Made by a program: the position numbers and the translations under genes
The notes under the pieces: model-generated
Database searches by the model: none
What the model was told of the DNA's origin: nothing
The model's input: only the letters and a program-made list of their open reading frames with translations
In this document: piece by piece, positions 1 through 64,000 of the stretch
How positions within the stretch are numbered: position 1 is the stretch's first letter
Layout: every line of letters begins with the position of its first letter
Assembly: GCA_964434265.1 (NCBI GenBank)
Contig: CAYSUK010000001.1
Location: 47,126 to 111,125, forward strand
Direction of reading: 5' to 3'
Source of the DNA: an uncultured Christensenella sp.
GTDB taxonomy: Bacteria; Bacillota; Clostridia; Christensenellales; UBA1242
Length of the DNA stretch: 64,000 nt

Positions 1-3000
1 ACTTTAAATAGTGCAAATAGTTATACTTCGGCTAGCACGATTAGCGGTACGACTGGCACAAACAGCAACGGCTATCGCGCGTACACATTTACTGTTTCGA
101 GCAGTAATACTAGCACAAGTATGACGGGCAGTTTGACAGCGTATAGTTATAGCACAGAGAAGATGTACAAGCATTCTATCGAAAACAATGCCGGGCTTTC
201 GAGCAGTCAAGTGTATTTGACATCGTCGCTTAGTGGCAGCACCAAGTACACGAGCTTGTTTACGATAGCGGGCACTGACATCAAACTAAACTATCCTGCG
301 ACTTCGGGCGAGTACCTAGATGCTGCTGTGACCCGCACGGGCAAAGTCGAAAACACAGCTGCGTCGGGTTATGACTACACGGCTACGACTTCTGATGTAG
401 TAAACACCGTGACTTACTCCTTGGCGACATATGAAGACTATATCTTTATACAACAAGAAGGCTCGGCTGTAGGCGATGACTTGGTCAGTGAATTCTGCTA
501 TGGCGATGGCGGAGTTATAAACATTCCGGACGAGATATGGGGCGACTATGACGACGACCTTGAGTACTGGGATTATAATAATGAAACCTATGTTACTTGG
601 GCAAACAGTCCACTTAGAAATGTAATCCGCAAGAGTGCGTATGTCACTATCGATGATACAAACTATCTTGGAATTATGAGCACTGCAGTGGGCATATATC
701 AATCACGTCCTGCTGAAGCGAAGACAAAGGGGACAGTTGTGACTGCGACTGTGCATTTCCCAGTCGGGTACAAGGTGGGCAGTATCTCATACAATGGTGT
801 AACTATTACACCTACCAGCACAACGACGACTTCGGCTACGTTTAGTTATACAGTAGCGGGTGTCGAAGGTGCAGAACTTGTAATCAATGTTGTGCAAAAC
901 AAGTGGAATGACTCAGACAATATTGTTGCGCCTACGGGCAGCGGTACTTCAAGCAGTCCATACGTGATAGACACAGCCGCGAAGTTTGGCTGGATGGTAA
1001 ACAAAATCAACAGTGGCGGAAGTTATGCGACTGCATACTATTCGATTGGCGCCGATATCAATCTTGGCACTGATGCAAACGGCAATACGATGTATATTGA
1101 CCCTATCAAAACCTTCAGCGGCACTATTTCGGGTTCGGCTTTGTACTCGATTATCGATATGAACATAAATCAAGAATATGCTTGTTTTATGCACACAAAC
1201 AATGGCACTATCTCAGACCTTATCTTTGTAGACCCTTGCTTTACTGGTGCGAAATTTGCCGGTTTGGTCTACAACAATGGTACATACACTAGCAGTAGTT
1301 CGTACACAACTGGCACTATAGAATGTGTCGGTATGCGTACAGACGACAGCATTCGCGGTCTATATGCTATGGAAGTTGTAGAATATATGGGCGATGTCGA
1401 ATTTGGCGTTGTGTCCATGGTCTATTTCAACTCAGTTGATTCATACATGTTCGATGTATTCTGTGCGGTAAAAGTATATGGCGACGTATATGGCCTTGCT
1501 TATCTTCATTCAGGTGCTATATATGATGCTTATACTGATTTTAGTATCGCAAAAGCCACATCAGCTAGTACAAAATTCTATGCTTTGGCATACTTATTAA
1601 ATGGTTATAGTGATGATAATAACGCTTATGTAGCTAATTTCTACACTCCTAGCACTGGAATGAGCAGTGTAGCGGATACACGTTATGTATTCGATGGAGC
1701 ACAATGTGCGTGCATAGACTTTGTCTGTTACTTTGTGGATGGTGAATATAGCAATGGGACTGGATATTTGCAAGATGGCGGACATAATAATTTTTATGCT
1801 GAACCTGTGGGTATGACTACTGCTGAGCTTCAAGATGTAAATAATTATTATTTTGAAGATTTTAGTTATTGGATATTTACACCTGACGACAGCGATATAT
1901 CAAATAATATCTATCGCGGTCAAAAATACGACCCTTCAAACAAGTATCCATTGCTTACTATGGGTGCTGAGACAAATCTTCTATCAGTATATTTTAGATA
2001 TACTCTAAATAACAATGGCACAACTACGACAGGTGATATAGACAGTGTTAAAATTACACAATATGGCTGGTCAATGGAGAATTGGTATACTTGGGTAGAG
2101 AAAAACAAGGCATTTAGCTTTAAGGTCATAAAAGACAATGTAAGTTATGACACTCCAGTATACTTGACAAGTATAAAAAGTGATAGGGGCTTTAGTTACT
2201 CATTTGAATTGACACCTTCACGTTATGCTACGGCTACTTACACTATAAGTGCTTCAAATGCTGTGTTTGATGATTATTCGGCAGTGATTATGCTTTACTT
2301 CAGCACGGCTGAAAGCTCATTTGATAGTGATTATGATATTTTCATGACAGGCAAAGAGTACAACGATGCTATGGACGGTCGTCATTATGATTATGCAGTT
2401 GCGGCCAGCACAACGTCAAACGGAACTGCGCGTGCGAAGACATACAATTATTCGATAGACACCGCATATGGCGCACTTGTTGTGCAAACACTCAAGGTAG
2501 GGGATGCGGAAATCCTTTCTGGGCATTTGACAACAGCAGTGACCAAGTATATTTATCTAAATGGCAGTACATATAGTGCAAACTCGTCTAAGAGTGGCAC
2601 TGGCACATATATCGGCAAGGTGGTTGTGACCCCAAGCAGTGTTCGTGCCGGCAAAATCGAGCTTTATGAACTCAAAGAAGACATATTTATTAAGGCTGAG
2701 CTTTATGTGGCTTATCAAGTCACTTACACTGGGCTAAATTCTAGTGTCCAAAACACTATTACGACATATTATAGCACTAGCGCTATCACGACAAGCACGA
2801 CTTCGACTAAACTTGGCGATGTTCGTACTAGCGGTGGGCTAGCAGGGACGACTTCGGGACCATATTATGCTCCTGTAATGAGTAATGGCAACACAACCTT
2901 CGTCGGCAGTGTTATAAAGGGAAATAGTAAGAGCTTTACTCTTGGTGCAGCAAAACACAACAACACCACCGACTACACAAACACCAATTATGCTAGTACA

Positions 3001-6000
3001 GCTGATTATGCACACAGTGTAGGCGTGATTGACCTTGCAAGCACTACAAATAGTGTTGCGACATTGGAGTACAGATTTGGGCCAGGCGCTTATGACTACA
3101 CTATCACGCTAGACATTTCTAAAACAACGACAGCTCCTTCGGCTGTAGTAGTAAGATTGTTGGATAGCAACGACAATGAATTGCAAAGCGAGCCGTTTAC
3201 GTCTATAGGGCCAGGCTCCAAAGTTGTGCTTAAGAAGGTAGACGCAAGCTTGACTGGTTTACAACTTGAAGCTGTTGTGACAGCGGCAAGTGGAAAGGCT
3301 TATCGTGTTATTTGGAACGATTTGTACAAAGGCACTGCGGGCAACAAATTTAAATGTGACAATCCGACCGGACCTCGTAGTTACACCTTGTATGTAGTCG
3401 AACTATTTAAGGCGACTATAAAAAATAAATACAATGATAATGGTTATGCTTCTACTTGGGCAAAAGAGAAAGTAAATCCTACACTAAAAATCACTTATAC
3501 GGCTTCTACGGCTTCTCTTAAATTTGTAGGTGCACCAGAAACTACTTTTGCCGCTGGTTTTGCTGATGAAAACAACATATTCACATCATCTCAAGTAATA
3601 GATTATGGTAGTAAAGTTGAGTTTTCTCGCGGTGATGCAATAGTAAACGATGATTATAAAATATACTTCTCTCATATTTATAGCAATGTAGATCAAGATA
3701 AAGATAGTGAAAAGACTATCACTGCTTGTACATCTGATCCTTCTATTGAATTTAAATATAATATTGTAGTACGTGAAATAAGGACAACAATTACAAATAA
3801 AAACTTGGATAAACATCCAAATGATTATATTGGTGTATCCTTATTATACGCTTCTTCCAATACTACTGTAGATGGATATAATACTTGTTATGGAGGCGCT
3901 TATGTTATTAAATATGTAGACATAGTAGATGCTAATAATAGGGATAAACCTATAGAAGGTGAAGATTTAAAATCAATACGTGGCACCCGTATCTTTAATG
4001 TCGTAGGTGGTGAACTAATTAAGGTAATCAGATCCGATGATAAAGATATTAATGGAAATTATGTAAATAGCATACAAACGATAACACAATCTAATTCTGG
4101 TAATAATGACGTATTTGATGTAGTAAAAAATGAATCTGATAAGTTGATAGGTAGATATGGTTATGTAAAAGATAATGCTTTATTTGAATTTACATATTAT
4201 CCATATGTGCAAATAGGTGCTAATGTAGGAAGAATTGCTACTTCTATGAATGCAAATAATAACTATTCTACCTTATTGAATGGCACCTTTACCATTCAAG
4301 GAAAGGAAGTATCAAAAGATGAGAATGGTTATTACATAGAAAATAGTAAAGCCCAATATTTTGCATCTGAGAATGATGTATTTGAAACACCAATTTATAT
4401 TTGTATTACATATACTATACACAAAGAACGACTTAAAGGTTGGGAAGATAATGGCTGGTATATAGGTAGTACTCTAATCGAAAATGGGGGTGCAGTAGAG
4501 TTAAATAAAACAAAGATAGGGACATATGTCGTATTAGACTCTGAATCAGGCAATTACAAAATTTACACACTTAAATTCCCTTGCAGCATAGAAGATAGTG
4601 ATGCTATAGAGAATAAAGAATATGTTTTGAAATTTACTGAAACTACTGTTTCATATACTGCATATAGCAAGCTTACAAGTGGTGGAAAAACTACAGAAAA
4701 CAATGCTGTAGCTACTAAAACTTTGTGGGAGTTTGGTGATGCGAGTTATACTGGTTCTGGAACACTTATTGCAACTAGTAATAATGATCGTATCAATGCC
4801 ACACTTGGATATCATGGTTATTACAGATTTGAAATTGTTTCTTCCAAGTTAGATGAATACAATTATGATACATATTCATACAGTGGATTAGAAGATACGG
4901 ATGTGACAAGTTCTTATATAACAAATGATGGCTCAGATTATGATATTGATACAATAATATCTGGTATCCGATTAGACTTTACACATCCTACAGGTGCAGT
5001 TTCTACATCTGCCACATTCAAAAAATGGCATAACGTACCTACTGTAATATACAAAGTCAATTATGTATCAACTGGTTATACTGGCAAATATTTGCTACAT
5101 GGTGGCAGATTTAATAATTATATGCTCATAGAAGAAAGTTATGAGTTTGTAATTGCTGATATCCATTTTTCTGGAACTGCTACTTTGGGCGATGGTAATT
5201 TATCCTTTAATAAAGTCCTTGAAGGCAGTACTTTTAGAGTAACTGTGAGTGTACATGAAAATTTGTTCACTTGCCTTACAGAAACAAATGCTGATGGTGA
5301 AATTGAAGTTGAAATTACTGGTGATACTAGTATCACTCTGGAATTTAAAGAAAATGTGTATACTATAAATTATCGTAGAAATAATGACAACGAGTTGTTG
5401 TATCCAAATAAAGATATTGATCCAGATGTAGATATAGATGTATTAAAACTTGGTAGCTTAGTAGGTGTATTAGAACCTTACAATATACCTGCAATTAGCA
5501 AAACAAGCCCAGGCGACGAATATGTATTTGAAGAGTGGAGTTGTACAAATAAATCATTTGATACTGAAGATGTGATCTTTAATGATAAAGCCGATATTAA
5601 TACAAGCTTATATATGATATATGGCGAAGACGGCGCGACATACGATATCTATGCAAACTGGCGTCGTAAATACTACAATACATTTAATATTGGCGATAAT
5701 AATGGTGTAGAGACTACACAAAAGACAAAAGATGATAATACACGTGTTGGCGGAACATTGACTTCAATTTCGGTAAAAAATGATCCAGAAAAAGGAAAAA
5801 ATGAAAAGTATCAATATAGCAACACTGCTACTGTATCATATACTGCAAATGCCGGTTATACATTCACAGGTTTGAAAGTAAATAAAGTAACAATTGGTAC
5901 AGTTGAAAAGGATAGTGGTACAATCACAATTAGTGATGATGGAATAACAGTATCACGTAATTATTCGACATGTAATATAAAAACAAATAGCACTATTACA

Positions 6001-9000
6001 TATGGCGGAAATACTTACTATGTAAAAGACAACTTCCTATATCTTGACGCAGAGCATGTTGTGCATTATGGAGAATTTGACTATCAAGTAAGTGATGGCT
6101 ATGTGTATATTTACGATATTCCAGATGTAAAAATAACTGCTTGTTTTGAAGAAAATACATATAATCTAAATATTACCCAACCATCTGGCGGAGAAATAAC
6201 AATAACCTCACACACAAGTAGTGCTCCAGATATCCAATACTCAAATAGTTTGCCTACTCGCATAACTCTTGGATATTTCTCGAGCGTAACACTTACTTAC
6301 ACAAACACTAATGCAAATTATCGTTTCCAAAGCTGGAATTGTGATAAAAAAGATTATGTAGACCTAGTTTCTGCAAATCCTACTACACTTTCTCTAAATG
6401 ACAAGGGTATAAATGAAGGAGTCACAAGTATAGATATTTCTGTTGGGGAATACAAACAAGTAAAAATTACCAATACTGATAGATCATACTTGATAAGATT
6501 TCTTCAAGATTCGGAAGCAAGTTGGTCACGACTAACTTTAAGGAACATAATGCTAGACGGCAGTAGTGTAGTCTGGATATATGATAATTTTGTACTAGTA
6601 TACGAAGTATCTGGCAATAACACTATTATGACTACAAACTGGACTCGTACATGCACAAATAGTTCACATGTGGCAGAAGGACTATCCGAGCACACTACAG
6701 AATGCGACGATTGTAAGTTTACAAGTGTAGATATGTATGTTGTGCTAAACGACGCAGCTCCTGATACTTTGAATATCACAATGCATCTTGGCCATTACTA
6801 TATAGGCGACGATGTCAATGTAAATCCAAATCCAGATAGCGCTGAGTTTTATAGCTCTTATTTTAAAAATGTAAATTTGTGGAAAAATGGTATTGGCTAT
6901 GTAAGTGACTATTTGACACTTACTGGTGATGCTACTTCATCAGTTACGGCTTCTATCAAAGCAAGTACTACTGGTTTTGATACAGTACTTCCTATAGCTG
7001 AATTTACTGCACGACCATATGACGATGTAAGTGCTGAAGACCATACATCTACAAATAACGAAAGGGTGTATGTTGCTACACAAAATACTCCTTCGCTTAA
7101 AGTCCTTGAAGGTGCATATGTCAAAATTGTTGCTGAAGACTATGTGGACAGCAATGCACGTAAGTCATATAAGTTCTCGCACTGGACATTTGAACCAAGC
7201 GATGCTGAATATGGCGATGCTGACTGGATGAGCGATACTGAAACTCACACTGCTTCACTTGAATTCCAAGTGTTTGCAAGTAGGGCAGGTACCTACACCG
7301 CGCATTATACTTATGCTTATAGCCTTAATACTGATAGCGGTAAAACAACAGACGACGGCAAAACCTTCACTACCGCAAATGTCACATCTGCGACATTAAC
7401 CGCATCTGGCACTAAGTATTATAGTGCAGACAACAAATATCTTGCAGGTTCGACTGTTACTCTTACAGCAGCACTACAATCGGGTTATGCATTCCAAGGC
7501 TGGTACTTGTATGACGGCGAAAATTATACCAAAATAGATTCTGACACAACAGGATTTACTACTATTTCGGATAATACACTTGTATTCACCGTCGGCGGAA
7601 AAGATTGTGACAACAACACTATACCTGGTGTCGACCTTGAAACGTATGATATTGTATTTATAGGCACTCCGCTACTCGCATATCAATTTGGTGGCGCAAC
7701 TGGTGCACCAAGTGCGACTTACACTGTAAGCGGAGATGGTGTATACAGTGTAACTGGAGGAACTCTAAGCGGAAACACAGCAACCATGACTGCCGTAGGT
7801 GGCACATACATGACTGTATATGTCAAAGAAGGCACAACAATCACTTTCACAATGAGCAAGTCTGAGACTTCGGCTCGCGCAACGGGAGTATTGAATGGTT
7901 CGACAACGCTTGACGCCAATACAATTCCTCAAGTGACATTTATCGATTATGGAATTTCTGGTTTGACATACAGCATGACTGCATTAGGAGGCACTGCTGG
8001 CAAGTACGAAGTTGTTTATACAAATATATACTCAGTTGTGGCAAAATCGGCTGCCACAGTGACCGACACTCACGTAACTGCTAGTTATAAGGACAATATC
8101 TCAAACAGTATTATCACTATTACTGCAAGTAGTACTGGAATAACATATAATGGTGTGACTTATTATGACCATAATACCACAATCGAACTATCTGCTACTA
8201 TCCCTGTTGGTCACGATTTTGTATCTTGGGTTACAAATAGCACAACTTATACAAATAGCACACAAACTATCACACTTATAAGTTCGATTACTTCACTTAC
8301 TTTAAATATATCCGAAATTGAGTACGATATCACTAAAGTAATGCAAGTTTCTATTCCAAATGGCTTTAATAACAACATTAAGGAAGATACAACTTGGACG
8401 TCAGATAGCTTTGGTTCGTTTGCTTACACTTCTGACCACGTATCAGACAGCACAAAAGTAGGATATTTTGGCAAAATCACTATCGGTGATTTTACAAGTG
8501 GTAAATATCTCTACATTAGTGGTAGTAAAGCATACTATGATAGCGAATACAAACATGAAGTGTATAGCGGTCTTTACTCGATATCGGGTAGTACACTCAC
8601 ATATCTAGGTGCGGAGTATTCGATATCATCAAACAACACGGCTGAAGTATGGAGCATGTACACAAATCCTATATATGCTGTTACGGGCGGAACCCTATCT
8701 CAAGATGGTATCACTATCGAAAACATCCGTGGTGCTATCACAATCACATGTACTGCAGAGATGCAAGGTAAGTTGAATAATAGCACTAAAAACAACAAGA
8801 CCGATACAATCCTTGACAGTGCAAGCCAAAGCACTCTCAAGATGACAGATACTGTGACATACACAGCTGCTACAAAAGCTGGTTATGTCTTCAAAGGCTG
8901 GGTAGAGTATAACTGCAACAACGTTAGAAATACTGCTGTAGGCGGCTACTATTCGACAGAAAGCAGCATAACAATAAAGTTAAACGAAGAGAACAACGGC

Positions 9001-12000
9001 AACTATTATGTAGCCGTATACAACCCTACATTTAGTCTCACAGTCGGGGCAAACACATTTGACCAATGTGCTTCTATTAAGGTTTCGTTTGGTGACACTG
9101 AAGAGACCTTGACAAACCCAACTCAAACTAAAGTGTATTCAAACATCGAGTGGGGCACAACCATCACACTTGTAGCGACTCCAAAAGGTCAAAACCGTAC
9201 AAACTATTGGACGCTCACATACGGTGACCAAACCCAAACATCGAGTGGCAGCACAATCAAATTCAACATTCAAGACAATGCGACAGCAATACACGAGTTC
9301 TTGACCCAACACACAATCACTGTTACACACGACAAAGAATTTACAACCACTGGTGGCACTTGGAGTATCCAACAATCAAGTCTATCAAATGGCGAGTGGA
9401 GTGATTGGACAAACGTCACTACTGACGGCTTTGTAGGTGCGACAGGAAGTAAGATATTCACAAAAGCCGATGATGGAATAAGATATAGAGTTGTGATTAC
9501 CACAAACACACACCACTATGTTACATTATCTGCTTCTGGCAATGGATACACTATCGATGGCTCAAACAATACATATGTCACAAGTGGAACTTTGACATCA
9601 TATGTTTACTTCAATGGCGCAGACTCAAACGGCGTGACAGAAGATAGCACACTTACTATCTCACATACCGGTCTAAACTACATAAACATCACTACATCTC
9701 CAAGCGGTCTTGGAAATACAGTGACAGTAGACGAAAACATCGGCGGTTCGACTAGCGGTAGTTCAAAACTAAGCACTATTATCCGTAAAAACAATGGCAG
9801 TGCAGAGCTTAGCACAACAGCAGTAGCAGGTTATGACACACCTACTTGGTCGACAAACGCTGGCACATTAAGTGCTACTAGTGGATTGTCGTCGTCACTA
9901 AGTTATACTTGGTCGGCAGACACACTAGGCAAAACATACAACATCACACTTACATATAAAAACAACTCAAATAAGTCTATCAGCTTGAATGTGATAGGAT
10001 TTACAAGCGATCTACACTATACATCTATGAAGGGCACTACCGATTTAAAAATAGGTGACGATTTGATACATCCATCGGAAATTTCAAATCTTTCTCTTGC
10101 AAGTGGAGTTACATCGATTAGATTTAGTGGCTTTGTAAGTAGCGAAGTCAAGAAATTGACTTTGACAGACGGAACTACGACATCGACAGTAGATGTAGTA
10201 GATGACAATGCATATATCGAATACACTATCCCAAGTGGAGCAGGCGATAGCATATCATTGACACTTACTATCACAAACAACACATGGATAGATAGCGGAA
10301 ACTACACCGCTCCAAGTGGCTCAGGTACAGCAGCAGACCCATATCAAATAGCAAATGCTCAAAATTTTGCATGGATCTCATACAAATCTGCAAAAGATAG
10401 AGAAAGTTTTGATGGCAAGTACTTTGTCCAAACAGGCAATATCGACCTTTCCGGTCACCTATGGCTCCCTATCCAACATTTTAATGGTGTATTTGTAGGC
10501 AGCCACGATTATCTCATCTCAAATCAAGCATGTTATGGTCACTCATATCACTTTGAAGATGAAGATGATACATTTATGGAAGGCGACTATGACTACACTA
10601 TAGGCTCGTTATTTGCAAATTCAGACGGCGGTGTATTTAAATCATTGCGATTGAAGAATAAAAGAAATTATGATTCCTATGATGATTGTGATTCAATAAT
10701 GCACACATCTACAAAAGCATTATTGTTGGGAAATGGTCGAGACGTCGTTATTGATGGTATCAAAATCGAAGAATCCGACTTTTATGCTCACGGAAATGGT
10801 GGAGCTCTTGTAGCTAATTTACATGGTGGTAAGATCACAAATATCTATATTGATTTTGTACAAATGAAATTTGATATTGTGTATCTAAATACTCTCTTGA
10901 TAGGTCGAATATCTAAAGGAGATGCTACTTACTATGATAGTAATGGAAATGCAAGTAATGTAGTAATCGAAAATGTATATATTGATGCAGGTGTCGCTTT
11001 CAGTATTATAGGCAATATAGAGACAGATGTATCATTACTAAACATTTACTTTAGAGGTGATGTACAAGTACAAACATTTATCATTATGATAGATGAATAT
11101 TCTGTCACCCTGGAAAATGTAGTACTATATGGTTTGACTGGTAATGTGGATTATGGAAATATAATCGGAATTTGTGATGGAATTTCAGTAAATTGTACTG
11201 ATGTATGGTGTCATTGCTTTTATGACAATATTACATTCCTAAATGGCACAACCCCTACTGGTGTTACATTTGTTACTGGAGAAGATACATCATCTTTAGA
11301 GAACTTCATCAAGTCGCTTTATGAAAAGGGTGGAAATCCTTGGTTCTACAATATTCCGGGTAAAAATACTTATGATGATGACTTTGGTATGGATCTATTT
11401 GGTGAGCGTGTCACAAGTTCGAGTGACGATACAGTCACAATCGAAGATGGCAGCATCAAACTTAGCGGAGACGTATCCATCACTAAGTTTAAAAACGCAC
11501 TTTCTGCACTTGCTACAAATAGCGAAGTCACTAAGGTCGAACTATTTAGTAGTATAGACTTTAAGGGTGCAAGCCTTGACACCATGTACACTATCCCAGC
11601 TGGCAAAACCTTTGACGGCCACGGATATACAATATCTGGTATCAAAGCAGTGCGCGATATGACTGACGGAAGGTTTGAAGCGGGAATATTTAGCCAAATA
11701 AACGGCACATTGCGACGTACAATCTTTGAAAACATATATGTATATGTAAGTTCAGGTGCTGCGACAACATGTACTTACTCGCATATTGGACTTATCTTTG
11801 GATATTCAAATGGCGCGACTATATCAAATGTCACAGTCAAGAATAGCCGACTAAATGTCGTGTTTGACGGACTTTGTGCGGTTGATGATACGTCATATCC
11901 AAATATCGGTCTATTAGGCGGAGCAAATGACCAAAGCAACTTCACATATATCGATATCATAAATAGCAAAATCACATTTAGCCAATATGGTGCAACTACT

Positions 12001-15000
12001 CAAGAAGCATTCAAAATCGCCGGCTTTATAGGATATAGTGCTAGTGGCAGCATAAACAATGTACAAGTAGACACTGACATAATCGTCGATAGCAGCTCAA
12101 ATATGCACATTGTTTCTGGATTGGTTGGTACACAACGTACATCTGTCACAAATGCAGCTATTACTGGCGATATTACATCGACATCTTCGTCTAGCAATGT
12201 TTATCCTATCGCGGGAATAACTTGGGGTGCTGCTAATAGTTACTCAGTATCCACAGCATATGTAAGCGGAACGTTTAGTCCAAAAGCAAGTACATTGTAT
12301 GGCACTACTGATTCGATCTCATACACAAATGTTTATGTTTCCGAATTAGCATCTTCTGCAAGCGGAACTAAGACCGATGCCGAGATGAAGAGTTATAGCA
12401 CTTATGAAGGATTTAACTTAGATGAGATGTGGTATAGTACTGCAGAAGAATTGAGTTGGTTTATGGATGGTTTCACGTATAATGATCATTCTGAAAACAA
12501 TGGCTATCCATATTTCTCAGTAGCTTCAAACAACTTTAAATTCACTTTAAATCTATCAGGAGATGGTGCAAGTGGTGTTAGAGCAAATTTGAACTCTTAT
12601 CAAAAATCTCATGTGCTTGATGCTGCAGGTACTGTAAATAGACTATTTGAAGTTAATGACCTTGATGTTTATGAAGATATATACGTATATGTCAAAGGCA
12701 ATAATGGATATTATCTAGACACTGCAGAGTCGACTATCGACCTTACAGAGTCTTCAAGTCCAATATCATTGGAAAGTTGGATATCGAGTATCGGCTTGAC
12801 TGTAGATGGCTGTTATTCTGATGAAGATAAATTCACATTATTTACTTTGCCAATGCAATCGCATTCGGAGTATGACGTAACGCTAAATCTAGTAGTTAAG
12901 AAAGTCGATTATACTATCACAGCTACAGCAAGCGGACACGGAAGCGTGGTTTCGGGTGCTGGCAGTTATAAAACAGGCGATACTGTTACACTAGTTGCTT
13001 CGGCAAATAGTAGTGACGACGAGTATTGTATGCACCAATTTGTAGGTTGGTACAAGGGCAATACACTCAAGAGCACAAAACTTACATACTCCTTTACAGC
13101 AAGCGAAAGCACAGCGGGTGAGTATGAAGCTAAGTTCTGCTCAGGCAGCAATTGTCTATATAAGGTAAAAACCAGCATCACATCTGGTGTAGAAAGCACA
13201 GTCAGTCCTTCTGATACCGGATTTATGAATGTTGGAGAGTCAGTCGAACTTAAAGCAAATCTCACTTCTAGTGAAGAGATAGTTTCTATCACTCGAGACG
13301 GGGTAGAGATTTACAACAAGATAGATGGTGTACTTGACACAAGCTATACTGTAGATTTGACCGAAAACACACTCACACTTTCATTCACAATGCGTACTGC
13401 TACAAAAGGCCAATACCTATTTAATGTGGGTATGACGTCTCGTCTCGTAACGGTAAATATCCCTAATGTAGGCGGAAGTACAATTAATCAAACTGATGCA
13501 TATTCGGCTCACGGCGTAATTACACTCGCTCCAGAAGGTGGCGCAACATCGGTAATTAACGCAAATTCGACTATGGGCACAGTAAATGTGTTGTATGGCA
13601 AAACACTCACAATCACATTTATGTCAGATATCCGCTACAAACTTGATTCGGTTTCTACTAGCATAACTGGTGGAAATACAAGCTTTACTGCTTCGACTTC
13701 GACAGTAGACGGATACACACGTTATACATATACTTACACGACTGACGCGATTACTGACGATGCGACTATCACCCTAAATCTTGTAAAAGACAGATGGGTG
13801 GACATCTCGTATGACGAAAACACATCGACATATTCGTTTGGTGCTGGACACTCGGCTGAGTTTATTACAGCAAACGGCGGAACAGCAGCAAATGAAATCT
13901 CGGCATCTAGCGCAACATTTGGCACCGACCAAGCCTACAAAGGCCTAAGCGGAAATCCAATTGTTATCTCGACCGCAGCACAACTTGCTCGTGTGTCATA
14001 TCTTGTAAATATAGGTGCAACCTTTATGACCTATATTGATGGTGAACTTACACAAGTATATTATCATAATGCATATTACAAAATCACTGCGGACATCGAC
14101 CTAAACAACTACTTCTGGACCCCTATAAATGCTATCAATGTAGATACTACTTATAGCGTGTCTACAAGTATGAATATCGTATCCGAAACACAAAATTCGA
14201 TTAAGAATATGTATATAAGATACGATGGCGAAGAAGAAGCAATAGACCATACTGATAATTTCAGTTATGTTGGTTTCTTCGGATCAAGTGTAAAAGATAC
14301 AATTACTGGCATCACATTTGACAATGCAGTAATATACAATTCGCATGGAAGTGGTAGATCTGGTGCGGTTGCTGGTATGTCTTATTATAGCCAATTTAAC
14401 TTTATTACTGTCAAAAACTCTACGTTTAATTTCGCAAGTTATGGTGCTGGATTGGTAGGTCAAACTATTGGTGATACATTCAACTATGTAAATTCCATTT
14501 CAAACACTGCAAAAGTAATTGCTGGCAGTACTTATACTAGTTTTGGTGGCATAGTAGCATATATGTATCGTAGCACGATAAACAATGCTTCGGTAAGTGG
14601 TTTGAATATCATAACTCCAGATAATTATAATTATTATAGTTTCGAAATAGGTGGTGTAGTAGGTGTCAACATGTCATCAGTAGTAAAAGACGTAGTAGTC
14701 GACACAATAACCACTAATGGCAATAATATATATCTTTCTAGTATATCATATGAAGCATACTATGGTTCGGAATATATAAATGTTTGGTCAAAAGAGTCTA
14801 CTAATTTGATTGCAAAGAATTATAGTAATGGCACTATAAATGTACTAAATGGTACTCCAGATTTGAGCACGCTTGGTCTAAGTAGTGATACATGGTACGT
14901 AAGTGGTGGTGTAGCCTATACAAAAGGTTATGGCGCTGGCACAAATACCATAAGCCGTATCGCTGATGTAACGACTGGCGGATTTGCTGGCGGAACAGGT

Positions 15001-16947
15001 ACTAAGAGTGACCCATATCTAATAGCGACTGCTGATCAATTTAGATATCTACAATATCTTGTAAATAGCGGAAATACTACTTACAATAGTATCAGCAAGT
15101 ACTACAAAATCACTGCCGACCTTGACCTTGGTGGTGGAATAAGCACTATGCTTGGTACAGCTGTAGATAATAATTATCGCGAGAGTAATATAGGACACTT
15201 TAATGGACACTTAGATGGTGACTTCCACACTATCTCAAATATGATAATATTTGACCCTTACAGCGATAGATTTGTTGGATTTATGCCATATCCAAATATT
15301 GGTGCTACTCTTAAAAACCTAAATCTTGACAACTATACTATATTCGGCAGTGCATATTATGTCGGCGGTATCGTAGGTTGTGGCTATGAAGGAGTAAATA
15401 TCGACAATGTAAGCATCACAAATGGTTATGTCGCTGGACTAGGCATATATTTGGGTGGTATAGTCGGTTATATCAAAACTAATACTTCTGATTCGATAGT
15501 TAAAAATTCATCATTTAGTGGTATACTCACAGGTACTGCAGGTGTGCAAGGTGGTATAGTAGGTTTTACTTATCATAATAATTCTGACTACAATATCTAT
15601 ATCCAAAATTGTAGTACTGACGGACTATCTATTACTGGATATGCTATATCAGGCGGTATATTAGGTCAAAGCCACGTTGATGGTAATAATACAACAAAGA
15701 CATATATCACAAACTGTGTAAACAATATGAAGTTGCTTGTATCCACAGGAGAAGTAGGTGGTATTGTAGGTTATACATACAATACTGAAATAGAAAACTG
15801 CTACAATAATGGCGAAATAGTATTATATTATTATGTTATAGCAGAAAGTAGTGATACTTACTACAATACTGATGAAAACTTTAATAATGGTACATATAGT
15901 ACAAACACAGAATACAACACATTCTATGGTGAAATTGTTGGACGTAACTATAATAATCTAAACAATTCGACAGTTATTAAAAACACTTACTATAATGAAG
16001 CCAAGAAAATTGTTCTTTCAAATATGAGTAAGAATGGAATACTTCTTCCATATGGTGACAAGAATATACTTGGACATACACCAAATGGATATAGTATTTG
16101 GACTACTACACGTGATATAGGAGCTACGTATATTGACAACATTGGCAGTGCAGAGATGAAATACGAGTCCGAATTGAAGGAACAAGGAAACTTCGCTGCA
16201 TGGGACACTTACACTGTATGGAATGTCGACGGAACTAGTTTGCCAACACTTCGTTGGGCTACTCAAAATAGACTTTATCTTGAGGGTGAAGGTCTTAGAA
16301 TATCTGATGACGGTCTAGCGGTAATAGTAGATGGCGGCAAGATTACATTTGCTGACGGGGTAAGACCTGTCGCAGATAGTGACGGACGTATATATGTTTA
16401 TGCAAGCGGTAGTGCTCTTGATGTAAACCTTGTTCCTGACACAAACAATGAGTTGGAGTCAGCACAAGTGAGAGAGTACTATGGAAGTACATATACTACA
16501 CTTAATAGTTCGAGCATAGACTTCGATACATATAGCGACGGAACATCGTTTAAGGTGCTTAAAGTATCCTTTGTAAATAGCGAGTTTAGCATCACTATAA
16601 ATACTTCGCTTTCACGCGGAAATGGTATCGCAATTGGCGGATACGAGACTTTGCATATTGTGATTCTAAACGTTACTACAAATCAAGCATACACTTGCAC
16701 TCTTGATGACGGAACATATGTGTTTGATGGGCTACTTGCTGGTGACTATTATGTCGCAGTGTACACTTCGATGTTCTTCAATGTTTCAAACATTACATGT
16801 TCGACAAGCGGTGTTGAGTTTGCAAATTCTGAGTTCTATTATACACTTAGTCTTTCAAATTCGACATCGGCAAATGCTACTATCAACATCACAGCCAATA
16901 AGACTGTTGATGCTTGGATATACAGTAAGGTTGAGATAGGTGCATAA
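1..16947 (+). CDS. Giant surface/adhesin-like protein; the 5' end lies outside the window (>=5648 codons here). Ig/B-repeat-like arrays are interspersed with GLUG-type beta-helix modules.
   Basis: Frame 1 is open from nt 1: 40 sense codons precede the first ATG at 121, and no SD sits in front of it. A single TAA ends the frame at 16945-16947. The composition is T/S/N/G/Y-rich and extracellular in type. A unit junction W-x-D...(A)P(T/S)GSGT..PY.I..A..F.W recurs at nt 898-1000 and 10279-10380. Related G.(S/T)G..P(I/Y).I.TA.Q segments occur at 13941-13995 and 14989-15050. Each is followed by Y(Y/F)..(T/G).(A/N).(I)D(I/L)(N/D/S)L. GG(I/L/V)(V/L)G repeats occur every ~25-30 aa at ~14340-14700 and ~15360-15800. 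Y.F..W motifs typical of Listeria-Bacteroides B-repeats occur at nt 5521, 6319, 7168, 7486, 8884 and 13033. Confidence 0.85.
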   Translation, partial: TLNSANSYTSASTISGTTGTNSNGYRAYTFTVSSSNTSTSMTGSLTAYSYSTEKMYKHSIENNAGLSSSQVYLTSSLSGSTKYTSLFTIAGTDIKLNYPATSGEYLDAAVTRTGKVENTAASGYDYTATTSDVVNTVTYSLATYEDYIFIQQEGSAVGDDLVSEFCYGDGGVINIPDEIWGDYDDDLEYWDYNNETYVTWANSPLRNVIRKSAYVTIDDTNYLGIMSTAVGIYQSRPAEAKTKGTVVTATVHFPVGYKVGSISYNGVTITPTSTTTTSATFSYTVAGVEGAELVINVVQNKWNDSDNIVAPTGSGTSSSPYVIDTAAKFGWMVNKINSGGSYATAYYSIGADINLGTDANGNTMYIDPIKTFSGTISGSALYSIIDMNINQEYACFMHTNNGTISDLIFVDPCFTGAKFAGLVYNNGTYTSSSSYTTGTIECVGMRTDDSIRGLYAMEVVEYMGDVEFGVVSMVYFNSVDSYMFDVFCAVKVYGDVYGLAYLHSGAIYDAYTDFSIAKATSASTKFYALAYLLNGYSDDNNAYVANFYTPSTGMSSVADTRYVFDGAQCACIDFVCYFVDGEYSNGTGYLQDGGHNNFYAEPVGMTTAELQDVNNYYFEDFSYWIFTPDDSDISNNIYRGQKYDPSNKYPLLTMGAETNLLSVYFRYTLNNNGTTTTGDIDSVKITQYGWSMENWYTWVEKNKAFSFKVIKDNVSYDTPVYLTSIKSDRGFSYSFELTPSRYATATYTISASNAVFDDYSAVIMLYFSTAESSFDSDYDIFMTGKEYNDAMDGRHYDYAVAASTTSNGTARAKTYNYSIDTAYGALVVQTLKVGDAEILSGHLTTAVTKYIYLNGSTYSANSSKSGTGTYIGKVVVTPSSVRAGKIELYELKEDIFIKAELYVAYQVTYTGLNSSVQNTITTYYSTSAITTSTTSTKLGDVRTSGGLAGTTSGPYYAPVMSNGNTTFVGSVIKGNSKSFTLGAAKHNNTTDYTNTNYASTADYAHSVGVIDLASTTNSVATLEYRFGPGAYDYTITLDISKTTTAPSAVVVRLLDSNDNELQSEPFTSIGPGSKVVLKKVDASLTGLQLEAVVTAASGKAYRVIWNDLYKGTAGNKFKCDNPTGPRSYTLYVVELFKATIKNKYNDNGYASTWAKEKVNPTLKITYTASTASLKFVGAPETTFAAGFADENNIFTSSQVIDYGSKVEFSRGDAIVNDDYKIYFSHIYSNVDQDKDSEKTITACTSDPSIEFKYNIVVREIRTTITNKNLDKHPNDYIGVSLLYASSNTTVDGYNTCYGGAYVIKYVDIVDANNRDKPIEGEDLKSIRGTRIFNVVGGELIKVIRSDDKDINGNYVNSIQTITQSNSGNNDVFDVVKNESDKLIGRYGYVKDNALFEFTYYPYVQIGANVGRIATSMNANNNYSTLLNGTFTIQGKEVSKDENGYYIENSKAQYFASENDVFETPIYICITYTIHKERLKGWEDNGWYIGSTLIENGGAVELNKTKIGTYVVLDSESGNYKIYTLKFPCSIEDSDAIENKEYVLKFTETTVSYTAYSKLTSGGKTTENNAVATKTLWEFGDASYTGSGTLIATSNNDRINATLGYHGYYRFEIVSSKLDEYNYDTYSYSGLEDTDVTSSYITNDGSDYDIDTIISGIRLDFTHPTGAVSTSATFKKWHNVPTVIYKVNYVSTGYTGKYLLHGGRFNNYMLIEESYEFVIADIHFSGTATLGDGNLSFNKVLEGSTFRVTVSVHENLFTCLTETNADGEIEVEITGDTSITLEFKENVYTINYRRNNDNELLYPNKDIDPDVDIDVLKLGSLVGVLEPYNIPAISKTSPGDEYVFEEWSCTNKSFDTEDVIFNDKADINTSLYMIYGEDGATYDIYANWRRKYYNTFNIGDNNGVETTQKTKDDNTRVGGTLTSISVKNDPEKGKNEKYQYSNTATVSYTANAGYTFTGLKVNKVTIGTVEKDSGTITISDDGITVSRNYSTCNIKTNSTITYGGNTYYVKDNFLYLDAEHVVHYGEFDYQVSDGYVYIYDIPDVKITACFEENTYNLNITQPSGGEITITSHTSSAPDIQYSNSLPTRITLGYFSSVTLTYTNTNANYRFQSWNCDKKDYVDLVSANPTTLSLNDKGINEGVTSIDISVGEYKQVKITNTDRSYLIRFLQDSEASWSRLTLRNIMLDGSSVVWIYDNFVLVYEVSGNNTIMTTNWTRTCTNSSHVAEGLSEHTTECDDCKFTSVDMYVVLNDAAPDTLNITMHLGHYYIGDDVNVNPNPDSAEFYSSYFKNVNLWKNGIGYVSDYLTLTGDATSSVTASIKASTTGFDTVLPIAEFTARPYDDVSAEDHTSTNNERVYVATQNTPSLKVLEGAYVKIVAEDYVDSNARKSYKFSHWTFEPSDAEYGDADWMSDTETHTASLEFQVFASRAGTYTAHYTYAYSLNTDSGKTTDDGKTFTTANVTSATLTASGTKYYSADNKYLAGSTVTLTAALQSGYAFQGWYLYDGENYTKIDSDTTGFTTISDNTLVFTVGGKDCDNNTIPGVDLETYDIVFIGTPLLAYQFGGATGAPSATYTVSGDGVYSVTGGTLSGNTATMTAVGGTYMTVYVKEGTTITFTMSKSETSARATGVLNGSTTLDANTIPQVTFIDYGISGLTYSMTALGGTAGKYEVVYTNIYSVVAKSAATVTDTHVTASYKDNISNSIITITASSTGITYNGVTYYDHNTTIELSATIPVGHDFVSWVTNSTTYTNSTQTITLISSITSLTLNISEIEYDITKVMQVSIPNGFNNNIKEDTTWTSDSFGSFAYTSDHVSDSTKVGYFGKITIGDFTSGKYLYISGSKAYYDSEYKHEVYSGLYSISGSTLTYLGAEYSISSNNTAEVWSMYTNPIYAVTGGTLSQDGITIENIRGAITITCTAEMQGKLNNSTKNNKTDTILDSASQSTLKMTDTVTYTAATKAGYVFKGWVEYNCNNVRNTAVGGYYSTESSITIKLNEENNGNYYVAVYNPTFSLTVGANTFDQCASIKVSFGDTEETLTNPTQTKVYSNIEWGTTITLVATPKGQNRTNYWTLTYGDQTQTSSGSTIKFNIQDNATAIHEFLTQHTITVTHDKEFTTTGGTWSIQQSSLSNGEWSDWTNVTTDGFVGATGSKIFTKADDGIRYRVVITTNTHHYVTLSASGNGYTIDGSNNTYVTSGTLTSYVYFNGADSNGVTEDSTLTISHTGLNYINITTSPSGLGNTVTVDENIGGSTSGSSKLSTIIRKNNGSAELSTTAVAGYDTPTWSTNAGTLSATSGLSSSLSYTWSADTLGKTYNITLTYKNNSNKSISLNVIGFTSDLHYTSMKGTTDLKIGDDLIHPSEISNLSLASGVTSIRFSGFVSSEVKKLTLTDGTTTSTVDVVDDNAYIEYTIPSGAGDSISLTLTITNNTWIDSGNYTAPSGSGTAADPYQIANAQNFAWISYKSAKDRESFDGKYFVQTGNIDLSGHLWLPIQHFNGVFVGSHDYLISNQACYGHSYHFEDEDDTFMEGDYDYTIGSLFANSDGGVFKSLRLKNKRNYDSYDDCDSIMHTSTKALLLGNGRDVVIDGIKIEESDFYAHGNGGALVANLHGGKITNIYIDFVQMKFDIVYLNTLLIGRISKGDATYYDSNGNASNVVIENVYIDAGVAFSIIGNIETDVSLLNIYFRGDVQVQTFIIMIDEYSVTLENVVLYGLTGNVDYGNIIGICDGISVNCTDVWCHCFYDNITFLNGTTPTGVTFVTGEDTSSLENFIKSLYEKGGNPWFYNIPGKNTYDDDFGMDLFGERVTSSSDDTVTIEDGSIKLSGDVSITKFKNALSALATNSEVTKVELFSSIDFKGASLDTMYTIPAGKTFDGHGYTISGIKAVRDMTDGRFEAGIFSQINGTLRRTIFENIYVYVSSGAATTCTYSHIGLIFGYSNGATISNVTVKNSRLNVVFDGLCAVDDTSYPNIGLLGGANDQSNFTYIDIINSKITFSQYGATTQEAFKIAGFIGYSASGSINNVQVDTDIIVDSSSNMHIVSGLVGTQRTSVTNAAITGDITSTSSSSNVYPIAGITWGAANSYSVSTAYVSGTFSPKASTLYGTTDSISYTNVYVSELASSASGTKTDAEMKSYSTYEGFNLDEMWYSTAEELSWFMDGFTYNDHSENNGYPYFSVASNNFKFTLNLSGDGASGVRANLNSYQKSHVLDAAGTVNRLFEVNDLDVYEDIYVYVKGNNGYYLDTAESTIDLTESSSPISLESWISSIGLTVDGCYSDEDKFTLFTLPMQSHSEYDVTLNLVVKKVDYTITATASGHGSVVSGAGSYKTGDTVTLVASANSSDDEYCMHQFVGWYKGNTLKSTKLTYSFTASESTAGEYEAKFCSGSNCLYKVKTSITSGVESTVSPSDTGFMNVGESVELKANLTSSEEIVSITRDGVEIYNKIDGVLDTSYTVDLTENTLTLSFTMRTATKGQYLFNVGMTSRLVTVNIPNVGGSTINQTDAYSAHGVITLAPEGGATSVINANSTMGTVNVLYGKTLTITFMSDIRYKLDSVSTSITGGNTSFTASTSTVDGYTRYTYTYTTDAITDDATITLNLVKDRWVDISYDENTSTYSFGAGHSAEFITANGGTAANEISASSATFGTDQAYKGLSGNPIVISTAAQLARVSYLVNIGATFMTYIDGELTQVYYHNAYYKITADIDLNNYFWTPINAINVDTTYSVSTSMNIVSETQNSIKNMYIRYDGEEEAIDHTDNFSYVGFFGSSVKDTITGITFDNAVIYNSHGSGRSGAVAGMSYYSQFNFITVKNSTFNFASYGAGLVGQTIGDTFNYVNSISNTAKVIAGSTYTSFGGIVAYMYRSTINNASVSGLNIITPDNYNYYSFEIGGVVGVNMSSVVKDVVVDTITTNGNNIYLSSISYEAYYGSEYINVWSKESTNLIAKNYSNGTINVLNGTPDLSTLGLSSDTWYVSGGVAYTKGYGAGTNTISRIADVTTGGFAGGTGTKSDPYLIATADQFRYLQYLVNSGNTTYNSISKYYKITADLDLGGGISTMLGTAVDNNYRESNIGHFNGHLDGDFHTISNMIIFDPYSDRFVGFMPYPNIGATLKNLNLDNYTIFGSAYYVGGIVGCGYEGVNIDNVSITNGYVAGLGIYLGGIVGYIKTNTSDSIVKNSSFSGILTGTAGVQGGIVGFTYHNNSDYNIYIQNCSTDGLSITGYAISGGILGQSHVDGNNTTKTYITNCVNNMKLLVSTGEVGGIVGYTYNTEIENCYNNGEIVLYYYVIAESSDTYYNTDENFNNGTYSTNTEYNTFYGEIVGRNYNNLNNSTVIKNTYYNEAKKIVLSNMSKNGILLPYGDKNILGHTPNGYSIWTTTRDIGATYIDNIGSAEMKYESELKEQGNFAAWDTYTVWNVDGTSLPTLRWATQNRLYLEGEGLRISDDGLAVIVDGGKITFADGVRPVADSDGRIYVYASGSALDVNLVPDTNNELESAQVREYYGSTYTTLNSSSIDFDTYSDGTSFKVLKVSFVNSEFSITINTSLSRGNGIAIGGYETLHIVILNVTTNQAYTCTLDDGTYVFDGLLAGDYYVAVYTSMFFNVSNITCSTSGVEFANSEFYYTLSLSNSTSANATINITANKTVDAWIYSKVEIGA

Positions 16948-17116
16948 TCTATCTTGACCCGCCTTATGGCGGTGACTCTTGGAGTCAAAATCTTGATATG
17001 TACTTGGCACACAAACTTAAATATAAAGAATTAAGCAATCAAAAATTATTTAAAATCAATGTGCCAATATACATATAGACAAAAGTTTGGCGGTCTTATG
17101 ACTGCGGATAAAAAAA

Positions 17117-17140
17117 CCTTATTTTACATAAGGTCTTTTG
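17117..17140 (+). terminator. Rho-independent terminator candidate (first of a tandem pair)
   Basis: Hairpin CCTTAT-TTTAC-ATAAGG followed by TCTTTTG. Confidence 0.5.
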
Positions 17141-17149
17141 TCGTTTAAA

Positions 17150-17179
17150 AGGAAGTCATATTTGGCTTTCTTTTTTTTA
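17150..17179 (+). terminator. Rho-independent terminator candidate (second of a tandem pair)
   Basis: Stem AGGAAGTCA / TGGCTTTCT (two G-U pairs), loop TATT, followed by a T8 run. Confidence 0.55.
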
Positions 17180-17384
17180 TTTTACATTATCTGTCATATG
17201 CGTGTTTTTTGTGACAAATTGTGCGAGTAGTGGCCTTGCGATTTTTGTCGAAAAGGGGAGAATAGTGACGTGTTGTGACTTAGTATGTCGATATGATAAT
17301 AAAATTTAAGAAAAACCCATAAATTTATTAGAAATCAGTCGAGTTTTGGATTATAATGCAAGTATAAATCAAGGAGGAAAAAAT

Positions 17385-17624
17385 ATGAAAGAATTATCAA
17401 TGGAGACAATAATAGAAAAATTGTCACAACTTTATGTAACAAAGTTTTTAGAAAAACTAACTCTTACTGAAAAGTTAAACAACTTTGCTTTATCCCAACT
17501 TCAAGATCGTAGCGTGTCAGATGAGTTTGTAAAACTCAATGAACGTTTGACGGAGTCGTTGCTCATACTTGAAAAGCTTGTATATATTTTTGAGCAACTT
17601 GGTATTTGTGATGATGTGGCATAA
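17385..17624 (+). CDS. Small hypothetical helical protein (79 aa)
   Basis: ATG at 17385 lies 7 nt after AAGGAGGA. The TTG start at 17346 in the ORF track has no SD. A terminator follows directly. I recognise no family. Confidence 0.55.
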   Translation: MKELSMETIIEKLSQLYVTKFLEKLTLTEKLNNFALSQLQDRSVSDEFVKLNERLTESLLILEKLVYIFEQLGICDDVA

Positions 17625-17665
17625 TATGATTAAGTAGTAATGTGATTTTTAAAAATTGAATTACA

Positions 17666-17705
17666 TAAAAAAACACTCAGTAAATTTATACTGAGTGTTT
17701 TTATA
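17666..17705. terminator. Bidirectional terminator between the 79-aa ORF and rpsT
   Basis: Perfect 10-bp stem ACACTCAGTA (17673-17682) / TACTGAGTGT (17689-17698), flanked by an A7 run upstream and a T5 run downstream. Confidence 0.8.
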
Positions 17706-17715
17706 TTGTCTACTA

Positions 17716-18183
17716 TTATTTCTCTTCTTTTTTAGCAGTAGTCTTTTTAGCTGTTGTAGCCTTCTTAGCAGGTGCTTTTTCAGTTGTAGCCTTCTTAGCA
17801 GCTGTAGCTTTTTTTGCAGAGGCTTTTTTCTCTGCTTTTACTTCTTCTACAACTTCAACTTTCTCTTCTTTCTCTACCTTTGCTACTTTTTCTACTTTAG
17901 CAACAGTGTTTTTACTGTTTGCTTTTGCTTTGTTTAGAGCAAGGTTTAGACGAGATATCTTTCTGCTAGCATTGTTTTTATGAATAACACCTTTTGAGCA
18001 TGCTGAGTTGATGTAAGCAACAGTGTCGTTTAGTTTTGCTTCTGCTTCTTCTACTTTGCCTTCTGCAACAAGTTTTCTAAAACTTTTTACCATAGTAGCA
18101 AGAGTGCTTTTTACATAACGATTTTCGCTTCTCTCTCTATCATTTGTGTTTATTCTCTTTTTTGCTGATTTGATGTTTGCCAC
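17716..18183 (-). CDS. rpsT: 30S ribosomal protein S20 with a ~69-aa Lys/Ala/Glu-rich C-terminal extension
   Basis: The N-terminus MANIKSAKKRI...NR..KS......K........G....A......A...I..A..KGVIHKNNA.RK.SRL is the S20 signature. The protein is 155 aa against ~85-90 aa for typical S20. Confidence 0.93.
   Translation of the reverse strand: MANIKSAKKRINTNDRERSENRYVKSTLATMVKSFRKLVAEGKVEEAEAKLNDTVAYINSACSKGVIHKNNASRKISRLNLALNKAKANSKNTVAKVEKVAKVEKEEKVEVVEEVKAEKKASAKKATAAKKATTEKAPAKKATTAKKTTAKKEEK
17753..17801. repeat. In-frame direct repeat inside the rpsT tail
   Basis: GTTGTAGCCTTCTTAGCAG occurs at 17753-17771 and again at 17783-17801 (30-nt period). It encodes the reiterated AKKATT units. Confidence 0.85.
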
Positions 18184-18245
18184 TTTATTTTCTCCTTAAA
18201 ATATACAAATTTCATTTTTGCTCCACTATTTTATCACAAATAAAT

Positions 18246-18275
18246 GTAAATAGCAAGGATTATTTGGGAATATTA
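18246..18275 (+). promoter_or_regulatory. Possible forespore (SigF/SigG-type) promoter upstream of gpr
   Basis: GTAAA - 15 nt - GGGAATATTA loosely resembles the B. subtilis SigF consensus GCATR-15-GGHRARHTX. This is a weak, by-eye match only. Confidence 0.25.
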
Positions 18276-18303
18276 TATATATAATTTACTTTTTGGGGGA
18301 CTT

Positions 18304-19143
18304 ATGAAGAGTGATATTTTGTTTGACCGCATAGGATTTGAAGCGGGCAGTGATTTGTGCGGCGGAAAGAGTGTTTTGAGAAAACTAAAACATGGTTTGA
18401 TTAGAGAAGATTTTTCGATTAAGGATATGTCGACATCTAGGAAACTTGCAAAGCCTATTGGTGATTATACCTTGCTTACAATTGATAGTTATACTGACAA
18501 TGTCGATAAGGTGTATTATATAATTGACATTTTGAGTAAAATACTTGGCGAGTATATCGGTGATACTGATGGCAAACGCATACTTGTTGTGGGGCTTGGA
18601 AACCGATATATTACGGCCGACACTTTGGGGCACGAAGTAGTGAGCAGAGTGGTCGTGAGTGGTAAAGGGACGATTGTGAATGCAATTGTTCCGAGTGTCA
18701 AAGGGCTGACGGGGATAGAGAGCTGTGACATTGTGGAAGGTGTGGTCAAAAAGACCAAACCTGACGTGGTGGTCGTGGTGGATTCGTTGTGTGCGAGCGA
18801 CATAAAACGGATTGGCACGTGTATTCAGTTTTCAAATGGTGGCATGACCCCGGGATCGGGTATTCGTAGTCCAAGGCGAGCACTTTCTAGTAAAAACCTT
18901 GGGTGCAAGGTCGTATCTATCGGGGTGCCGTTTGTGGTGTATGTAAGCACAATTATCGACACAATGTTTGGCGGTATGCAAGGTACTATGCAAAGGGACA
19001 AAGTCGCCCGAAACAAAGCCGAACTTGAAAATATGGTTATGACCCCGAGCGATATTGATGTGCGAGTGGAAGAACTGGGCAAAATAATATCGACCGCTCT
19101 AAACAAAACACTACTTGGTGTCGACGGATATAGCGACTTTTAG
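18304..19143 (+). CDS. gpr: GPR endopeptidase (spore germination protease)
   Basis: Motifs seen: RILVVGLGNRYITADTLG, VVVVDSLCA, and GG.TPGSGI. The divergent rpsT-gpr neighbourhood matches Bacillus and Clostridium. Confidence 0.88.
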   Translation: MKSDILFDRIGFEAGSDLCGGKSVLRKLKHGLIREDFSIKDMSTSRKLAKPIGDYTLLTIDSYTDNVDKVYYIIDILSKILGEYIGDTDGKRILVVGLGNRYITADTLGHEVVSRVVVSGKGTIVNAIVPSVKGLTGIESCDIVEGVVKKTKPDVVVVVDSLCASDIKRIGTCIQFSNGGMTPGSGIRSPRRALSSKNLGCKVVSIGVPFVVYVSTIIDTMFGGMQGTMQRDKVARNKAELENMVMTPSDIDVRVEELGKIISTALNKTLLGVDGYSDF

Positions 19144-19178
19144 GTATTTTAGCAGGTGTGGTGGCAATATAATTTAGT

Positions 19179-19697
19179 ATGAGAAAAAGTGGTTTTGTAG
19201 TGCTTGGAATAATTGTGGCTCTGGCATGTGTGGTTGTTTTGTTTGCAGTCAGTTTTCCTGTTCGAAATAAAAAATTTGTGGCAAGTGTTTGCGAAAAATA
19301 CGACCTTGAAGTGAGTCTGGTTTTGGCGGTTATTAATGTCGAAAGTGGTTGGGACGAAGACGCAGTATCTAGTAGTGGTGCGGTTGGGGTTATGCAAGTT
19401 ATGCCAAGCACGGCTGAAGAAGTGGCTATGCGGCTTGGACTTACAAATTATGACATTACAGATTTTGAAGATAATGTGACGATAGGTTGTTGGTATCTAA
19501 GATATCTACTTGATATGTTTGGTGATTTAAGGCTTGCACTTTGCGCATACAATGCCGGGCCCAATAATGTCCGTGATTGGCTTGATAATCCAGAGTATAG
19601 TGACAATGGTAAACTTACAAAAATACCCTTTAAAGAAACCCGTAATTATGTGAAAAAGGTGAATTTTAATAAAAAGGTATACGATATTTTAATTTAA
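19179..19697 (+). CDS. Membrane-anchored lytic transglycosylase (SLT domain)
   Basis: An N-terminal TM helix is followed by the catalytic INVESGW, then GVMQVMP, then AYNAGP. Confidence 0.85.
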   Translation: MRKSGFVVLGIIVALACVVVLFAVSFPVRNKKFVASVCEKYDLEVSLVLAVINVESGWDEDAVSSSGAVGVMQVMPSTAEEVAMRLGLTNYDITDFEDNVTIGCWYLRYLLDMFGDLRLALCAYNAGPNNVRDWLDNPEYSDNGKLTKIPFKETRNYVKKVNFNKKVYDILI

Positions 19698-19764
19698 TTT
19701 GTGTCGTTATAATTGACTAATGCGGTCGCTTGTGCTAATATGTAAACATATTAGGAGTAAAATT

Positions 19765-21234
19765 ATGGCACAAGTAGAAAATCAAACACTTTATAAAGAA
19801 GTGGACATTAGAAAAAATAAAATCAAAACTTTGAAGGAATCTGGCATAAATCCTTATGCTCCAAAGTTTGACCAAACACACTCAATAAGCGAGGCGAGAG
19901 CGTGCAAACTAAAAACTCGCGTTAAAACAGGCGGACGTATAATCGCACGTCGTATTTTTGGTAAGTTTATGTTTGTTCAAATCGCTGACGTTTATGATAA
20001 AATCCAAGTTAGCCTTAGTCAAAACGACATAGGCGAGAAGAAGTACAAGTTCTTTAAGGAAATGGTTGATATCGGTGACCATGTCGGTTTTGAAGGTACA
20101 ATTTACAAGACTCAAACTGGCGAGCTTACTATCAAAACTGAGAAGTACACATTGTTGTCGAAGGCGATGTTGCCGCTTCCAGAGAAGTTCCACGGCATCG
20201 CTGACACTGAGATTAGATATCGCCAACGTTATCTTGATATAATCACAAATCCAGAAGCCAAGAAAATATTTGTTATGCGTAGTCGTCTTATCTCGACTAT
20301 CCGTAATTTCTTGGTAGAAAATGGCTTTTTGGAAGTCGAGACACCAATTCTACAAAGTGTAGCATGCGGTGCTGCAGCAAAACCTTTTGTTACAAAACAC
20401 AACGCTCTAAACAAGGTATACAATCTTCGTATATCGCCAGAGACTTTCCTAAAACAAGTCGTTGCTGGCGGCATTCCACGTGTATTTGAAATCGGCAAAA
20501 ACTTCCGCAATGAGGGTATGGATGCCCAACACTTACAAGAGTTTACAATGCTTGAGTGGTATGCAAGTTATTGGGATTACAATAAAAACATCGCGTTTAT
20601 TCAAAAACTACTCAAAATGTTGGTTAAGAAGATGTGCGGGACTTATGAGATTGAGTATCAAGGAATCAAACTTGACTTTGGCGGAAAGTGGGCAAGAGTA
20701 AACTACATCGAAGAACTAAACAAAGTGCTCGGAGTAGACATACTTGCTATTGATGACGTTGAAGAACTTAGAAAAGTTGTGCTTGACACAAACCAATTTG
20801 ACCGTGACGAAGTAAACGACCTTATCTCACTTGGTGCGATATATGACTATGTTTACAAACGTAAAATCCGTCCAAATATTGTGCAACCTACTATTGTTTA
20901 CAATTATCCAAACCTTGTTCCACTTGCTCGTCCAAGCGACAAAAACAACAAGGTAATCGAGATGTTCCAAGTGCTTGTTGCGGGCTCAGAACTTGTAAAA
21001 GCATATAGCGAACTTGTTGACCCACAAATCCAAAGAGCAGGATTTGAAGAACAAATGCGCAACAAGATGAAAGGCGACGAAGAAGCATTTGAACTTGACG
21101 AAGACTTCTTGCTTGCTATGGAACATGGTATGCCACCTATGAGTGGATTGGGACTTGGTATCGACAGACTTATGTGTATCTTGTCAAACCAACCTACACT
21201 AAGAGATATTATTTTGTTCCCAAATATGAAATAA
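19765..21234 (+). CDS. lysS: Lysine--tRNA ligase (class II)
   Basis: Motifs seen: NPYAPKFDQTH, FRNEG, and the C-terminal GLGIDRLMCIL...LRD.ILFP. ATG at 19765 follows TAGGAG; the upstream ATG at 19720 has no SD. Confidence 0.93.
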   Translation: MAQVENQTLYKEVDIRKNKIKTLKESGINPYAPKFDQTHSISEARACKLKTRVKTGGRIIARRIFGKFMFVQIADVYDKIQVSLSQNDIGEKKYKFFKEMVDIGDHVGFEGTIYKTQTGELTIKTEKYTLLSKAMLPLPEKFHGIADTEIRYRQRYLDIITNPEAKKIFVMRSRLISTIRNFLVENGFLEVETPILQSVACGAAAKPFVTKHNALNKVYNLRISPETFLKQVVAGGIPRVFEIGKNFRNEGMDAQHLQEFTMLEWYASYWDYNKNIAFIQKLLKMLVKKMCGTYEIEYQGIKLDFGGKWARVNYIEELNKVLGVDILAIDDVEELRKVVLDTNQFDRDEVNDLISLGAIYDYVYKRKIRPNIVQPTIVYNYPNLVPLARPSDKNNKVIEMFQVLVAGSELVKAYSELVDPQIQRAGFEEQMRNKMKGDEEAFELDEDFLLAMEHGMPPMSGLGLGIDRLMCILSNQPTLRDIILFPNMK

Positions 21235-21251
21235 CGAAATACAAACATGTA

Positions 21252-21279
21252 AAGTGCGAGAAAATATATACTCGCACTT
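21252..21279 (+). terminator. Hairpin downstream of lysS (weak terminator)
   Basis: AAGTGCGAG - 10-nt loop - CTCGCACTT. There is no strong T tract. Confidence 0.35.
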
Positions 21280-21308
21280 GCATTGTATAAATATAAAAGG
21301 GGGTTTTT

Positions 21309-22175
21309 ATGAGCATAATTTATGTTGATGAGTGTATTGATTTTTCACAAGCTCACATCAAAACTATGGGTGTCGAAGTTGTGAAATCAAACTATTTGGT
21401 CGACGGAATTCCACATTTTTGCGATACTGAAAATCCGCTTGATTATAGTACAATATATCAAAATTTTAAAGATGGTTTGAAGATTGAGAGTATTCCGCTA
21501 AGTGCGAAAGAGTACGAAGAAATCTTCGACGTTGCTTTGTCGCAAGGTGAAAACATAATATACTTGCACTGTTCAAATAGTGTGAGTGATGGGGTAAAGA
21601 ATGCACATCTTGCACTTGACCATTTGCGTATAAAGTATCCAAAACGCGAGATAACGGCATTTGATACACTGGGGCTGTCCGTTCAAAGCGGGCTTATATG
21701 TCTTGAAGGTGCTATTCAAAACAAACGCGGGTTGATTGATAAAGATATTCTTGATTCGCTAAATTCGTTTAGAGACCAAACAGCATTTTACTTTTATGCA
21801 AATAGTTTTAAAAATGTCTACGGAAACAAGATAAACAACCTTGACACAAACTATGGCAGCATGTCACTAATAAAACCTATATTTACTGTAAATGATGAAG
21901 GGAAGATAGACTGCGTAAATAAGTCTAATGGCAAAAATAAAGCAATCGCTGATTTGGTCGAATATGTAAAGACATATGGCGAAAATCTTGCCGATTATCC
22001 TATAGCTATCGTTCATACAAACTGTGAAAAAGATGCAATGTTGCTTAAATCAAAACTTGTCGACCTTATTGGCTCTGACAACAAAATATGGGTTGAGTGT
22101 GCAAGTGTAACGACTTTATCCCAAATAGGGCAAGGCGCACTTGGAGTTGCATTCCACGCTAAAAAACGAGTATAG
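21309..22175 (+). CDS. DegV-family (fatty-acid binding) protein, divergent
   Basis: The length is 288 aa. The N-terminal I.Y.D...D pattern and the segment HCSNSVSDG...A......I.AFDT.GLS.Q.G parallel the DegV S.LSGTYQ.A / DS...S.G motifs. Confidence 0.6.
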   Translation: MSIIYVDECIDFSQAHIKTMGVEVVKSNYLVDGIPHFCDTENPLDYSTIYQNFKDGLKIESIPLSAKEYEEIFDVALSQGENIIYLHCSNSVSDGVKNAHLALDHLRIKYPKREITAFDTLGLSVQSGLICLEGAIQNKRGLIDKDILDSLNSFRDQTAFYFYANSFKNVYGNKINNLDTNYGSMSLIKPIFTVNDEGKIDCVNKSNGKNKAIADLVEYVKTYGENLADYPIAIVHTNCEKDAMLLKSKLVDLIGSDNKIWVECASVTTLSQIGQGALGVAFHAKKRV

Positions 22176-22199
22176 AAAGTCGCATTTGCGACTTTTTTA
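22176..22199 (+). terminator. Rho-independent terminator after the DegV-like gene
   Basis: AAAGTCGCA / TGCGACTTT hairpin followed by a T run. Confidence 0.6.
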
Positions 22200-22216
22200 A
22201 ATATATGGGGGAACAT

Positions 22217-23215
22217 ATGAAAATCAAAAACATACACGGCCAAATTGTAGATATCGAATTAAATGACAACAATTCAGAAGATTACGTTGTGAGCAAAACA
22301 TTTTCGGCGGTAATTGAAAACAAGTTTGCGCAAAACGAAAATAATACATATTCACCTTTGGAATACAAACAAAAGAAATATTTCATAACAGAATGTATTA
22401 AAAGTGGAATAACAAACTTTTTTGATGTTAGTCCAAACTATATACTTTCGGCCGATGTATATGCCGAACTAAATCAAGATGCTTGCATCGGTGTTAGATT
22501 GTATCCGCAGGACGATATCACGGACGAGTATATAAATGAGTGTACAAACCTTATAAAAAACAAAAAACCAAATGCATCAGTTGCGCTTGTTGTTGACAAT
22601 ATCACACTTTACAGCGAAGAACAGATAATGGCTGTTGTAAACTTTGCAAAATGTAATAATATGTACATATACACAAATGTTTCGATGACGCTAGATGAAG
22701 TGGGTGAATGTGACAAAATGACGGGAATGTCACCGATATACTATCTTGAAAGTTTGGGTGTACTTGATAGAAAATGTGTACTTGGCGGTTGTGTGTATTT
22801 GGATAAAGACGAAATCGAACTACTAAATTCATACAACACAAAAGTTTGCGTGCGACCAAGTACCGATATGTTGGAAGGTAATGGAATAGCGCCAATATAT
22901 TCAATGATAGGGCATGGACTTGATTTGTGTATAGGGATTGGAGACGACACAACCCCTGATATCCTTAAAGAATTAGACCTTATTACTTGTACCCAATCGG
23001 GTGTGCTTAATATACAAAATGCCATATCAAAATCGACACTTTTTGAGATTGTTGAAAAGCCGATTATAGATTTTGATTGTAATTCAGTCCAAAAATATAT
23101 AGTCTATGACGCGTCATATGGAAAGAATTTTGTTGGTGCTGAGATGACAAAAATTGTCAATTATCTAAATAAAGACAATCTAAAATATGTGATAATAAAT
23201 GGTGAAATTTATTAA
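22217..23215 (+). CDS. Amidohydrolase-fold protein (MtaD/cytosine-deaminase-like) with apparently substituted metal ligands
   Basis: VCVRPSTDMLEGNGIAPI matches the amidohydrolase P.SN..L..G.AP motif, and GIGDD matches GTDG. The HxH position reads KFA and the AH position reads GG/C. ATG at 22217 follows GGGGGA. Confidence 0.5.
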   Translation: MKIKNIHGQIVDIELNDNNSEDYVVSKTFSAVIENKFAQNENNTYSPLEYKQKKYFITECIKSGITNFFDVSPNYILSADVYAELNQDACIGVRLYPQDDITDEYINECTNLIKNKKPNASVALVVDNITLYSEEQIMAVVNFAKCNNMYIYTNVSMTLDEVGECDKMTGMSPIYYLESLGVLDRKCVLGGCVYLDKDEIELLNSYNTKVCVRPSTDMLEGNGIAPIYSMIGHGLDLCIGIGDDTTPDILKELDLITCTQSGVLNIQNAISKSTLFEIVEKPIIDFDCNSVQKYIVYDASYGKNFVGAEMTKIVNYLNKDNLKYVIINGEIY

Positions 23216-23290
23216 AAAAATAGCAAATAATCATAAAAATCTATGTTATTTTGATATTTTTATTTATTTTAACAAATATATCTAAAAGTA

Positions 23291-23319
23291 TTGTAATAAA
23301 AAAATAGTTATGATATAAT
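23291..23319 (+). promoter_or_regulatory. Near-consensus sigma-A promoter with an extended -10
   Basis: TTGTAA (23291-23296), then a 17-nt spacer ending in TGA, then TATAAT (23314-23319). Confidence 0.65.
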
Positions 23320-23339
23320 ACCTACAAGGAGATAGGGAA

Positions 23340-23399
23340 ATGGAAGTAATGTTTCTTATAATTTTCACATTCGTAATACTTAGAGGTTTTGCTGGATAA
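23340..23399 (+). CDS. 19-codon hydrophobic micro-ORF (MEVMFLIIFTFVILRGFAG)
   Basis: AAGGAGA SD lies 7 nt upstream. A promoter lies 20 nt upstream of the SD, and a terminator lies 38 nt downstream of the stop. Confidence 0.4.
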   Translation: MEVMFLIIFTFVILRGFAG

Positions 23400-23436
23400 T
23401 AAATTATATTATGTTATTCATTTCTTTTTGATTGTA

Positions 23437-23466
23437 AAGACAGGGGCGACTCTGTCTTTTTTTTGT
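23437..23466 (+). terminator. Rho-independent terminator
   Basis: AAGACAG-GGGCGACT-CTGTCTT followed by a T8-9 run. Confidence 0.75.
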
Positions 23467-23510
23467 TGGAGTGATTGTTTTAAAAAAAATAAAATTTTGT
23501 CATAATAATG

Positions 23511-23539
23511 TTGACATTATAAAATCTCAGTGCTAAAAT
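23511..23539 (+). promoter_or_regulatory. Sigma-A promoter of the ctsR operon
   Basis: TTGACA (23511-23516), 17-nt spacer, TAAAAT (23534-23539). Confidence 0.75.
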
Positions 23540-23546
23540 AATTGAA

Positions 23547-23563
23547 AGTCAAAGAAAGTCAAA
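23547..23563 (+). promoter_or_regulatory. CtsR operator (direct heptad repeat)
   Basis: AGTCAAA GAA AGTCAAA is an exact match to the CtsR box (A/G)GTCAAA-NAN-(A/G)GTCAAA. It lies 8 nt downstream of the -10. Confidence 0.9.
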
Positions 23564-23581
23564 CTTTTTTAAAAGGGGGTT

Positions 23582-24043
23582 GTGATGTCAAATATAAGTG
23601 ATATAATCGAAGCATTTATAATGGAGCAGTTAGATGAGTATGACCACATAAACTTGTCTCGTAACGAACTTGCCTCGTATTTTAATTGTGCTCCTAGCCA
23701 GATAAACTATGTACTATCTACTAGGTTTACACATCCTCGTGGATTTATTATTGAAAGCCATAGGGGTGGTGGTGGATATATTTCTCTTCAAAGGGTTGAT
23801 ATTGAAAAAAATGCTTATCTCAAAAATTTGCTTACTACTACGGTTGGTGACGAGATAGATTATAGTACATCACTCCAAATACTTGAAGTTTTGGAAAAGA
23901 AAAAATTTTTATCAAGTCATGAAGTGGAACTTTTAAAAGGTGTGCTTTCAAATAAAACACTTGCTAGTCCACTTAAGATGGAAAATAAATTACGAGCAAA
24001 TATTTTGCGAAATATAATAGTAAATATATTAAAAGGAGAATAG
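23582..24043 (+). CDS. ctsR: Class III stress-gene repressor CtsR
   Basis: NISDIIE..., C.PSQINYV..TRFT...G.I.ES.RGGGGYI. The start is either GTG at 23582 or ATG at 23585. Confidence 0.95.
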   Translation: MMSNISDIIEAFIMEQLDEYDHINLSRNELASYFNCAPSQINYVLSTRFTHPRGFIIESHRGGGGYISLQRVDIEKNAYLKNLLTTTVGDEIDYSTSLQILEVLEKKKFLSSHEVELLKGVLSNKTLASPLKMENKLRANILRNIIVNILKGE

Positions 24044-24045
24044 TT

Positions 24046-24528
24046 ATGTTGTGTGATAAATGTAAAAAAAATCAAGCAACCTTTCACAAAACTGTCGTTA
24101 TAAACGGTGATTCATATGAGACCCATCTATGTAGTGAATGTGTAGATATGACAGACTGGGGTGATTGGAATGGATTTGATGATAGTTTTTTCCCAAACTT
24201 TTTTGAGCCTGCTTTTAATTTAAATTTTCTTGATTATAATGAGAAAAAATGCCCTACTTGCAAAAGTACTTTTAGGGACTTTTTGCGACGTGGCAAACTT
24301 GGTTGTAAGGATTGTTATGACACATTTGAAATGGAAATCCGCGACATGCTCGAAAATATGGAAAGTCCAATCGACATTGACTTAGGGATTGAAGATGTCA
24401 AACCATCGAAGTTGTCCGAACTTCAATCAAAACTCCAAAAAGCAGTCGAAGAAGAAAGGTATGAAGATGCTGGTGAAATTAAAAAACAAATAGATAAAAT
24501 AAAGGGGGAGAATAAAGATGTACAATAA
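24046..24528 (+). CDS. mcsA: McsA-like protein (zinc-finger repeats plus a UvrB/C motif)
   Basis: Motifs seen: C..C......H......G......LC..C, CP.C......F...G..GC..CY..F, and the C-terminal EERYEDAGEIKKQI (UVR motif). Confidence 0.85.
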   Translation: MLCDKCKKNQATFHKTVVINGDSYETHLCSECVDMTDWGDWNGFDDSFFPNFFEPAFNLNFLDYNEKKCPTCKSTFRDFLRRGKLGCKDCYDTFEMEIRDMLENMESPIDIDLGIEDVKPSKLSELQSKLQKAVEEERYEDAGEIKKQIDKIKGENKDVQ

Positions 24529-26992
24529 CGATATGCGTATTACTGACAATGTAAATGTTTGCTTGCAAAATGCCGGACGTGTTGCACTACAATACGGCTA
24601 TAATCAAGTCGGAACTGAGCACCTTTTGTATGGCATTACATCGGTGACTGATAGTGCTTCAAGCAAAATACTAAATTCGTATGGTGTAACTTGTGAAAAA
24701 CTTGACGAAATATTTTCAAAAAATAAGAGCAAAAACACAATTTCGTTTTTGAGCAATCAAATCGAGTTGTCACCAAAAAACAAAGAAGTTTTTGTAACAG
24801 CAAGACGCTTTGCCTCGTCAATCGGTCATAGTTTTATCTCGACCGAGCACTTGCTGGTGTCGTTGCTTCTTAGCGAAAACAGTTATGGCGTAACCATACT
24901 TAAAAAGAATTTTCGCATAAATGTAAACGACTTAAAAACAAGTGTATTGCAAGTACTCAAAAATGAAAATGTATATGCTGGCGGGGGTTATGCTGAGCAA
25001 AACAATAGCGGATACACTCAAACCCAACCAAGCAAGTCAAAACTCCCAGAAAAACTTTTGGAGATGGGGCAAGACTTGACAGAAAAAGCTCGTCAAGGCA
25101 AGATTGACCCTATCATCGGACGTGAAGAAGAAACAGCACGTGTCATCGAGATACTATGCCGTAAGACTAAAAACAACCCCGTCCTTATAGGTGAAGCGGG
25201 TGTTGGTAAAAGTGCGGTAATTGACGGGCTTGCACTCAAAATCGCAAACGGGAATGTGCCCGAACTTCTTAAAAACAAAACCATATTTTCTCTTGAACTT
25301 GGCGGGTTGATGTCAGGAACAAAATTCCGTGGAGCACTAGAAGAAAAACTTAAAGACCTTATTGACATAATCACAAACAACAAAGACATAATTGTGTTTA
25401 TCGACGAAATCCATACACTTGCACAAGTTGGTGGAGATAAGGGTGAAGTAAATCCATCTGATATGCTTAAGCCATATTTGGCTCGTGGCGAGTTCCAAAC
25501 AATCGGTGCGACAACTACTGACGAGTATCGCCAATATATTGAGAAAGACAAGGCCTTAGAACGTCGTTTCCAACCAGTTATGATAAATCCACCTACTGTC
25601 GAGCAAACAATCCAAATACTACGTGGACTTAAAGACAGTTATGAAGCATTTCATAAAGTTACGATTTCTGACGAAGCAATTATTGCTGCTGCGACATTAT
25701 CAGACCGTTATATAATGGACCGAAGCTTGCCAGACAAAGCCATCGACCTTATCGACGAAGCAAGTAGCAAAGCCAAGGTTTATGGAACTAAAAAGCCAGA
25801 CGAACTTACTGCTATTGAAGACGAAATCTCGCGTTATGAAGCCGAAAAACGTGACGCTCTTATAAACGACAACTATGAAAAAGCATCGTTATGCCGTGAT
25901 AAAATTAAGGAAGCGATGACAAGGAAAAATCAAATTTTGAGTTCTGTCCAAACTGAGCGAAACAACATAACAATCACATCAGACGACATATGTTCGATCA
26001 TAAGTAAATGGACTAATATCCCAGTAACTAAATTAACAGAGAGTGAAAAGGATAGATTACTCAAATTGGAGTCGATATTGCATAATAGGGTTATTGGTCA
26101 AGATGAAGCCGTAGTTGCTGTTTCAAAAGCCATTCGCCGTGCACGTATTGGGCTTAAAGAATCAAACCGACCTATCGGTAGCTTTATGTTTTTAGGTCAA
26201 ACTGGTGTCGGAAAAACCGAACTCTGCAAAGCACTTGCTGAAGCCATGTTTGACAATGAAAACTCTGTCATTAGGGTAGATATGAGCGAATACATGGAAA
26301 AACATAGTGTTAGCAAACTCATAGGCTCGCCACCGGGATATGTTGGGTTTGATGAAGGTGGCCAACTTACAGAAGCTGTAAGACGCAAACCTTACTCAGT
26401 AGTGCTATTTGACGAGATAGAAAAGGCACACCCAGACGTGTTTAACTTGCTATTGCAGGTTCTAGACGAAGGCCGCCTAACAGATAGTCAAGGCCGACTA
26501 GTATCCTTTAAAAACACAATCATTATATTTACAAGCAATGTTGGTGTGAGCGAATTGCCAAGGGGCACAAACAGACTCGGTTTTGGCGAAAGCGGCACAA
26601 CTAGCAATGATTATGAAACAATAAAAGAGACGCTTCTAAATGCTCTCAAACGTAGTTTTAAGCCAGAGTTTATAAATCGTATAGATGTCATAACTGTATT
26701 CCATCCGCTAAATTACGAACAACTCCAATCGATTGCAAAGATATTTATCTCCAAACTAAACAGACGTCTAAACGAACAACATGTGTCATTAAAAGTTACA
26801 GAGAGTGCGCTAAAATATCTAATTGAGAAAGGGTATAATCCTGAGTATGGTGCAAGACCGCTACGTCGACTTATTGAGCAAGAGATAGAAGACAAGATTG
26901 CTGAAGATATGCTAGAAAATAAAATTAGCCCAAACAGCACAATAATTATATCGGCAAGAGATAATAAACTTGTACTCAAAGTAGAAAATTGA
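24518..26992 (+). CDS. clpC: ATP-dependent Clp protease ATP-binding subunit ClpC
   Basis: Clp-N repeats (GTEHLL, STEHLL), two AAA+ modules (GEAGVGKSA; GQTGVGKTE), a middle UVR-like coiled coil, and C-terminal GARPLRR. GGGGGAG SD lies before ATG 24518. The start overlaps the mcsA stop by 11 nt. Confidence 0.95.
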   Translation: MYNNDMRITDNVNVCLQNAGRVALQYGYNQVGTEHLLYGITSVTDSASSKILNSYGVTCEKLDEIFSKNKSKNTISFLSNQIELSPKNKEVFVTARRFASSIGHSFISTEHLLVSLLLSENSYGVTILKKNFRINVNDLKTSVLQVLKNENVYAGGGYAEQNNSGYTQTQPSKSKLPEKLLEMGQDLTEKARQGKIDPIIGREEETARVIEILCRKTKNNPVLIGEAGVGKSAVIDGLALKIANGNVPELLKNKTIFSLELGGLMSGTKFRGALEEKLKDLIDIITNNKDIIVFIDEIHTLAQVGGDKGEVNPSDMLKPYLARGEFQTIGATTTDEYRQYIEKDKALERRFQPVMINPPTVEQTIQILRGLKDSYEAFHKVTISDEAIIAAATLSDRYIMDRSLPDKAIDLIDEASSKAKVYGTKKPDELTAIEDEISRYEAEKRDALINDNYEKASLCRDKIKEAMTRKNQILSSVQTERNNITITSDDICSIISKWTNIPVTKLTESEKDRLLKLESILHNRVIGQDEAVVAVSKAIRRARIGLKESNRPIGSFMFLGQTGVGKTELCKALAEAMFDNENSVIRVDMSEYMEKHSVSKLIGSPPGYVGFDEGGQLTEAVRRKPYSVVLFDEIEKAHPDVFNLLLQVLDEGRLTDSQGRLVSFKNTIIIFTSNVGVSELPRGTNRLGFGESGTTSNDYETIKETLLNALKRSFKPEFINRIDVITVFHPLNYEQLQSIAKIFISKLNRRLNEQHVSLKVTESALKYLIEKGYNPEYGARPLRRLIEQEIEDKIAEDMLENKISPNSTIIISARDNKLVLKVEN

Positions 26993-27054
26993 TATCAAAC
27001 ATTTGCCTAATAAAAATAGATTTGTTAAAATGATATAAACAAAAGGAGAGTACT

Positions 27055-27573
27055 ATGAAAATAAAATATGTAGCAAAAAATTATAAAATATCTGACAACT
27101 TCAAAGAAGTAATAGAGAGAAAGTTGGAAAGAATTCAAAAGTATTTTAATAGTGATTATGATATCAAAGTTGCTTGTACCGAACAAGGCAATGACCAAAA
27201 ACTAGAAATCACTATAAATGCAAATGGACTATTTATCCGTAGTGAAGTAACTAGTGACAATATGTACAACAATATTGATCTTGCACTTCCAAAAATCGAA
27301 CGTCAAATCCTTAAAAATACAGCAAGATTTAAAAACAAATTCAAACGTCTAGAAAGACCAGAATTTATTGACCAATTTGAAGACACTGTTCAAGAAAAAC
27401 TTGTTAAAGTAAAAAGATTTGATTTGGAGCCAGTTACTGTAGATGTAGCAATAGCCCAAATGGAAGCACTCGAACACACATTCTATGTATTCTTGAATGT
27501 TGAGACTGGACTAGTAAGTGTTGTGTATAGACGTGCCGACAACAATATCGGTCTTATCGAAGTAACACACTAA
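27055..27573 (+). CDS. hpf: Ribosome hibernation promoting factor, long form
   Basis: The N-terminal S30AE/YfiA pattern is (M.I....N..I.D..K..I..K....KYF). The C-terminal dimerisation domain is (KRF.L.P..V..A..QME.L.H.FYVF.N.ETG...V.YRR.D...GLIE). Confidence 0.92.
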   Translation: MKIKYVAKNYKISDNFKEVIERKLERIQKYFNSDYDIKVACTEQGNDQKLEITINANGLFIRSEVTSDNMYNNIDLALPKIERQILKNTARFKNKFKRLERPEFIDQFEDTVQEKLVKVKRFDLEPVTVDVAIAQMEALEHTFYVFLNVETGLVSVVYRRADNNIGLIEVTH

Positions 27574-27586
27574 AAGGTGGCAGTAA

Positions 27587-28231
27587 GTGATAGAAATAAA
27601 AGATTTGTGCTTGGCATATACTAAGGACTATCTGACACTTTGCGACATAAATCTTGAAATCAAAGATGGTGCAAAAGTCACCATTTTTGGCGAGAAAGAA
27701 AGTGGAAAGAGCAGCCTTATGCGTGTGCTTGCAGGCATTGTTAAACCCACAAGCGGGTCAGTGATTATAAACAAAATTCCCATTGACAAAATAAATTTTA
27801 AGAGCGATGTGTCGTTGGGCTTTTTGCCAACCCAACCAGTTTTTATGGAAAACAAGACAGTATTGCAAAATCTTCAATACGTACTCAAAATCCGCAAGGT
27901 TGTGAAAGAACTGGCAAATATAAAAATCGAAAATGCTATCAAGACATATGACCTTGAAACTATTGCAAACATGAAAATGAAAGATTTGCAATACTATGAT
28001 AGGGTAAGAGTTGCACTTGCTAGATTCCAACTCCGTCCACTTGATGTACTGCTTGTTGATGATGTATTTGTTCGTCTCGGCGATAGCGATAGAAAAGTGG
28101 TCGTAAAACACATTAATAATCTTATAAAAGCAAACCAATGCTCATGCATTATTACTATCTCTGACCGCTCGCTATTCTCGCTTGTCGGTGGCAAACAAGT
28201 TGTCATAGACAATGGAAGTCTAGTAAACTAA
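27587..28231 (+). CDS. Orphan ABC-type ATPase domain with degenerate signature, Walker B and H-loop
   Basis: Walker A GEKESGKS is intact and the Q-loop Q is present. LSGGQ is replaced by LQYYD, DEP by DDV, and the H-loop TH by IS. No permease gene is adjacent. The start is GTG. Confidence 0.7.
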   Translation: MIEIKDLCLAYTKDYLTLCDINLEIKDGAKVTIFGEKESGKSSLMRVLAGIVKPTSGSVIINKIPIDKINFKSDVSLGFLPTQPVFMENKTVLQNLQYVLKIRKVVKELANIKIENAIKTYDLETIANMKMKDLQYYDRVRVALARFQLRPLDVLLVDDVFVRLGDSDRKVVVKHINNLIKANQCSCIITISDRSLFSLVGGKQVVIDNGSLVN

Positions 28232-28237
28232 TAAAAA

Positions 28238-28268
28238 ATCGAAGTCAAATCGACTTCGATTTTTTTTA
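28238..28268. terminator. Bidirectional terminator
   Basis: ATCGAAGTC (28238-28246) / GACTTCGAT (28252-28260), flanked by an A run and a T run. Confidence 0.8.
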
Positions 28269-28706
28269 TTGTTCGACGCGTTTGAAAGATGCTATTTTTG
28301 GATTGTTTGCATTCTCTTCAAAACTTAAATCTATCATATCTTTTTCTTGCGATTTTTTGTCTATCATGAGAGACAATAGTTCGTTTAGTTCGCCATTGTT
28401 GTTGCTGAGCATGGGCAACATCATTTTCATCAATTCATTTTTTGATACTGATTTGTTTTGCGACATTGATTTAATTAGTGGCATGAGTTTGTGTATGTCT
28501 AGTTTTGGAACATTGTTTTGATTGGTTTCTGATGTGGGTGATTGATTGACATTTTGCGTTTGGATTACAGTGTCTTTTTGTGACTCGATTGTTTCTGTTT
28601 GACCGCTTAAAAATTTTTGCATAAGTACGGCTTGGCCTTGTTTTGTATATTCACTTGGAAATTTTTCTGTCGGATAACTACCATAAAATGACTCTTGCAT
28701 ATTCAC
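28266..28706 (-). CDS. Hypothetical protein (146 aa; Q/N/S-rich middle, helical C-terminus)
   Basis: Clean ORF between a terminator and a divergent promoter region. I recognise no family. Confidence 0.55.
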   Translation of the reverse strand: MNMQESFYGSYPTEKFPSEYTKQGQAVLMQKFLSGQTETIESQKDTVIQTQNVNQSPTSETNQNNVPKLDIHKLMPLIKSMSQNKSVSKNELMKMMLPMLSNNNGELNELLSLMIDKKSQEKDMIDLSFEENANNPKIASFKRVEQ

Positions 28707-28766
28707 ACTCCATAAACATTATTATATATGTTTTCATATAATAAATAGTGAATTAAGGAGAAAATT

Positions 28767-29051
28767 ATGTCAAAATTTAGCCAATATATTAAAGAAGAAC
28801 ATTATAGACCAAATGAAAAAGAAGAGAATACTATCAAAGAAGACAACATAAACGATATGATTGAGTACTATGGAAATATGAGCACTGACCAATTGATGTC
28901 GGAGTTTTTAAAAGCTAGCAAAAAGAAAAAACAAGAAGGTGGATTGAGTGATGAAGAGTGTTCCAGACTTACATCTGCCTTGTCGCCATATTTAAATGAT
29001 GAGCAGAAAGAAACGATGTTAAAACTATTGGAGAAAAGTAAAAATGTATAA
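28767..29051 (+). CDS. Hypothetical small charged protein (94 aa), translationally coupled to the S8 protease gene
   Basis: AAGGAGA SD lies upstream. The gene overlaps the next one by 8 nt. Confidence 0.6.
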   Translation: MSKFSQYIKEEHYRPNEKEENTIKEDNINDMIEYYGNMSTDQLMSEFLKASKKKKQEGGLSDEECSRLTSALSPYLNDEQKETMLKLLEKSKNV

Positions 29052-30171
29052 CAAAATTTGTCCAGATTTACTTAATCTTGTTTGTACTCAATCGCGAGCA
29101 AAAACCACACAATGTATTGTTTATGCAAAGGACTATATGCGACTTGGAAAAGTATTGGGGAAGGCACGAGTAATCGAAAAGTATCCTTTTATCAAGGCTT
29201 ATGGCATGCAACTTAGTTATAAAAACATAATAGATTTGGCGGGTCTTGATGATGTCAAATACATAACACAATCGGTGAAAGTTAATACACTTGTCCATGT
29301 GTCAAAAGAAATCATGGACGTTCCGACATATTCAAATGAAAGCAAATTTTCAATTGCAGTTATTGATACTGGGGTTTCGCCACATATCGATATTGTTGGT
29401 GGACACAATCCAATAATTTGTTGGCTCGACCTTATAAATGGACGTAAACAAATTTATGACGACAATGGGCATGGTACGTTTGTTACTGGTGTAATTTGTG
29501 GAAAAGGTTGGTTGAGTAGTGGTAAGTATTCTGGTATGGATATATCATCAAACATAATTAGTATAAAGGCGCTTGATAAAAATGGTGAGACGGGTGCGGG
29601 CACAATTCTCAAAGCCATGCAGTGGGTGTTTGACAATAAACAGAAATACAATATCAAAATTGTTTGTATGAGTTTTGGCAGTAATACTATTGGACAAAAC
29701 GACCCACTATTAAAAGGTGCCGAAGCACTATGGAATAGTGGCATTGTTGTTGTGTGTGCGGGTGGGAATAGTGGCCCAGAAGCCAATAGCATTAAGTCGC
29801 CAGGAGCGAGCGGAAAGGTCATAACAGTAGGCTCTATCGATGATGAAAGAGTAGGTGAATATTACGACATATCCAAATTTAAAGTAGCTGATTTTTCAAG
29901 CCGTGGTCCGGCATTTAACCGTTATAAGCCAGATATACTAACGCCGGGTGTTGATATTGTAGGGCTTGCAGATTTTAAAATCGATAAAGCAAACTATATA
30001 AAAATGAGCGGCACGAGTGTGTCGACTCCTATGATAGTTTCGATGTGTAGTCGTCTTATAAAAGAGCATCCAAACTATTCGCCAGACATGGTCAAAAGAC
30101 AAATCTGTAATGGCGGAATAGGACTTGGAGTAGACAGAAATATTCAAGGATATGGTTGGTTTAGGTGGTAG
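29044..30171 (+). CDS. Subtilisin-family (S8) serine peptidase, no signal peptide
   Basis: Catalytic triad contexts: AVIDTGV (Asp), HGTFVTGVI (His), SGTSVSTPM (Ser). An N-terminal ~90-aa propeptide-like region precedes them. Confidence 0.9.
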   Translation: MYNKICPDLLNLVCTQSRAKTTQCIVYAKDYMRLGKVLGKARVIEKYPFIKAYGMQLSYKNIIDLAGLDDVKYITQSVKVNTLVHVSKEIMDVPTYSNESKFSIAVIDTGVSPHIDIVGGHNPIICWLDLINGRKQIYDDNGHGTFVTGVICGKGWLSSGKYSGMDISSNIISIKALDKNGETGAGTILKAMQWVFDNKQKYNIKIVCMSFGSNTIGQNDPLLKGAEALWNSGIVVVCAGGNSGPEANSIKSPGASGKVITVGSIDDERVGEYYDISKFKVADFSSRGPAFNRYKPDILTPGVDIVGLADFKIDKANYIKMSGTSVSTPMIVSMCSRLIKEHPNYSPDMVKRQICNGGIGLGVDRNIQGYGWFRW

Positions 30172-31285
30172 AAATTTTTTCTACCGCCTTTAAAAATTTG
30201 GTTATGTCAGCATAACTATTAAAGTATGACAACGATACTCTCACCATGCCGGTTTTTGTAGTGCCCATATAGCTATGCACAAGTGGAGCACAATGCAGTC
30301 CGCTACGTGTGCAGATGTTGTAGGTGTTTGAAAGAATATCACTGACTTCGCTACTTGTTTTGCCTTTGATATTGAATGCTATGACCCCACCATTTTCTTT
30401 TGGGCTATACACAATTACATTTGGTATTTTTTTCAGTTTTTCATATAAAATACTCGAAAATTTGCATATTTTTAGCGAAATTTTGTTAAAATGTCGCATT
30501 ACGTACTTGATTCCCGCTTTTAGACCTAGTATGTTTGGGAGTGATAAGGTTCCGCTTTCGAGACCTTCTGGAGAGTCGATTGGTTGGCTTATGCTTTCGC
30601 TATATGTCCCAGTGCCGCCCATTATGAGCGGTTTTACTTTTACATTATTTGTTACAAACACACCTATGCCTTGCGGAGCAAAAGTGCCTTTATGACCTGC
30701 TACAGAAAGCATGTTTATGTTACACTTTTGCATGTCAATTTTTGCATGCCCGACACTTTGTGCTCCATCTACAAAATAGAGTAGTTTTCGCTCTTTGCAT
30801 ATCTGTCCTATCATCTCAATATCTTGTGTTACTCCGAGCACATTGCTTCTGTGATTGATTGCTATCATGTATGTGTTTGGCTTGATGCACGATACAATTT
30901 CGTCGCGGGTGATAATAAGCCCTTTTGGTTTGATTATTGTATATGATATGTCGTATTTTTCTTTAAGATAGTTTAGGGTGCGTAATACACTGTTGTGTTC
31001 AAATGTTGTAGTTATGATATGTCCATGCGGTTTGATAGTTCCTCTAAGTGCCATGTTTATGGCTTGGGTACAACTTCCTGTAAACACGACATTTTCTGGG
31101 CTGTCGTTGTGTAAAAACTCGTGAATAATGACCCGAGTGTCATATACTTCTTGACCTCCTTTAATTGTAAGGTCATAACCCCCACGGCCAGGATTTACCG
31201 ATAGGGTAGTGAGACCTTTTTTGACTGCTCTTATGACCGAATGTGGTTTTTTGTGAGTTGTAGATGCATTGTCTAGGTATATCAT
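30161..31285 (-). CDS. Cysteine desulfurase family, class V aminotransferase fold
   Basis: Motifs seen: IYLDNASTT, SVAGHKG (PLP lysine), and RSGLHCAP (active-site Cys loop). Confidence 0.9.
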   Translation of the reverse strand: MIYLDNASTTHKKPHSVIRAVKKGLTTLSVNPGRGGYDLTIKGGQEVYDTRVIIHEFLHNDSPENVVFTGSCTQAINMALRGTIKPHGHIITTTFEHNSVLRTLNYLKEKYDISYTIIKPKGLIITRDEIVSCIKPNTYMIAINHRSNVLGVTQDIEMIGQICKERKLLYFVDGAQSVGHAKIDMQKCNINMLSVAGHKGTFAPQGIGVFVTNNVKVKPLIMGGTGTYSESISQPIDSPEGLESGTLSLPNILGLKAGIKYVMRHFNKISLKICKFSSILYEKLKKIPNVIVYSPKENGGVIAFNIKGKTSSEVSDILSNTYNICTRSGLHCAPLVHSYMGTTKTGMVRVSLSYFNSYADITKFLKAVEKISTT

Positions 31286-31358
31286 AATTTACTCCATTAA
31301 CATAATTATGTTTTCTATAATAATATGAAGTAATGGGGTGAATTGTGAAGGAGAAGAT

Positions 31359-31616
31359 ATGGATATACTGGCAGTTTTCCAAAACCGAACACAAGCACTC
31401 GCTTTTTCGCGTGGACTAAACAAGTATGGTGTCAAAACAAAAATAATAAACACTCCAAGAGAAATAACCAGTTCGTGTGGATTGTCGGTAGTTTTTGGAT
31501 ACAACAACTTAAGCAAGGCAAAACACTTGCTTGGTATGTCGCAAAACTATTCGTTTGCTGGATTTTTTGCCCGCAAAAACATGTCGGGCAGAATTGTGTA
31601 TGCACCGATAAAATAA
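31359..31616 (+). CDS. DUF3343-like putative Se/S carrier protein
   Basis: 85 aa. The pattern is LAVF.....A......L...G......TPREI.SSCGLS..F. The gene is divergent from a cysteine desulfurase, which is the usual partner. ATG at 31359 follows GAAGGAG. Confidence 0.6.
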   Translation: MDILAVFQNRTQALAFSRGLNKYGVKTKIINTPREITSSCGLSVVFGYNNLSKAKHLLGMSQNYSFAGFFARKNMSGRIVYAPIK

Positions 31617-31662
31617 TCATATTGTTTTTGCAATTATTTTTCTGTTGTGATATAATTAATAT

Positions 31663-32283
31663 ATGGACAATAAATATGTTTTAAATGGTTTACGTTCTGT
31701 CATTAAAAATCCTGTTTCCGAACTGGATTTTGCCGACAATTTTCAGCTCTTGATTGCTGTTATTTTAAGTGCGCAATGTACTGACAAGCGTGTAAATATT
31801 GTCACAAAAGAACTTTTCAAAAGATGGGGCACTCCAGATTTACTTGCTTCTGCAAATATTGAAGAAGTCGAAAAGGTAATAAAACCATGTGGTTTTTACC
31901 ATAATAAAAGTAAAAACATAATTGAGTGTAGCCGTCAAATTGTCGAAAGGTTTGGTGGACAAGTTCCGTCAGATTTGAAGTCGCTGATGTCACTTAGCGG
32001 TGTTGGACGCAAGACTGCAAATGTGGTATTGGCTGTTGCGTTTAATACACCTGCAATCCCTGTTGATACTCATGTGTATCGTGTTTCGCGGAGACTTGGG
32101 CTGAGTAGTGCAGATAATGTGCGCGATGTGGAAAACGACCTTATGGCAAGTTTTGATAAAAGCGATTGGGCAGAATTACATCACTTAATTTTGCTTTTTG
32201 GAAGGTATTATTGTACAGCACGAAACCCTAAATGCACAGATTGTGTGTTTGGAAAAATTTGTAAATACAAAGGAGATAATTGA
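31663..32283 (+). CDS. nth: Endonuclease III
   Basis: Motifs seen: LIAVILSAQCTD, the HhH element GVGRKTANVVL, PVDTHV.RV, and the C-terminal Fe-S cluster motif C.......C..C.....C. Confidence 0.93.
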   Translation: MDNKYVLNGLRSVIKNPVSELDFADNFQLLIAVILSAQCTDKRVNIVTKELFKRWGTPDLLASANIEEVEKVIKPCGFYHNKSKNIIECSRQIVERFGGQVPSDLKSLMSLSGVGRKTANVVLAVAFNTPAIPVDTHVYRVSRRLGLSSADNVRDVENDLMASFDKSDWAELHHLILLFGRYYCTARNPKCTDCVFGKICKYKGDN

Positions 32284-32284
32284 T

Positions 32285-33550
32285 ATGTTGATGGATAAAG
32301 TCAAAATCACTTGCAAGGCGGGTGATGGCGGAAATGGTAAGGTTAGTTTTCGTCGAGAAAAGTTTGTGCCAAATGGTGGGCCTGATGGTGGTGATGGCGG
32401 AAATGGCGGAAGCATAATTTTTCGAGTAACAAATAAAGTTTCAAATCTGGGCGAGTTCCGCTTCAAAAAACATTTTTTTGCTGAAAACGGTCAAGACGGC
32501 GGAAGCGGAAATTGTTATGGAAAGTATGGCAATGATGTCATCATTTATGTGCCTTTGGGGACAGTAATTAGAAATGCACAAAACAATAAAGTCCTTGCAG
32601 ATATGATTGATTTAAATGACGAAATTGTTTTGCTAAAAGGCGGGCTAGGCGGACGTGGCAATGCAAAATTTGCGACCGCAACGCGTCAAGCGCCACGATA
32701 TAGCGAGCTTGGTGTAAAAACAAAACCTTTTGAAATAATATTGGAACTCAAGACAATCGCTGATGTAGGGGTTATTGGTTTTCCTAATGTCGGAAAAAGC
32801 ACATTGCTTTCTTCAGTCAGCAATGCTCGACCTAAAATTGCAAATTATCACTTTACGACATTAGCGCCAAATATTGGGGTCGTGAATGCATTTGACAGTT
32901 CGTTTGTAATGGCGGATATTCCGGGGCTTATATCCGGTGCGAGTGAAGGTGTTGGTCTTGGTCTTGACTTCTTGAGACACATTGAACGTACAAAGCTACT
33001 GATTCATGTAGTGGATATTTCTGGAAGTGAAGGTCGTGACCCTTACGAAGATTATTTGGCTATTAATCGCGAACTTAAAAACTATAGCGAAAAGGTGGCT
33101 AATATTCCACAAATAATCGCTCTAAATAAATGTGATTTATTGCAAGACCATAAGGTTGTAGATGATTTTAAAACCAAAATCGCAAAGGATATTCCAGTGT
33201 TTGAAATAAGTGCTGTTAGTTATGTTGGACTAAATGAGATGTTGAAAGCTGTTGTGCAAAAACTATCTACTCTTCCAAGTACCGAACGTCTAGAAGTCGA
33301 GGAATACGATATCGACAAACGAGACACTAAAGAATATTTGATTACTAAAATCGACAACCATACATATAAAGTAACTGGAAATCTTATTGATGAAATTACG
33401 CGTAGGGTTGTGCTTGAAGATTACACTTCAAATGCGTATTTTCAAAAGCAACTTAGAGATGAAGGCATAATTGACAAACTAAAAGAAAAAGGGCTCAAAG
33501 AAGGTGATACTGTTATTATCGGCGATATCGAATTTGAGTATGAGGAATGA
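32285..33550 (+). CDS. obg: GTPase Obg
   Basis: DKVKI.CKAGDGGNGKVSFRREKFVP.GGPDGGDGGNGG; G1 motif GFPNVGKST; C-terminal OCT domain. ATG at 32285 follows GGAG, and the track's upstream extension overlaps nth. Confidence 0.95.
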   Translation: MLMDKVKITCKAGDGGNGKVSFRREKFVPNGGPDGGDGGNGGSIIFRVTNKVSNLGEFRFKKHFFAENGQDGGSGNCYGKYGNDVIIYVPLGTVIRNAQNNKVLADMIDLNDEIVLLKGGLGGRGNAKFATATRQAPRYSELGVKTKPFEIILELKTIADVGVIGFPNVGKSTLLSSVSNARPKIANYHFTTLAPNIGVVNAFDSSFVMADIPGLISGASEGVGLGLDFLRHIERTKLLIHVVDISGSEGRDPYEDYLAINRELKNYSEKVANIPQIIALNKCDLLQDHKVVDDFKTKIAKDIPVFEISAVSYVGLNEMLKAVVQKLSTLPSTERLEVEEYDIDKRDTKEYLITKIDNHTYKVTGNLIDEITRRVVLEDYTSNAYFQKQLRDEGIIDKLKEKGLKEGDTVIIGDIEFEYEE

Positions 33551-33553
33551 TTT

Positions 33554-33865
33554 ATGATAACTAAAGAACAACGAATTGCACTTCGTTCGTATGGACAAAA
33601 ATTGCCTGACCTAGTTTATATAGGTAAGGGTGATATAGACGAAAGTGTATTAAAGCAAATAAATGACAATCTTTACGCTTACGAACTGATAAAAGTTAAG
33701 GTTCAAAATTCTTCAATTGCAAGTGCGAAAGAAATTGCGCCGATATTGGAAAGGACATGTGGTTGTGAAATTGTTACTGTAATTGGAAGCAAAATTTTGC
33801 TTTACAAAAAGTCCGATAAAAAGACTGATAAAAAACTCGAAGAAGTAAGAAAGATAGTAAGATAA
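33554..33865 (+). CDS. yhbY: YhbY/YqeI-type RNA-binding ribosome assembly protein (CRM domain)
   Basis: Q...LRS......P...IGK.......L.QI...L...ELIKVKV; IG....LYK. Confidence 0.85.
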   Translation: MITKEQRIALRSYGQKLPDLVYIGKGDIDESVLKQINDNLYAYELIKVKVQNSSIASAKEIAPILERTCGCEIVTVIGSKILLYKKSDKKTDKKLEEVRKIVR

Positions 33866-33942
33866 AAAATGTAAATACTAAATAATCTTCTTAAATAATA
33901 ATAATCATAACTGAATGTGTTTTGATTTGATATAAGATATTT

Positions 33943-33980
33943 AAAAAAATAATTGCAAATTTTTGCAATTATTTTTTTTC
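33943..33980. terminator. Bidirectional terminator
   Basis: AATTGCA / TGCAATT core within the ATAATTGCAAA...TTTGCAATTAT palindrome, flanked by A7 and T8 runs. Confidence 0.75.
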
Positions 33981-34020
33981 GGATTGTTATATTTTTTGAC
34001 ATAAAATATTTGGTCATATT

Positions 34021-34803
34021 TTATGTCTTTTTGTCTTGTTTTTTAATAAGACAAACACAAGCACATATAATCATAACAGTCCCCATAATTTCATATAAAA
34101 GAGAGTATTTTGTGAAAAAAGACGCAAATAATATTAAAATTCCACCAAAAATATAGTTTTTCGTGAGTTTTTTATTAAATATGATGTTTAGATACTCGAG
34201 ACTTGTTTTGGGTTTTGGGTGCTTTAATCTAATACTGCTCGGACACGGAATGTTGTCTGGTTTTATATATTGGTTGTATATTGTATCCATATCGCAAATG
34301 GTTATGTTTTTATCACCAATTTTTGATATGAGAAGTTTGGCTTGTTCGTCAATGCTGTTGCAGAAAATCTTTACATTTTCGACATTCTCAATTTTGCTAA
34401 TGTTGTATACTATATTTATGTCTACATTTTGTATTTTGTCTTTATAAAAAATGGGGTAGATTAGAGTGTTTGTATTGGTTATTATCACATAACTATTTTT
34501 ATTGACGATTTCTTTTTCTTTTATTAATTCTGTAATTGTATTGCAGACTTCTGTCTGACTTTGGAGACTCAATATCGTCTGCCAATCATCTTTTAAAATT
34601 TGTTCCTTTTTACTTATGTTTGCCCTTATGTTTTTTTTGTGTGAAATTAGGATTATTAAAACTTCTATGCATACAGATACTATAATAGAAATAATTATGC
34701 TTACATAACTATTATTTGTAATGTCGTTTGTCCATACTAGACTTATTAGAAATATGAGCGACATTCGGATAATACTTGTTAATATAGTGCTAAGATATCT
34801 CAT
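34021..34803 (-). CDS. Hypothetical membrane protein (2 N-terminal and 2 C-terminal TM helices around a ~140-aa soluble domain)
   Basis: The hydrophobic segments are read directly from the translation. I recognise no family. Confidence 0.55.
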   Translation of the reverse strand: MRYLSTILTSIIRMSLIFLISLVWTNDITNNSYVSIIISIIVSVCIEVLIILISHKKNIRANISKKEQILKDDWQTILSLQSQTEVCNTITELIKEKEIVNKNSYVIITNTNTLIYPIFYKDKIQNVDINIVYNISKIENVENVKIFCNSIDEQAKLLISKIGDKNITICDMDTIYNQYIKPDNIPCPSSIRLKHPKPKTSLEYLNIIFNKKLTKNYIFGGILILFASFFTKYSLLYEIMGTVMIICACVCLIKKQDKKT

Positions 34804-34927
34804 GTTTGATTTTTGACTGCATTTAATTTGTATATACTTTACTTACGATTATTTTCTTTTTTTTGTTTATATACTTTATTTAAAATGCATTATTTGATAT
34901 AATATAATAACAATTTTGGAGTCGTGT

Positions 34928-35818
34928 ATGAATATAGTTAATTATTTTTATAATATATCAAGCAGTTTTTGGGACTCTTTTTTGTCTGTTATAGAAGTCT
35001 TGGGTACTGAGAAGTTTTTCTTTATAATGTTCTTATTGTTGTATTGGATATTTGATAAAAGATATGCTTTTAAAATGGCTGGCATTTATCTTGGTAGTGT
35101 CTTAGTTAATTTTTCTTTGAAAAATATTATTCGACGCCCACGTCCTTATCCGACTCAAGATGATAGTTTCTCAATGCCTAGTGGACATTGCCAAAGTTAT
35201 TCTGTTGTTGTTTCAAGTTCGGTTATTTATGAAAATCGCCACAAAAAATTGAGTTTGTGGAAATGGATTGTTTATCCTATTGCACTAGTTGTTGTTGGCG
35301 GTGTGCTCGCCATAGACCGAATGTATTTTGGTAGACATTTTTTGAGTGATTGTTTGGTTGGGCTTGCATTGGGTACAATTTGTGCTGTTGGATTTTCTTA
35401 TCTAATGGATTGGTTTGAAAAAATATCGAAAATTTCATTATTGAAGTTTTTGTTGTTTGCAACACCCGTTCCGGTCATTATCTATTTAGTAACTTTATTC
35501 ACTGACATTTTTGACATTGAAGCGACCTTACGCATATATGTCTGCATAGGTATTTATTTGGGTGTTTTGCTTGGATATTTTCTCGATAAAAAAACACTTA
35601 ACTATTCGCCATCTGGCAGTTTGAAAAATATGTTTCTTAAAGTGTTGTTGGGCGCACTCATAATGTTTTCGGCATATTTTATACTCGACAAAACTATTAC
35701 TATAGTTTATCTTGTTCCGCTTAGTTATGCGATACTCGGATTTTTGGGGACTTATGTTGTGCCATTGGTTATGGTGAAGGCTTTTGACGAAACTTTAAAC
35801 GTTGAGAAGGAGAAATAA
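34928..35818 (+). CDS. PAP2-family lipid phosphatase with an extra C-terminal polytopic segment
   Basis: PAP2 motifs K.IIRRPRP, PSGH, and DRMYFGRHFLSD (SR.....H...D). ATG at 34928 lies 6 nt after GGAG. Confidence 0.85.
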   Translation: MNIVNYFYNISSSFWDSFLSVIEVLGTEKFFFIMFLLLYWIFDKRYAFKMAGIYLGSVLVNFSLKNIIRRPRPYPTQDDSFSMPSGHCQSYSVVVSSSVIYENRHKKLSLWKWIVYPIALVVVGGVLAIDRMYFGRHFLSDCLVGLALGTICAVGFSYLMDWFEKISKISLLKFLLFATPVPVIIYLVTLFTDIFDIEATLRIYVCIGIYLGVLLGYFLDKKTLNYSPSGSLKNMFLKVLLGALIMFSAYFILDKTITIVYLVPLSYAILGFLGTYVVPLVMVKAFDETLNVEKEK

Positions 35819-37098
35819 TGATGGATATTAGACCTTATATTGAGAAGAAAAGTTTGGGAGTCGAATTGGCTGCTGATGAGATAAATGCTATTATTGAAGG
35901 CTACTCGACGGGGGAAGTCACTGACGAGCAAATGTCTGCGCTTCTTATGGCTATAAAAATAAACGGCATGAATATTGACGAAACGTATGCCATGACAAAG
36001 GCTATGCAGGCGAGTGGCAAAACCTACCATTACGATTTCCCTGTTGTGGACAAACATTCGAGCGGTGGGGTTAGTGATACGACAACACTTATTGTTGTTC
36101 CGACTCTTGCATGTCTTGGTGTAAAGATTGCAAAAATGAGTGGTAAGTCGCTTGGGTTTACAGGCGGAACTGCTGATAAAGTTAAAGTATTTAAAGGTTT
36201 TAATAACGAACTTTCAGAAGCACAGTTTAAGGAAATGATTGCCAAGTACAATGCTAGTATGATAACTCAATCTGACGAGATATCGGTTGCTGACAAAAAG
36301 ATTTATGCACTACGAGATCGTACTGCGACTGTTGAGAGCATTCCACTGATAGCGAGCTCTATAATGAGTAAGAAATTGGCTTGTGGTGCAAACGTGATTT
36401 TACTTGATGTCAAATGCGGAAAAGGTGCTTTTATGAAAGACCTTGACAGTGCAACAAAGCTTGCAAAAACTATGGTTGAGATAGGCAAAAAAGATGGTAG
36501 AAATGTTGTTGCAATGGTCACAAATATGAATTCGCCATTGTCATATGGAGTAGGTTGTAACCTAGAAGTTTATAGCGTTATTATGGCTTTAATAGGTGAA
36601 AAAACTCCACTTAGAGAACTCTCCATAGTGCTTAGTGCCGAACTATATTCGCTTGCAAACACCTTACCTTATGACAAATCATACAAGGTGGTAGAAGACG
36701 CTATTTCAAACGGACATGCGATGCAAAAACTAAAGGAAATTGTGGTTGCGCAAGGTGGTTCGATTGACGTATTTGACAATCCAAATTTGCTTCTTGATGC
36801 TCCCACAAAACGCGAAATCTTGTGTCCGATGGGTGGATATATTACGGAAATCGATGCAAGAAAAATTGCTGAATTTGTAAATAGAATCAAGGCGAATACG
36901 GACGAAAAATATCTAGCCTCTGTGGGTGTTTTGCTAAACAAACAAGTGGGCGACAAGGTGGTTGCTGGTGAAAAATTATTGACTATTTATTCGCAAAACG
37001 AGTTAGATGAAGATGTGTATAAGTTAGTATACGGTGCTTTTGGTTTTGGAGAAAAACCACCTAGAAAAGAAAAATTGGTGTATAAGATAATAGAATAG
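35818..37098 (+). CDS. pdp: Pyrimidine-nucleoside (thymidine) phosphorylase
   Basis: G.......EI...I.GY..GE..D.Q..ALLMAI...GM; DKHSSGGV.D; 426 aa. Confidence 0.92.
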   Translation: MMDIRPYIEKKSLGVELAADEINAIIEGYSTGEVTDEQMSALLMAIKINGMNIDETYAMTKAMQASGKTYHYDFPVVDKHSSGGVSDTTTLIVVPTLACLGVKIAKMSGKSLGFTGGTADKVKVFKGFNNELSEAQFKEMIAKYNASMITQSDEISVADKKIYALRDRTATVESIPLIASSIMSKKLACGANVILLDVKCGKGAFMKDLDSATKLAKTMVEIGKKDGRNVVAMVTNMNSPLSYGVGCNLEVYSVIMALIGEKTPLRELSIVLSAELYSLANTLPYDKSYKVVEDAISNGHAMQKLKEIVVAQGGSIDVFDNPNLLLDAPTKREILCPMGGYITEIDARKIAEFVNRIKANTDEKYLASVGVLLNKQVGDKVVAGEKLLTIYSQNELDEDVYKLVYGAFGFGEKPPRKEKLVYKIIE

Positions 37099-37108
37099 AG
37101 GTGTTGTT

Positions 37109-37537
37109 GTGTTGCAATGTACAGTAAAAAACATTAAAGAAACGCAAAAACTTGCAAAGAAGTTTGCGAAAATGATAAAAGGTGGAGATGTTGTTTTGTT
37201 GAATGGTGACCTTGGGGCAGGCAAGACAACATTTACAAAGTTTGTTGCAAAAGCTTTGGGAGTAAAGGACGAAGTAACAAGCCCGACATTTACAATCATG
37301 AAGGAGTATCAAGGTCGAAAGTTTAGACTTCTGCACTTTGACATGTATAGACTTGATGGTGTTGAGGAAAGTACGGGTTTTGGCTTTGAAGAGTATATAA
37401 AAAATCGTGACTACAATGTTGTGATTTTTATTGAGTGGAGCGAGCGAGTAAAAGAATTGCTTGACGAAAATTATGTTGTCGTTGATATACGACGTATCGA
37501 CGAAAACAAACGACAATTTAGTATAGAGAGAGTGTAA
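37109..37537 (+). CDS. tsaE: tRNA t6A37 biosynthesis ATPase TsaE
   Basis: GDLGAGKTTFTK, SPTFTI..EY, HFDMYRL. Confidence 0.92.
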   Translation: MLQCTVKNIKETQKLAKKFAKMIKGGDVVLLNGDLGAGKTTFTKFVAKALGVKDEVTSPTFTIMKEYQGRKFRLLHFDMYRLDGVEESTGFGFEEYIKNRDYNVVIFIEWSERVKELLDENYVVVDIRRIDENKRQFSIERV

Positions 37538-37538
37538 G

Positions 37539-38177
37539 ATGAAATATTTTGGAATAGACACAACTAAAAAACAATCGTTCTTGTTTTTTGGTGATGATGA
37601 CAGATTGGAATATAAAGTTTTGCCGGCGTATGAAAAACATAGCGAAACATTAATGATAAACGTTGATAGATTTTTAAGCGAACACAATGTCGTTGTGGGT
37701 GACATAGATGTTTTTGTAAATGTAAGCGGGCCGGGTAGTTTTACTGGTATCAGAATTGGACTTGGTATTGTAAAAGCATTCGCCTATGCTCAAAACAAAC
37801 CGATTGTAAATCTTAGTATTTTTGAACTTTTGTGTGAACATGTTAAAAATGGAGTTGTACTTTTAGAGTGTACAAGTTCTACGTTGTATTATGGAGAAAT
37901 ACAAAAAAGTAAAGTGGTATCGTACGGTGTTGTCGAACGTGAAAATGTCGCTAGTGTGCTTAAAAACAACGCAGTTTTTGTTATTGATTCCGAACATATT
38001 GATGTGCCTGAGTCATATAAAGTAAATGTAATCGACACTTATGGCGAAATTGCTAACAAACAAATATATAATGCCGTTGGCCTAAAAAGATTTTGCGAAA
38101 ATCCAGAACCTTTTTACATCCAACTTTCTCAAGCAGAACGCATGCTGAAAGAAAAGGAAACTGGCAAATGCGAATAA
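37539..38177 (+). CDS. tsaB: tRNA t6A37 biosynthesis protein TsaB
   Basis: GIDT; SGPGSFTGIRIG....KA.A. Confidence 0.9.
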   Translation: MKYFGIDTTKKQSFLFFGDDDRLEYKVLPAYEKHSETLMINVDRFLSEHNVVVGDIDVFVNVSGPGSFTGIRIGLGIVKAFAYAQNKPIVNLSIFELLCEHVKNGVVLLECTSSTLYYGEIQKSKVVSYGVVERENVASVLKNNAVFVIDSEHIDVPESYKVNVIDTYGEIANKQIYNAVGLKRFCENPEPFYIQLSQAERMLKEKETGKCE

Positions 38178-38599
38178 TAAAGGCGAAAAAATCACATTTG
38201 AGAGACCTTGTTTTGATAGAAGAAGAGTGTTTTGAAGACAACTATTCTGAAAAAACACTACTGGCTGATTTGCAAAACAACATGAACGAGATGCTGATTG
38301 CTGTTGAAGGTGACGAAGTAGTAGGATACATAAATGTTTTTCATATTTTTGACGAAGCAAACTTGGTTAAGATTGCTGTAAAAGAAAAATATAGAAGACT
38401 TGGTGTGGCCACAAAACTTTTAAATCGTGCGATTGATGTTGTGAAAAAACTTGGTGTAACAAAAATGTATTTGGAAGTTAGCGAAAAAAATAAAACTGCA
38501 ATTGAGTTTTATGTCAAAAACCAATTCAAACCAACCACTACTAGAGAGAAATATTATAATGATTTAAGTGATGCGATTATAATGTGGAAGTTTTTCTAG
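38168..38599 (+). CDS. rimI: GNAT acetyltransferase, RimI-type
   Basis: IAV....RR.GVATKLL (acetyl-CoA motif A). The gene sits directly after tsaB. ATG at 38168 overlaps the tsaB end by 10 nt, and the track's longer start at 38093 would lie inside tsaB. Confidence 0.8.
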   Translation: MRIIKAKKSHLRDLVLIEEECFEDNYSEKTLLADLQNNMNEMLIAVEGDEVVGYINVFHIFDEANLVKIAVKEKYRRLGVATKLLNRAIDVVKKLGVTKMYLEVSEKNKTAIEFYVKNQFKPTTTREKYYNDLSDAIIMWKFF

Positions 38600-38608
38600 G
38601 TGGTGAAA

Positions 38609-39340
38609 ATGAAATATGTAAAATTAAAATACAACAAACTAGGTAAAAATGGTGATGTTGTATTTTTTTTACACGGATATGGCGGAAATAAAAAAAGTAT
38701 GGAAAAACTAGCTAGAAGTGCATGCGATAATAAGGTCTGTTACTTGTTTGATTTGTATGGATTTGGTGAAACTCCCATGCCTGAAAAAAGTTATGATATA
38801 TACGACTATGCGATATCGATATACTTGTTTTGTGTAAATAATGATATCAAAAAGGTAAGTATTGTCGCACATTCGTTTGGTGGAAGGATAGGACTTATAT
38901 TGGCATCGGTGTTCGATTTAAACGTTGAGAAATTGGTCCTTGTTGATTCTGCTGGACTAAGGCCACGATATGGACTTACATATTATCTGAAAATATGGGA
39001 ATACAAAATCGCTAAAAAATTTTGCCATAATGAGATTTGTGATGAAAAATTTGGAAGTGCCGAATACAAAAATGGTGACAAATTGATGCGATTGAGTTAT
39101 TTGAAAGTGGTAAATCAACATCTTGATTATCTTCTAAAATATGTTAATTCAAAGGCACTTATTATTTGGGGTAGGCAAGATAAAGATACACCACTAATCA
39201 TGGCCAAAAAAATGAATAAAGATATAAAAAATTCTACTTTAAAAGTATATAATGGAGACCATTTTGTTTATGTGAAAAAACACTCTTATATTAAAAAAGA
39301 TGTAAAATCATTTGTATGCGGAGATTGTGCTAAGAAATGA
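38609..39340 (+). CDS. Alpha/beta-fold hydrolase
   Basis: FLHGYGGN, nucleophile elbow AHSFGG, and a late GDHF His. AGGTGGTG SD lies before ATG 38609. The stop overlaps the next start (ATGA). Confidence 0.8.
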   Translation: MKYVKLKYNKLGKNGDVVFFLHGYGGNKKSMEKLARSACDNKVCYLFDLYGFGETPMPEKSYDIYDYAISIYLFCVNNDIKKVSIVAHSFGGRIGLILASVFDLNVEKLVLVDSAGLRPRYGLTYYLKIWEYKIAKKFCHNEICDEKFGSAEYKNGDKLMRLSYLKVVNQHLDYLLKYVNSKALIIWGRQDKDTPLIMAKKMNKDIKNSTLKVYNGDHFVYVKKHSYIKKDVKSFVCGDCAKK

Positions 39341-40935
39341 GAATTGTAAGTCTAGTAGAACTGTTTATTTTGTGTCAAATCGACTTCTTTAAGTATGTAT
39401 ATTTTTATCAGTTAGAAGGATATAATCTGTTGAATTTTTACAAGAAAATATACACACGATTTGACTATATTGATTTAGTGTCTTTTGTAATAAACCTAGT
39501 GTTTCTGATTACGGATATATTGTTTGATAACGAAACAATAATGATTATTTTTTGTGCTTTATTTTTGGTAACAATTGTAATTAAATTATCAAAATTATTA
39601 ATAAAATTTAATAAATCGAAAGTAAAATATGTACATACAAAACGCATGATAAGATTACATTTAATGTACGCATTATTGGAGTTATTGACAATAATCTTTA
39701 TGATATTGTCAAAAACATGTAAGTTTAGTCTTTTATATCTTGTTAATTTTATTACATATAGTTTTGTTGTTTTTATTATGTTGCCTATAGAAAAATGTAT
39801 CTGTGATAGATATATCGCAAAAGCTAGAAAAAAAATAAGCGATATGAAACATTTAAAAATAATTGCCATTACTGGTAGTTATGGTAAAACTAGTGTTAAA
39901 AACATTTTGTTTGAATTGTTGTCGCAAAAATATAACGTTTGTATGACTCCGTCTTCATATAATACGCCTATGGGTATATGCAAATGCATACTCAATAATC
40001 TAGAGCCTTATCATGAGATTTTAATACTTGAATTTGGTGCTAAAAAAGTGGGTGAGATAAAGTATTTGTGTGAAAAGTTTTCACCAGATTTTGGAGTGAT
40101 TACATCTATCGGTCCACAACATATTAAGTCATTCAAATCGATTGGTAATATTGTAAAAACAAAAATGGAACTATATGAATTTATCCCAGATAAATCTAAT
40201 TTGTTTTTAAATTGTAGCAATAGTTATATTATCGATTATTTGTTAAAATCCAAAAATGGTCAAAACTGTAATGTTGTAATTGATGATATTTCAAACTTGA
40301 ACAATAATCATATGTTGTTTGATAGTGATAATATTTATCAGTTTGGTGACATTAGTGTAAGTTCTCGCGGTTCTACTTTTGAGTTTAAATACAATAGATG
40401 TGGTAAAAGTGTTGTGAATACATTTTCCACATGTCTCTTAGGTAAACATAACGTCACAAATATTGCCTTGTCTATATCAGTTGCATTAAGATTTGGATTG
40501 AGTGAAGGTCAAATAGCTTGTGGACTTTCAAACTTAAAATCCATACGTCATCGGCTTGAATTAAAATCGGTCGGAGATTATATTGTTATTGACAATGCAT
40601 ATAATAGCAATCCCGATAGTTTTAAGTGTGCAATTGAAGTGTTGTGCTTGTTTTCAAATTCTCATAAAATTGTAGTCACACCTGGTGTAATCGACCAAGG
40701 GGATAATTTGTATAAAGAAAATTATAATTTGGGTAAGTATATGGCGTCTAGGGTAGATTTGGTTTATGTCGTAAACAAAACTAATCGCGATGCAATTGTT
40801 TCGGGACTCATCGCTGAAAATTTTGCAAATGATAGCATTGTTGTTTGTGACAAATTTTCAGATGTAGATTTTAATAAGTTTTCTAAAGGTGATGTTGTTT
40901 TGATAGAAAACGATTTGCCAGATAATTTTGATTAA
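39337..40935 (+). CDS. Mur-ligase family protein, MurF-like catalytic core fused to a ~170-aa polytopic membrane N-terminus
   Basis: The P-loop AITGSYGKTS sits at about residue 180. Other motifs are GKHNV.N, HRLE and DNAYNSNPDSF (the MurF-like D.YNANP motif). The first ~170 aa contain 4-5 hydrophobic helices. Confidence 0.75.
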   Translation: MRIVSLVELFILCQIDFFKYVYFYQLEGYNLLNFYKKIYTRFDYIDLVSFVINLVFLITDILFDNETIMIIFCALFLVTIVIKLSKLLIKFNKSKVKYVHTKRMIRLHLMYALLELLTIIFMILSKTCKFSLLYLVNFITYSFVVFIMLPIEKCICDRYIAKARKKISDMKHLKIIAITGSYGKTSVKNILFELLSQKYNVCMTPSSYNTPMGICKCILNNLEPYHEILILEFGAKKVGEIKYLCEKFSPDFGVITSIGPQHIKSFKSIGNIVKTKMELYEFIPDKSNLFLNCSNSYIIDYLLKSKNGQNCNVVIDDISNLNNNHMLFDSDNIYQFGDISVSSRGSTFEFKYNRCGKSVVNTFSTCLLGKHNVTNIALSISVALRFGLSEGQIACGLSNLKSIRHRLELKSVGDYIVIDNAYNSNPDSFKCAIEVLCLFSNSHKIVVTPGVIDQGDNLYKENYNLGKYMASRVDLVYVVNKTNRDAIVSGLIAENFANDSIVVCDKFSDVDFNKFSKGDVVLIENDLPDNFD

Positions 40936-40946
40936 GGAGAGAAATA

Positions 40947-42098
40947 ATGAAGAGTAATATAGTAATAATATTTGGTGGGGTTAGTTGTGAACACGATATT
41001 TCGATTATAACCGCTTATCAAGCAAAAATGAATATTGATGAAGAATTGTACAACACTTATTGTGTATATATATGCAAAAATGGAGCATGGCAATTATTGG
41101 ATAGGTTTGATAATTTTAATGATGTTGCTGGAATAAATGCAAAAACAAAAGAAGTAGTCATATTGCCATCGAGTGATTGTCTTTATATAAAAAAGAATAA
41201 GTCGTTAAAAAAAGTGTGTCGGATAGATTGCGTACTAAATTGCATGCATGGTGTTAGGGGAGAAGATGGTTGTATCTCTGCCTTGTGTAATTTAAATAAT
41301 ATTCCTTATACTAGTTCTGATATGTTGGGAAGTGTGTTGGGACTTGATAAGTGTGCTTTTAAAAACTATCTAAAAAGCGCTGACATTCCTACTGTTGATG
41401 GCATGACGATATCACAATTTGACTATTTTGAAAATGTGCAAAAAATTGCTCGAGATGTAGTAAATAAAATTGGTTTTCCTTGCATACTAAAACCATCAAG
41501 ACTCGGAAGTAGTATTGGAATTAAAGTATGTAAAAGTGCTCATGATTTGCCGACAAGTATTGAAAATGCTTTAAAATTTGATAAAAATGTGCTAATTGAG
41601 AAGTATATTAGCGACATAAAAGAATACAATATTGCAATTTATAGAAGTAAAGAAGGGTTGAGAGTGTCTGGAATTGAGAGCCCAAAAACGAGTGAAGAAA
41701 TATTATCATTTAATAACAAATACATCAAGGATAAAACAAACAATGCTTGCCTTGTCGATAAGGGTAAGAAAGAAAAAATACCTAAAAAGATTAAAAATGA
41801 TCTAGTTAAATATTCGACTAGATGTTATGATATATTTAGACTTAAAGGTGTCGTGAGATTTGATTTTATTTATGATAAAAATAGTGAAAAATTGTATTTA
41901 AATGAAATGAATACTATTCCAGGTTCGCTCGCAAACTATCTATTCTCAAATCTTGATTTGGACTTTCAAGAACAGCTTACCGAACAAATAGAGTATGCTA
42001 TTCATTCAAATTATTTGGATTCGAAGCTCATAACGCATTTTGATAGTTCGGTTTTGGATAGTGTTGATTTAAGTTCTCTTAAGAAATTAAAAAAGTAA
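40947..42098 (+). CDS. ddl: D-alanine--D-alanine ligase
   Basis: IFGG.S.EH.IS; HG..GEDG; KPS..GSS.GI; NKY (Lys-Tyr of the omega loop); NE.NTIPG. Confidence 0.9.
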   Translation: MKSNIVIIFGGVSCEHDISIITAYQAKMNIDEELYNTYCVYICKNGAWQLLDRFDNFNDVAGINAKTKEVVILPSSDCLYIKKNKSLKKVCRIDCVLNCMHGVRGEDGCISALCNLNNIPYTSSDMLGSVLGLDKCAFKNYLKSADIPTVDGMTISQFDYFENVQKIARDVVNKIGFPCILKPSRLGSSIGIKVCKSAHDLPTSIENALKFDKNVLIEKYISDIKEYNIAIYRSKEGLRVSGIESPKTSEEILSFNNKYIKDKTNNACLVDKGKKEKIPKKIKNDLVKYSTRCYDIFRLKGVVRFDFIYDKNSEKLYLNEMNTIPGSLANYLFSNLDLDFQEQLTEQIEYAIHSNYLDSKLITHFDSSVLDSVDLSSLKKLKK

Positions 42099-42206
42099 TA
42101 AAGATACATAAAGCTAAATAAAAATACGTAATATGTAATTAATTAAAATACATAAATATAAATAAAAATACACTTTAGCACATAATAAAATGCGTCAAAG
42201 TGTATT

Positions 42207-42518
42207 TTATAATGACAATAATTTTGTTTGTATTTGGGTTTGAAGCGATTTGTTTTGAATGAAACTACTACATTCGATAAGTGTGATTTTTTCTTGCAAA
42301 GTAAAATAAGCACTATTAAGACTAAAGGTATTTAATATTTCTATTCCGCCATTTTTTCCCACATAACTGACAATAGGCACACCAGATGTGTCTAGCATAT
42401 CTATGTATCGATAAATTGTCCTTATTGATACGTCGTATTTTGAAGCAAGCTCTTTTGCTCTAGTTCGACCATTACGGAGTATGGTAAGAAGTATTCCAAA
42501 CATAATATCTATTTTCAT
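42207..42518 (-). CDS. Small HTH transcriptional regulator (YafY/DeoR N-terminal type)
   Basis: IL..L.....T.A.ELA.KY.VS.RTIYR.ID.L...GVPI. I place the start at MKIDIMF (42518). Confidence 0.7.
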   Translation of the reverse strand: MKIDIMFGILLTILRNGRTRAKELASKYDVSIRTIYRYIDMLDTSGVPIVSYVGKNGGIEILNTFSLNSAYFTLQEKITLIECSSFIQNKSLQTQIQTKLLSL

Positions 42519-42599
42519 ACAACTATAATAACATATAAATAACAATAAATCAAACAAATGTTCGATATTTTTAAATTTTTAAAATAGATGTGTTTGCAT

Positions 42600-43637
42600 C
42601 TATTTTGAGTATTTTAATATTGTATCGATTATTGTTTTGTTTCCAATATCCTTATTTGCCTTTTTCATTGTGTTGATGTATTTTTGTTTGTTGTGTATTA
42701 GGTCGGATAGGGTAGTGGTGAGATTTTCGTAAGACAATTGGTTTTGCATAATTACTTTAGCAAAACCCTTTTTTTCAAATTCTTCGGCATTTAAAATCTG
42801 GTCACCACGTGAGGAAGTTTTTGGAAGTGGAACGAGAATCATTGGTTTGTTTAGTGCTAAAAATTCAAATATTGCATTGCTTCCGCTTCGTGAAACTACG
42901 ACGTCACATGCATCAAAACAATCTTCGATATTTTTAATGTATCCATAACACTTGTAGTTTTTGTTGTGGTGTTTTTGCTGATATTTTTTACCTGCGATGT
43001 GTATGATGTTGTAATTTTTAATTAGTACTTCAAAATTGTTGTCTATAAAATCGTTTAGTGCGCCAGCGCCAAGACTTCCGCCGACAAAAAGTAGTGTTGT
43101 GCGTTTATCGAAGTTTAGTCCCAATCTCTCTTTTTTCCCTTGTAAAATCTCTTTCCTTATTGGACTCCCACTAAAAATGCCTTTTTTCTTGTACTTCTTG
43201 CAAGGTTGCTCAAACGAAAAACACATTTTCTTGCATTTGCGATAAATGATTTTGTTTGCAAGCCCCATTGTAAAATCGCTCTCGTGCCCAATTACGGGTA
43301 TGTTGCCACTCGCCAAAACAACAGGAACTGATACATATCCACCTTTTGAGAAAATAACATTTGGTTTGATTTCTTCTAGTATTTTTTTTGATTGTCTAAT
43401 TGCTTTTCCTAATACAAACGGAATTTTAAGGTTTTTTAGTGTAAGACTTCGGTTGAGTTTGACTGCACATATTTCGTGATAATGGATTTCGGGATATCCT
43501 GCCAGAATCTCTTTTTCAATCCCGTCACTCCCTATATAATGTATTTCATTGTACAATTTTTTCAGTTCGGGGAGTAGTGCAATATTTGGTATAACATGCC
43601 CAGCACTTCCGCCACCACACAATACAATCTTTTTCAT
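42600..43637 (-). CDS. murG: MurG-type UDP-GlcNAc:lipid I N-acetylglucosaminyltransferase
   Basis: Motifs seen: GGGSAGHV.P, GGSLGA, and SRSGSN...E......P.I.VPLP......GDQ..NA. Confidence 0.88.
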   Translation of the reverse strand: MKKIVLCGGGSAGHVIPNIALLPELKKLYNEIHYIGSDGIEKEILAGYPEIHYHEICAVKLNRSLTLKNLKIPFVLGKAIRQSKKILEEIKPNVIFSKGGYVSVPVVLASGNIPVIGHESDFTMGLANKIIYRKCKKMCFSFEQPCKKYKKKGIFSGSPIRKEILQGKKERLGLNFDKRTTLLFVGGSLGAGALNDFIDNNFEVLIKNYNIIHIAGKKYQQKHHNKNYKCYGYIKNIEDCFDACDVVVSRSGSNAIFEFLALNKPMILVPLPKTSSRGDQILNAEEFEKKGFAKVIMQNQLSYENLTTTLSDLIHNKQKYINTMKKANKDIGNKTIIDTILKYSK

Positions 43638-43822
43638 AATCCACCACCTTGTATAAGATTATTTTATGACAAATATGCTTCAATAATGTATATATTGTGA
43701 TATTTATATAACAATATTAAATTAACAACATGTTTGTTGTGTTTTTATGAATATACACAAAATATAATATTTATGCAAAAATAAATGATTTTTGTAAAAA
43801 ACGCAATTTAAAGGTTTTTGAT

Positions 43823-43852
43823 TTTACAAATTTTGACATTATGTGGTATAAT
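43823..43852 (+). promoter_or_regulatory. Sigma-A promoter with an extended -10, upstream of parE
   Basis: TTTACA (43823-43828), 18-nt spacer, TG-G-TATAAT (43844-43852). Confidence 0.55.
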
Positions 43853-43882
43853 CTATAAGATTTTGAAGATAGGTGGTAAAAA

Positions 43883-45847
43883 TTGGGCAATACATATGAT
43901 AGTAAGAATATAGTAGTTTTGGAAGGACTTGATGCAGTTAGACTTCGTCCCGGCATGTACATCGGTACAACTGGGGAGAAAGGTATGCACCATCTTTTGT
44001 GGGAGATAATCGACAACTCGATTGATGAGGTTGCTAATGGCTATGGCAACAACATAACCATAACCCTTATGGACGACAATGTTGTGTCTGTAGAAGATGA
44101 CGGACGTGGAATTCCGGTAGACAAACATCCGACCCTTAAAGTAAGCGGTGTCGAAGTCGTGTTTACGCAATTGCATGCGGGCGGTAAGTTTGACAACAAC
44201 AACTATTCGTACTCCGGCGGTCTTCATGGCGTAGGTGCGAGCGTAACAAATGCACTTAGTGAGTGGCTTAAAGTCGAAGTTTGTCGTGATGGTCAAAAAT
44301 ACGCTATGGATTTCGCATCTATACAAAAGGGCAACAAGATATCGAGTGGCGTTCCGCTAAAACCCCTAAGTGTTGTGGGTAAATCGACCAAAACGGGCAC
44401 TAAAGTAACTTTCAGACCTGACGATCGTGTTTTTGGAAATATCAAGTTTGACGTGCATACAATAACAAAACGTGTTAAAGAATTGGCGTTTTTAAATAAA
44501 GGAATTGTCATTACAGTGATTGACGAAAATCAAATTGTAGACGGCAAACCTAAGACATATGTGTATAATTATACACAAGGCTTAAAGGATTATATTAAGT
44601 ATCTAAACACTGGAAGTAGTGTAATATATGACGAACCGCTATATATAGAAGGCGAAAGTAAGCTTGTCAAACTGTCGCTTGCTGTCCAACACACAGATAG
44701 TTTTGTAGAGAATATATTCAGTTATGTAAACAATATTCCAACAACCGAAGGCGGTACACACGAAGTCGGACTAAAATCGGCGCTTACTCGTGTATTTAAC
44801 GAAGCATCACGTAAGTGGGGACTGCTCAAAGAAAAAGATGCAAATCTACTAGGTGAAGACTATCGTGAAGGAATTACTGCACTGCTTAGTATAAAGATGA
44901 AGAATGTCCAATTTGAAGGACAAACAAAGACCAAGCTTGGAAATCCAGAAGCAAAACCCGAAGTAGAAAACATTGTGTACGAACAACTTAGCAAAATATT
45001 TGAAGCTAAGTCGATGAAGAATGCAATTACTGAGATATTCAATAAGGCAAAAGGTGCAGCTAAAGTAAGAGAAGCGGCCAAACACGCAAAGGATGTAGCG
45101 AGACAAAAGAACAATGCCGACTCATATAGCCTTATCGGAAAGCTCAGCAGTAGTACTGGACGAAATCCGCTACTAAACGAACTGTTTATAGTCGAAGGTG
45201 ACAGTGCGGGTGGAAGTGCAAAACAAGCCCGTGACCGCTCGTTCCAAGCTATACTTCCGCTAAGGGGTAAACCGCTCAATGTCGAGAAAAAACGTCTAAA
45301 CCAAGTACTTGAAAATGAAGAAATACGAACTATTATATCGGCATTAGGAACAGGAATAGGTAGCGACTTCAATATAAACAACTTAAAATATTATAAGGTT
45401 GTTATCATGGCCGATGCCGACCAAGACGGTGCGCACATTCGAGCAATATTGCTTACATTCTTCTATCGTTATATGCGCCAACTCGTAGAGGAAGGCCACG
45501 TGTATGCTGCCATTGCTCCGCTATATAAAGTTAGTAAGGGCAATAAGATTGTGTACGTATATGACGAAAACGATTATGACAAGGCCGTAAAAGAAGTTGG
45601 AGCAGGGTATAGTGTTCAAAGATATAAAGGTCTTGGTGAAATGACTGCCGAACAACTTTGGGAGACAACAATGAACCCCGAAAAACGTGTTCTTGTCCAA
45701 ATAACTCTCGAAGACATGGCAGAAGCAGAGAAAATGATAACAACACTTATGGGTGACAATATTGAAGCCAGAAAACAGTACATTACAGAAAATGCAAACT
45801 TCAATAAAGAAACCACAAAGTTTGAGAAAAACAAAAAGAAAAATTAG
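43883..45847 (+). CDS. parE: Type IIA topoisomerase B subunit (ParE-like; GyrB not excluded)
   Basis: LEGL.AVR.RPGMYIG, GHKL ATPase region, and TOPRIM motifs EGDSAGG and DADQDG. The start is TTG at 43883, after AGGTGG. Confidence 0.9.
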   Translation: MGNTYDSKNIVVLEGLDAVRLRPGMYIGTTGEKGMHHLLWEIIDNSIDEVANGYGNNITITLMDDNVVSVEDDGRGIPVDKHPTLKVSGVEVVFTQLHAGGKFDNNNYSYSGGLHGVGASVTNALSEWLKVEVCRDGQKYAMDFASIQKGNKISSGVPLKPLSVVGKSTKTGTKVTFRPDDRVFGNIKFDVHTITKRVKELAFLNKGIVITVIDENQIVDGKPKTYVYNYTQGLKDYIKYLNTGSSVIYDEPLYIEGESKLVKLSLAVQHTDSFVENIFSYVNNIPTTEGGTHEVGLKSALTRVFNEASRKWGLLKEKDANLLGEDYREGITALLSIKMKNVQFEGQTKTKLGNPEAKPEVENIVYEQLSKIFEAKSMKNAITEIFNKAKGAAKVREAAKHAKDVARQKNNADSYSLIGKLSSSTGRNPLLNELFIVEGDSAGGSAKQARDRSFQAILPLRGKPLNVEKKRLNQVLENEEIRTIISALGTGIGSDFNINNLKYYKVVIMADADQDGAHIRAILLTFFYRYMRQLVEEGHVYAAIAPLYKVSKGNKIVYVYDENDYDKAVKEVGAGYSVQRYKGLGEMTAEQLWETTMNPEKRVLVQITLEDMAEAEKMITTLMGDNIEARKQYITENANFNKETTKFEKNKKKN

Positions 45848-45880
45848 TAAATAATGTTGTAAAATAAAGTAGGAAAAGAA

Positions 45881-48331
45881 ATGAAAGAAAAACAATCGCA
45901 AAACCAAAACGAGTTTGGTTCGCAAAACGTAATTACGAAAGCACTCGAACAAGTTGTGCATGAGAGCATGATTCCATATAGCGAATTTGTTATTATGGAT
46001 AGAGCATTGCCACGTGTCGAAGACGGACTAAAACCCGTTCAACGTCGTGTACTATATAGCATGCTAGAAGTCGGGGTTTTGCCGGACAAACCATATCGAA
46101 AGAGTGCTCGTATCGTCGGAGACTGTATGGGTAAATACCACCCACATGGCGACCGCAGTATATATGACACAATGGTCAGAATGGCGCAAGACTTTAATAT
46201 GGGCGAAATCCTAGTCAGTGGCCACGGAAACTTTGGTAGTGTCGATGGCGACTCTGCAGCAGCTATGCGTTATACCGAAGCCCGCCTTGCTCCACTCAGT
46301 CTCGAACTTTTACGAGATATCGAGAAGGATACTGTAAGCTGGAGTTTTAACTTTGACGACTCTTGTAAAGAGCCAGATATGCTTCCAGGCCGTTTTCCAA
46401 ACTTGCTCGTAAATGGTGGCTCGGGTATCGCTGTTGGACTTGCTACAAATATCCCTACCCACAACCTTAAAGAAGTGTGCACGCTTGTTGCTAAATATAT
46501 TGACAATCCAAAAATGAAAGTAAGTGACGCATTAAAGATTATGCCAGGCCCAGATTTTCCTACTGGCGGTTATATGTTAAAAAGTAGTCGTATTCGTGAC
46601 TACTACGAAACTGGTAAAGGCAAACTTATGCTCAGAGCCAAACTCCATATCGAAAATGGCGACAATGGCAAAAAGAGTATTGTCATTACCGAAATACCAT
46701 ATCAAGTAAATAAGGCGGTTTTGCTCCAACGTATTGCAAAATTAAAAGAAGCCGACAAAAATGGCGTTCTTGGATATATACAAGACATTGTTGATGAGTC
46801 CGACCGTAGTGGTATGCGTGCAGTAATCAAACTCAAAAAGGACGCTAAAGTAAATGCGATTTTAAAAGCATTGTATAAGGGTAGTGACTTGCAATGTTCG
46901 TTTAATGTAAACATGGTTGCAATTGCAGACGGCAAACCAAAACTTTTGCCTATACTAGAAATAATCGATTACTATGTAAAATACCAACAAAAAGTTATTT
47001 ATAATCGCACAAAGTATGACCTAGAAGCAGCGCTTAAGAAAGAACATATTTTGGAAGGTCTTCTTACTGCTATCCAAAATATTGACGAAGTGGTTGCGAT
47101 TATTAAAAAGAGTAAAAACACAACTGATGCAAAAATCCAACTTATCAAACGTTTTGAATTGACAGATGTACAAGCCCAAGCAATACTTGATATGCGGCTA
47201 GCACGTCTTACTAGTCTCGAAGTCGACAAACTAGTGACCGAACTTAATAGACTTAAAGACCTTATAAAACGTTATACAGAGATACTTAAAAATCCAGCTA
47301 TGCAAATGCAAATTGTAAAAACAGAGATTATGGAGATTGCCAAGAAATATGGTAGTGACCGTAAGACTCAAATAATAGACGACGAAACCGACGAAGAAAG
47401 TGATGAAGAAAGTGCCGAGCAAATAGTAGGTGTCGCTACAAACGAAGAAGTACATCTGATTTATTCGCCATCACTTACTATAAAGACTGTTAATGCAAAG
47501 AGCTATAATCTTGCAACAAAAGAACTTAGTCAAAATCCTACATTGCACGAAATTCCGGAGATATCATTCAAAACCGAAACCGATAGGAGTGTTTATGCAT
47601 TTACTGACCTTGGAAACTGTGTAAGGCTTGATGTGGGTAAAATAAATCAAGCAAAATTGAAGGATAAAGGTGCATATCTCACTTCATACTGTAAGGGTCT
47701 TGACTCTGACGAAGATGTTGTATCTTTGCTCGAACTAAGTGAAAACAATAAAGATGACCGCATCATATTCGTGACTCAAAAGGGTATGATTAAGATAACT
47801 AAGGTAGAAGAGTATCTCGCTTCCAAACAACTTATTGCGGGCATCAAACTCAAAGAAGACGATCGACTTATCTATGCCGAACTATTGCAAGACGAGAAAA
47901 AACTTGCGATGTTTAGCCGTAATGGTATGGGTGTAATAGTCGACACATTTGACATAACACCACTCGGTAGAGTCTCTGCCGGAATTAAAGGCATAGCACT
48001 TGACGATGATGACTATGTTGTTGGAGTAAATCAAGTAAATCCTAGCGATGCGTTTGTTATGATATGTGAAAATGGATTTGGCAAACTTGTCAAATACTCT
48101 GAAATCCCGCTAGCAAATCGCAACCGCAAAGGTGTGAAATGCATTAAGTCATCACGACTAGTATTTGCTGATACTCTTAAAAACAACGTCAATTATGTAC
48201 TTTATGACGGTGACAAATTTAATTTTGTAGTCCGTACTCACATTCCGCTTGACAAACGAACTGGTGCTGGTAAAAAACTGGGCACACTTACTGAAGTAAA
48301 GAATGTGTTTAGATATACTACAAGCCTATAA
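45881..48331 (+). CDS. parC: Type IIA topoisomerase A subunit (ParC-like)
   Basis: DGLKPVQRR..Y; active-site AAMRYTE. I see no Q(R/K)RGG(R/K)G GyrA-box in the C-terminal domain, which favours ParC over GyrA. Confidence 0.9.
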   Translation: MKEKQSQNQNEFGSQNVITKALEQVVHESMIPYSEFVIMDRALPRVEDGLKPVQRRVLYSMLEVGVLPDKPYRKSARIVGDCMGKYHPHGDRSIYDTMVRMAQDFNMGEILVSGHGNFGSVDGDSAAAMRYTEARLAPLSLELLRDIEKDTVSWSFNFDDSCKEPDMLPGRFPNLLVNGGSGIAVGLATNIPTHNLKEVCTLVAKYIDNPKMKVSDALKIMPGPDFPTGGYMLKSSRIRDYYETGKGKLMLRAKLHIENGDNGKKSIVITEIPYQVNKAVLLQRIAKLKEADKNGVLGYIQDIVDESDRSGMRAVIKLKKDAKVNAILKALYKGSDLQCSFNVNMVAIADGKPKLLPILEIIDYYVKYQQKVIYNRTKYDLEAALKKEHILEGLLTAIQNIDEVVAIIKKSKNTTDAKIQLIKRFELTDVQAQAILDMRLARLTSLEVDKLVTELNRLKDLIKRYTEILKNPAMQMQIVKTEIMEIAKKYGSDRKTQIIDDETDEESDEESAEQIVGVATNEEVHLIYSPSLTIKTVNAKSYNLATKELSQNPTLHEIPEISFKTETDRSVYAFTDLGNCVRLDVGKINQAKLKDKGAYLTSYCKGLDSDEDVVSLLELSENNKDDRIIFVTQKGMIKITKVEEYLASKQLIAGIKLKEDDRLIYAELLQDEKKLAMFSRNGMGVIVDTFDITPLGRVSAGIKGIALDDDDYVVGVNQVNPSDAFVMICENGFGKLVKYSEIPLANRNRKGVKCIKSSRLVFADTLKNNVNYVLYDGDKFNFVVRTHIPLDKRTGAGKKLGTLTEVKNVFRYTTSL

Positions 48332-48339
48332 CAAATAAG

Positions 48340-48369
48340 ACATCTCACATTATGTGGGGTGTTTTTTTT
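48340..48369 (+). terminator. Rho-independent terminator after parC
   Basis: ACATCTCACA-TTA-TGTGGGGTGT (two G-U pairs) followed by a T8 run. Confidence 0.7.
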
Positions 48370-48521
48370 GTCGATTAGGTTATGAAATAAGACGGACAAG
48401 CATATATGTATAAAAATTGCGAAGTGTCCTAAATCGACAAAACCAGTCATGATATGGCTTATTTTGACTGCTTCTCGATTTAACAAAAAACCGCAATTAA
48501 AATAGAATAGAGGAGAACTTT

Positions 48522-49286
48522 ATGAAGTTCGTATGTTTGAAGAAAAAAGACATAAAAATGGTGCTTGTCGTATTGCTTGTTGCGGTACTTCTGTCGTTGA
48601 ATTTTATGGGTGGCACGTCGGCCATGGTGTATTTTAATAAAGCACCGCGACTTGTCCCCATATACAATGTGGATACGACTGAGAAAAAAGTTGCGATATC
48701 ATTTGACTCGGCATGGGGCGCTGACAAAACACTCAAAATCTTAGATGTGCTAAAGGAATACAACTGCCGTGGAACATTCTTTTTGGTGGGATTTTGGGTA
48801 GATAAGTACGGCGATATGGTCAAAGCCATAAAAGATGCTGGTATTGAGATAGGCACTCACAGCAATACCCACCCAGACTTTGCAAATTTGTCCGCCGACC
48901 AAATGCGACTCGAACTCACAACATCGATAGACAAAATTGAAGCAGTCACGGGGGATAAGGTCAAATTATTTAGAGCGCCATACGGCTCATACAACAATAC
49001 GCTTCTAAATATAACCGACGAAATGGGATTGAAAACTATTCAGTGGAATATTGATACGCTCGATTGGAAGGGACTTAGTGGAAGCGAAATGCTCGGTCGT
49101 GTTCTAAATAAAATCTGTAATGGCTCCATTATTTTGTGTCACAATAATTCGGACAATATCATCGAAGGTCTTACACTTATACTCGACAAACTCACGAGTA
49201 TGGGTTATGAAGTGGTAAGTGTGGGCGAACTAATTATGCAAGACAATTATTATATAGACAGTCTTGGTGTTCAAAGACAAAAATAA
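48522..49286 (+). CDS. NodB-type polysaccharide deacetylase (PdaA/PdaB-like, membrane anchored)
   Basis: An N-terminal TM helix is followed by ISFDSAWG, TFF.VG.W and HS.THPDF. The length (254 aa) matches the sporulation deacetylases. Confidence 0.85.
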   Translation: MKFVCLKKKDIKMVLVVLLVAVLLSLNFMGGTSAMVYFNKAPRLVPIYNVDTTEKKVAISFDSAWGADKTLKILDVLKEYNCRGTFFLVGFWVDKYGDMVKAIKDAGIEIGTHSNTHPDFANLSADQMRLELTTSIDKIEAVTGDKVKLFRAPYGSYNNTLLNITDEMGLKTIQWNIDTLDWKGLSGSEMLGRVLNKICNGSIILCHNNSDNIIEGLTLILDKLTSMGYEVVSVGELIMQDNYYIDSLGVQRQK

Positions 49287-49303
49287 GAAAAACGGAGGAA
49301 ATT

Positions 49304-49987
49304 ATGAATTTTGGACAAATGGAAAACAATAAAGTATATTTAGCAGGAGAGATAGTAAGCGAGCCTACATTTAGCCATGACATGTTTGGTGAAGGTTTTT
49401 ATGAGTTTAACCTTAAAGTACGAAGGCTTAGTGATTCGTATGATGTTTTGCCAGTAACCATCAGTGAGCGACTAATAAACGACAATATTAAGGTCGGCAA
49501 TATGATAGGGGTGCATGGCCAGTTTAGGTCGTACAACAAACTTGACGGAGATAAGAGCCGACTCATGCTTACGATGTTTATTAGAGAAGTAGAAGCATAT
49601 GATGAAGGATTAAATCCAAATCGTATCGAAATAACAGGTTATGTTTGTAAAGAACCAATCTACCGCACAACACCATTCAAACGTGAAATATGCGACTTGC
49701 TTATTGCGGTCAATCGTAATTATAATAAAAGCGACTACTTGCCATGTATTGCGTGGGGTAGAAATGCACGTTTTGTCAAGAACTTTGAAGTTGGTGAAAA
49801 ACTCACTGTTGTGGGCAGAATACAAAGTCGCGAGTATCAAAAGCGACTTGACAACGACGAAGTTGTGACCAAGACTGCATACGAAGTGTCGCTTTCAAAA
49901 ATCACACGTGATGATGACTTAAACAATGAGAAAATGACAACTAGTATTGGTGAAATAGATAATTATTATATAAAAAATGCAAACTAA
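49304..49987 (+). CDS. SSB/PriB-like protein with two tandem OB folds and no acidic tail
   Basis: Two ~100-aa halves each show N.V.L.G......P.......G......F.L.V.R......D..P...WG..A........G....V.G...S-type OB patterns. Confidence 0.55.
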   Translation: MNFGQMENNKVYLAGEIVSEPTFSHDMFGEGFYEFNLKVRRLSDSYDVLPVTISERLINDNIKVGNMIGVHGQFRSYNKLDGDKSRLMLTMFIREVEAYDEGLNPNRIEITGYVCKEPIYRTTPFKREICDLLIAVNRNYNKSDYLPCIAWGRNARFVKNFEVGEKLTVVGRIQSREYQKRLDNDEVVTKTAYEVSLSKITRDDDLNNEKMTTSIGEIDNYYIKNAN

Positions 49988-50016
49988 TAAAAAAGACCCT
50001 AATGGGTCTTTTTTAA
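49988..50016. terminator. Bidirectional terminator
   Basis: AGACCC-TAAT-GGGTCT, flanked by A6 and T6 runs. Confidence 0.8.
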
Positions 50017-50020
50017 AATT

Positions 50021-52825
50021 CTAATTTTCCAAATTTTCATCTGAAGTAGATTCTTGATTGTCTGTATTGTTTTGAGATTGTTTTTCGATTTCTTTGGATT
50101 GAGTTTTGTCATCTTTCTTTTTGTTTTCTACTTTTTTAGATTGTTCGTTTAGAGCATCTTTCTTTTGCTTTTTCTTGAAGATAACAAACCATACAATTAG
50201 AGCGATAATAATCACAAAGTTTACTGCAAAAAGTATAATTGCCGTTGTGATAATAGGTGATGTCCCATCTGTTGCGATATACTTTGTGTCTATGTATCCA
50301 ACTACAATATTGTTGTCGTCATCTAGGTATTTTATCAGAGTCAATTTTTCGTTTTTATCTAGATTTTCCACATAAATTCTATAATTGTTTGGCAATTTTC
50401 CAATTATGGTTGTTTTTTCTTTATCAGAATAAACATTTACATATTCGCTATAATCATATATTTTGATAGTGCTGTTTGCATTAAACTTTTGTGATATGTT
50501 TACATTTGCAGTTACGTATGATGATGCGACAAAACCATATCTGCCGTCGTTTGTCATAATGATATAATACGTATTTGAAGTGTTGTCGATTGAAATAGGG
50601 TAGGTGGCTACGGCGGTAATTACTGTGCTAATATATTCAATTCTGCCTGTTGTATAACTGCCTATAATTGTCGGAAATTTGTATATAGGTGTTTTGTTGT
50701 AAGATGTAATAAGCGAATAGTTTTGATCAGCTGTTACAGCATAAGTTGTTATTGAATCTGTTTCGACATAGCCAAGTTTGACATTGTTGTCTTGGACATA
50801 CAATACATAACTAAACACACTAGTGGATTTATTGGTGTCAAGTAGTATCACATATTTGTCTTCGTCAAACAAACTATGATTGCCTTTATAGTTTATGTAT
50901 TCATAAATATAGGTTTGAGCAGGCACTTTGGCGTATTTGACTATGCTTGTATATCCAAACTCGAAAGTCAAAGCATCGTCTTGAAACGACTCAAAATCGC
51001 AATAACCTTGTGTAAAATCGTCATTGTTAAAGTACACTATGCGTGAAGCATTTTCATCATAAGCATATACTGTTCCGTCTTGTGGATTGACTTCAAATAC
51101 ATTTATTTTGTATTCGTCGCCAAAACTGATATTGGTCAAACAATCTGTCAAAGCCCCGTTGTCAAATGAATATCTTTGTATATTGTTTTTGTCTTCAAAA
51201 CTTATATATATCGACTGGTCAGAAGTGGGAATGGAAATGTCGGCGATATCGTCGTCAAATTCATTTTCAAATTTTAGACTTGGGGTCGATACATTGACTT
51301 TGTGTAAGGTTTTGTCGACTGTGATGTATACATAATTGTCCATATAATCTATTTTGCTATATGCATTTGTTGTAAAATCGAGATTTATATCATTGTCAAA
51401 ACTGTTGGAGTTTGTATCATAAACTTTTACAGTATTTTCGCTAAGTAAATAAATTTTGTCACCGTCAGTAATTGTAGAATCGTAAGTGGCGTTTGGAAGG
51501 TCTACTACCTTAACTACTGCAGGCTCTTCTTCGGTGAATATATTAACCTTGCAAAGAGATGTTTGTATTGAGTCTGTACGTATAAAATACAAAGAGTTGT
51601 CGGAAGAAAGCATAATTGATGTTGCATAATAGTTTGTGCTTCCTTCTTTAAGTTCGATGACTTTTACACTTCTGTCTTGGTAAATGACTTGAATGCGATT
51701 GTTTGCTCTGTCAGACACAAAAACATATTCGTTGCACTTCATTGCGATGTCACTTACATTGTCAAATCTTCCTACTTCACTGCCTTTGCCCATGAGTAGA
51801 GTAGTGCTGTCTGAAAGTGAAAGTTTGTTGTCTTGTGACATTGTGATGGTGTAGGCCTCTATATTACAATCGTTGCTGTTGTAATAATACAAAACATCAT
51901 TACTTACAAATATTATGTTGTTGGCATCATTATTGGAACGAAGTGTGGTTGATGGAGTGTTGTTTATGTCTTTATCAAATAATGAGATTGCTTTAGCAGT
52001 AGACCTAGCTATGTATGTCTCATCTTCATATGTGAAAGCCCGCAAACTGCATGTGTCTTTATCAAAATCTGCAATGGTTTTTTTCTCGTGACAAGATGGT
52101 GATAAGGTAGTGTCGTTTTGCTCGATACTAAATGGATATATATCATCACCATTAACAATAAAGGCATTGTTTCCGTTCAAAACCAAGTTGCTTATGCTGT
52201 TGCTATCGATGCTAAGTGTCGATAAATCATATTCGCCAATTGCTAGATAACTGCCATTTTTTAGGTTGTCCTTGCCATCGAAAATTGCGACACCTAGATA
52301 AGACGTAGAATTTTTTTGATAAATGCTTGCATAAGCTGTCTTTCCGTTGCCAAAATCTGCAAGTGTCGAATGTGTTGGATTGTTTCCAAATTGTTCGATA
52401 TTACCTATTCTTTCGCAAGTGTTTGTGTCATATATGGTTGTTTGTATTCCATATCTCAACATTATCATGTTGTTTGCATAATCCATATACTGAAACGAAT
52501 TGATTGCACCATTTATGCTTCGAGTATTTCCATCAACAATGACTTGCTTTTGATTTTGAGTAAAATTGTATTTTACGAAAGAGTAATAATACTCCGCATC
52601 AATTTGTTTTCCCTTTGTTATGAAAAATATATCGTCTCCGACTACGCAAAAATCTTTTACGTCATTTAGATTAAGATAGTGACTGATGTTTGAAGGATAA
52701 ATAGTACTAAGCGATTGTTTTGGTGACTCGTCTGCAAACGAAACAGAAGTGGGTGAGTAAGTTACGCCCAAAATAAGTAAAACACCTATACAAAAAGATA
52801 AAATATATTTTCCGAGTTTTTTCAT
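50021..52825 (-). CDS. Large exported, C-terminally TM-anchored protein (934 aa) with beta-propeller/NHL-like and SH3b-like regions
   Basis: Signal peptide MKKLGKYILSFCIGVLLILG...SFA. One NHL-like motif SDRANNRIQVI. An SH3b-like C-terminal region ends in GYIDTKYI. The TM helix is IITTAIILFAVNFVIIIALIVWFVIF, followed by a K/E/Q-rich tail. Confidence 0.7.
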   Translation of the reverse strand: MKKLGKYILSFCIGVLLILGVTYSPTSVSFADESPKQSLSTIYPSNISHYLNLNDVKDFCVVGDDIFFITKGKQIDAEYYYSFVKYNFTQNQKQVIVDGNTRSINGAINSFQYMDYANNMIMLRYGIQTTIYDTNTCERIGNIEQFGNNPTHSTLADFGNGKTAYASIYQKNSTSYLGVAIFDGKDNLKNGSYLAIGEYDLSTLSIDSNSISNLVLNGNNAFIVNGDDIYPFSIEQNDTTLSPSCHEKKTIADFDKDTCSLRAFTYEDETYIARSTAKAISLFDKDINNTPSTTLRSNNDANNIIFVSNDVLYYYNSNDCNIEAYTITMSQDNKLSLSDSTTLLMGKGSEVGRFDNVSDIAMKCNEYVFVSDRANNRIQVIYQDRSVKVIELKEGSTNYYATSIMLSSDNSLYFIRTDSIQTSLCKVNIFTEEEPAVVKVVDLPNATYDSTITDGDKIYLLSENTVKVYDTNSNSFDNDINLDFTTNAYSKIDYMDNYVYITVDKTLHKVNVSTPSLKFENEFDDDIADISIPTSDQSIYISFEDKNNIQRYSFDNGALTDCLTNISFGDEYKINVFEVNPQDGTVYAYDENASRIVYFNNDDFTQGYCDFESFQDDALTFEFGYTSIVKYAKVPAQTYIYEYINYKGNHSLFDEDKYVILLDTNKSTSVFSYVLYVQDNNVKLGYVETDSITTYAVTADQNYSLITSYNKTPIYKFPTIIGSYTTGRIEYISTVITAVATYPISIDNTSNTYYIIMTNDGRYGFVASSYVTANVNISQKFNANSTIKIYDYSEYVNVYSDKEKTTIIGKLPNNYRIYVENLDKNEKLTLIKYLDDDNNIVVGYIDTKYIATDGTSPIITTAIILFAVNFVIIIALIVWFVIFKKKQKKDALNEQSKKVENKKKDDKTQSKEIEKQSQNNTDNQESTSDENLEN

Positions 52826-52969
52826 GTCTTCCTCTTATGTAGTTTATATAATAATTATAAATATATTATATCAAATAAGACCCTTTTGACAAACAAATAA
52901 CAAAATTATTTTTGTTTTGTAGTAAAATAATTTTTCATATTTATGGTCTCTAAAAAATATTTTTTTTTA

Positions 52970-52993
52970 AATATGACATACTGTTGTCATATT
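52970..52993. promoter_or_regulatory. Perfect 9-bp-arm palindrome (operator candidate)
   Basis: AATATGACA-TACTGT-TGTCATATT. Confidence 0.5.
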
Positions 52994-53084
52994 AAGGTGT
53001 ATATAATAGGGCAAATGTTCGATAATGTTTGAAAAGTAGGTATTTTTGTACACTAAATATTAAATTTAAAAATATTTTGCAAAA

Positions 53085-53128
53085 ATATGTCATAACCTTT
53101 TGACATTTGGCATTTACACAAATATAAT
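53085..53128 (+). promoter_or_regulatory. Consensus sigma-70 promoter overlapped by a second TGACAT/ATGTCA inverted repeat
   Basis: TTGACA (53100-53105), 17-nt spacer, TATAAT (53123-53128). ATATGTCA (53085-53092) and TGACAT (53101-53106) form an inverted repeat across the -35. Confidence 0.7.
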
Positions 53129-53159
53129 TAAGAAAAAAATGAAAAATGGAGAAACAAAA

Positions 53160-53720
53160 ATGAAAGCATGGAGCAAAACATTATTATCAGTTTATAGGTA
53201 TCTCGAATCGATTACGGGTGCCATCGACAACCTAATAGTCAAGAAGGGGGTAAACTCAATGTTTTACACTGACAAACGCGGACTTACGACATACGATTGT
53301 GCAAATGATATCATCGAATTGACCGATAGAAAAATCAATCTTATAAATCTTAAAGTCCTAGTCGAAGATGGATTAAACAAATTGCCGTTCGAACAAAAAC
53401 GTGTTTTGATGTTGTTTTATGTTGACGGCCTAAAAACGACAGAGGTTACAAAACTTATGGGGTGTGTAGAACGTACTTTTTTTAGGAAAAAGGACGAAGC
53501 AATTGTTGCATTTGGTAAAAATTTAAAGTGTATGGGGTTTGATGAAATAAGACTTAGTCAAATGTTTGGGAAAGAAAAATGGCTAAGTAATTTGCTTGTT
53601 AAAAATCAACAACACGAAGCACTTGGCAAGTTGGGGAAAGAATTGCCAGAGTACAATTTTTTGAAAAATGTCATCAAAGAACTTAGTCAAATAAATTTTC
53701 AAAAAAGTTATGGGTACTAA
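53160..53720 (+). CDS. Sigma-70 region-4-like phage late-gene regulator candidate
   Basis: L.KLPFEQKRVL.LFYVDGLKT.EV.KLMG...RTF.RKK.EA matches sigma region 4. ATG at 53160 follows GGAGAAA. The track's TTG start at 53100 is the -35 hexamer. Confidence 0.65.
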   Translation: MKAWSKTLLSVYRYLESITGAIDNLIVKKGVNSMFYTDKRGLTTYDCANDIIELTDRKINLINLKVLVEDGLNKLPFEQKRVLMLFYVDGLKTTEVTKLMGCVERTFFRKKDEAIVAFGKNLKCMGFDEIRLSQMFGKEKWLSNLLVKNQQHEALGKLGKELPEYNFLKNVIKELSQINFQKSYGY

Positions 53721-53774
53721 TTTTTTTAGACTGATATTGTCGCAAATTAGATAAAATTGACAAAAATTGTTGTA

Positions 53775-54500
53775 TCAAAGGCTGTCTTCTCCGAAGTCGA
53801 TTTTGACCTTGCGATGCGGCTTCTTGTCGTGCGGTTTGCGAAAAATGATGTATAAGATGAGCAGGCTTGGAATTGTAAGAGCGATTACGATTATGATGCA
53901 CTCAAGATTTGTTAAGGGATTTAAAAGCCCAGACCTGTCGACAATATATGCAAGGTTTTCACCGTTTGGAAATATGCTCGAGATGTTTTGGACATAACTG
54001 CTATAAATATATCCTTTTACGTTTAGATACTCGACATAGTACCACGTATTTTGTCCAAAATCCTCGACATTTTCGCCTATGGTTCGTCCGATAAAAATAA
54101 GGCTAGTACAATTGGCGGGAAGAATAGAAATTGTGTTGTCGCCACGTTCGGGAGTTGTGCGAAGATAACAGTTTTTGTTGTATGTTTGTAATTTTATATC
54201 GGTCGGATATGGTGTAGTGGGTACACCCTTGACAAGCCGTATCGAAGATGGTTTTACATATCCGCTTACACCGTTGTAGTTTACACGGACTTTGTCTGTA
54301 GAACTGCTGATTACTTCGACATAATAAGTTTTTTCTAGAAGACAAATTACGTTTGAATGGCTTTGGTCATATACATCATAACGATATAAAAAGTCGCCAC
54401 TATTTAGTATTTGTGCATATTGTGTGTTTTCACAGTATGCACTTTTTGTAGGGCAAATTGACGTAAAAATTATAAAAAAAATCAAAATTATTTTTGCCAT
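53775..54500 (-). CDS. Exported SH3b-repeat protein with a C-terminal TM anchor (241 aa)
   Basis: A signal-like N-terminus is followed by two SH3b-like units ending in GVSGYVKPSSI and VKGYIYSSYV. The TM helix is IIIVIALTIPSLLILYIIF, followed by a basic tail. Confidence 0.65.
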   Translation of the reverse strand: MAKIILIFFIIFTSICPTKSAYCENTQYAQILNSGDFLYRYDVYDQSHSNVICLLEKTYYVEVISSSTDKVRVNYNGVSGYVKPSSIRLVKGVPTTPYPTDIKLQTYNKNCYLRTTPERGDNTISILPANCTSLIFIGRTIGENVEDFGQNTWYYVEYLNVKGYIYSSYVQNISSIFPNGENLAYIVDRSGLLNPLTNLECIIIVIALTIPSLLILYIIFRKPHDKKPHRKVKIDFGEDSL

Positions 54501-54603
54501 ATAATCACCTAAGTATATTTTAACAAAAAATTAATTTTGTTACATTTTAAGACTTGTAAAAAATGTGGAGATATATGTCTAAAAAAATACATTTGGGGAG
54601 AAA

Positions 54604-56034
54604 ATGAATACACATGAAATTAAAATAAAACTAAGACTACTTGATGCCGAAATCCGTCGACGTGAAAACAACAAAAACTTGTTTGCCTATAATACGGGAG
54701 ATAAGGTGCATAAAAAGCAACTCATGTTTCATAAATGCCCAAAACATAATCGCTGGGTTTTTGGTGGAAATCGCAGTGGCAAAACCGAGTGTGGTGCTGT
54801 CGAAGCGATATGGTTGGCGCGTGGCATACACCCGTATCGAGAAAATACGCCAGATTGTGATGGTTGGGTGGTGTCGCTAAGTACACAAGTCCAACGTGAT
54901 GTTGCCCAACGAAAGATATTGCACTATCTAAACCCCGACTGGATAGTAGATGTCACAATGCTTAGTGGTAAAAAAACCTCTCTTGAAAGCGGTGTGATTG
55001 ATACGATTACCATAAAAAACGTGTTTGGTGGAACAAGTCGTATTGGCTTTAAAAGTTGTGACCAGGGCAGGGAAAAGTTCCAAGGCACGTCATTAAACTG
55101 GGTATGGTTTGATGAAGAACCGCCATACGATATCTATGTCGAGTGTTGTATGCGTGTTATGGACAGGGCTGGAGACGTTTTTGGAACAATGACACCGCTC
55201 AAAGGTCTTACTTGGGTCTACAACACAATCTATCTAAACGAAGCCAATAATCCAGAAATTTGGCATATCCATATGGAGTGGTCAGACAATCCATTTTTAA
55301 ATCCCGAACAGGTCAAACACATGACCGAAACTTTTAATACGGAGGAACTAAATGCAAGACGATTTGGGCTGTTTTCTAGTTTTGGTGGGCTTGTATATAA
55401 TGAGTTTGATTCAAATATTCATGTAATCGAGCCGTTTGATGTCCCGCATGATTGGTACGATAAAATATCCATCGACCCGGGACTGAAAAATCCACTTAGT
55501 GCACACTGGTATGCTGTCGACTTTGATGGAAACATATATGTCATTGCCGAACACTATGAGAGTGGTCGCGATATCATATATCACAGTAAAGCAATAAAAG
55601 ATATATGTGACCGACTTGGCTGGCAAAGAGACTCAAATGGTAGGGTAGTTGCACTTATAGACTCGGCAGCAAATCAACGTACCTTAGCATCGTCAAAAAG
55701 TGTAACCGAACTTTTTTATGACAACGGTATTTTGGCAAATCCGCGTGTAGACAAAGACATGTTTAGTGGGATACAAAGAGTGAAGTCATATCTTAAAAAT
55801 GCAGACGGCAAGGCCAAACTTTTCATATTTAAATCGTGCACAAATATGATACGAGAGATCAAAGGATACTTTTGGGGGAATGAAGATTCACCTATTAAAA
55901 AAGACGACCATGCAATGGACGAACTGAGATACTACATCATGTCGAGACCGGAGAATATCAAACGCGAAACCAAGACGATAATTCAGAAAGATAAAGAGCG
56001 GCGGATTAGAGAGCTTAGAAAGGGGTGGTACTAA
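54604..56034 (+). CDS. terL: Phage terminase large subunit
   Basis: Walker A GGNRSGKTE, Walker B WVWFDEEP, and the C-terminal nuclease motif DDHAMDELRY. Confidence 0.92.
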   Translation: MNTHEIKIKLRLLDAEIRRRENNKNLFAYNTGDKVHKKQLMFHKCPKHNRWVFGGNRSGKTECGAVEAIWLARGIHPYRENTPDCDGWVVSLSTQVQRDVAQRKILHYLNPDWIVDVTMLSGKKTSLESGVIDTITIKNVFGGTSRIGFKSCDQGREKFQGTSLNWVWFDEEPPYDIYVECCMRVMDRAGDVFGTMTPLKGLTWVYNTIYLNEANNPEIWHIHMEWSDNPFLNPEQVKHMTETFNTEELNARRFGLFSSFGGLVYNEFDSNIHVIEPFDVPHDWYDKISIDPGLKNPLSAHWYAVDFDGNIYVIAEHYESGRDIIYHSKAIKDICDRLGWQRDSNGRVVALIDSAANQRTLASSKSVTELFYDNGILANPRVDKDMFSGIQRVKSYLKNADGKAKLFIFKSCTNMIREIKGYFWGNEDSPIKKDDHAMDELRYYIMSRPENIKRETKTIIQKDKERRIRELRKGWY

Positions 56035-56354
56035 TGCAAAGAGTAGATGAGCGGACAAAACTCGAAAATGCTCTAATGAAAAAGGCGCTCGGATATATGT
56101 GCGAAGAAGTGACCGAAGAGTATGTAGGTGAAACTAAAGATGATATGAAACTGTGCAAGAAAAAGGTTAATAAAAAAAGTGTTCCGCCTGACCTTGCGTC
56201 GCTACAAATATTGCTGTCGAGACTTGACGAACAAAACGAATATAAGTCGTTTAGTGATGCCGAACTGTATTCTGAGCGAGAGAAACTGCAAAAATTATTA
56301 GAAAAGGGGGGAGAAGATGACGATAGAAGAGATGACAACAACACTCAAATGTAG
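56034..56354 (+). CDS. Small protein resembling the C-terminal half of Firmicute-phage terminase small subunits
   Basis: KKALGY..EEVTEEY......K.....K.VPPD..SLQ.LL resembles the ..GYEYEE......K.VPPD..A..FWL segment of TerS proteins. The start is coupled to the terL stop (TAATG). No N-terminal HTH is present. Confidence 0.45.
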   Translation: MQRVDERTKLENALMKKALGYMCEEVTEEYVGETKDDMKLCKKKVNKKSVPPDLASLQILLSRLDEQNEYKSFSDAELYSEREKLQKLLEKGGEDDDRRDDNNTQM

Positions 56355-56514
56355 TGTGCCGGGCTGTTCAAACATGGCTGATTTTGTCGTGGTAAACGAA
56401 AAAATATTTGCTAGAAGCCGATTATGTTTTTGCAAGTCATGTGCAAAAACACTCTATACATGTTTGGGCAAAAAAATTGTGCCCAAAAGCCCAAAAAACA
56501 TATTAAACAAATAG
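56317..56514 (+). CDS. Small Cys-rich (putative zinc-ribbon) protein, 65 aa
   Basis: C....C ... C.C..C.....C spacing. GGGGGGAG lies just upstream of the ATG. The gene overlaps the previous ORF by 38 nt. Confidence 0.45.
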   Translation: MTIEEMTTTLKCSVPGCSNMADFVVVNEKIFARSRLCFCKSCAKTLYTCLGKKIVPKSPKNILNK

Positions 56515-56530
56515 TATCAAAGGAGAAATA

Positions 56531-58417
56531 ATGGATAAAAAATTACATTTTGAAGATGTTTTGGATAAAGAAACCGAACAAAAAATAGTGTCTGAAGTGC
56601 TAGAAGACTTTGATTTGCGTCGTCAAAATCGAAAAAGTTTTGAGATGACGTGGCAACTTAATATAAATTTTCTACTTGGAAATCAATACTCGTACATAAA
56701 CGGAAACAATGAAATTGTTAGTGAGCGAAAACAGTATTTTTGGCAAGAACGTGAAGTATACAATCATATTGCACCTTTAGTAGATTTGCGTATGGCAAAG
56801 CTGGCTCGTGTAAAGCCTACACTTACCGTTCTTCCGTTTAGTGACGACCCTAAAGACATAGCTTGTGCAAAGGTCAGTAAAAATCTTATTAAATCAGTTT
56901 GTTATGACCTGGACATGAGTTCGCTTATAGCCGAAGCAACAATGTGGAGTGAGATTACGGGGACTTCGTTCTATAAAATCACATGGAATAGTAGCAAAGG
57001 CAAGTTTGTTGGAATAGACGATAGCGGTCAAAGTATCAGAGAAGGCGAAGTCGAACTTTCAGTTGTGTCACCATTTGAAATATTCCCCGACAATAATACG
57101 TATAGCCGAATTGATGATTGCAAAAGTATTATTCATGCTAGAGCATATCATAGAGATGAAGTCAAAAACATCTGGGGTATTGAAGTAGAAGGTCGCGATA
57201 CCGATGTGTTTTCTCTTGATAGTACAAGTATCCTAGGTGGATTGGGTTATAGTGGAAACAGTGTGAGTGTTGGCCGAACTATGCGCCATGATCAAGTGAT
57301 TGTGGTTGAGAGATACGAACAACCAACAGTCGAGTTCCCAAATGGTAGACTGATTATTGTTGCTGGTGACAAACTTGTTTATATGGGTGAGTTGCCGTAC
57401 ATAAATGCCTTTGATGGCAAACGCTCTTTTCCGTTTGTAAAGCAAACATGCTTGTGCATTCCAAATTGTTTTTGGGGTTCTTCAATTATCGAAAGATGCA
57501 TTCCGATACAACGCGCATACAATGCAGTTAAAAACCGCAAACATGAGTTTTTAAATCGCATCGCAATGGGTGTGTTGGCTGTCGAAGATGGGTCGCTAGA
57601 TATCGACAATTTGGAAGAAGAAGGGTTGTCGCCGGGAAAAGTTCTTGTTTATCGACAAGGTGCAAATTTTCCTAAAATGTTGCAAAACGAAGAAGTGCCA
57701 TCTACTTTTGATAAAGAAGAAGAAAAACTTATAGAAGAATTTTCAAATATCTCTGGTGTGAGTGATCTCCAACATCAAAATGTTCTTTACAACAATGTTA
57801 GTGGCGTTGTGCTCCAACTACTTATCGAACAAGACGAAGCGAGACTGACAGCTAGCATAAACGAAGTAAAGGATAGTGTTAAAAATGTTGCAAAACACAT
57901 ACTAAGACTTTACAAACAGTTTGCTGTATATTCGCATAGCACTCGACTAATAAACGATAATGGCGAGATAGAAATGTTGTATTGGAAAAATAGTGACCTA
58001 AATTGTGAAGATATAGTATTTGAGACTGAAAACGAAGTAGGGCAAACTATAGCACAAAGGCGCAGCATGATATACGAAGTGTTAAATGCGGGGCTACTCA
58101 ACGATGAAGATGGCGGAATGTCGCTCTCGACACGTCAAAAAGTGCTCGAACAACTTGGCTTTGGGATTTTGGAAACTACAAAAGATGCAAAGACCCTGCA
58201 AAAAAATAGGGCAAATAAAGAAAATTACAACCTTATAAAAGGGAATCAAATGCCGTCACCAAAGTTTATAGACGAGCATGATATCCACATAAATGAGCAT
58301 ATATGCTTTGCACTTAGTAAGGATTTTGAAGATGCTGTCGAAAAAAATCCAGCAATCGAAAACATACTAAACGAACATATTAAGGTGCATAAGCAAATGC
58401 AAAAAGAAAACCAATAA
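56531..58417 (+). CDS. Phage portal protein (candidate)
   Basis: The call rests on size (628 aa) and position between the terminase and scaffold/capsid genes. A good SD is present. It is not motif-verified. Confidence 0.65.
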   Translation: MDKKLHFEDVLDKETEQKIVSEVLEDFDLRRQNRKSFEMTWQLNINFLLGNQYSYINGNNEIVSERKQYFWQEREVYNHIAPLVDLRMAKLARVKPTLTVLPFSDDPKDIACAKVSKNLIKSVCYDLDMSSLIAEATMWSEITGTSFYKITWNSSKGKFVGIDDSGQSIREGEVELSVVSPFEIFPDNNTYSRIDDCKSIIHARAYHRDEVKNIWGIEVEGRDTDVFSLDSTSILGGLGYSGNSVSVGRTMRHDQVIVVERYEQPTVEFPNGRLIIVAGDKLVYMGELPYINAFDGKRSFPFVKQTCLCIPNCFWGSSIIERCIPIQRAYNAVKNRKHEFLNRIAMGVLAVEDGSLDIDNLEEEGLSPGKVLVYRQGANFPKMLQNEEVPSTFDKEEEKLIEEFSNISGVSDLQHQNVLYNNVSGVVLQLLIEQDEARLTASINEVKDSVKNVAKHILRLYKQFAVYSHSTRLINDNGEIEMLYWKNSDLNCEDIVFETENEVGQTIAQRRSMIYEVLNAGLLNDEDGGMSLSTRQKVLEQLGFGILETTKDAKTLQKNRANKENYNLIKGNQMPSPKFIDEHDIHINEHICFALSKDFEDAVEKNPAIENILNEHIKVHKQMQKENQ

Positions 58418-58443
58418 AGTTATGTTATTATATCTATTTATAA

Positions 58444-58493
58444 TATGATTTCATAACCAATTATAATTATTATGTAAATTATGATTTCATAAC
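58444..58493 (+). repeat. 14-bp perfect direct repeat pair in a 233-bp non-coding gap
   Basis: TATGATTTCATAAC occurs at 58444-58457 and 58480-58493. A further pair, TTTATAGTT, occurs at 58579-58587 and 58592-58600. Confidence 0.8.
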
Positions 58494-58650
58494 TAAATTA
58501 AGGCATATGTTACAAATTGCAAAATGTTATATAATCATAACTTTAATAGATACAATCTATTAAAATATTGTGTAAAGATTTATAGTTAAATTTTATAGTT
58601 GTATCAAAGTAATATTAAATTCAAACCACATAAATAAGTAGGAGATAAAA

Positions 58651-59268
58651 ATGGAAAATGAAAAAATAATTGGAGAACAATCTTTAGATACCCCTAATAG
58701 TGTAGCGACACATGAAGAAAGTGAAGGGCGAGTAGAACAGGACTCTCCAATAGAAAAATTTAAAAATGCCAAGGCACTTATGGAGGCGTACAAATCTTTG
58801 CAAAGTGAATTTACAAAAAAGTGTCAAAAATTGTCCGAATATGAAAAACAACAAGATAATGCGAAAGTACCTTGTTTTAGACGAGACGATTGGCAAAATC
58901 AGATAAGTGAGTTTTTTGATAAAAATCCCGAAGCGAAAGAATATGGAGAACAAATTGTAAATGAGATTATAAGCGACAATGATTTGGCGATGTCAAATTC
59001 CCCGCTTGTTTCTGCATACAATAGAGTGGTCAAAAAACAACTTTCTGACAAGGAAAGTTTTCTCAGTGACGAAAACAATTTGGTTGAGTTTGTGTTAAAA
59101 AATGAGCAAATTTTATCAAAAATCCTTAAAAAAAGTGGTGAAAACATACATTTTTCACCAAAATTAATTTCATCAAATGTAGGTAGTACTCATATTGTTA
59201 CGCCAAATTTGAGTGCTAAAAATCTTGATGAAGCCAAACAAATCTTAAAGAAAATGCTTAATAATTAG
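58651..59268 (+). CDS. Phage scaffolding protein (candidate)
   Basis: An acidic, helical 205-aa protein sits immediately upstream of the capsid gene. Confidence 0.55.
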   Translation: MENEKIIGEQSLDTPNSVATHEESEGRVEQDSPIEKFKNAKALMEAYKSLQSEFTKKCQKLSEYEKQQDNAKVPCFRRDDWQNQISEFFDKNPEAKEYGEQIVNEIISDNDLAMSNSPLVSAYNRVVKKQLSDKESFLSDENNLVEFVLKNEQILSKILKKSGENIHFSPKLISSNVGSTHIVTPNLSAKNLDEAKQILKKMLNN

Positions 59269-59278
59269 GAGAAAAAAT

Positions 59279-60460
59279 ATGGTAACACTTGCTACCGCTG
59301 ACAAGGCTTTAAAGAGTGTTTATCTTGGTGTACTTACAAACCAATTTAATCTAAACACAAATCCTTTGTTTGCAAAAATTAAAAAATCTAGTACTTACGT
59401 TACTGGAAAAGAAGTTATAAAAACAGCACCAATTGGAATCAATGGTGGTATCGGTGCTGGCTCAGAAGATGGGGTGCTTCCTACTGCTTCTGGAAATAAT
59501 TATGTTCAAATGAAACAAACTTTAAAAAACCTTTATGGAACTATCGAGATAAGTGATAAAGCTGTTAGGGCTAGTCAAAACGATGCTGGAGCATTTGTCA
59601 ATTTGTTAAATGCTGAGATGGAAGGACTCATTAAAGCTAGCACTTTCAATTTCTCTCGTATGCTTATGGGAAATGGTAGTGGCAAACTTGCAGAAATCCA
59701 ATCTGGTAGTGCAAATGTGTGCGTTGTGGACGAAATCTACAATCTTATGGAAGGTATGATTATTGACATTTATGACTCTGCAAATGAGCAAATAAGTTCT
59801 ACCTATAAGGGTGTAAAAATTGTCGCAATAGATCGCAACAATAAAAAGGTAACTTTTGACGCTCAAGTTGGTACAATTAGTGACCTTACTGATGGTGGAT
59901 ATTATTTAGTTGTTCAAAATTCGTTAAGACAAGAAATCTTTGGGCTTGATGGTATTTTTGACACAACAAACTTTACCAACATTTATTCGCTTCCAAGAAG
60001 CACAAATTCGTGGCTAAATCCTGTAATTAAAAATAGTGTAGGCGATATATCAGATGCAGTCATTCAAGAAGGTATTGATAAGGTCGAAGAATACTATGGT
60101 GGTGCTATTGACTTTATTACTTGCTCGAGTGATGTAAAAAGAAAATATCAAACATATCTTGCAAGCCTTTCACGTAATATTGATGTACTAAATTTGGAAG
60201 GTGGTTTTAAAGCGATAAGTTATGCTGGAGTTCCTGTCATGAGTGATAGATTTATGAAGAGCGGAACTATGTATCTACTTAATTCAAATTCATTTACATT
60301 GCACCAACTTTGTGATTGGGAATGGCTTGAAGGTGATGATGGCTCAATATTGAAGCAAAAACCTGGTTATCCATGCTACAGTGCAACGCTTGTTAAATAC
60401 GCTGAATTAATGTGTGAACAACCATGTAATCAAGTAAAACTTGCTGGCATTAATGTGTAA
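59279..60460 (+). CDS. Phage major capsid protein (candidate)
   Basis: 393 aa, positioned after the scaffold gene, with a strong SD and followed by a strong hairpin. The N-terminal pattern L...Y......Q.N....LF..I is typical of capsid families in Firmicute phages. Confidence 0.7.
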   Translation: MVTLATADKALKSVYLGVLTNQFNLNTNPLFAKIKKSSTYVTGKEVIKTAPIGINGGIGAGSEDGVLPTASGNNYVQMKQTLKNLYGTIEISDKAVRASQNDAGAFVNLLNAEMEGLIKASTFNFSRMLMGNGSGKLAEIQSGSANVCVVDEIYNLMEGMIIDIYDSANEQISSTYKGVKIVAIDRNNKKVTFDAQVGTISDLTDGGYYLVVQNSLRQEIFGLDGIFDTTNFTNIYSLPRSTNSWLNPVIKNSVGDISDAVIQEGIDKVEEYYGGAIDFITCSSDVKRKYQTYLASLSRNIDVLNLEGGFKAISYAGVPVMSDRFMKSGTMYLLNSNSFTLHQLCDWEWLEGDDGSILKQKPGYPCYSATLVKYAELMCEQPCNQVKLAGINV

Positions 60461-60473
60461 AATTTAAAATTGT

Positions 60474-60500
60474 GGGGTGAGTAATCTCACCCCTGATTTT
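60474..60500 (+). terminator. Strong GC hairpin after the capsid gene (terminator/attenuator)
   Basis: GGGGTGAG-TAAT-CTCACCCC followed by TGATTTTAT. Confidence 0.65.
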
Positions 60501-60516
60501 ATATAAGGAAAAAATT

Positions 60517-60888
60517 ATGAAAATTAAAATAAATGATGACGTTTTTGATATAGTAAAAAGATTGCAAGATATAGACGACTCGTATTATGTCTTGTATGAT
60601 AATGTAAAAAATCGATATGAAGTTTGGTCTTTGTGTGAGAAGTCTATGTGCTTTGTGGTGCCATATGCCACACTTGATGCTCGGACGATAGCATATGCGC
60701 TAAAAACAAATTCAAATAATGCACAAAAATTGTTTAATGAAATTGATAAAAACAATAATGAAATAATGAAAAACGAATGCAATAAAATCATAGATCAAAA
60801 TACATATAAATTTAAAGAGATATTTGAGTATGAAAAGCTTTCGAGACAGATGTCTCTTGATAAGGCTTTTTGTACTACATGGGTCTAA
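60517..60888 (+). CDS. Phage hypothetical protein (123 aa)
   Basis: The ORF has an SD and sits in the operon. I recognise no family. Confidence 0.6.
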   Translation: MKIKINDDVFDIVKRLQDIDDSYYVLYDNVKNRYEVWSLCEKSMCFVVPYATLDARTIAYALKTNSNNAQKLFNEIDKNNNEIMKNECNKIIDQNTYKFKEIFEYEKLSRQMSLDKAFCTTWV

Positions 60889-60897
60889 GGGGGTAGT

Positions 60898-61458
60898 ATG
60901 CAAGTAAATAAAATAATTCGAAATTGTGCAGTGCTTTTAGATGATGAAGAGTTGTTGGCAGAACTTGATTTGAATGCTGACATGTCAGAACAGTGCTTGT
61001 CTATAAGAAACAAACTTGTCGAATGCGTAAATATTGTAAATAGGAAAATTGCAACATTGTATTGTCCGGTTAAGATGAAAAAAGTTTTGAAATCAAACAA
61101 AAATAAAATATTGATTTCTGATATAATAGAAGGAGAAATTATAGAAATATTACAAGTTTTGATTAATAATGTTAAAAGTGCATTTTATGTAGAAAATGGG
61201 TATTTAATTACAGAAACAAGTGGTAATATGACAATATCTTATAACATATTGCCAAAAACTATTAAATATACGGACAACATTGATTATTATAATAATAAAG
61301 TCAATGACAATATTTTTGCATATGGTGTCGTAAGTGAGTATCTTTATATTATGGGAAATTTTGTAGATGCAAAAATGTGGGAAGATAAGTTTGTTTCTGG
61401 ATTAAGTAGCATAAATAAGCATAGAGATATTGTCATGCCTAAAAGAGGTTGGTATTAA
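60898..61458 (+). CDS. Phage hypothetical protein (186 aa), possible head-tail connector
   Basis: GGGGG SD. The connector suggestion rests only on position after the capsid gene. Confidence 0.55.
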   Translation: MQVNKIIRNCAVLLDDEELLAELDLNADMSEQCLSIRNKLVECVNIVNRKIATLYCPVKMKKVLKSNKNKILISDIIEGEIIEILQVLINNVKSAFYVENGYLITETSGNMTISYNILPKTIKYTDNIDYYNNKVNDNIFAYGVVSEYLYIMGNFVDAKMWEDKFVSGLSSINKHRDIVMPKRGWY

Positions 61459-61459
61459 A

Positions 61460-62911
61460 ATGTCTAATGTAATCAATTACAAAACTTTTGATTTTAAAAA
61501 AATATCTAATGGCCTAAATATAAATGGTGTGCCTGCTGTAGATAATCTCGGTGCGTCGAGTAGTGTCTACAATTTTTCCTATGATAGCGATAGATTGAAA
61601 GATTGTTTTGGGATTAAAAATTTTTATTTTTCAAATAATGGAGTAGATGTAGAAGTTGATTTTCCATCTAATGTTGTCCCTAAAAAAATGTATTCACTCA
61701 CTTTCAAAGATGAGTCGCTTTCGTGTTTGGTAGTTGTCGGAGATAATCAAAAGGCTTATATGTGGAATTATAAATCTACTTCGGGTGATATGCTTGAGAT
61801 ACCATTTGATGTAAAAAATATTCCAAGTGTCTTCAATTTTTTTGATGAAAATGGAGACCCTTGCATTGCTTGTTCGTATGACAATATGATAAATGTGTAT
61901 AATATCACTAAAAAAATGTGTGATTTTATTTTCTACACATATAGTCTTTCAGAAGTATCCTTTTTAGATGATTGTGTAGTGGGACTTCTTAATGATGACC
62001 CATATTCTTTTTGGTACACAACTTCGAGATTTCCAAAAGACTGGACAACAACTGGCGAAAAATGCACCATTCAGAATGTTGATGTTTCACTCGGTAAGTG
62101 TTTGCGAATATTTAAGATGGAAGAAAATCTGTATCTTGTCAGAGAATATGGTATCCAAAGGCTGGTATTTGATTTTGAGACAAATAAATATCAGGTTCAA
62201 AATGTGGGGCAAAGTATCGGTCGTATATATTCTGAAAGCATTTGCCAAAATGGTGCAAAAATAATTTATCTCACGACTAGTGGTTTGTATGAGTTTAATG
62301 GCGCGACTAGTAAACGCATAGTTACAAATGTAGAGCATATGCTAGCGTCTTACAAAAACACAGCGACTGTTTGTCAAAATGGCAAGTATTATATCGCGAC
62401 CAAATACGACTTTGGTGACAATATGGCTCTTGGAACTGAATCAAATCAATCAAGCACAAACAATGTGCTTCTTTGTATCGACCTTGAAACCAAATTGGAA
62501 AAAATACTGCGTGGTGTAGACGTGATACAACTTATAGATATAAACACTTCGTTTTTGACAGACATCGGTTTGATGGTATTTGATGGGATAAAAAACCGCC
62601 TATCAAGACTTAACGACGCAAACACAATTTTTGGCCGAAATCTATTAAAACATTGGTCGAGTATCTCTACTGATTTTGGAATGCCAGACAAGAAAAAAAT
62701 AATCAGTAAGTTTTTCATAATCACAAAACAAGACATAACGCTCACACTGCATTGTGACAGACACAAATATGCAGTCAAACTAAATGGCGGCGAGCATGTT
62801 CAAGTCGTGCGTCCCAATATTAGTGGTCAGACCTTTTCATACTCTATAGAGACAGAAACTCCAAACACGGAGATATATGGAATGAAGGTATTGGTAGGTT
62901 ATGCTGAGTGA
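61460..62911 (+). CDS. Phage structural protein candidate (483 aa), repetitive beta-rich
   Basis: ATG at 61460 lies directly after the previous stop. The composition is beta-strand rich. I recognise no family. Confidence 0.55.
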   Translation: MSNVINYKTFDFKKISNGLNINGVPAVDNLGASSSVYNFSYDSDRLKDCFGIKNFYFSNNGVDVEVDFPSNVVPKKMYSLTFKDESLSCLVVVGDNQKAYMWNYKSTSGDMLEIPFDVKNIPSVFNFFDENGDPCIACSYDNMINVYNITKKMCDFIFYTYSLSEVSFLDDCVVGLLNDDPYSFWYTTSRFPKDWTTTGEKCTIQNVDVSLGKCLRIFKMEENLYLVREYGIQRLVFDFETNKYQVQNVGQSIGRIYSESICQNGAKIIYLTTSGLYEFNGATSKRIVTNVEHMLASYKNTATVCQNGKYYIATKYDFGDNMALGTESNQSSTNNVLLCIDLETKLEKILRGVDVIQLIDINTSFLTDIGLMVFDGIKNRLSRLNDANTIFGRNLLKHWSSISTDFGMPDKKKIISKFFIITKQDITLTLHCDRHKYAVKLNGGEHVQVVRPNISGQTFSYSIETETPNTEIYGMKVLVGYAE

Positions 62912-62994
62912 CAGAACATAAAAAATATCCAGACCTATATAAAGCGGTCTTAAAAATCAAACAACGTCAATTTGAAGAAAAAGGGGGATACGCT

Positions 62995-63690
62995 ATGTAT
63001 AATAGTATGTTGGACGAAGCGTTTGCAAACGTGCTCAGTCTTGCAAAATCCGACGAACTAAATTCTAAAATAGATACACTTAATGAGAAGGTCACAAATA
63101 TGACAGCCACAATCGATGGAAACGACTCATCACTAGAGCAAGAAACAGAACTAGTGCCTGCATGGCAAAACAATGTTGTGGACCTGTCATTTTTGTCCCC
63201 AGAAGACAAGGAAAATTATGACAATTTTTGCTCGCAAAACAATTTGCTCACAGCCCAACTAAACGACTTGTATCTAAATATTGAGGACCTAAACAAACAA
63301 CGTGCCGAAGCAATAAAAAACTATGATATTTCAGCAGTAGTGGATATTGACGAACGGTTGTTGGATTTAAACAAACAATACAAATCCAAATACAATGAAA
63401 GTCTCGAATTTAAATCAAAGGTACAGGGAAGTAGAGATGAGTGGGAAAAGAACCTTAGTGACTTAAAAGAAGTGCTCAAAGATGAAAAATGGGAGAAATC
63501 TAAATCCATCGATAAAAGCAAATATGCTCCAAGTGTATTAAAAGAGTACAAGCAAAACAAAACTGTCGAGTTGGTAAAGTCGTTTATTGACGATTTTCCA
63601 AAAGACCAAGCAAAAATTTTACTTAACAACAATCGCATAAAAGACATGCTTGGCGAAAGCTATAATAAAGTATTGAAGGAGTATATGTGA
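62995..63690 (+). CDS. Phage coiled-coil protein (231 aa from ATG 62995; GTG 62908 is an alternative start)
   Basis: GGGGGA SD lies 7 nt before ATG 62995. The sequence is heptad-rich in K/E/L/N. Confidence 0.55.
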   Translation: MYNSMLDEAFANVLSLAKSDELNSKIDTLNEKVTNMTATIDGNDSSLEQETELVPAWQNNVVDLSFLSPEDKENYDNFCSQNNLLTAQLNDLYLNIEDLNKQRAEAIKNYDISAVVDIDERLLDLNKQYKSKYNESLEFKSKVQGSRDEWEKNLSDLKEVLKDEKWEKSKSIDKSKYAPSVLKEYKQNKTVELVKSFIDDFPKDQAKILLNNNRIKDMLGESYNKVLKEYM

Positions 63691-63932
63691 TGTGGGAGAA
63701 AATAATAAATCTTGCTATAGGCAATGGACTATGGGCGGTTTTGTTTTTGATGCTGCTCGTATTTGTACTAAAGGATAGTCGTACAAGAGAACAAAAATAC
63801 CAAGAAACAATCGAAAATCTTGGCACTGCATTGCAGGTTGTTCAAGATGTCAAGGCAGATGTTGAAGATATAAAAACCACGATTTCTACATTTGTTACTT
63901 CAAGGGGTGAAAATGAAAAAACTACTAAGTAA
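63690..63932 (+). CDS. BhlA/UviB-family holin-like protein
   Basis: LWAVLFLMLLVFVLKDSRTREQKYQE.I..L parallels the BhlA pattern (FAVLF..LLFYV.K.S..RE.K....I). GAAGGAG SD is present, and the start shares an ATGA overlap with the previous stop. Confidence 0.7.
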   Translation: MWEKIINLAIGNGLWAVLFLMLLVFVLKDSRTREQKYQETIENLGTALQVVQDVKADVEDIKTTISTFVTSRGENEKTTK

Positions 63933-64000
63933 ATTTAAAAAATACACATTTTGGGTGGCTTTTGTAGGAGTGCTTGTATTGTTTTTACAAAATCTGGCAA
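63913..64000 (+). CDS. Second holin-like small membrane protein, 3' end cut by the window
   Basis: ATG at 63913 follows AAGGGGTGA. The translation MKKLLSKFKKYTFWVAFVGVLVLFLQNLA... has a basic N-terminus followed by a TM helix. It is absent from the ORF track because no stop falls in the window. Confidence 0.4.
   Translation, partial: MKKLLSKFKKYTFWVAFVGVLVLFLQNLA

Follow-up and report, generated by a model that had tools for sequence, protein, structure and literature searches.

A giant adhesin-like protein with five divergent GLUG-type beta-solenoid modules, encoded by a single 17-kb open frame in an uncultured gut Clostridia bacterium

The 17-kb open frame at the start of the window (the whole stretch of DNA analysed here, 64,000 nucleotides from an uncultured Christensenella sp.) is a genuine single gene on the chromosome of an uncultured gut Clostridia bacterium that forms spores. 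The encoded protein has at least 5,890 residues, and in it five divergent GLUG-type beta-solenoid modules are separated by beta-rich spacer domains. Though very large, it can be recognised as belonging to the adhesin-like surface proteins that are widespread in gut Firmicutes. Its composition is acidic and rich in Thr, Ser, Tyr, Asn and Gly, with no TM-like stretch, and the product of this one chromosomal gene is probably extracellular, non-enzymatic and all-beta, a giant of the adhesin-like class. Current concepts are unchanged by this locus, which extends a known class. Giant adhesin-like proteins are thought to influence the attachment of uncultured gut Firmicutes to host, food particles and other microbes, and GLUG modules are abundant in these bacteria, yet have no known ligand or function. 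The locus provides a clean, assembly-robust example with five diverged solenoid modules (up to eight in an ortholog), together with four orthologs usable for conservation mapping.

Frame 1 of the + strand is free of stop codons from nt 1 to 16944 (5,648 codons) and ends with TAA at 16945-16947, whereas each of the five alternative frames contains 206-578 stops. The single very long coding frame reported in the first-pass annotation is therefore real: even at the lowest of the stop frequencies in the other frames, the probability of such an ORF arising by chance would be about e^-200. The frame (nt 1-16947, +) corresponds to codons 243-5890 of P0121, a gene call of 5,890 aa located on a 362,787-bp NCBI contig and 100% identical to the window frame. 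Window codon 1 is thus P0121 residue 243, and the 5' 726 nt of the gene lie upstream of the window. All features described below are on the + strand, and residues are numbered from window codon 1 unless P0121 is named.

A profile built from database homologues of the last unit located five GLUG-type modules, at aa 306-655, 3431-3802, 3831-4170, 4638-4984 and 4987-5420, in agreement with the four to five chained units proposed from inspection. The match to unit 5 is by construction; the other four are independent. The intervals between successive units are uneven (2,775, 28, 467 and 2 aa). At its N-terminus the unit pattern has a helix cap, G-S/T-G-T..P-Y.I..A.., and its closing motif is T..E-M/L-K/Q...W...YP.L; a recurring B-repeat-like domain with a W-x-D end stands before three of the caps. 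The three W-x-D motifs are NKWND (aa 300, nt 898), NTWID (aa 3427, nt 10279) and DRWVD (aa 4597, nt 13789); they are followed by the caps APTGSGTSSSPYVIDTAAKF, APSGSGTAADPYQIANAQNF and GLSGNPIVISTAAQLARV, respectively, and then by YYSIGADINL, YFVQTGNIDL and YYKITADIDL. Closing motifs are found at nt 1810-1965, 12370-12510 and 16150-16260. All motifs quoted in the first-pass annotation proved to lie exactly where it had placed them.

The recurring junction that it described (W-x-D beta-domain, cap, solenoid, closing motif) was recovered by two approaches. Plain BLASTP of the whole protein against itself yields the identity match alone, and self-comparison was made by tile BLAST, in which the junction copies share 27-35% identity (best E 6e-10). 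The E-values of iterated self-profiles are circular; single-round profiles built from orthologous copies only were therefore used, and these detected the paralogous junctions with E-values from 2e-31 (junction 1 against junction 2) to 1e-05. The junction thus recurs, but unit 3 lacks the GSGT..PY cap and unit 5 has no W-x-D domain before it. The modules are five anciently diverged GLUG-type right-handed beta-solenoids.

Unit 1 (nt 916-1965; HMM i-E 1.6e-14, envelope aa 306-634) consists of the cap PTGSGTSSSPYVIDTAAKF, coils and the closing motif TTAELQ...YWIF...KYPLL, and is related to units 2, 4 and 5 by tile BLAST. Unit 2 (nt 10291-11406), co-linear in the orthologs L002, L003 and P0124, matches the profile strongly in its cap (i-E 4.6e-15) and weakly in its coils (0.026). 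Unit 3 (nt 11491-12510; i-E 4e-6 and 6e-8) combines its atypical cap with the closing motif TDAEMKSYSTYEGF...MWY...GYP; its coils are paralogous to those of units 4 (3e-06) and 5 (4e-04), and its closing motif to that of unit 5 (1e-04). Unit 4 (nt 13912-14952; i-E 1.7e-14) is directly adjoined by unit 5 and resembles it in tile BLAST (E 2.6e-05).

Unit 5 (nt 14959-16260) is the most canonical. The first-pass annotation had suggested a Pfam profile search, in which GLUG exceeded its cut-off once and Flg_new_2 twice. The GLUG model (PF07581) scores 23.1 bits in the unit-5 segment against a cut-off of 20.5 (20.6 bits in a longer segment), and this model itself does not detect units 1-4. Unit 5 has 369 homologues at E<=1e-5, nearly all of which carry PF07581. 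Structure prediction, also suggested at the outset, was applied to this unit alone and gave a confident beta-solenoid with an N-terminal cap helix (AF2, pLDDT >90 over ~290 residues, ~11-300). The best Foldseek match to the model is PDB 3n6z (E 3e-7, TM 0.64 on target), followed by IgA1 proteases (6xja, 6xjb, 7uvk; E 8e-4 to 4e-3), of which the non-catalytic helix is matched. The original description of the modules as GLUG or IgA-protease-like beta-helices is thus borne out by profile, homologues and predicted fold.

The sequence between the modules is less uniform. It had been read as runs of Ig/B-repeat-like domains, and only part of it is demonstrably B-repeat-like. The beta-rich region before unit 1 (nt 1-915, aa 1-305) ends in a member of the B-repeat or pre-cap domain family (aa ~243-302, ending in NKWND), which matches aa 2701-2800 (3e-4), 3351-3450 (6e-12) and 4501-4600 (8e-4) with ortholog-only profiles. 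The long spacer (nt 1966-10290, aa 656-3430) holds an InlB B-repeat-like cluster at aa ~2425-3060 and a pre-cap domain at aa 3351-3430 that ends in NTWID. Within this cluster, the domain at nt 7381-7617 (aa 2461-2539, GYAFQGW) reaches 24.6 bits with Flg_new_2 (aa 2464-2520; cut-off 23.6). Two others are seen with internal profiles, at nt 7705-7920 (aa 2569-2640; 3e-15 with the iterated internal profile, 6e-4 with the ortholog-only profile) and nt 8818-9006 (aa 2940-3002, GYVFKGW; ortholog-only profile 1e-06). Further upstream, a weak Flg_new_2-like domain at nt 5800-5967 (aa 1934-1989), which also surfaced in the iterated self-profile search, scores 20.3 bits with PF18998, under the cut-off of 23.6. 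Spacer 2 (nt 12511-13911, aa 4171-4637) contains the second B-repeat cluster (aa 4280-4600), with repeats at aa 4304-4367 (Flg_new_2, PF18998, 24.4 bits against 23.6) and 4394-4472, and a pre-cap domain that ends in DRWVD. A canonical Flg_new profile from homologues matches the giant protein weakly (E 0.0025-0.14), B-repeat profiles seeded from the giant protein gave no matches in the GLUG homologue set, and hhalign of tiles added nothing to the four B-repeat copies already in the profile. Some spacer domains are thus of the InlB B-repeat (Flg_new_2) type, and the greater part of the spacer sequence cannot be assigned to a family.

Two stretches, aa 656-~2400 and ~3060-3350, amount to about 2,000 aa of orphan sequence. 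They have no internal paralogue by ortholog-only profiles, no outside homologue in a word-indexed search and no match in Pfam, NCBIfam or PDB sequence searches; among 1.84e9 representatives they matched, apart from themselves, only a single cluster of orthologs and a repeat protein whose match is spurious. An activity could be hidden there.

The chain ends with a strongly conserved, beta-sandwich-like domain of ~130 aa within the C-terminal tail (nt 16261-16944, aa 5421-5648). In a four-ortholog alignment, conservation within the protein is highest in these last ~130 aa, with long invariant blocks and 70% identity in the last bin versus ~41% overall. The tail carries the motif DDGTYVFDGLLAGDYYVAVY, which is Cna-B or CarboxypepD_reg-like; its matches to SdrD_B (E 0.013) and CarboxypepD_reg (E 0.089) are weak, and it is of low confidence in the AF2 model. 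The domain is a candidate for a role in retention or targeting. No recognisable wall anchor was found by Pfam, NCBIfam or motif scan. An LPXTG-type signal (LPx[TSA][GAN]) is absent from the whole protein, and the C-terminus, ...DAWIYSKVEIGA, is not hydrophobic (top 19-mer hydropathy 1.36, no TM segment). Sortase anchoring of the MSCRAMM type is therefore not indicated. The chain had also been likened to several complete adhesins joined in one frame, a description that goes too far, since no unit has a signal peptide or anchor of its own.

The closest relatives are gut Clostridia GLUG proteins (PF07581) of ~1,000 aa, which share with it the capped solenoid unit (29-36% identical to unit 5), its cap and closing motifs, the arrangement of units in tandem and an association with Listeria-Bacteroides (InlB B-) repeats. 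The idea that one N-to-C pattern makes up a whole smaller protein does not fit these relatives, which hold two to three tandem units together with Flg_new and Cu_amine_oxidN1 domains; others pair GLUG with Flg_new, Cu_amine_oxidN1, dockerin, T9SS or peptidoglycan-binding domains. Relative to the ~1,000-aa proteins, the window protein has 5-7 times the length, five units (eight in an ortholog), ~2,000 aa of orphan sequence and a distinct conserved C-terminal domain, and is without Cu_amine_oxidN1, dockerin, SLH or any other known retention domain. We know of no binding activity, ligand or localisation for any GLUG protein. GLUG and Flg_new proteins have been seen as adhesin-like gut adaptations, including in gut archaea, and the function of GLUG was called unknown (PMC9723798). 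Moreover, giant Clostridia proteins of 10,000-30,000 aa with Listeria-Bacteroides repeats have been described from mammalian gut metagenomes and proposed to bind surfaces (bioRxiv 10.1101/2023.11.21.568195). By description, the window protein resembles these and the archaeal adhesin-like proteins in habitat, taxon class, repetitive beta-domains and proposed surface-binding role. However, it is smaller and is dominated by GLUG solenoids and unique sequence rather than by near-identical repeat arrays.

By analogy with these proteins, a role in adhesion is inferred. The protein would leave the cell and form a long fibre on its surface; the spacer domains would make up the stalk, and the solenoid faces and/or terminal domains would bind host, dietary or microbial surface ligands.

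Co-linear orthologs occur in three other lineages (L002, L003 and P0124). This co-linearity excludes a recent joining of genes and indicates that the architecture is ancestral; synteny with rpsT-gpr-slt-lysS is also conserved in three lineages. One ortholog is 7,497 aa long, contains eight solenoid units and bears a Sec signal peptide. Ortholog identity is ~43%, where LysRS shows 95% and Gpr 69%. The neighbours in L002 are 69% (Gpr), 71% (DegV) and 42% (amidohydrolase) identical, so that the giant protein lies at the fast end of its neighbourhood, where it is equalled by the amidohydrolase. An initial reading as exceptionally fast evolution was toned down, because L002 is more distant than the 95% identity of LysRS suggests. 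Rapid divergence would reflect diversification of a surface-exposed protein. Another candidate relative, P0123, was rejected: its 28% identity is spread over 12 stretches and it is an unrelated low-complexity repeat protein.

The gene call of the window's organism begins, unexpectedly, with a Kelch-like six-bladed propeller, where an ortholog begins with a Sec signal peptide. The N-terminus of the ortholog P0122, MRNKRIKPNFRVKHPYGYLIKSMLIGLVLVFTSIFSMATGV..ASNADA|A, reads by eye as a Sec signal; in the place of the propeller, the ortholog has ~1,760 aa, made up of the signal peptide and three GLUG units. In P0121, W[TS]DG recurs at residues 8, 48, 90, 131, 173 and 214, which defines six blades of ~41 aa with the signature W-[TS]-D-G...Y-Y-S...Y-V-L...W...W-x-G. 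The 231 residues upstream of the window match a largely phage-associated family characterised by 'IWTDGxNIYYS' at 45-60% identity (E down to 1e-131), whose JGI name is uncharacterized secreted protein with C-terminal beta-propeller domain. The AF2 model of one member, P0125, is a propeller (pLDDT ~97) that matches Kelch propellers. The first 300-650 aa have no relatives in GTDB genomes, JGI metagenomes or IMG/VR. An apparent alignment of the propeller to P0124 at 48% identity (MAFFT, global) was discarded as an artefact of scattered residues.

The locus looks like an experiment of nature, in which a propeller of phage or pilus type has taken the place of the end that bears the export signal. 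This exchange admits more than one explanation. The gene of the window strain may be a 5'-rearranged chimera, in which the 3' part of a propeller gene was joined in frame to ancestral codon ~1763 by deletion or recombination, with loss of the signal peptide, of three GLUG units and of Sec export; it would then perhaps be a recent, still intact remnant. Indeed, P0121 has no signal peptide and starts 6 residues ahead of blade 1. The propeller of this family is normally the distal, C-terminal domain of phage-fibre-like, pilin-like or secreted proteins; across 120 members it lies at the C-terminus, and the chain ends just past the blade-6 YVL[DE] (median of 13 residues after the match), unlike P0121, where the propeller stands at the N-terminus of the call. 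There the frame reads on for ~5,650 residues, and co-linearity with P0124, which has no WTDG repeats, begins at the same point. A gene call on a Logan contig also crosses the propeller junction, by 62 codons. Against this, the Logan contig ends inside repeats with a period of 120 nt, a typical break site in short-read assemblies. The start codon may have been mis-called, and a head with an export signal may sit just upstream; the heads of family proteins (350-480 aa in total) are phage-fibre-like or consist of a prepilin or signal peptide. Moreover, 5,890 codons are still open in AT-rich DNA, which implies either selection or a very recent event. On balance such a rearrangement is unlikely, and export in the window's own strain stays putative, given the propeller start and the missing signal peptide.

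It is more doubtful still that the chimera is functional, with the propeller as a portable distal-binding domain grafted in frame onto the giant protein in exchange for the Sec signal and three solenoid units. The product would then be displayed or released by a non-Sec route or through an unseen upstream head, such as a prepilin leader, and the orphan stretch of ~2,000 aa would hold undescribed folds or activities.

The structural matches of unit 5 also bear on an enzymatic reading, in which the solenoid modules would be lyase, epimerase, glycosidase or peptidase-associated helices with polysaccharides or proteins as substrates and the protein a giant multi-catalytic surface enzyme. The best Foldseek matches are annotated as IgA1 proteases, and AlgE epimerases, PL3 pectate lyases and GH87 are among the lower ones. 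However, the latter have probabilities of 0.1-0.35 and TM <0.2 on the query, and the part of the IgA1 proteases that is matched is the helix domain, not the Zn-protease. The closest structures to the model are the BACOVA_03286 'putative IgA1 protease' (3n6z), whose repeats were connected with those of GLUG in earlier work (PMC4021314), and the beta-helix domain of M26 proteases. Compared with these, the window protein has no Zn-protease domain, HExxH, G5 or LPXTG, and identity is 14-20%. HExxH is absent from both P0121 and P0124; no catalytic or peptidase family was found in Pfam, NCBIfam or PDB sequence searches, the last of which gave noise only (E 0.55). Catalytic modules are accordingly improbable. 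A weaker structural resemblance (probability 0.33-0.77, TM at most 0.31) links the unit-5 model to the binding region of L. reuteri SRRP (5nxk, 5ny0) and to S. pneumoniae PfbA (4mr0), in both of which a right-handed parallel beta-helix is the ligand-binding region. Unlike SRRP and PfbA, the window protein has no serine-rich repeats, SecA2/aSec context or LPXTG.

It is hardly credible that the protein is phage-related, a giant fibre or a protein for host adhesion encoded by a prophage upstream of the window. The propeller family does occur in neighbourhoods with Phage_H_T_join_2, the phrog_3013 virion structural protein and HNH, in arrays of at least seven paralogues, and its fold resembles jumbo-phage Kelch-like and structural proteins. 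However, the family itself is not recognised by PHROGs, and the phage link is one of genomic context. The body of the gene is syntenic with rpsT-gpr-slt-lysS in three lineages, an ortholog starts with a Sec signal, relatives of the first 300 aa are absent from viral contigs, and the window's own prophage block begins 36 kb downstream.

That separate genes or strains were mis-joined in one frame is very unlikely, the least probable reading of all: the source is a metagenome-assembled genome and the 5' propeller repeats outside the window are prone to assembly error, but nt 1-17000 contain no DNA-level tandem or long direct repeats, a co-linear unbroken ORF is present in four independent assemblies (which, with the lack of internal repeats, excludes a chimera), three orthologs from other studies are co-linear across 2,300-5,700 aa, and the paralogous modules, at 27-35% identity, have diverged beyond confusing an assembler. 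The independent Logan contig (21 kb) was the sole return of an exact-match look-up with the neighbouring gpr; its locus stops before the 5' end of the gene, and it is 100% identical to the window across the 8.6 kb compared. Downstream, 200 nt past the stop codon, a consensus scan gave a terminator-like hairpin followed by a T-run (nt 17147-17174, +), a pattern match only.

The giant open frame (frame 1, + strand) runs for 5,648 codons without a stop over nt 1-16944 and closes with TAA at 16945-16947; since each of the other five frames over the same DNA holds 206-578 stops, a chance origin is excluded. Mis-assembly within the window, a concern of the first-pass annotation, is very unlikely because four independent assemblies share the uninterrupted, co-linear frame and the same module order; moreover, a repeat scan of this DNA found no tandem repeats and no direct repeats longer than 30 nt. 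The independent Logan contig (run SRR10277277) is 100% identical to the window across the comparable 8.6 kb, its gene call of 5,721 aa being open at the contig end. An exhaustive HMMER search (query aa 650-1849, 1.84 billion representatives) retrieved, together with a cluster of orthologs, the full gene call P0121 (5,890 aa, 100% identity, on a 362,787-bp NCBI contig), in which window codon 1 is residue 243. The giant ORF is one real gene in a single piece. Its residue content (Thr 12.3%, Ser 10.4%, Gly 8.7%, Asn 7.7%, Tyr 7.5%), its acidity (599 acidic versus 335 basic residues) and its low hydropathy (Kyte-Doolittle 19-mer peak of only 1.36) make up the profile expected of a beta-rich extracellular protein that lacks membrane segments. 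The G+C content of 2-kb blocks inside the ORF varies from 0.32 to 0.43, with minima in 4001-6000, part of the orphan region described below, and in 14001-16000 (units 4-5).

The protein contains five anciently diverged GLUG solenoid modules, in agreement with the at least four to five chained units proposed earlier, and all the motifs quoted for them were recovered by motif search where they had been placed. A query of the final 665 residues matched 369 proteins, nearly all carrying PF07581 and most being Flg_new + GLUG + Cu_amine_oxidN1 proteins of about 1,000 aa from gut Clostridia; the best show 29-36% identity, confined to the ~270-aa helix. With a GLUG-unit profile built from these proteins, which unit 5 (aa 4987-5383) matches by construction, independent E-values were obtained for unit 1 (aa 306-634, 1.6e-14), unit 2 (aa 3431-~3770, cap 4.6e-15), unit 3 (aa 3831-4139, 4e-6 and 6e-8) and unit 4 (aa 4638-4984, 1.7e-14). 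In the AlphaFold2 model (aa 4985-5648, 40-row alignment), some 290 residues of unit 5 reach a pLDDT above 90 and form a regular short-strand stack capped by an N-terminal helix. Foldseek relates it to the Bacteroides ovatus "putative IgA1 protease" solenoid 3n6z (E 3e-7, TM 0.64 on the target) and to the helix domains found in IgA1 proteases of streptococci and Gemella; weaker neighbours are beta-helix enzymes and two adhesins with a beta-helix, SRRP and PfbA. The GLUG/IgA-protease-like identity suggested by the first reading was thus right. Curated libraries recognise little of the protein: Pfam finds GLUG in unit 5 (23.1 bits, cut-off 20.5) and Flg_new_2 at aa 2464-2520 (24.6 bits) and aa 4304-4367 (24.4 bits, cut-off 23.6), besides sub-threshold traces. 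NCBIfam profiles and a PDB sequence search with the giant protein gave no matches.

The relationship between units was examined by a profile-level self dot-plot, in which profiles came from orthologous copies only, making every paralogue match an independent detection. The junction of unit 1 (pre-cap domain and cap, aa 251-400) recurs, as had been proposed, at 3392-3508 (E 2e-24 to 2e-31), 4648-4725 (1e-05) and 4996-5046 (5e-12). The pre-cap domain (aa 243-302) is kin to 3351-3450 (6e-12), to 4501-4600 (8e-4) and to a cluster of B-repeat-like domains at about aa 2425-3060 (3e-4); some spacers are of B-repeat type. Reciprocal matches link the solenoid coils of units 3, 4 and 5, and also the closing motifs of units 3 and 5. 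No internal paralogue was found in this plot for approximately aa 400-2400 (unit 1 excepted) or 3060-3350. The unique stretch has no match among 5.8 billion proteins in a word-indexed search, and the exhaustive HMMER search with aa 650-1849 added, beyond the ortholog cluster, one spurious repeat protein only. This orphan region of ~2,000 aa is of moderate interest.

The proposal that several complete adhesins were joined in one frame does not hold: the units are domains rather than former proteins, and a tandem arrangement is usual in this family, GLUG relatives already holding two or three units each. The full-length ortholog P0124 (7,497 aa) is co-linear with P0121 (1763-7497 with 232-5890, identity 33-41%) and has eight units by the same profile. 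Long ORFs at the equivalent site of two MAG loci, L002 and L003, upstream of an S20-like gene, gpr, slt and lysS, are co-linear with the final ~2,300 residues (identity about 43% and 41%). The module architecture is conserved across lineages and the unit order is ancestral. Divergence is fast (about 43% identity where LysRS shows 95%), yet within what the least conserved neighbour, an amidohydrolase (42%), shows.

The final ~130 residues (window 16543-16944) are the best-conserved part of this otherwise fast-diverging protein: identity to P0124 is 70% in the last bin versus ~41% overall, and long invariant blocks run through the four aligned orthologs. A DDGTYVFD.L..G.YYV motif is reminiscent of Cna-B/CarboxypepD_reg sandwiches; Pfam matches are weak and the AlphaFold2 model is of low confidence here. 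The whole protein lacks LPXTG, TM segments, HExxH and known wall-binding repeats. Since it is the most conserved part and none of the known anchoring or sorting domains matches it, this region is a candidate for a new retention or targeting module; such a conserved, anchor-less domain is of moderate interest.

The N-terminal part (P0121 residues 1-242) lies outside the window and is known as protein only. An ortholog fragment, P0122, carries at its start what by inspection is a textbook Sec signal peptide, and three more GLUG units come after it. P0121 lacks a signal peptide: it starts MIYGSN and passes directly into six ~41-aa repeats (IWTDGTNIYYS...QYVLDK.TNTW..KTW.G), a six-bladed Kelch-like propeller occupying the position where the co-linear P0124 has Sec signal and three GLUG units. 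The repeat family is large (684 matches, best E 1e-131, identity 45-60%). Members are 350-480 aa long, with mostly phage-fibre-like heads and a C-terminal repeat domain ending just past YVL[DE] of blade 6; P0121 reads on beyond it, at the point where co-linearity with P0124 starts. The model of one member is a six-bladed Kelch-like propeller (pLDDT ~97) whose matches are Kelch propellers at large, among them Kelch-like and structural proteins of jumbo phages. Among P0147, P0201, P0209 and P0215, some have a type IV prepilin leader (KGFTLIELLVV) ahead of the propeller and others a signal peptide and Flg_new, which suggests a portable distal binding module common to phage fibres, pilins and secreted proteins. 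On 210-kb and 121-kb ENA contigs (L015 8804-17580, L016 8804-17580), at least seven paralogous genes of ~350-390 aa, all ending in the propeller, are arrayed in tandem beside an HNH endonuclease and phage genes for head-tail joining and virion structure, a possible cassette of alternative receptor-binding proteins. P0121 looks like the 3' part of a propeller gene fused to a 5'-truncated giant gene, without export signal. Since the Logan call crosses the propeller-body junction by 62 codons but then breaks inside the repeats, the junction is supported and the region further upstream is assembly-prone. The 5' end may reflect a wrongly called start, a functional chimera or a remnant of recent origin; this propeller-for-signal-peptide swap is of moderate interest.

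Composition and the signal peptide of the ortholog point to a surface protein of adhesin type, exported and fibre-like, whose solenoid faces and terminal domains would bind ligands and whose spacer domains would serve as stalk. This reading is also suggested by the pairing of GLUG in relatives with dockerin, T9SS, peptidoglycan-binding and Cu_amine_oxidN1 domains, by the structural kinship of the solenoid to the helix domains that surface proteases and adhesins carry, and by the literature: GLUG/Flg_new proteins are treated as adhesin-like, of unknown function (PMC9723798), and even larger gut Clostridia proteins with similar repeats are described (bioRxiv 10.1101/2023.11.21.568195). The main uncertainty is strain-specific, the P0121 call having no export signal and resembling a fusion. 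The protein is a very large member of an already known class.

The host is a spore-forming uncultured gut Clostridia bacterium. Its LysRS shows 95% identity to L002 and 88% to L003, both MAGs of uncultured gut Clostridia, with more distant relatives in human, rabbit and other gut metagenomes. Downstream of the giant ORF lie a small ORF, the S20-like gene, gpr (germination protease), an SLT-domain gene, lysS, degV and clpC, then an S8 subtilase, obg, murein synthesis genes and a type II topoisomerase pair; no tRNA or Rfam match was found in the window. The S20-like ribosomal protein gene (17716-18183, - strand, by inspection) has a long Lys/Ala-rich C-terminal extension, conservation in relatives being limited to the N-terminal ~90 aa (90% in L002). 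A 934-aa ORF (50021-52825, - strand) without Pfam match, and with only a marginal PHROG match at its C-terminus, stands just ahead of a prophage-like block (53100-63690). This block reaches the window end and includes a sigma-like regulator, terminase large subunit (54604-56034), portal (56531-58417), major head protein (59279-60460) and virion structural protein (61430-62911).

Follow-up and report, generated by a model that had tools for sequence, protein, structure and literature searches.

Phage genes occupied the right end of the window (the whole 64,000-nucleotide stretch of DNA analysed here), from about position 52,970 to the window end: a sigma-70 promoter, a regulator, TerL, portal, a scaffold-position gene and capsid, followed by four further ORFs and then two holins (Table 1). 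The original prediction had named all of these features and placed them correctly, but it omitted the 934-aa, 241-aa, 109-aa and 65-aa genes. Upstream lay ordinary chromosomal genes, as it had proposed, encoding GyrB/ParE-like and GyrA/ParC-like proteins, a polysaccharide deacetylase and a two-OB-fold SSB (NCBIfam PRK05813, 307 bits). The upstream 17–45 kb of the window consisted of housekeeping-like genes, and no ORF occurred between the 934-aa gene and the regulator.

Table 1. Features of the phage-derived cluster and its left border, in window positions
Feature	Position	Strand	Basis or remark
934-aa membrane protein gene	50021-52825	-	between SSB and regulator
Perfect palindrome ATATGACA-TACTGT-TGTCATAT, 8+8, N6 spacer	52971-52992		candidate operator 5' of regulator gene
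Half-site ATATGTCATA	53085-53094		abuts -35 hexamer; inverted repeat I12
Sigma-70 promoter TTGACA-17-TATAAT, regulator gene	53100-53128	+	12/12 matches to consensus
Sigma-70 region-4-like transcription regulator	53160-53720	+	candidate activator of structural operon
241-aa membrane protein, SH3_3 domains and C-terminal transmembrane helix	53775-54500	-	SH3_3 28.7 bits; inside cluster
Candidate non-canonical late promoter TTTTGTTACA ... CTTGTAAAAAA	54535-54563	+	upstream of terL
TerL, large terminase	54604-56034	+	Terminase_6N E 4e-11; phrog_2 E 3e-27
109-aa short small-terminase-like protein	56025-56354	+	after TerL; TerS profile without N-terminal part
65-aa Cys-rich, zinc-ribbon-like protein	56317-56514	+	between TerS-like gene and portal
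Portal, P22/SU10 type	56531-58417	+	P22_portal 59 bits (cutoff 26.1); SU10_portal 31.1 bits; phrog_156 E 7e-32
Probable scaffolding protein	58651-59268	+	by position only: portal-capsid interval in all loci
Major capsid protein, podovirus family	59279-60460	+	NCBIfam NF033394 capsid_maj_Podo 253 bits (cutoff 80); phrog_14242 E 2e-57
Conserved 123-aa protein	60517-60888	+	relative in 70 related loci
Head-to-tail adaptor, short-tailed phage type, 186 aa (predicted)	60898-61458	+	AlphaFold2 and Foldseek
Tail nozzle, short-tailed phage type, beta-propeller core, 483 aa (predicted)	61460-62911	+	AlphaFold2 and Foldseek
231-260-aa protein, reads as helical and charged	62908-63690	+	related to DUF7934, E 9e-6, below cutoff
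BhlA-family holin	63687-63932	+	Holin_BhlA 59.5 bits (cutoff 22.6)
Second holin, start only, cut by window end	63913-64000	+	phrog_962 holin E 8e-4

Promoter-like sites in the region did not exceed shuffled sequences in total, and the only perfect one was that of the regulator gene. This promoter overlaps the mechanical TTG start of the regulator ORF, so the protein should start at ATG 53139 or, more likely, at ATG 53160, which has GGAG nine bases upstream. The regulator matched Sigma70_r4_2 (23.9 bits, E 3e-5, under the 25.7 cutoff), DUF1492, phrog_36 (E 5e-9) and the sigma factor group phrog_1740 (E 7e-7); these matches are weak and below curated cutoffs, and concordant. Relatives of the protein were found in 51 related loci. 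The palindrome at 52971-52992 is a candidate operator, judged from its sequence, and the two closest relatives, L081 and L002, each carry a TATGACA/TGTCATA motif at two sites 5' of the regulator gene. Relatives of the SH3_3 membrane protein turned up in 52 related loci, with position and orientation unchanged. An element of the TTTTGACA/TTTTGGCA ... TTTTGGTGTAAAT type was seen 5' of terL in many related loci, as judged by eye rather than by a statistical score.

The packaging and head genes were conserved between loci, with TerL identities of 60–79%. Within the 41-member family of the 109-aa protein, 17 members matched the TerS group phrog_309 (best E 3e-7) and 8 matched the TerS group phrog_23444; the window protein itself aligned to positions 197–247 of the 319 in phrog_309. 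Relatives of the 65-aa protein occupied the interval between the TerS-like gene and portal in 50 related loci, and a family scan gave no match for it. Family scans of the scaffold-position protein likewise returned neither a family nor a protease match. Capsid similarity to known phages was distant only (24–28% identity to Microbacterium and Cellulosimicrobium phages), and a single-sequence search against the PDB found no match. The 123-aa protein, for which a head or neck accessory role is our guess, has a relative that also follows the capsid gene in the phage-like contig L092; it had no family match, and a family profile search of PDB sequences found none either.

Structure prediction identified a short tail. 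The original prediction had held that none of the four ORFs after the capsid looks tail-like, which is wrong for short tails. The AlphaFold2 model of the 186-aa protein (pLDDT 86.7) was matched by Foldseek to the adaptors of KHP30 (E 1e-5, TM 0.62), SU10, N4, Pa223 and T7 (gp11), and in BFVD to proteins named head-to-tail adaptor or tail tubular protein A. Two distant members of its family matched Pfam SU10_adaptor, one at and one just under the 27-bit cutoff. By its predicted fold, this protein is a podovirus head-to-tail adaptor. The 483-aa model, folded with 8 sequences only, had a mean pLDDT of 63, with residues ~90–290 mostly above 80; its top Foldseek matches were podovirus tail-complex chains (Pa223, E 1e-14; SU10, 9e-13; Pan3; VP1; P22, 5e-10; T7 gp12), at a TM of ~0.45 and with moderate model confidence. 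On this modelling it is a podovirus tail nozzle. Profile searches of PDB sequences with both families found no match, and fold comparison alone identified the two proteins.

The 231-260-aa protein that follows was found in only 4 other loci, and its relative in L069 passed the DUF7934 cutoff (50.8 bits); a single-sequence PDB search with the 231-aa form gave no match. We can only guess that it is a tail needle, fibre or plug. L092 has a 1394-aa tail fibre at the corresponding position, and none was recognised in the cluster. An extra gene of 381–394 aa stood at the tail end of the cluster in two loci. A holin-domain gene followed the nozzle in 52 loci, and the second holin has a full homologue of 286 aa, with Phage_holin_1, in L081.

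The window stops inside the second holin, and we place the right end of the cluster by analogy with its relatives. In L081, the closest relative (capsid P0002 90% identical, gene order identical to the window), the cluster ends ~1–2.6 kb beyond the point matching the window end. After the second holin of L081 come a 316-aa protein, a 94-aa ORF, RNase J, an O-methyltransferase, a U32 peptidase and a sigma factor, and L002, L055 and L063 have the same downstream genes. In Onthoplasma-type loci the holin is followed by other housekeeping genes, which encode CysS, a PLD-domain protein, GT8 and GT28 glycosyltransferases, thymidine kinase and phosphoketolase. The total span between housekeeping genes is ~12 kb. 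The 316-aa protein was considered as a missing endolysin and rejected: its sequence looks like that of a multi-pass membrane protein and gave no family match, and it may belong to the chromosome and not to the element.

ORFs and family scans revealed no integrase, repressor, replication gene or long-tail module in the window or its annotated relatives, nor were att-type features found there. Contractile-tail components (sheath, tube, tape measure) had no matches in the window or downstream in relatives, and family scans recognised no endolysin, receptor-binding fibre, tailspike or ejection protein in the cluster. A conventional tail module, integrase and repressor just downstream had been named as the finding that would make this an ordinary prophage with its lysis cassette in mid-genome; none follows in L081, and that arrangement is dismissed on the relatives' downstream genes. 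Neither the 260-aa protein nor the capsid had an exact-sequence record, and a search of public sequencing runs gave only two metagenomes, which contained 8–9% of the words.

The cluster was present in at least 80 of 150 species-representative genomes with a capsid relative, mostly labelled Christensenellales. Its location was fixed: in 45 of the 48 informative loci, at most 4 kb separated the regulator from an upstream SSB gene, with GyrB/ParE-like and GyrA/ParC-like genes upstream wherever contigs reached. Pairwise identities of nine element genes tracked those of the deacetylase (r = 0.88–0.95), and TerL and portal tracked RNase J (r = 0.83 and 0.77). The capsid tracked RNase J weakly (r = 0.44), which hints at rate heterogeneity or exchange with phages. 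Conservation of TerL (0.72), capsid (0.66) and portal (0.62) equalled or exceeded that of the flanks (0.58–0.60), and dN/dS was 0.01–0.24 in close pairs, with dS near saturation. Expected-length ORFs were found in 50–80 genomes; ten core genes keep them even though the flanking genes of those genomes are only ~50–60% identical. These sequence comparisons indicate that the cluster is vertically inherited with its host and under purifying selection.

Because podovirus genes occur without lysogeny genes at a fixed locus and co-diverge with the flanks, we interpret the cluster as a domesticated, selected podovirus-like element. We consider it probable that this vertically inherited, podovirus-derived cluster of ~11–13 kb is a GTA-like element or viriform. 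The combination expected of such elements was found, namely a structural cluster free of integration, lysogeny and replication modules, together with vertical inheritance and purifying selection, the one weaker point being the capsid correlation with RNase J (0.44). Of the three options in the original prediction, the evidence favours the domesticated, particle-forming, GTA-like one: in relatives, housekeeping genes flank the cluster left and right, its locus does not change, and its genes diverge along with the host under purifying selection. The short-tailed phage option holds for morphology only, not as a functional phage.

The strongest competing explanation, which we regard as unlikely yet worth weighing, is that its particles, or the lysis it causes, serve something other than gene transfer. 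Part of the population might, for instance, undergo programmed lysis and so release DNA or its contents, or the cluster might act like PBSX, with DNA packaged incidentally and not delivered. That no receptor-binding or ejection proteins were recognised and that beyond the nozzle no gene is as constant as the holins (52 loci) would suit such a role, which has been discussed for PBSX and possibly FpGTA (PMC12946183). The strong conservation of TerL, the TerS-like protein and portal is hard to square with irrelevant DNA packaging, however, and a stub tail lacking sheath or fibre makes an unlikely killing device.

Repeated integration at one and the same site beside the SSB gene, whether by a satellite or by a temperate short-tailed prophage that still functions or has only recently become defective, seems very improbable. 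Every gene is phage-derived, IMG/VR carries fragments of the cluster as viral contigs, and the correlation with host markers is poorer for the capsid gene; against this, the window and annotated relatives contained no integrase, repressor, replication or ejection genes, housekeeping genes lie on both sides, the locus is the same in 45/48 genomes and divergence matches the flanks. The proposal of a capsid-forming satellite that borrows tails fails on the same absence of integrase, att-type and replication features, and on the cluster's own adaptor and nozzle, which make a helper tail unnecessary. Least credible is a decaying, functionless prophage remnant awaiting loss: most phage modules are absent and the tail end varies (the 260-aa gene in few loci, the extra 381–394-aa gene in two), but ten core genes keep expected-length ORFs at flanking identities of ~50–60%, dN/dS is 0.01–0.24 and the conservation of TerL exceeds that of the genes on either side.

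Returning to the GTA-like reading, the most likely products of the cluster would be small particles filled with host DNA, like those of gene transfer agents. We infer that the sigma-70 promoter, flanked by palindromic operator-like sites, would drive expression of the sigma-region-4-like regulator, which in turn would switch on a single rightward operon from terL through the holins. Procapsids would assemble from portal, scaffold and capsid protein and be filled by TerL in a headful manner, together with the ~100-aa TerS-like protein. The latter lacks the DNA-recognition part, so almost any cellular DNA, and not the element itself, would be expected as cargo. Adaptor and nozzle would cap the portal as a stubby short tail, possibly joined in the window's lineage by the 231-260-aa protein, and particles would be released by BhlA and the second holin acting with a wall hydrolase encoded outside the cluster. 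Delivery of DNA to other cells is doubtful unless further loci exist, because no endolysin was found in the cluster, and neither a receptor-binding fibre nor a tailspike was recognised there.

The gene transfer agents known so far are few, and to our knowledge the only podovirus-like example described is FpGTA (2026). This podovirus-like GTA-like operon of Faecalibacterium prausnitzii (Borodovich et al., Nat Commun 2026, PMC12946183) is the nearest described system, differing in capsid family and layout. Both are chromosomal, near-ubiquitous operons of the order of 10 kb in a gut Clostridia lineage; both combine a TerS that has no evident DNA-binding domain with TerL, portal, capsid, a podovirus nozzle and conserved hypothetical proteins, and neither has lysogeny or replication genes. 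The joint presence of podovirus-type portal, nozzle and terminase in one operon is a likeness of kind, by annotation. The FpGTA capsid belongs to the N4-gp56 family and sits beside a Prp-like protease (Supplementary Data 2, PMC12946183), whereas an NCBIfam scan assigned the cluster capsid to NF033394 capsid_maj_Podo only, beside the scaffold-position gene, which had no protease match. In FpGTA a second operon, ~125 kb away, carries the fibres, receptor-binding protein, holin and endolysin; in the cluster, holins and a sigma-like regulator belong to the main locus, where no fibre or endolysin was found. FpGTA is backed by particle, DNA-size and proteomic evidence, the cluster by sequence comparison and structure prediction.

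RcGTA-type agents of Alphaproteobacteria share with the cluster phage-derived head and tail genes that are chromosomally fixed, vertically inherited and under purifying selection, and a TerS that has no sequence specificity (inferred for the cluster); some of their accessory functions lie at other loci (general knowledge and PMC12946183). They belong to another phylum, with a siphovirus-type long tail, a tape measure and the host regulators CtrA and GafA, in contrast to the short podovirus-type tail, own sigma-like regulator and holins seen here. PBSX of Bacillus subtilis, which packages 13.4 kb host fragments (PMC12946183), is also a Gram-positive defective element with a sigma-like positive factor before a terminase-to-lysis late operon. 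The likeness to PBSX and its Xpf proposed earlier is a loose one: it extends to a sigma-like activator that precedes a late operon, but not to the adjacent Xre repressor and contractile tail of PBSX, neither of which was found in the cluster. With P22-like and SU10-like short-tailed phages the cluster shares portal, adaptor and nozzle folds and the order TerL-portal-scaffold-capsid-adaptor-nozzle; unlike them, it is chromosomally fixed, with no tailspikes or fibres and no ejection, integrase, repressor or replication genes recognised. Capsid-forming PICI satellites have an integrase, a replication module and att sites and take tails from a helper; the cluster, at its fixed locus, encodes its own adaptor and nozzle, and the window and its annotated relatives yielded neither integrase nor replication genes.

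Christensenellales are widespread gut bacteria. It is possible, though we hold this more specific proposal only tentatively, that an ancient, independent domestication of a short-tailed phage, common to much of Christensenellales, yielded a minimal self-contained GTA of about ten core genes, with a sigma-like switch of its own, a TerS that has shed the DNA-recognition part, a tail of adaptor and nozzle only, and holins, and that this is the source of the 4–6 kb GTA-like packaging of Christensenellaceae DNA in human faecal virus-like particles. Such packaging, with fragments of ~4.1 kb and 6.3 kb, was described in Christensenellaceae MAGs with no report of a locus search (PMC12946183), and the cluster provides a concrete candidate locus for it. 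Conservation at ~50–60% flanking identity would place the domestication deep in the lineage. As a single operon that combines a regulator and packaging motor with head, stub tail and holins, the cluster is a very small model of the reduction of a phage to a host-owned particle.

The phage-like gene block running from 52,970 to the window end (64,000), here termed the cluster, fits in its gene content and evolutionary pattern a domesticated, host-owned particle-forming element, GTA-like or viriform, with podovirus architecture. All genes that the original prediction had listed for this region were present, and from TerL onward, downstream of a minus-strand membrane protein gene (the SH3 gene), they form a single rightward string. 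The SH3 gene product and a larger membrane protein of 934 aa (50021–52825, minus strand) share an architecture in which extracellular SH3-like domains are combined with one transmembrane helix at the C-terminus and a tail rich in Lys; relatives of the smaller lie inside the cluster in 52 related loci, while the larger is limited to close relatives.

Genes and control sites of the cluster, in window coordinates
Feature	Position	Strand	Basis or remark
Palindrome	52971–52992		perfect, ATATGACA-N6-TGTCATAT; intergenic, upstream of regulator; read from sequence
Half-site	53085–53094		ATATGTCATA; same intergenic region; read from sequence
Sigma-70 promoter	53100–53128		12/12 match; upstream of regulator
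Membrane protein with SH3 domains	53775–54500	-	between regulator and terL
Counterpart of terL-upstream element	54535–54563		
TerL	54604–56034	+	Terminase_6N, phrog_2
109-aa ORF (TerS-like)	56025–56354	+	TerS phrog families
65-aa Cys-rich ORF	56317–56514	+	without family match
Portal	56531–58417	+	P22_portal 59 bits, SU10_portal
Scaffold-position ORF	58651–59268	+	position only
Major capsid protein	59279–60460	+	NF033394 capsid_maj_Podo 253 bits, cutoff 80
123-aa ORF	60517–60888	+	without family match
186-aa ORF (adaptor)	60898–61458	+	predicted fold
483-aa ORF (nozzle)	61460–62911	+	predicted fold and position
231–260-aa ORF	62908–63690	+	DUF7934, below cutoff
BhlA holin	63687–63932	+	Holin_BhlA 59.5 bits
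Second holin	63913–64000	+	truncated by window end

The region had been described as lacking tail genes, which predicted folds contradict for short tails. Folded with 93 homologues (pLDDT 86.7), the 186-aa protein matched head-to-tail adaptors of short-tailed phages in the PDB, namely KHP30 (E 1e-5, TM 0.62), SU10, N4, Pa223 and T7 gp11, and BFVD entries named head-to-tail adaptor or tail tubular protein A; two distant family members also matched Pfam SU10_adaptor, scoring at the 27-bit cutoff in one case and just under it in the other. By its modelled fold it is the head-to-tail adaptor. For the 483-aa protein, modelled from just 8 sequences (mean pLDDT 63, residues ~90–290 mostly >80), the top matches were podovirus tail-complex chains, which we take to be nozzle proteins: Pa223 (E 1e-14), SU10 (9e-13), Pan3, VP1, P22 (5e-10), GP4 and T7 gp12. 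As the TM-scores were modest (~0.35–0.47), its reading as a predicted podovirus tail nozzle is based on how consistently such chains ranked and on its position after the adaptor. The 231–260-aa protein that follows, helical and charged by reading of its sequence, is by position a possible needle, fibre or plug.

Members of the 109-aa ORF family matched the small-terminase families phrog_309 (17 of 41) and phrog_23444 (8 members), and the window protein aligned solely to TerS profile positions 197–247 of 319. We infer that it is probably what remains of a small terminase whose N-terminal region for DNA recognition is missing.

The regulator gave concordant sub-threshold matches to sigma-70 region 4, DUF1492 and the PHROG transcription-regulator and sigma-factor families. 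Since the mechanical TTG start lies within the promoter, the gene begins at ATG 53139 or, with higher probability, at ATG 53160. In many loci, terL is preceded by a conserved, non-canonical, promoter-like element (TTTTGACA/TTTTGGCA ... TTTTGGTGTAAAT), in fuller form TTTTGACA(A/C)(G/C)TTTAGG ... CGAGTTTTGGTGTAAATTA, ~20–70 nt before the gene (for example, in the related loci L010 and L014). Its two parts stand farther apart than in a standard sigma-70 promoter, and the sigma-like regulator may recognise it.

Regulation, cargo and transfer by the element we infer as follows. The regulator would be produced from its strong housekeeping-type promoter under operator control and would switch on the operon, with its conserved terL-upstream element; heads would be filled by TerL and the TerS-like protein lacking a DNA-recognition part, the portal would be sealed by the adaptor and nozzle, and particles would be released by the holins and an unlinked wall hydrolase. 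Family scans of the cluster recognised no endolysin, receptor-binding fibre or ejection protein, and particles or lysis might instead serve a purpose other than gene transfer, a reading that we consider doubtful. Motif reading placed a small membrane-anchored lytic transglycosylase (SLT-like) gene at 19179–19697 (+), a putative wall hydrolase but 34 kb away from the cluster, and beside it a spore germination protease (GPR)-like gene (18304–19143, +).

The setting of the cluster is chromosomal. Upstream in the window lie GyrB/ParE-like and GyrA/ParC-like genes, a polysaccharide deacetylase, an SSB with two OB folds (PRK05813, 307 bits) and the 934-aa membrane protein, and GC content does not change at the cluster boundary. 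From motif reading of translations, we take the genes of the 17–45 kb region, among them lysS, clpC, obg, ddl and murG, to be ordinary housekeeping genes. At the far left, a single ORF of 5608 aa (121–16947, +), in which Thr, Ser, Gly, Asn and Tyr are abundant and neither an LPXTG motif nor exact internal 8-mer repeats occur, may encode a giant surface or adhesin-like protein.

An exact look-up of the 260-aa protein and the capsid in the contig index gave no match. The closest relative, Logan contig L081, has a capsid 90% identical to that of the window and exactly the same gene order; beyond its BhlA holin lie, in order, an acidic-tailed holin of 286 aa, a 316-aa protein (multi-pass membrane by reading), a 94-aa ORF and genes for RNase J, an O-methyltransferase, a U32 peptidase and a sigma factor. 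The right end is the same in three further relatives (L002, L055 and L063). In none of the four is the cluster followed by the tail module, integrase and repressor that would have marked an ordinary prophage, and we regard a site-specific prophage or satellite as very improbable. L002 (13639–14823) and L055 (13664–14809) carry, between the nozzle and the DUF7934-like gene, an extra 381–394-aa gene without family match that is missing from the window and may be a lineage-specific tail appendage. IMG/VR matches were short fragments of the same chromosomal cluster, except L092. This 60 kb contig has another TerL and, behind the gene in nozzle position, a tail fibre of 1394 aa; it shows what a free phage of the lineage carries and the cluster is without.

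Scanning one genome per species yielded 150 genomes with a capsid relative, 80 of which were fetched for locus comparison; their labels were mostly Clostridia, Christensenella, Christensenellaceae, Christensenellales or Candidatus Onthoplasma (Christensenellaceae in NCBI taxonomy). Where contigs reach, one conserved gene order runs from deacetylase, SSB, regulator, minus-strand SH3 gene, TerL and the small ORFs on to portal, scaffold, capsid, 123-aa ORF, adaptor, nozzle and holin. In 45 of 48 informative loci the SSB gene lay <=4 kb ahead of the regulator; the nozzle was followed by a holin-domain gene in 52 and RNase J was found downstream in 11; housekeeping genes downstream of Onthoplasma-type loci encode CysS, a PLD-domain protein, GT8 and GT28 glycosyltransferases, thymidine kinase and phosphoketolase. 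This fixed locus, together with co-divergence, bears out the domesticated-element option of the original prediction.

Pairwise identities of nine element genes correlated with those of the deacetylase (r = 0.88–0.95), and mean identities were 0.72 for TerL, 0.66 for capsid and 0.62 for portal versus 0.58–0.60 for flanking genes. Against RNase J, which is certainly outside the element, r was 0.83 for TerL, 0.77 for portal, 0.72 for adaptor, 0.48 for nozzle and 0.44 for capsid. Among the capsid homologues in L001–L081, those of L055 and L063, whose flanks are closer, are more distant than Onthoplasma-locus capsids; with the weak capsid tracking of RNase J, this suggests rate shifts or capsid gene exchange. 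Where computable in close pairs, dN/dS of element genes was 0.01–0.24, with dS near saturation; a functionless remnant is the least probable reading. Synonymous divergence between the window and L081 was ~0.5–0.9 in the capsid, scaffold, 65-aa and 109-aa genes versus ~1.3–3.7 in neighbouring genes, which may reflect codon-usage constraint, as reported for alphaproteobacterial GTA genes (PMC9765227).

Among described systems, FpGTA of Faecalibacterium prausnitzii (operon I proteins RCH50844–RCH50852) comes nearest. It is a near-ubiquitous operon for TerL, portal, capsid, nozzle and a TerS that lacks a DNA-binding domain, and its ~40 nm capsids hold ~8.5–9 kb of host DNA (PMC12946183). The cluster resembles it in near-ubiquity and, by prediction, in this gene set. 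However, the FpGTA capsid is annotated as N4-gp56 family beside a Prp-like protease, whereas the capsid here belongs to another NCBIfam family (NF033394) and a scaffold-position gene occupies the protease position; FpGTA fibres and lysis genes lie in a second operon, whereas regulator and holins here lie inside the cluster. Compared by annotation, the element is therefore filed as the same kind as FpGTA rather than as a shown FpGTA-family member.

GTA-like packaging has been reported in Christensenellaceae MAGs, with fragments of ~4.1 kb (HGM11616 sp900761075) and ~6.3 kb (QANA01 sp019420265), and a locus search is described only in four other MAGs (PMC12946183). Full-text literature searches found no published description of this cluster, which appears, with good evolutionary support, to be a new example of a GTA-like element. 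Its interest is that it offers a testable locus for a packaging activity that has been observed, though so far not explained, among these widespread gut bacteria.
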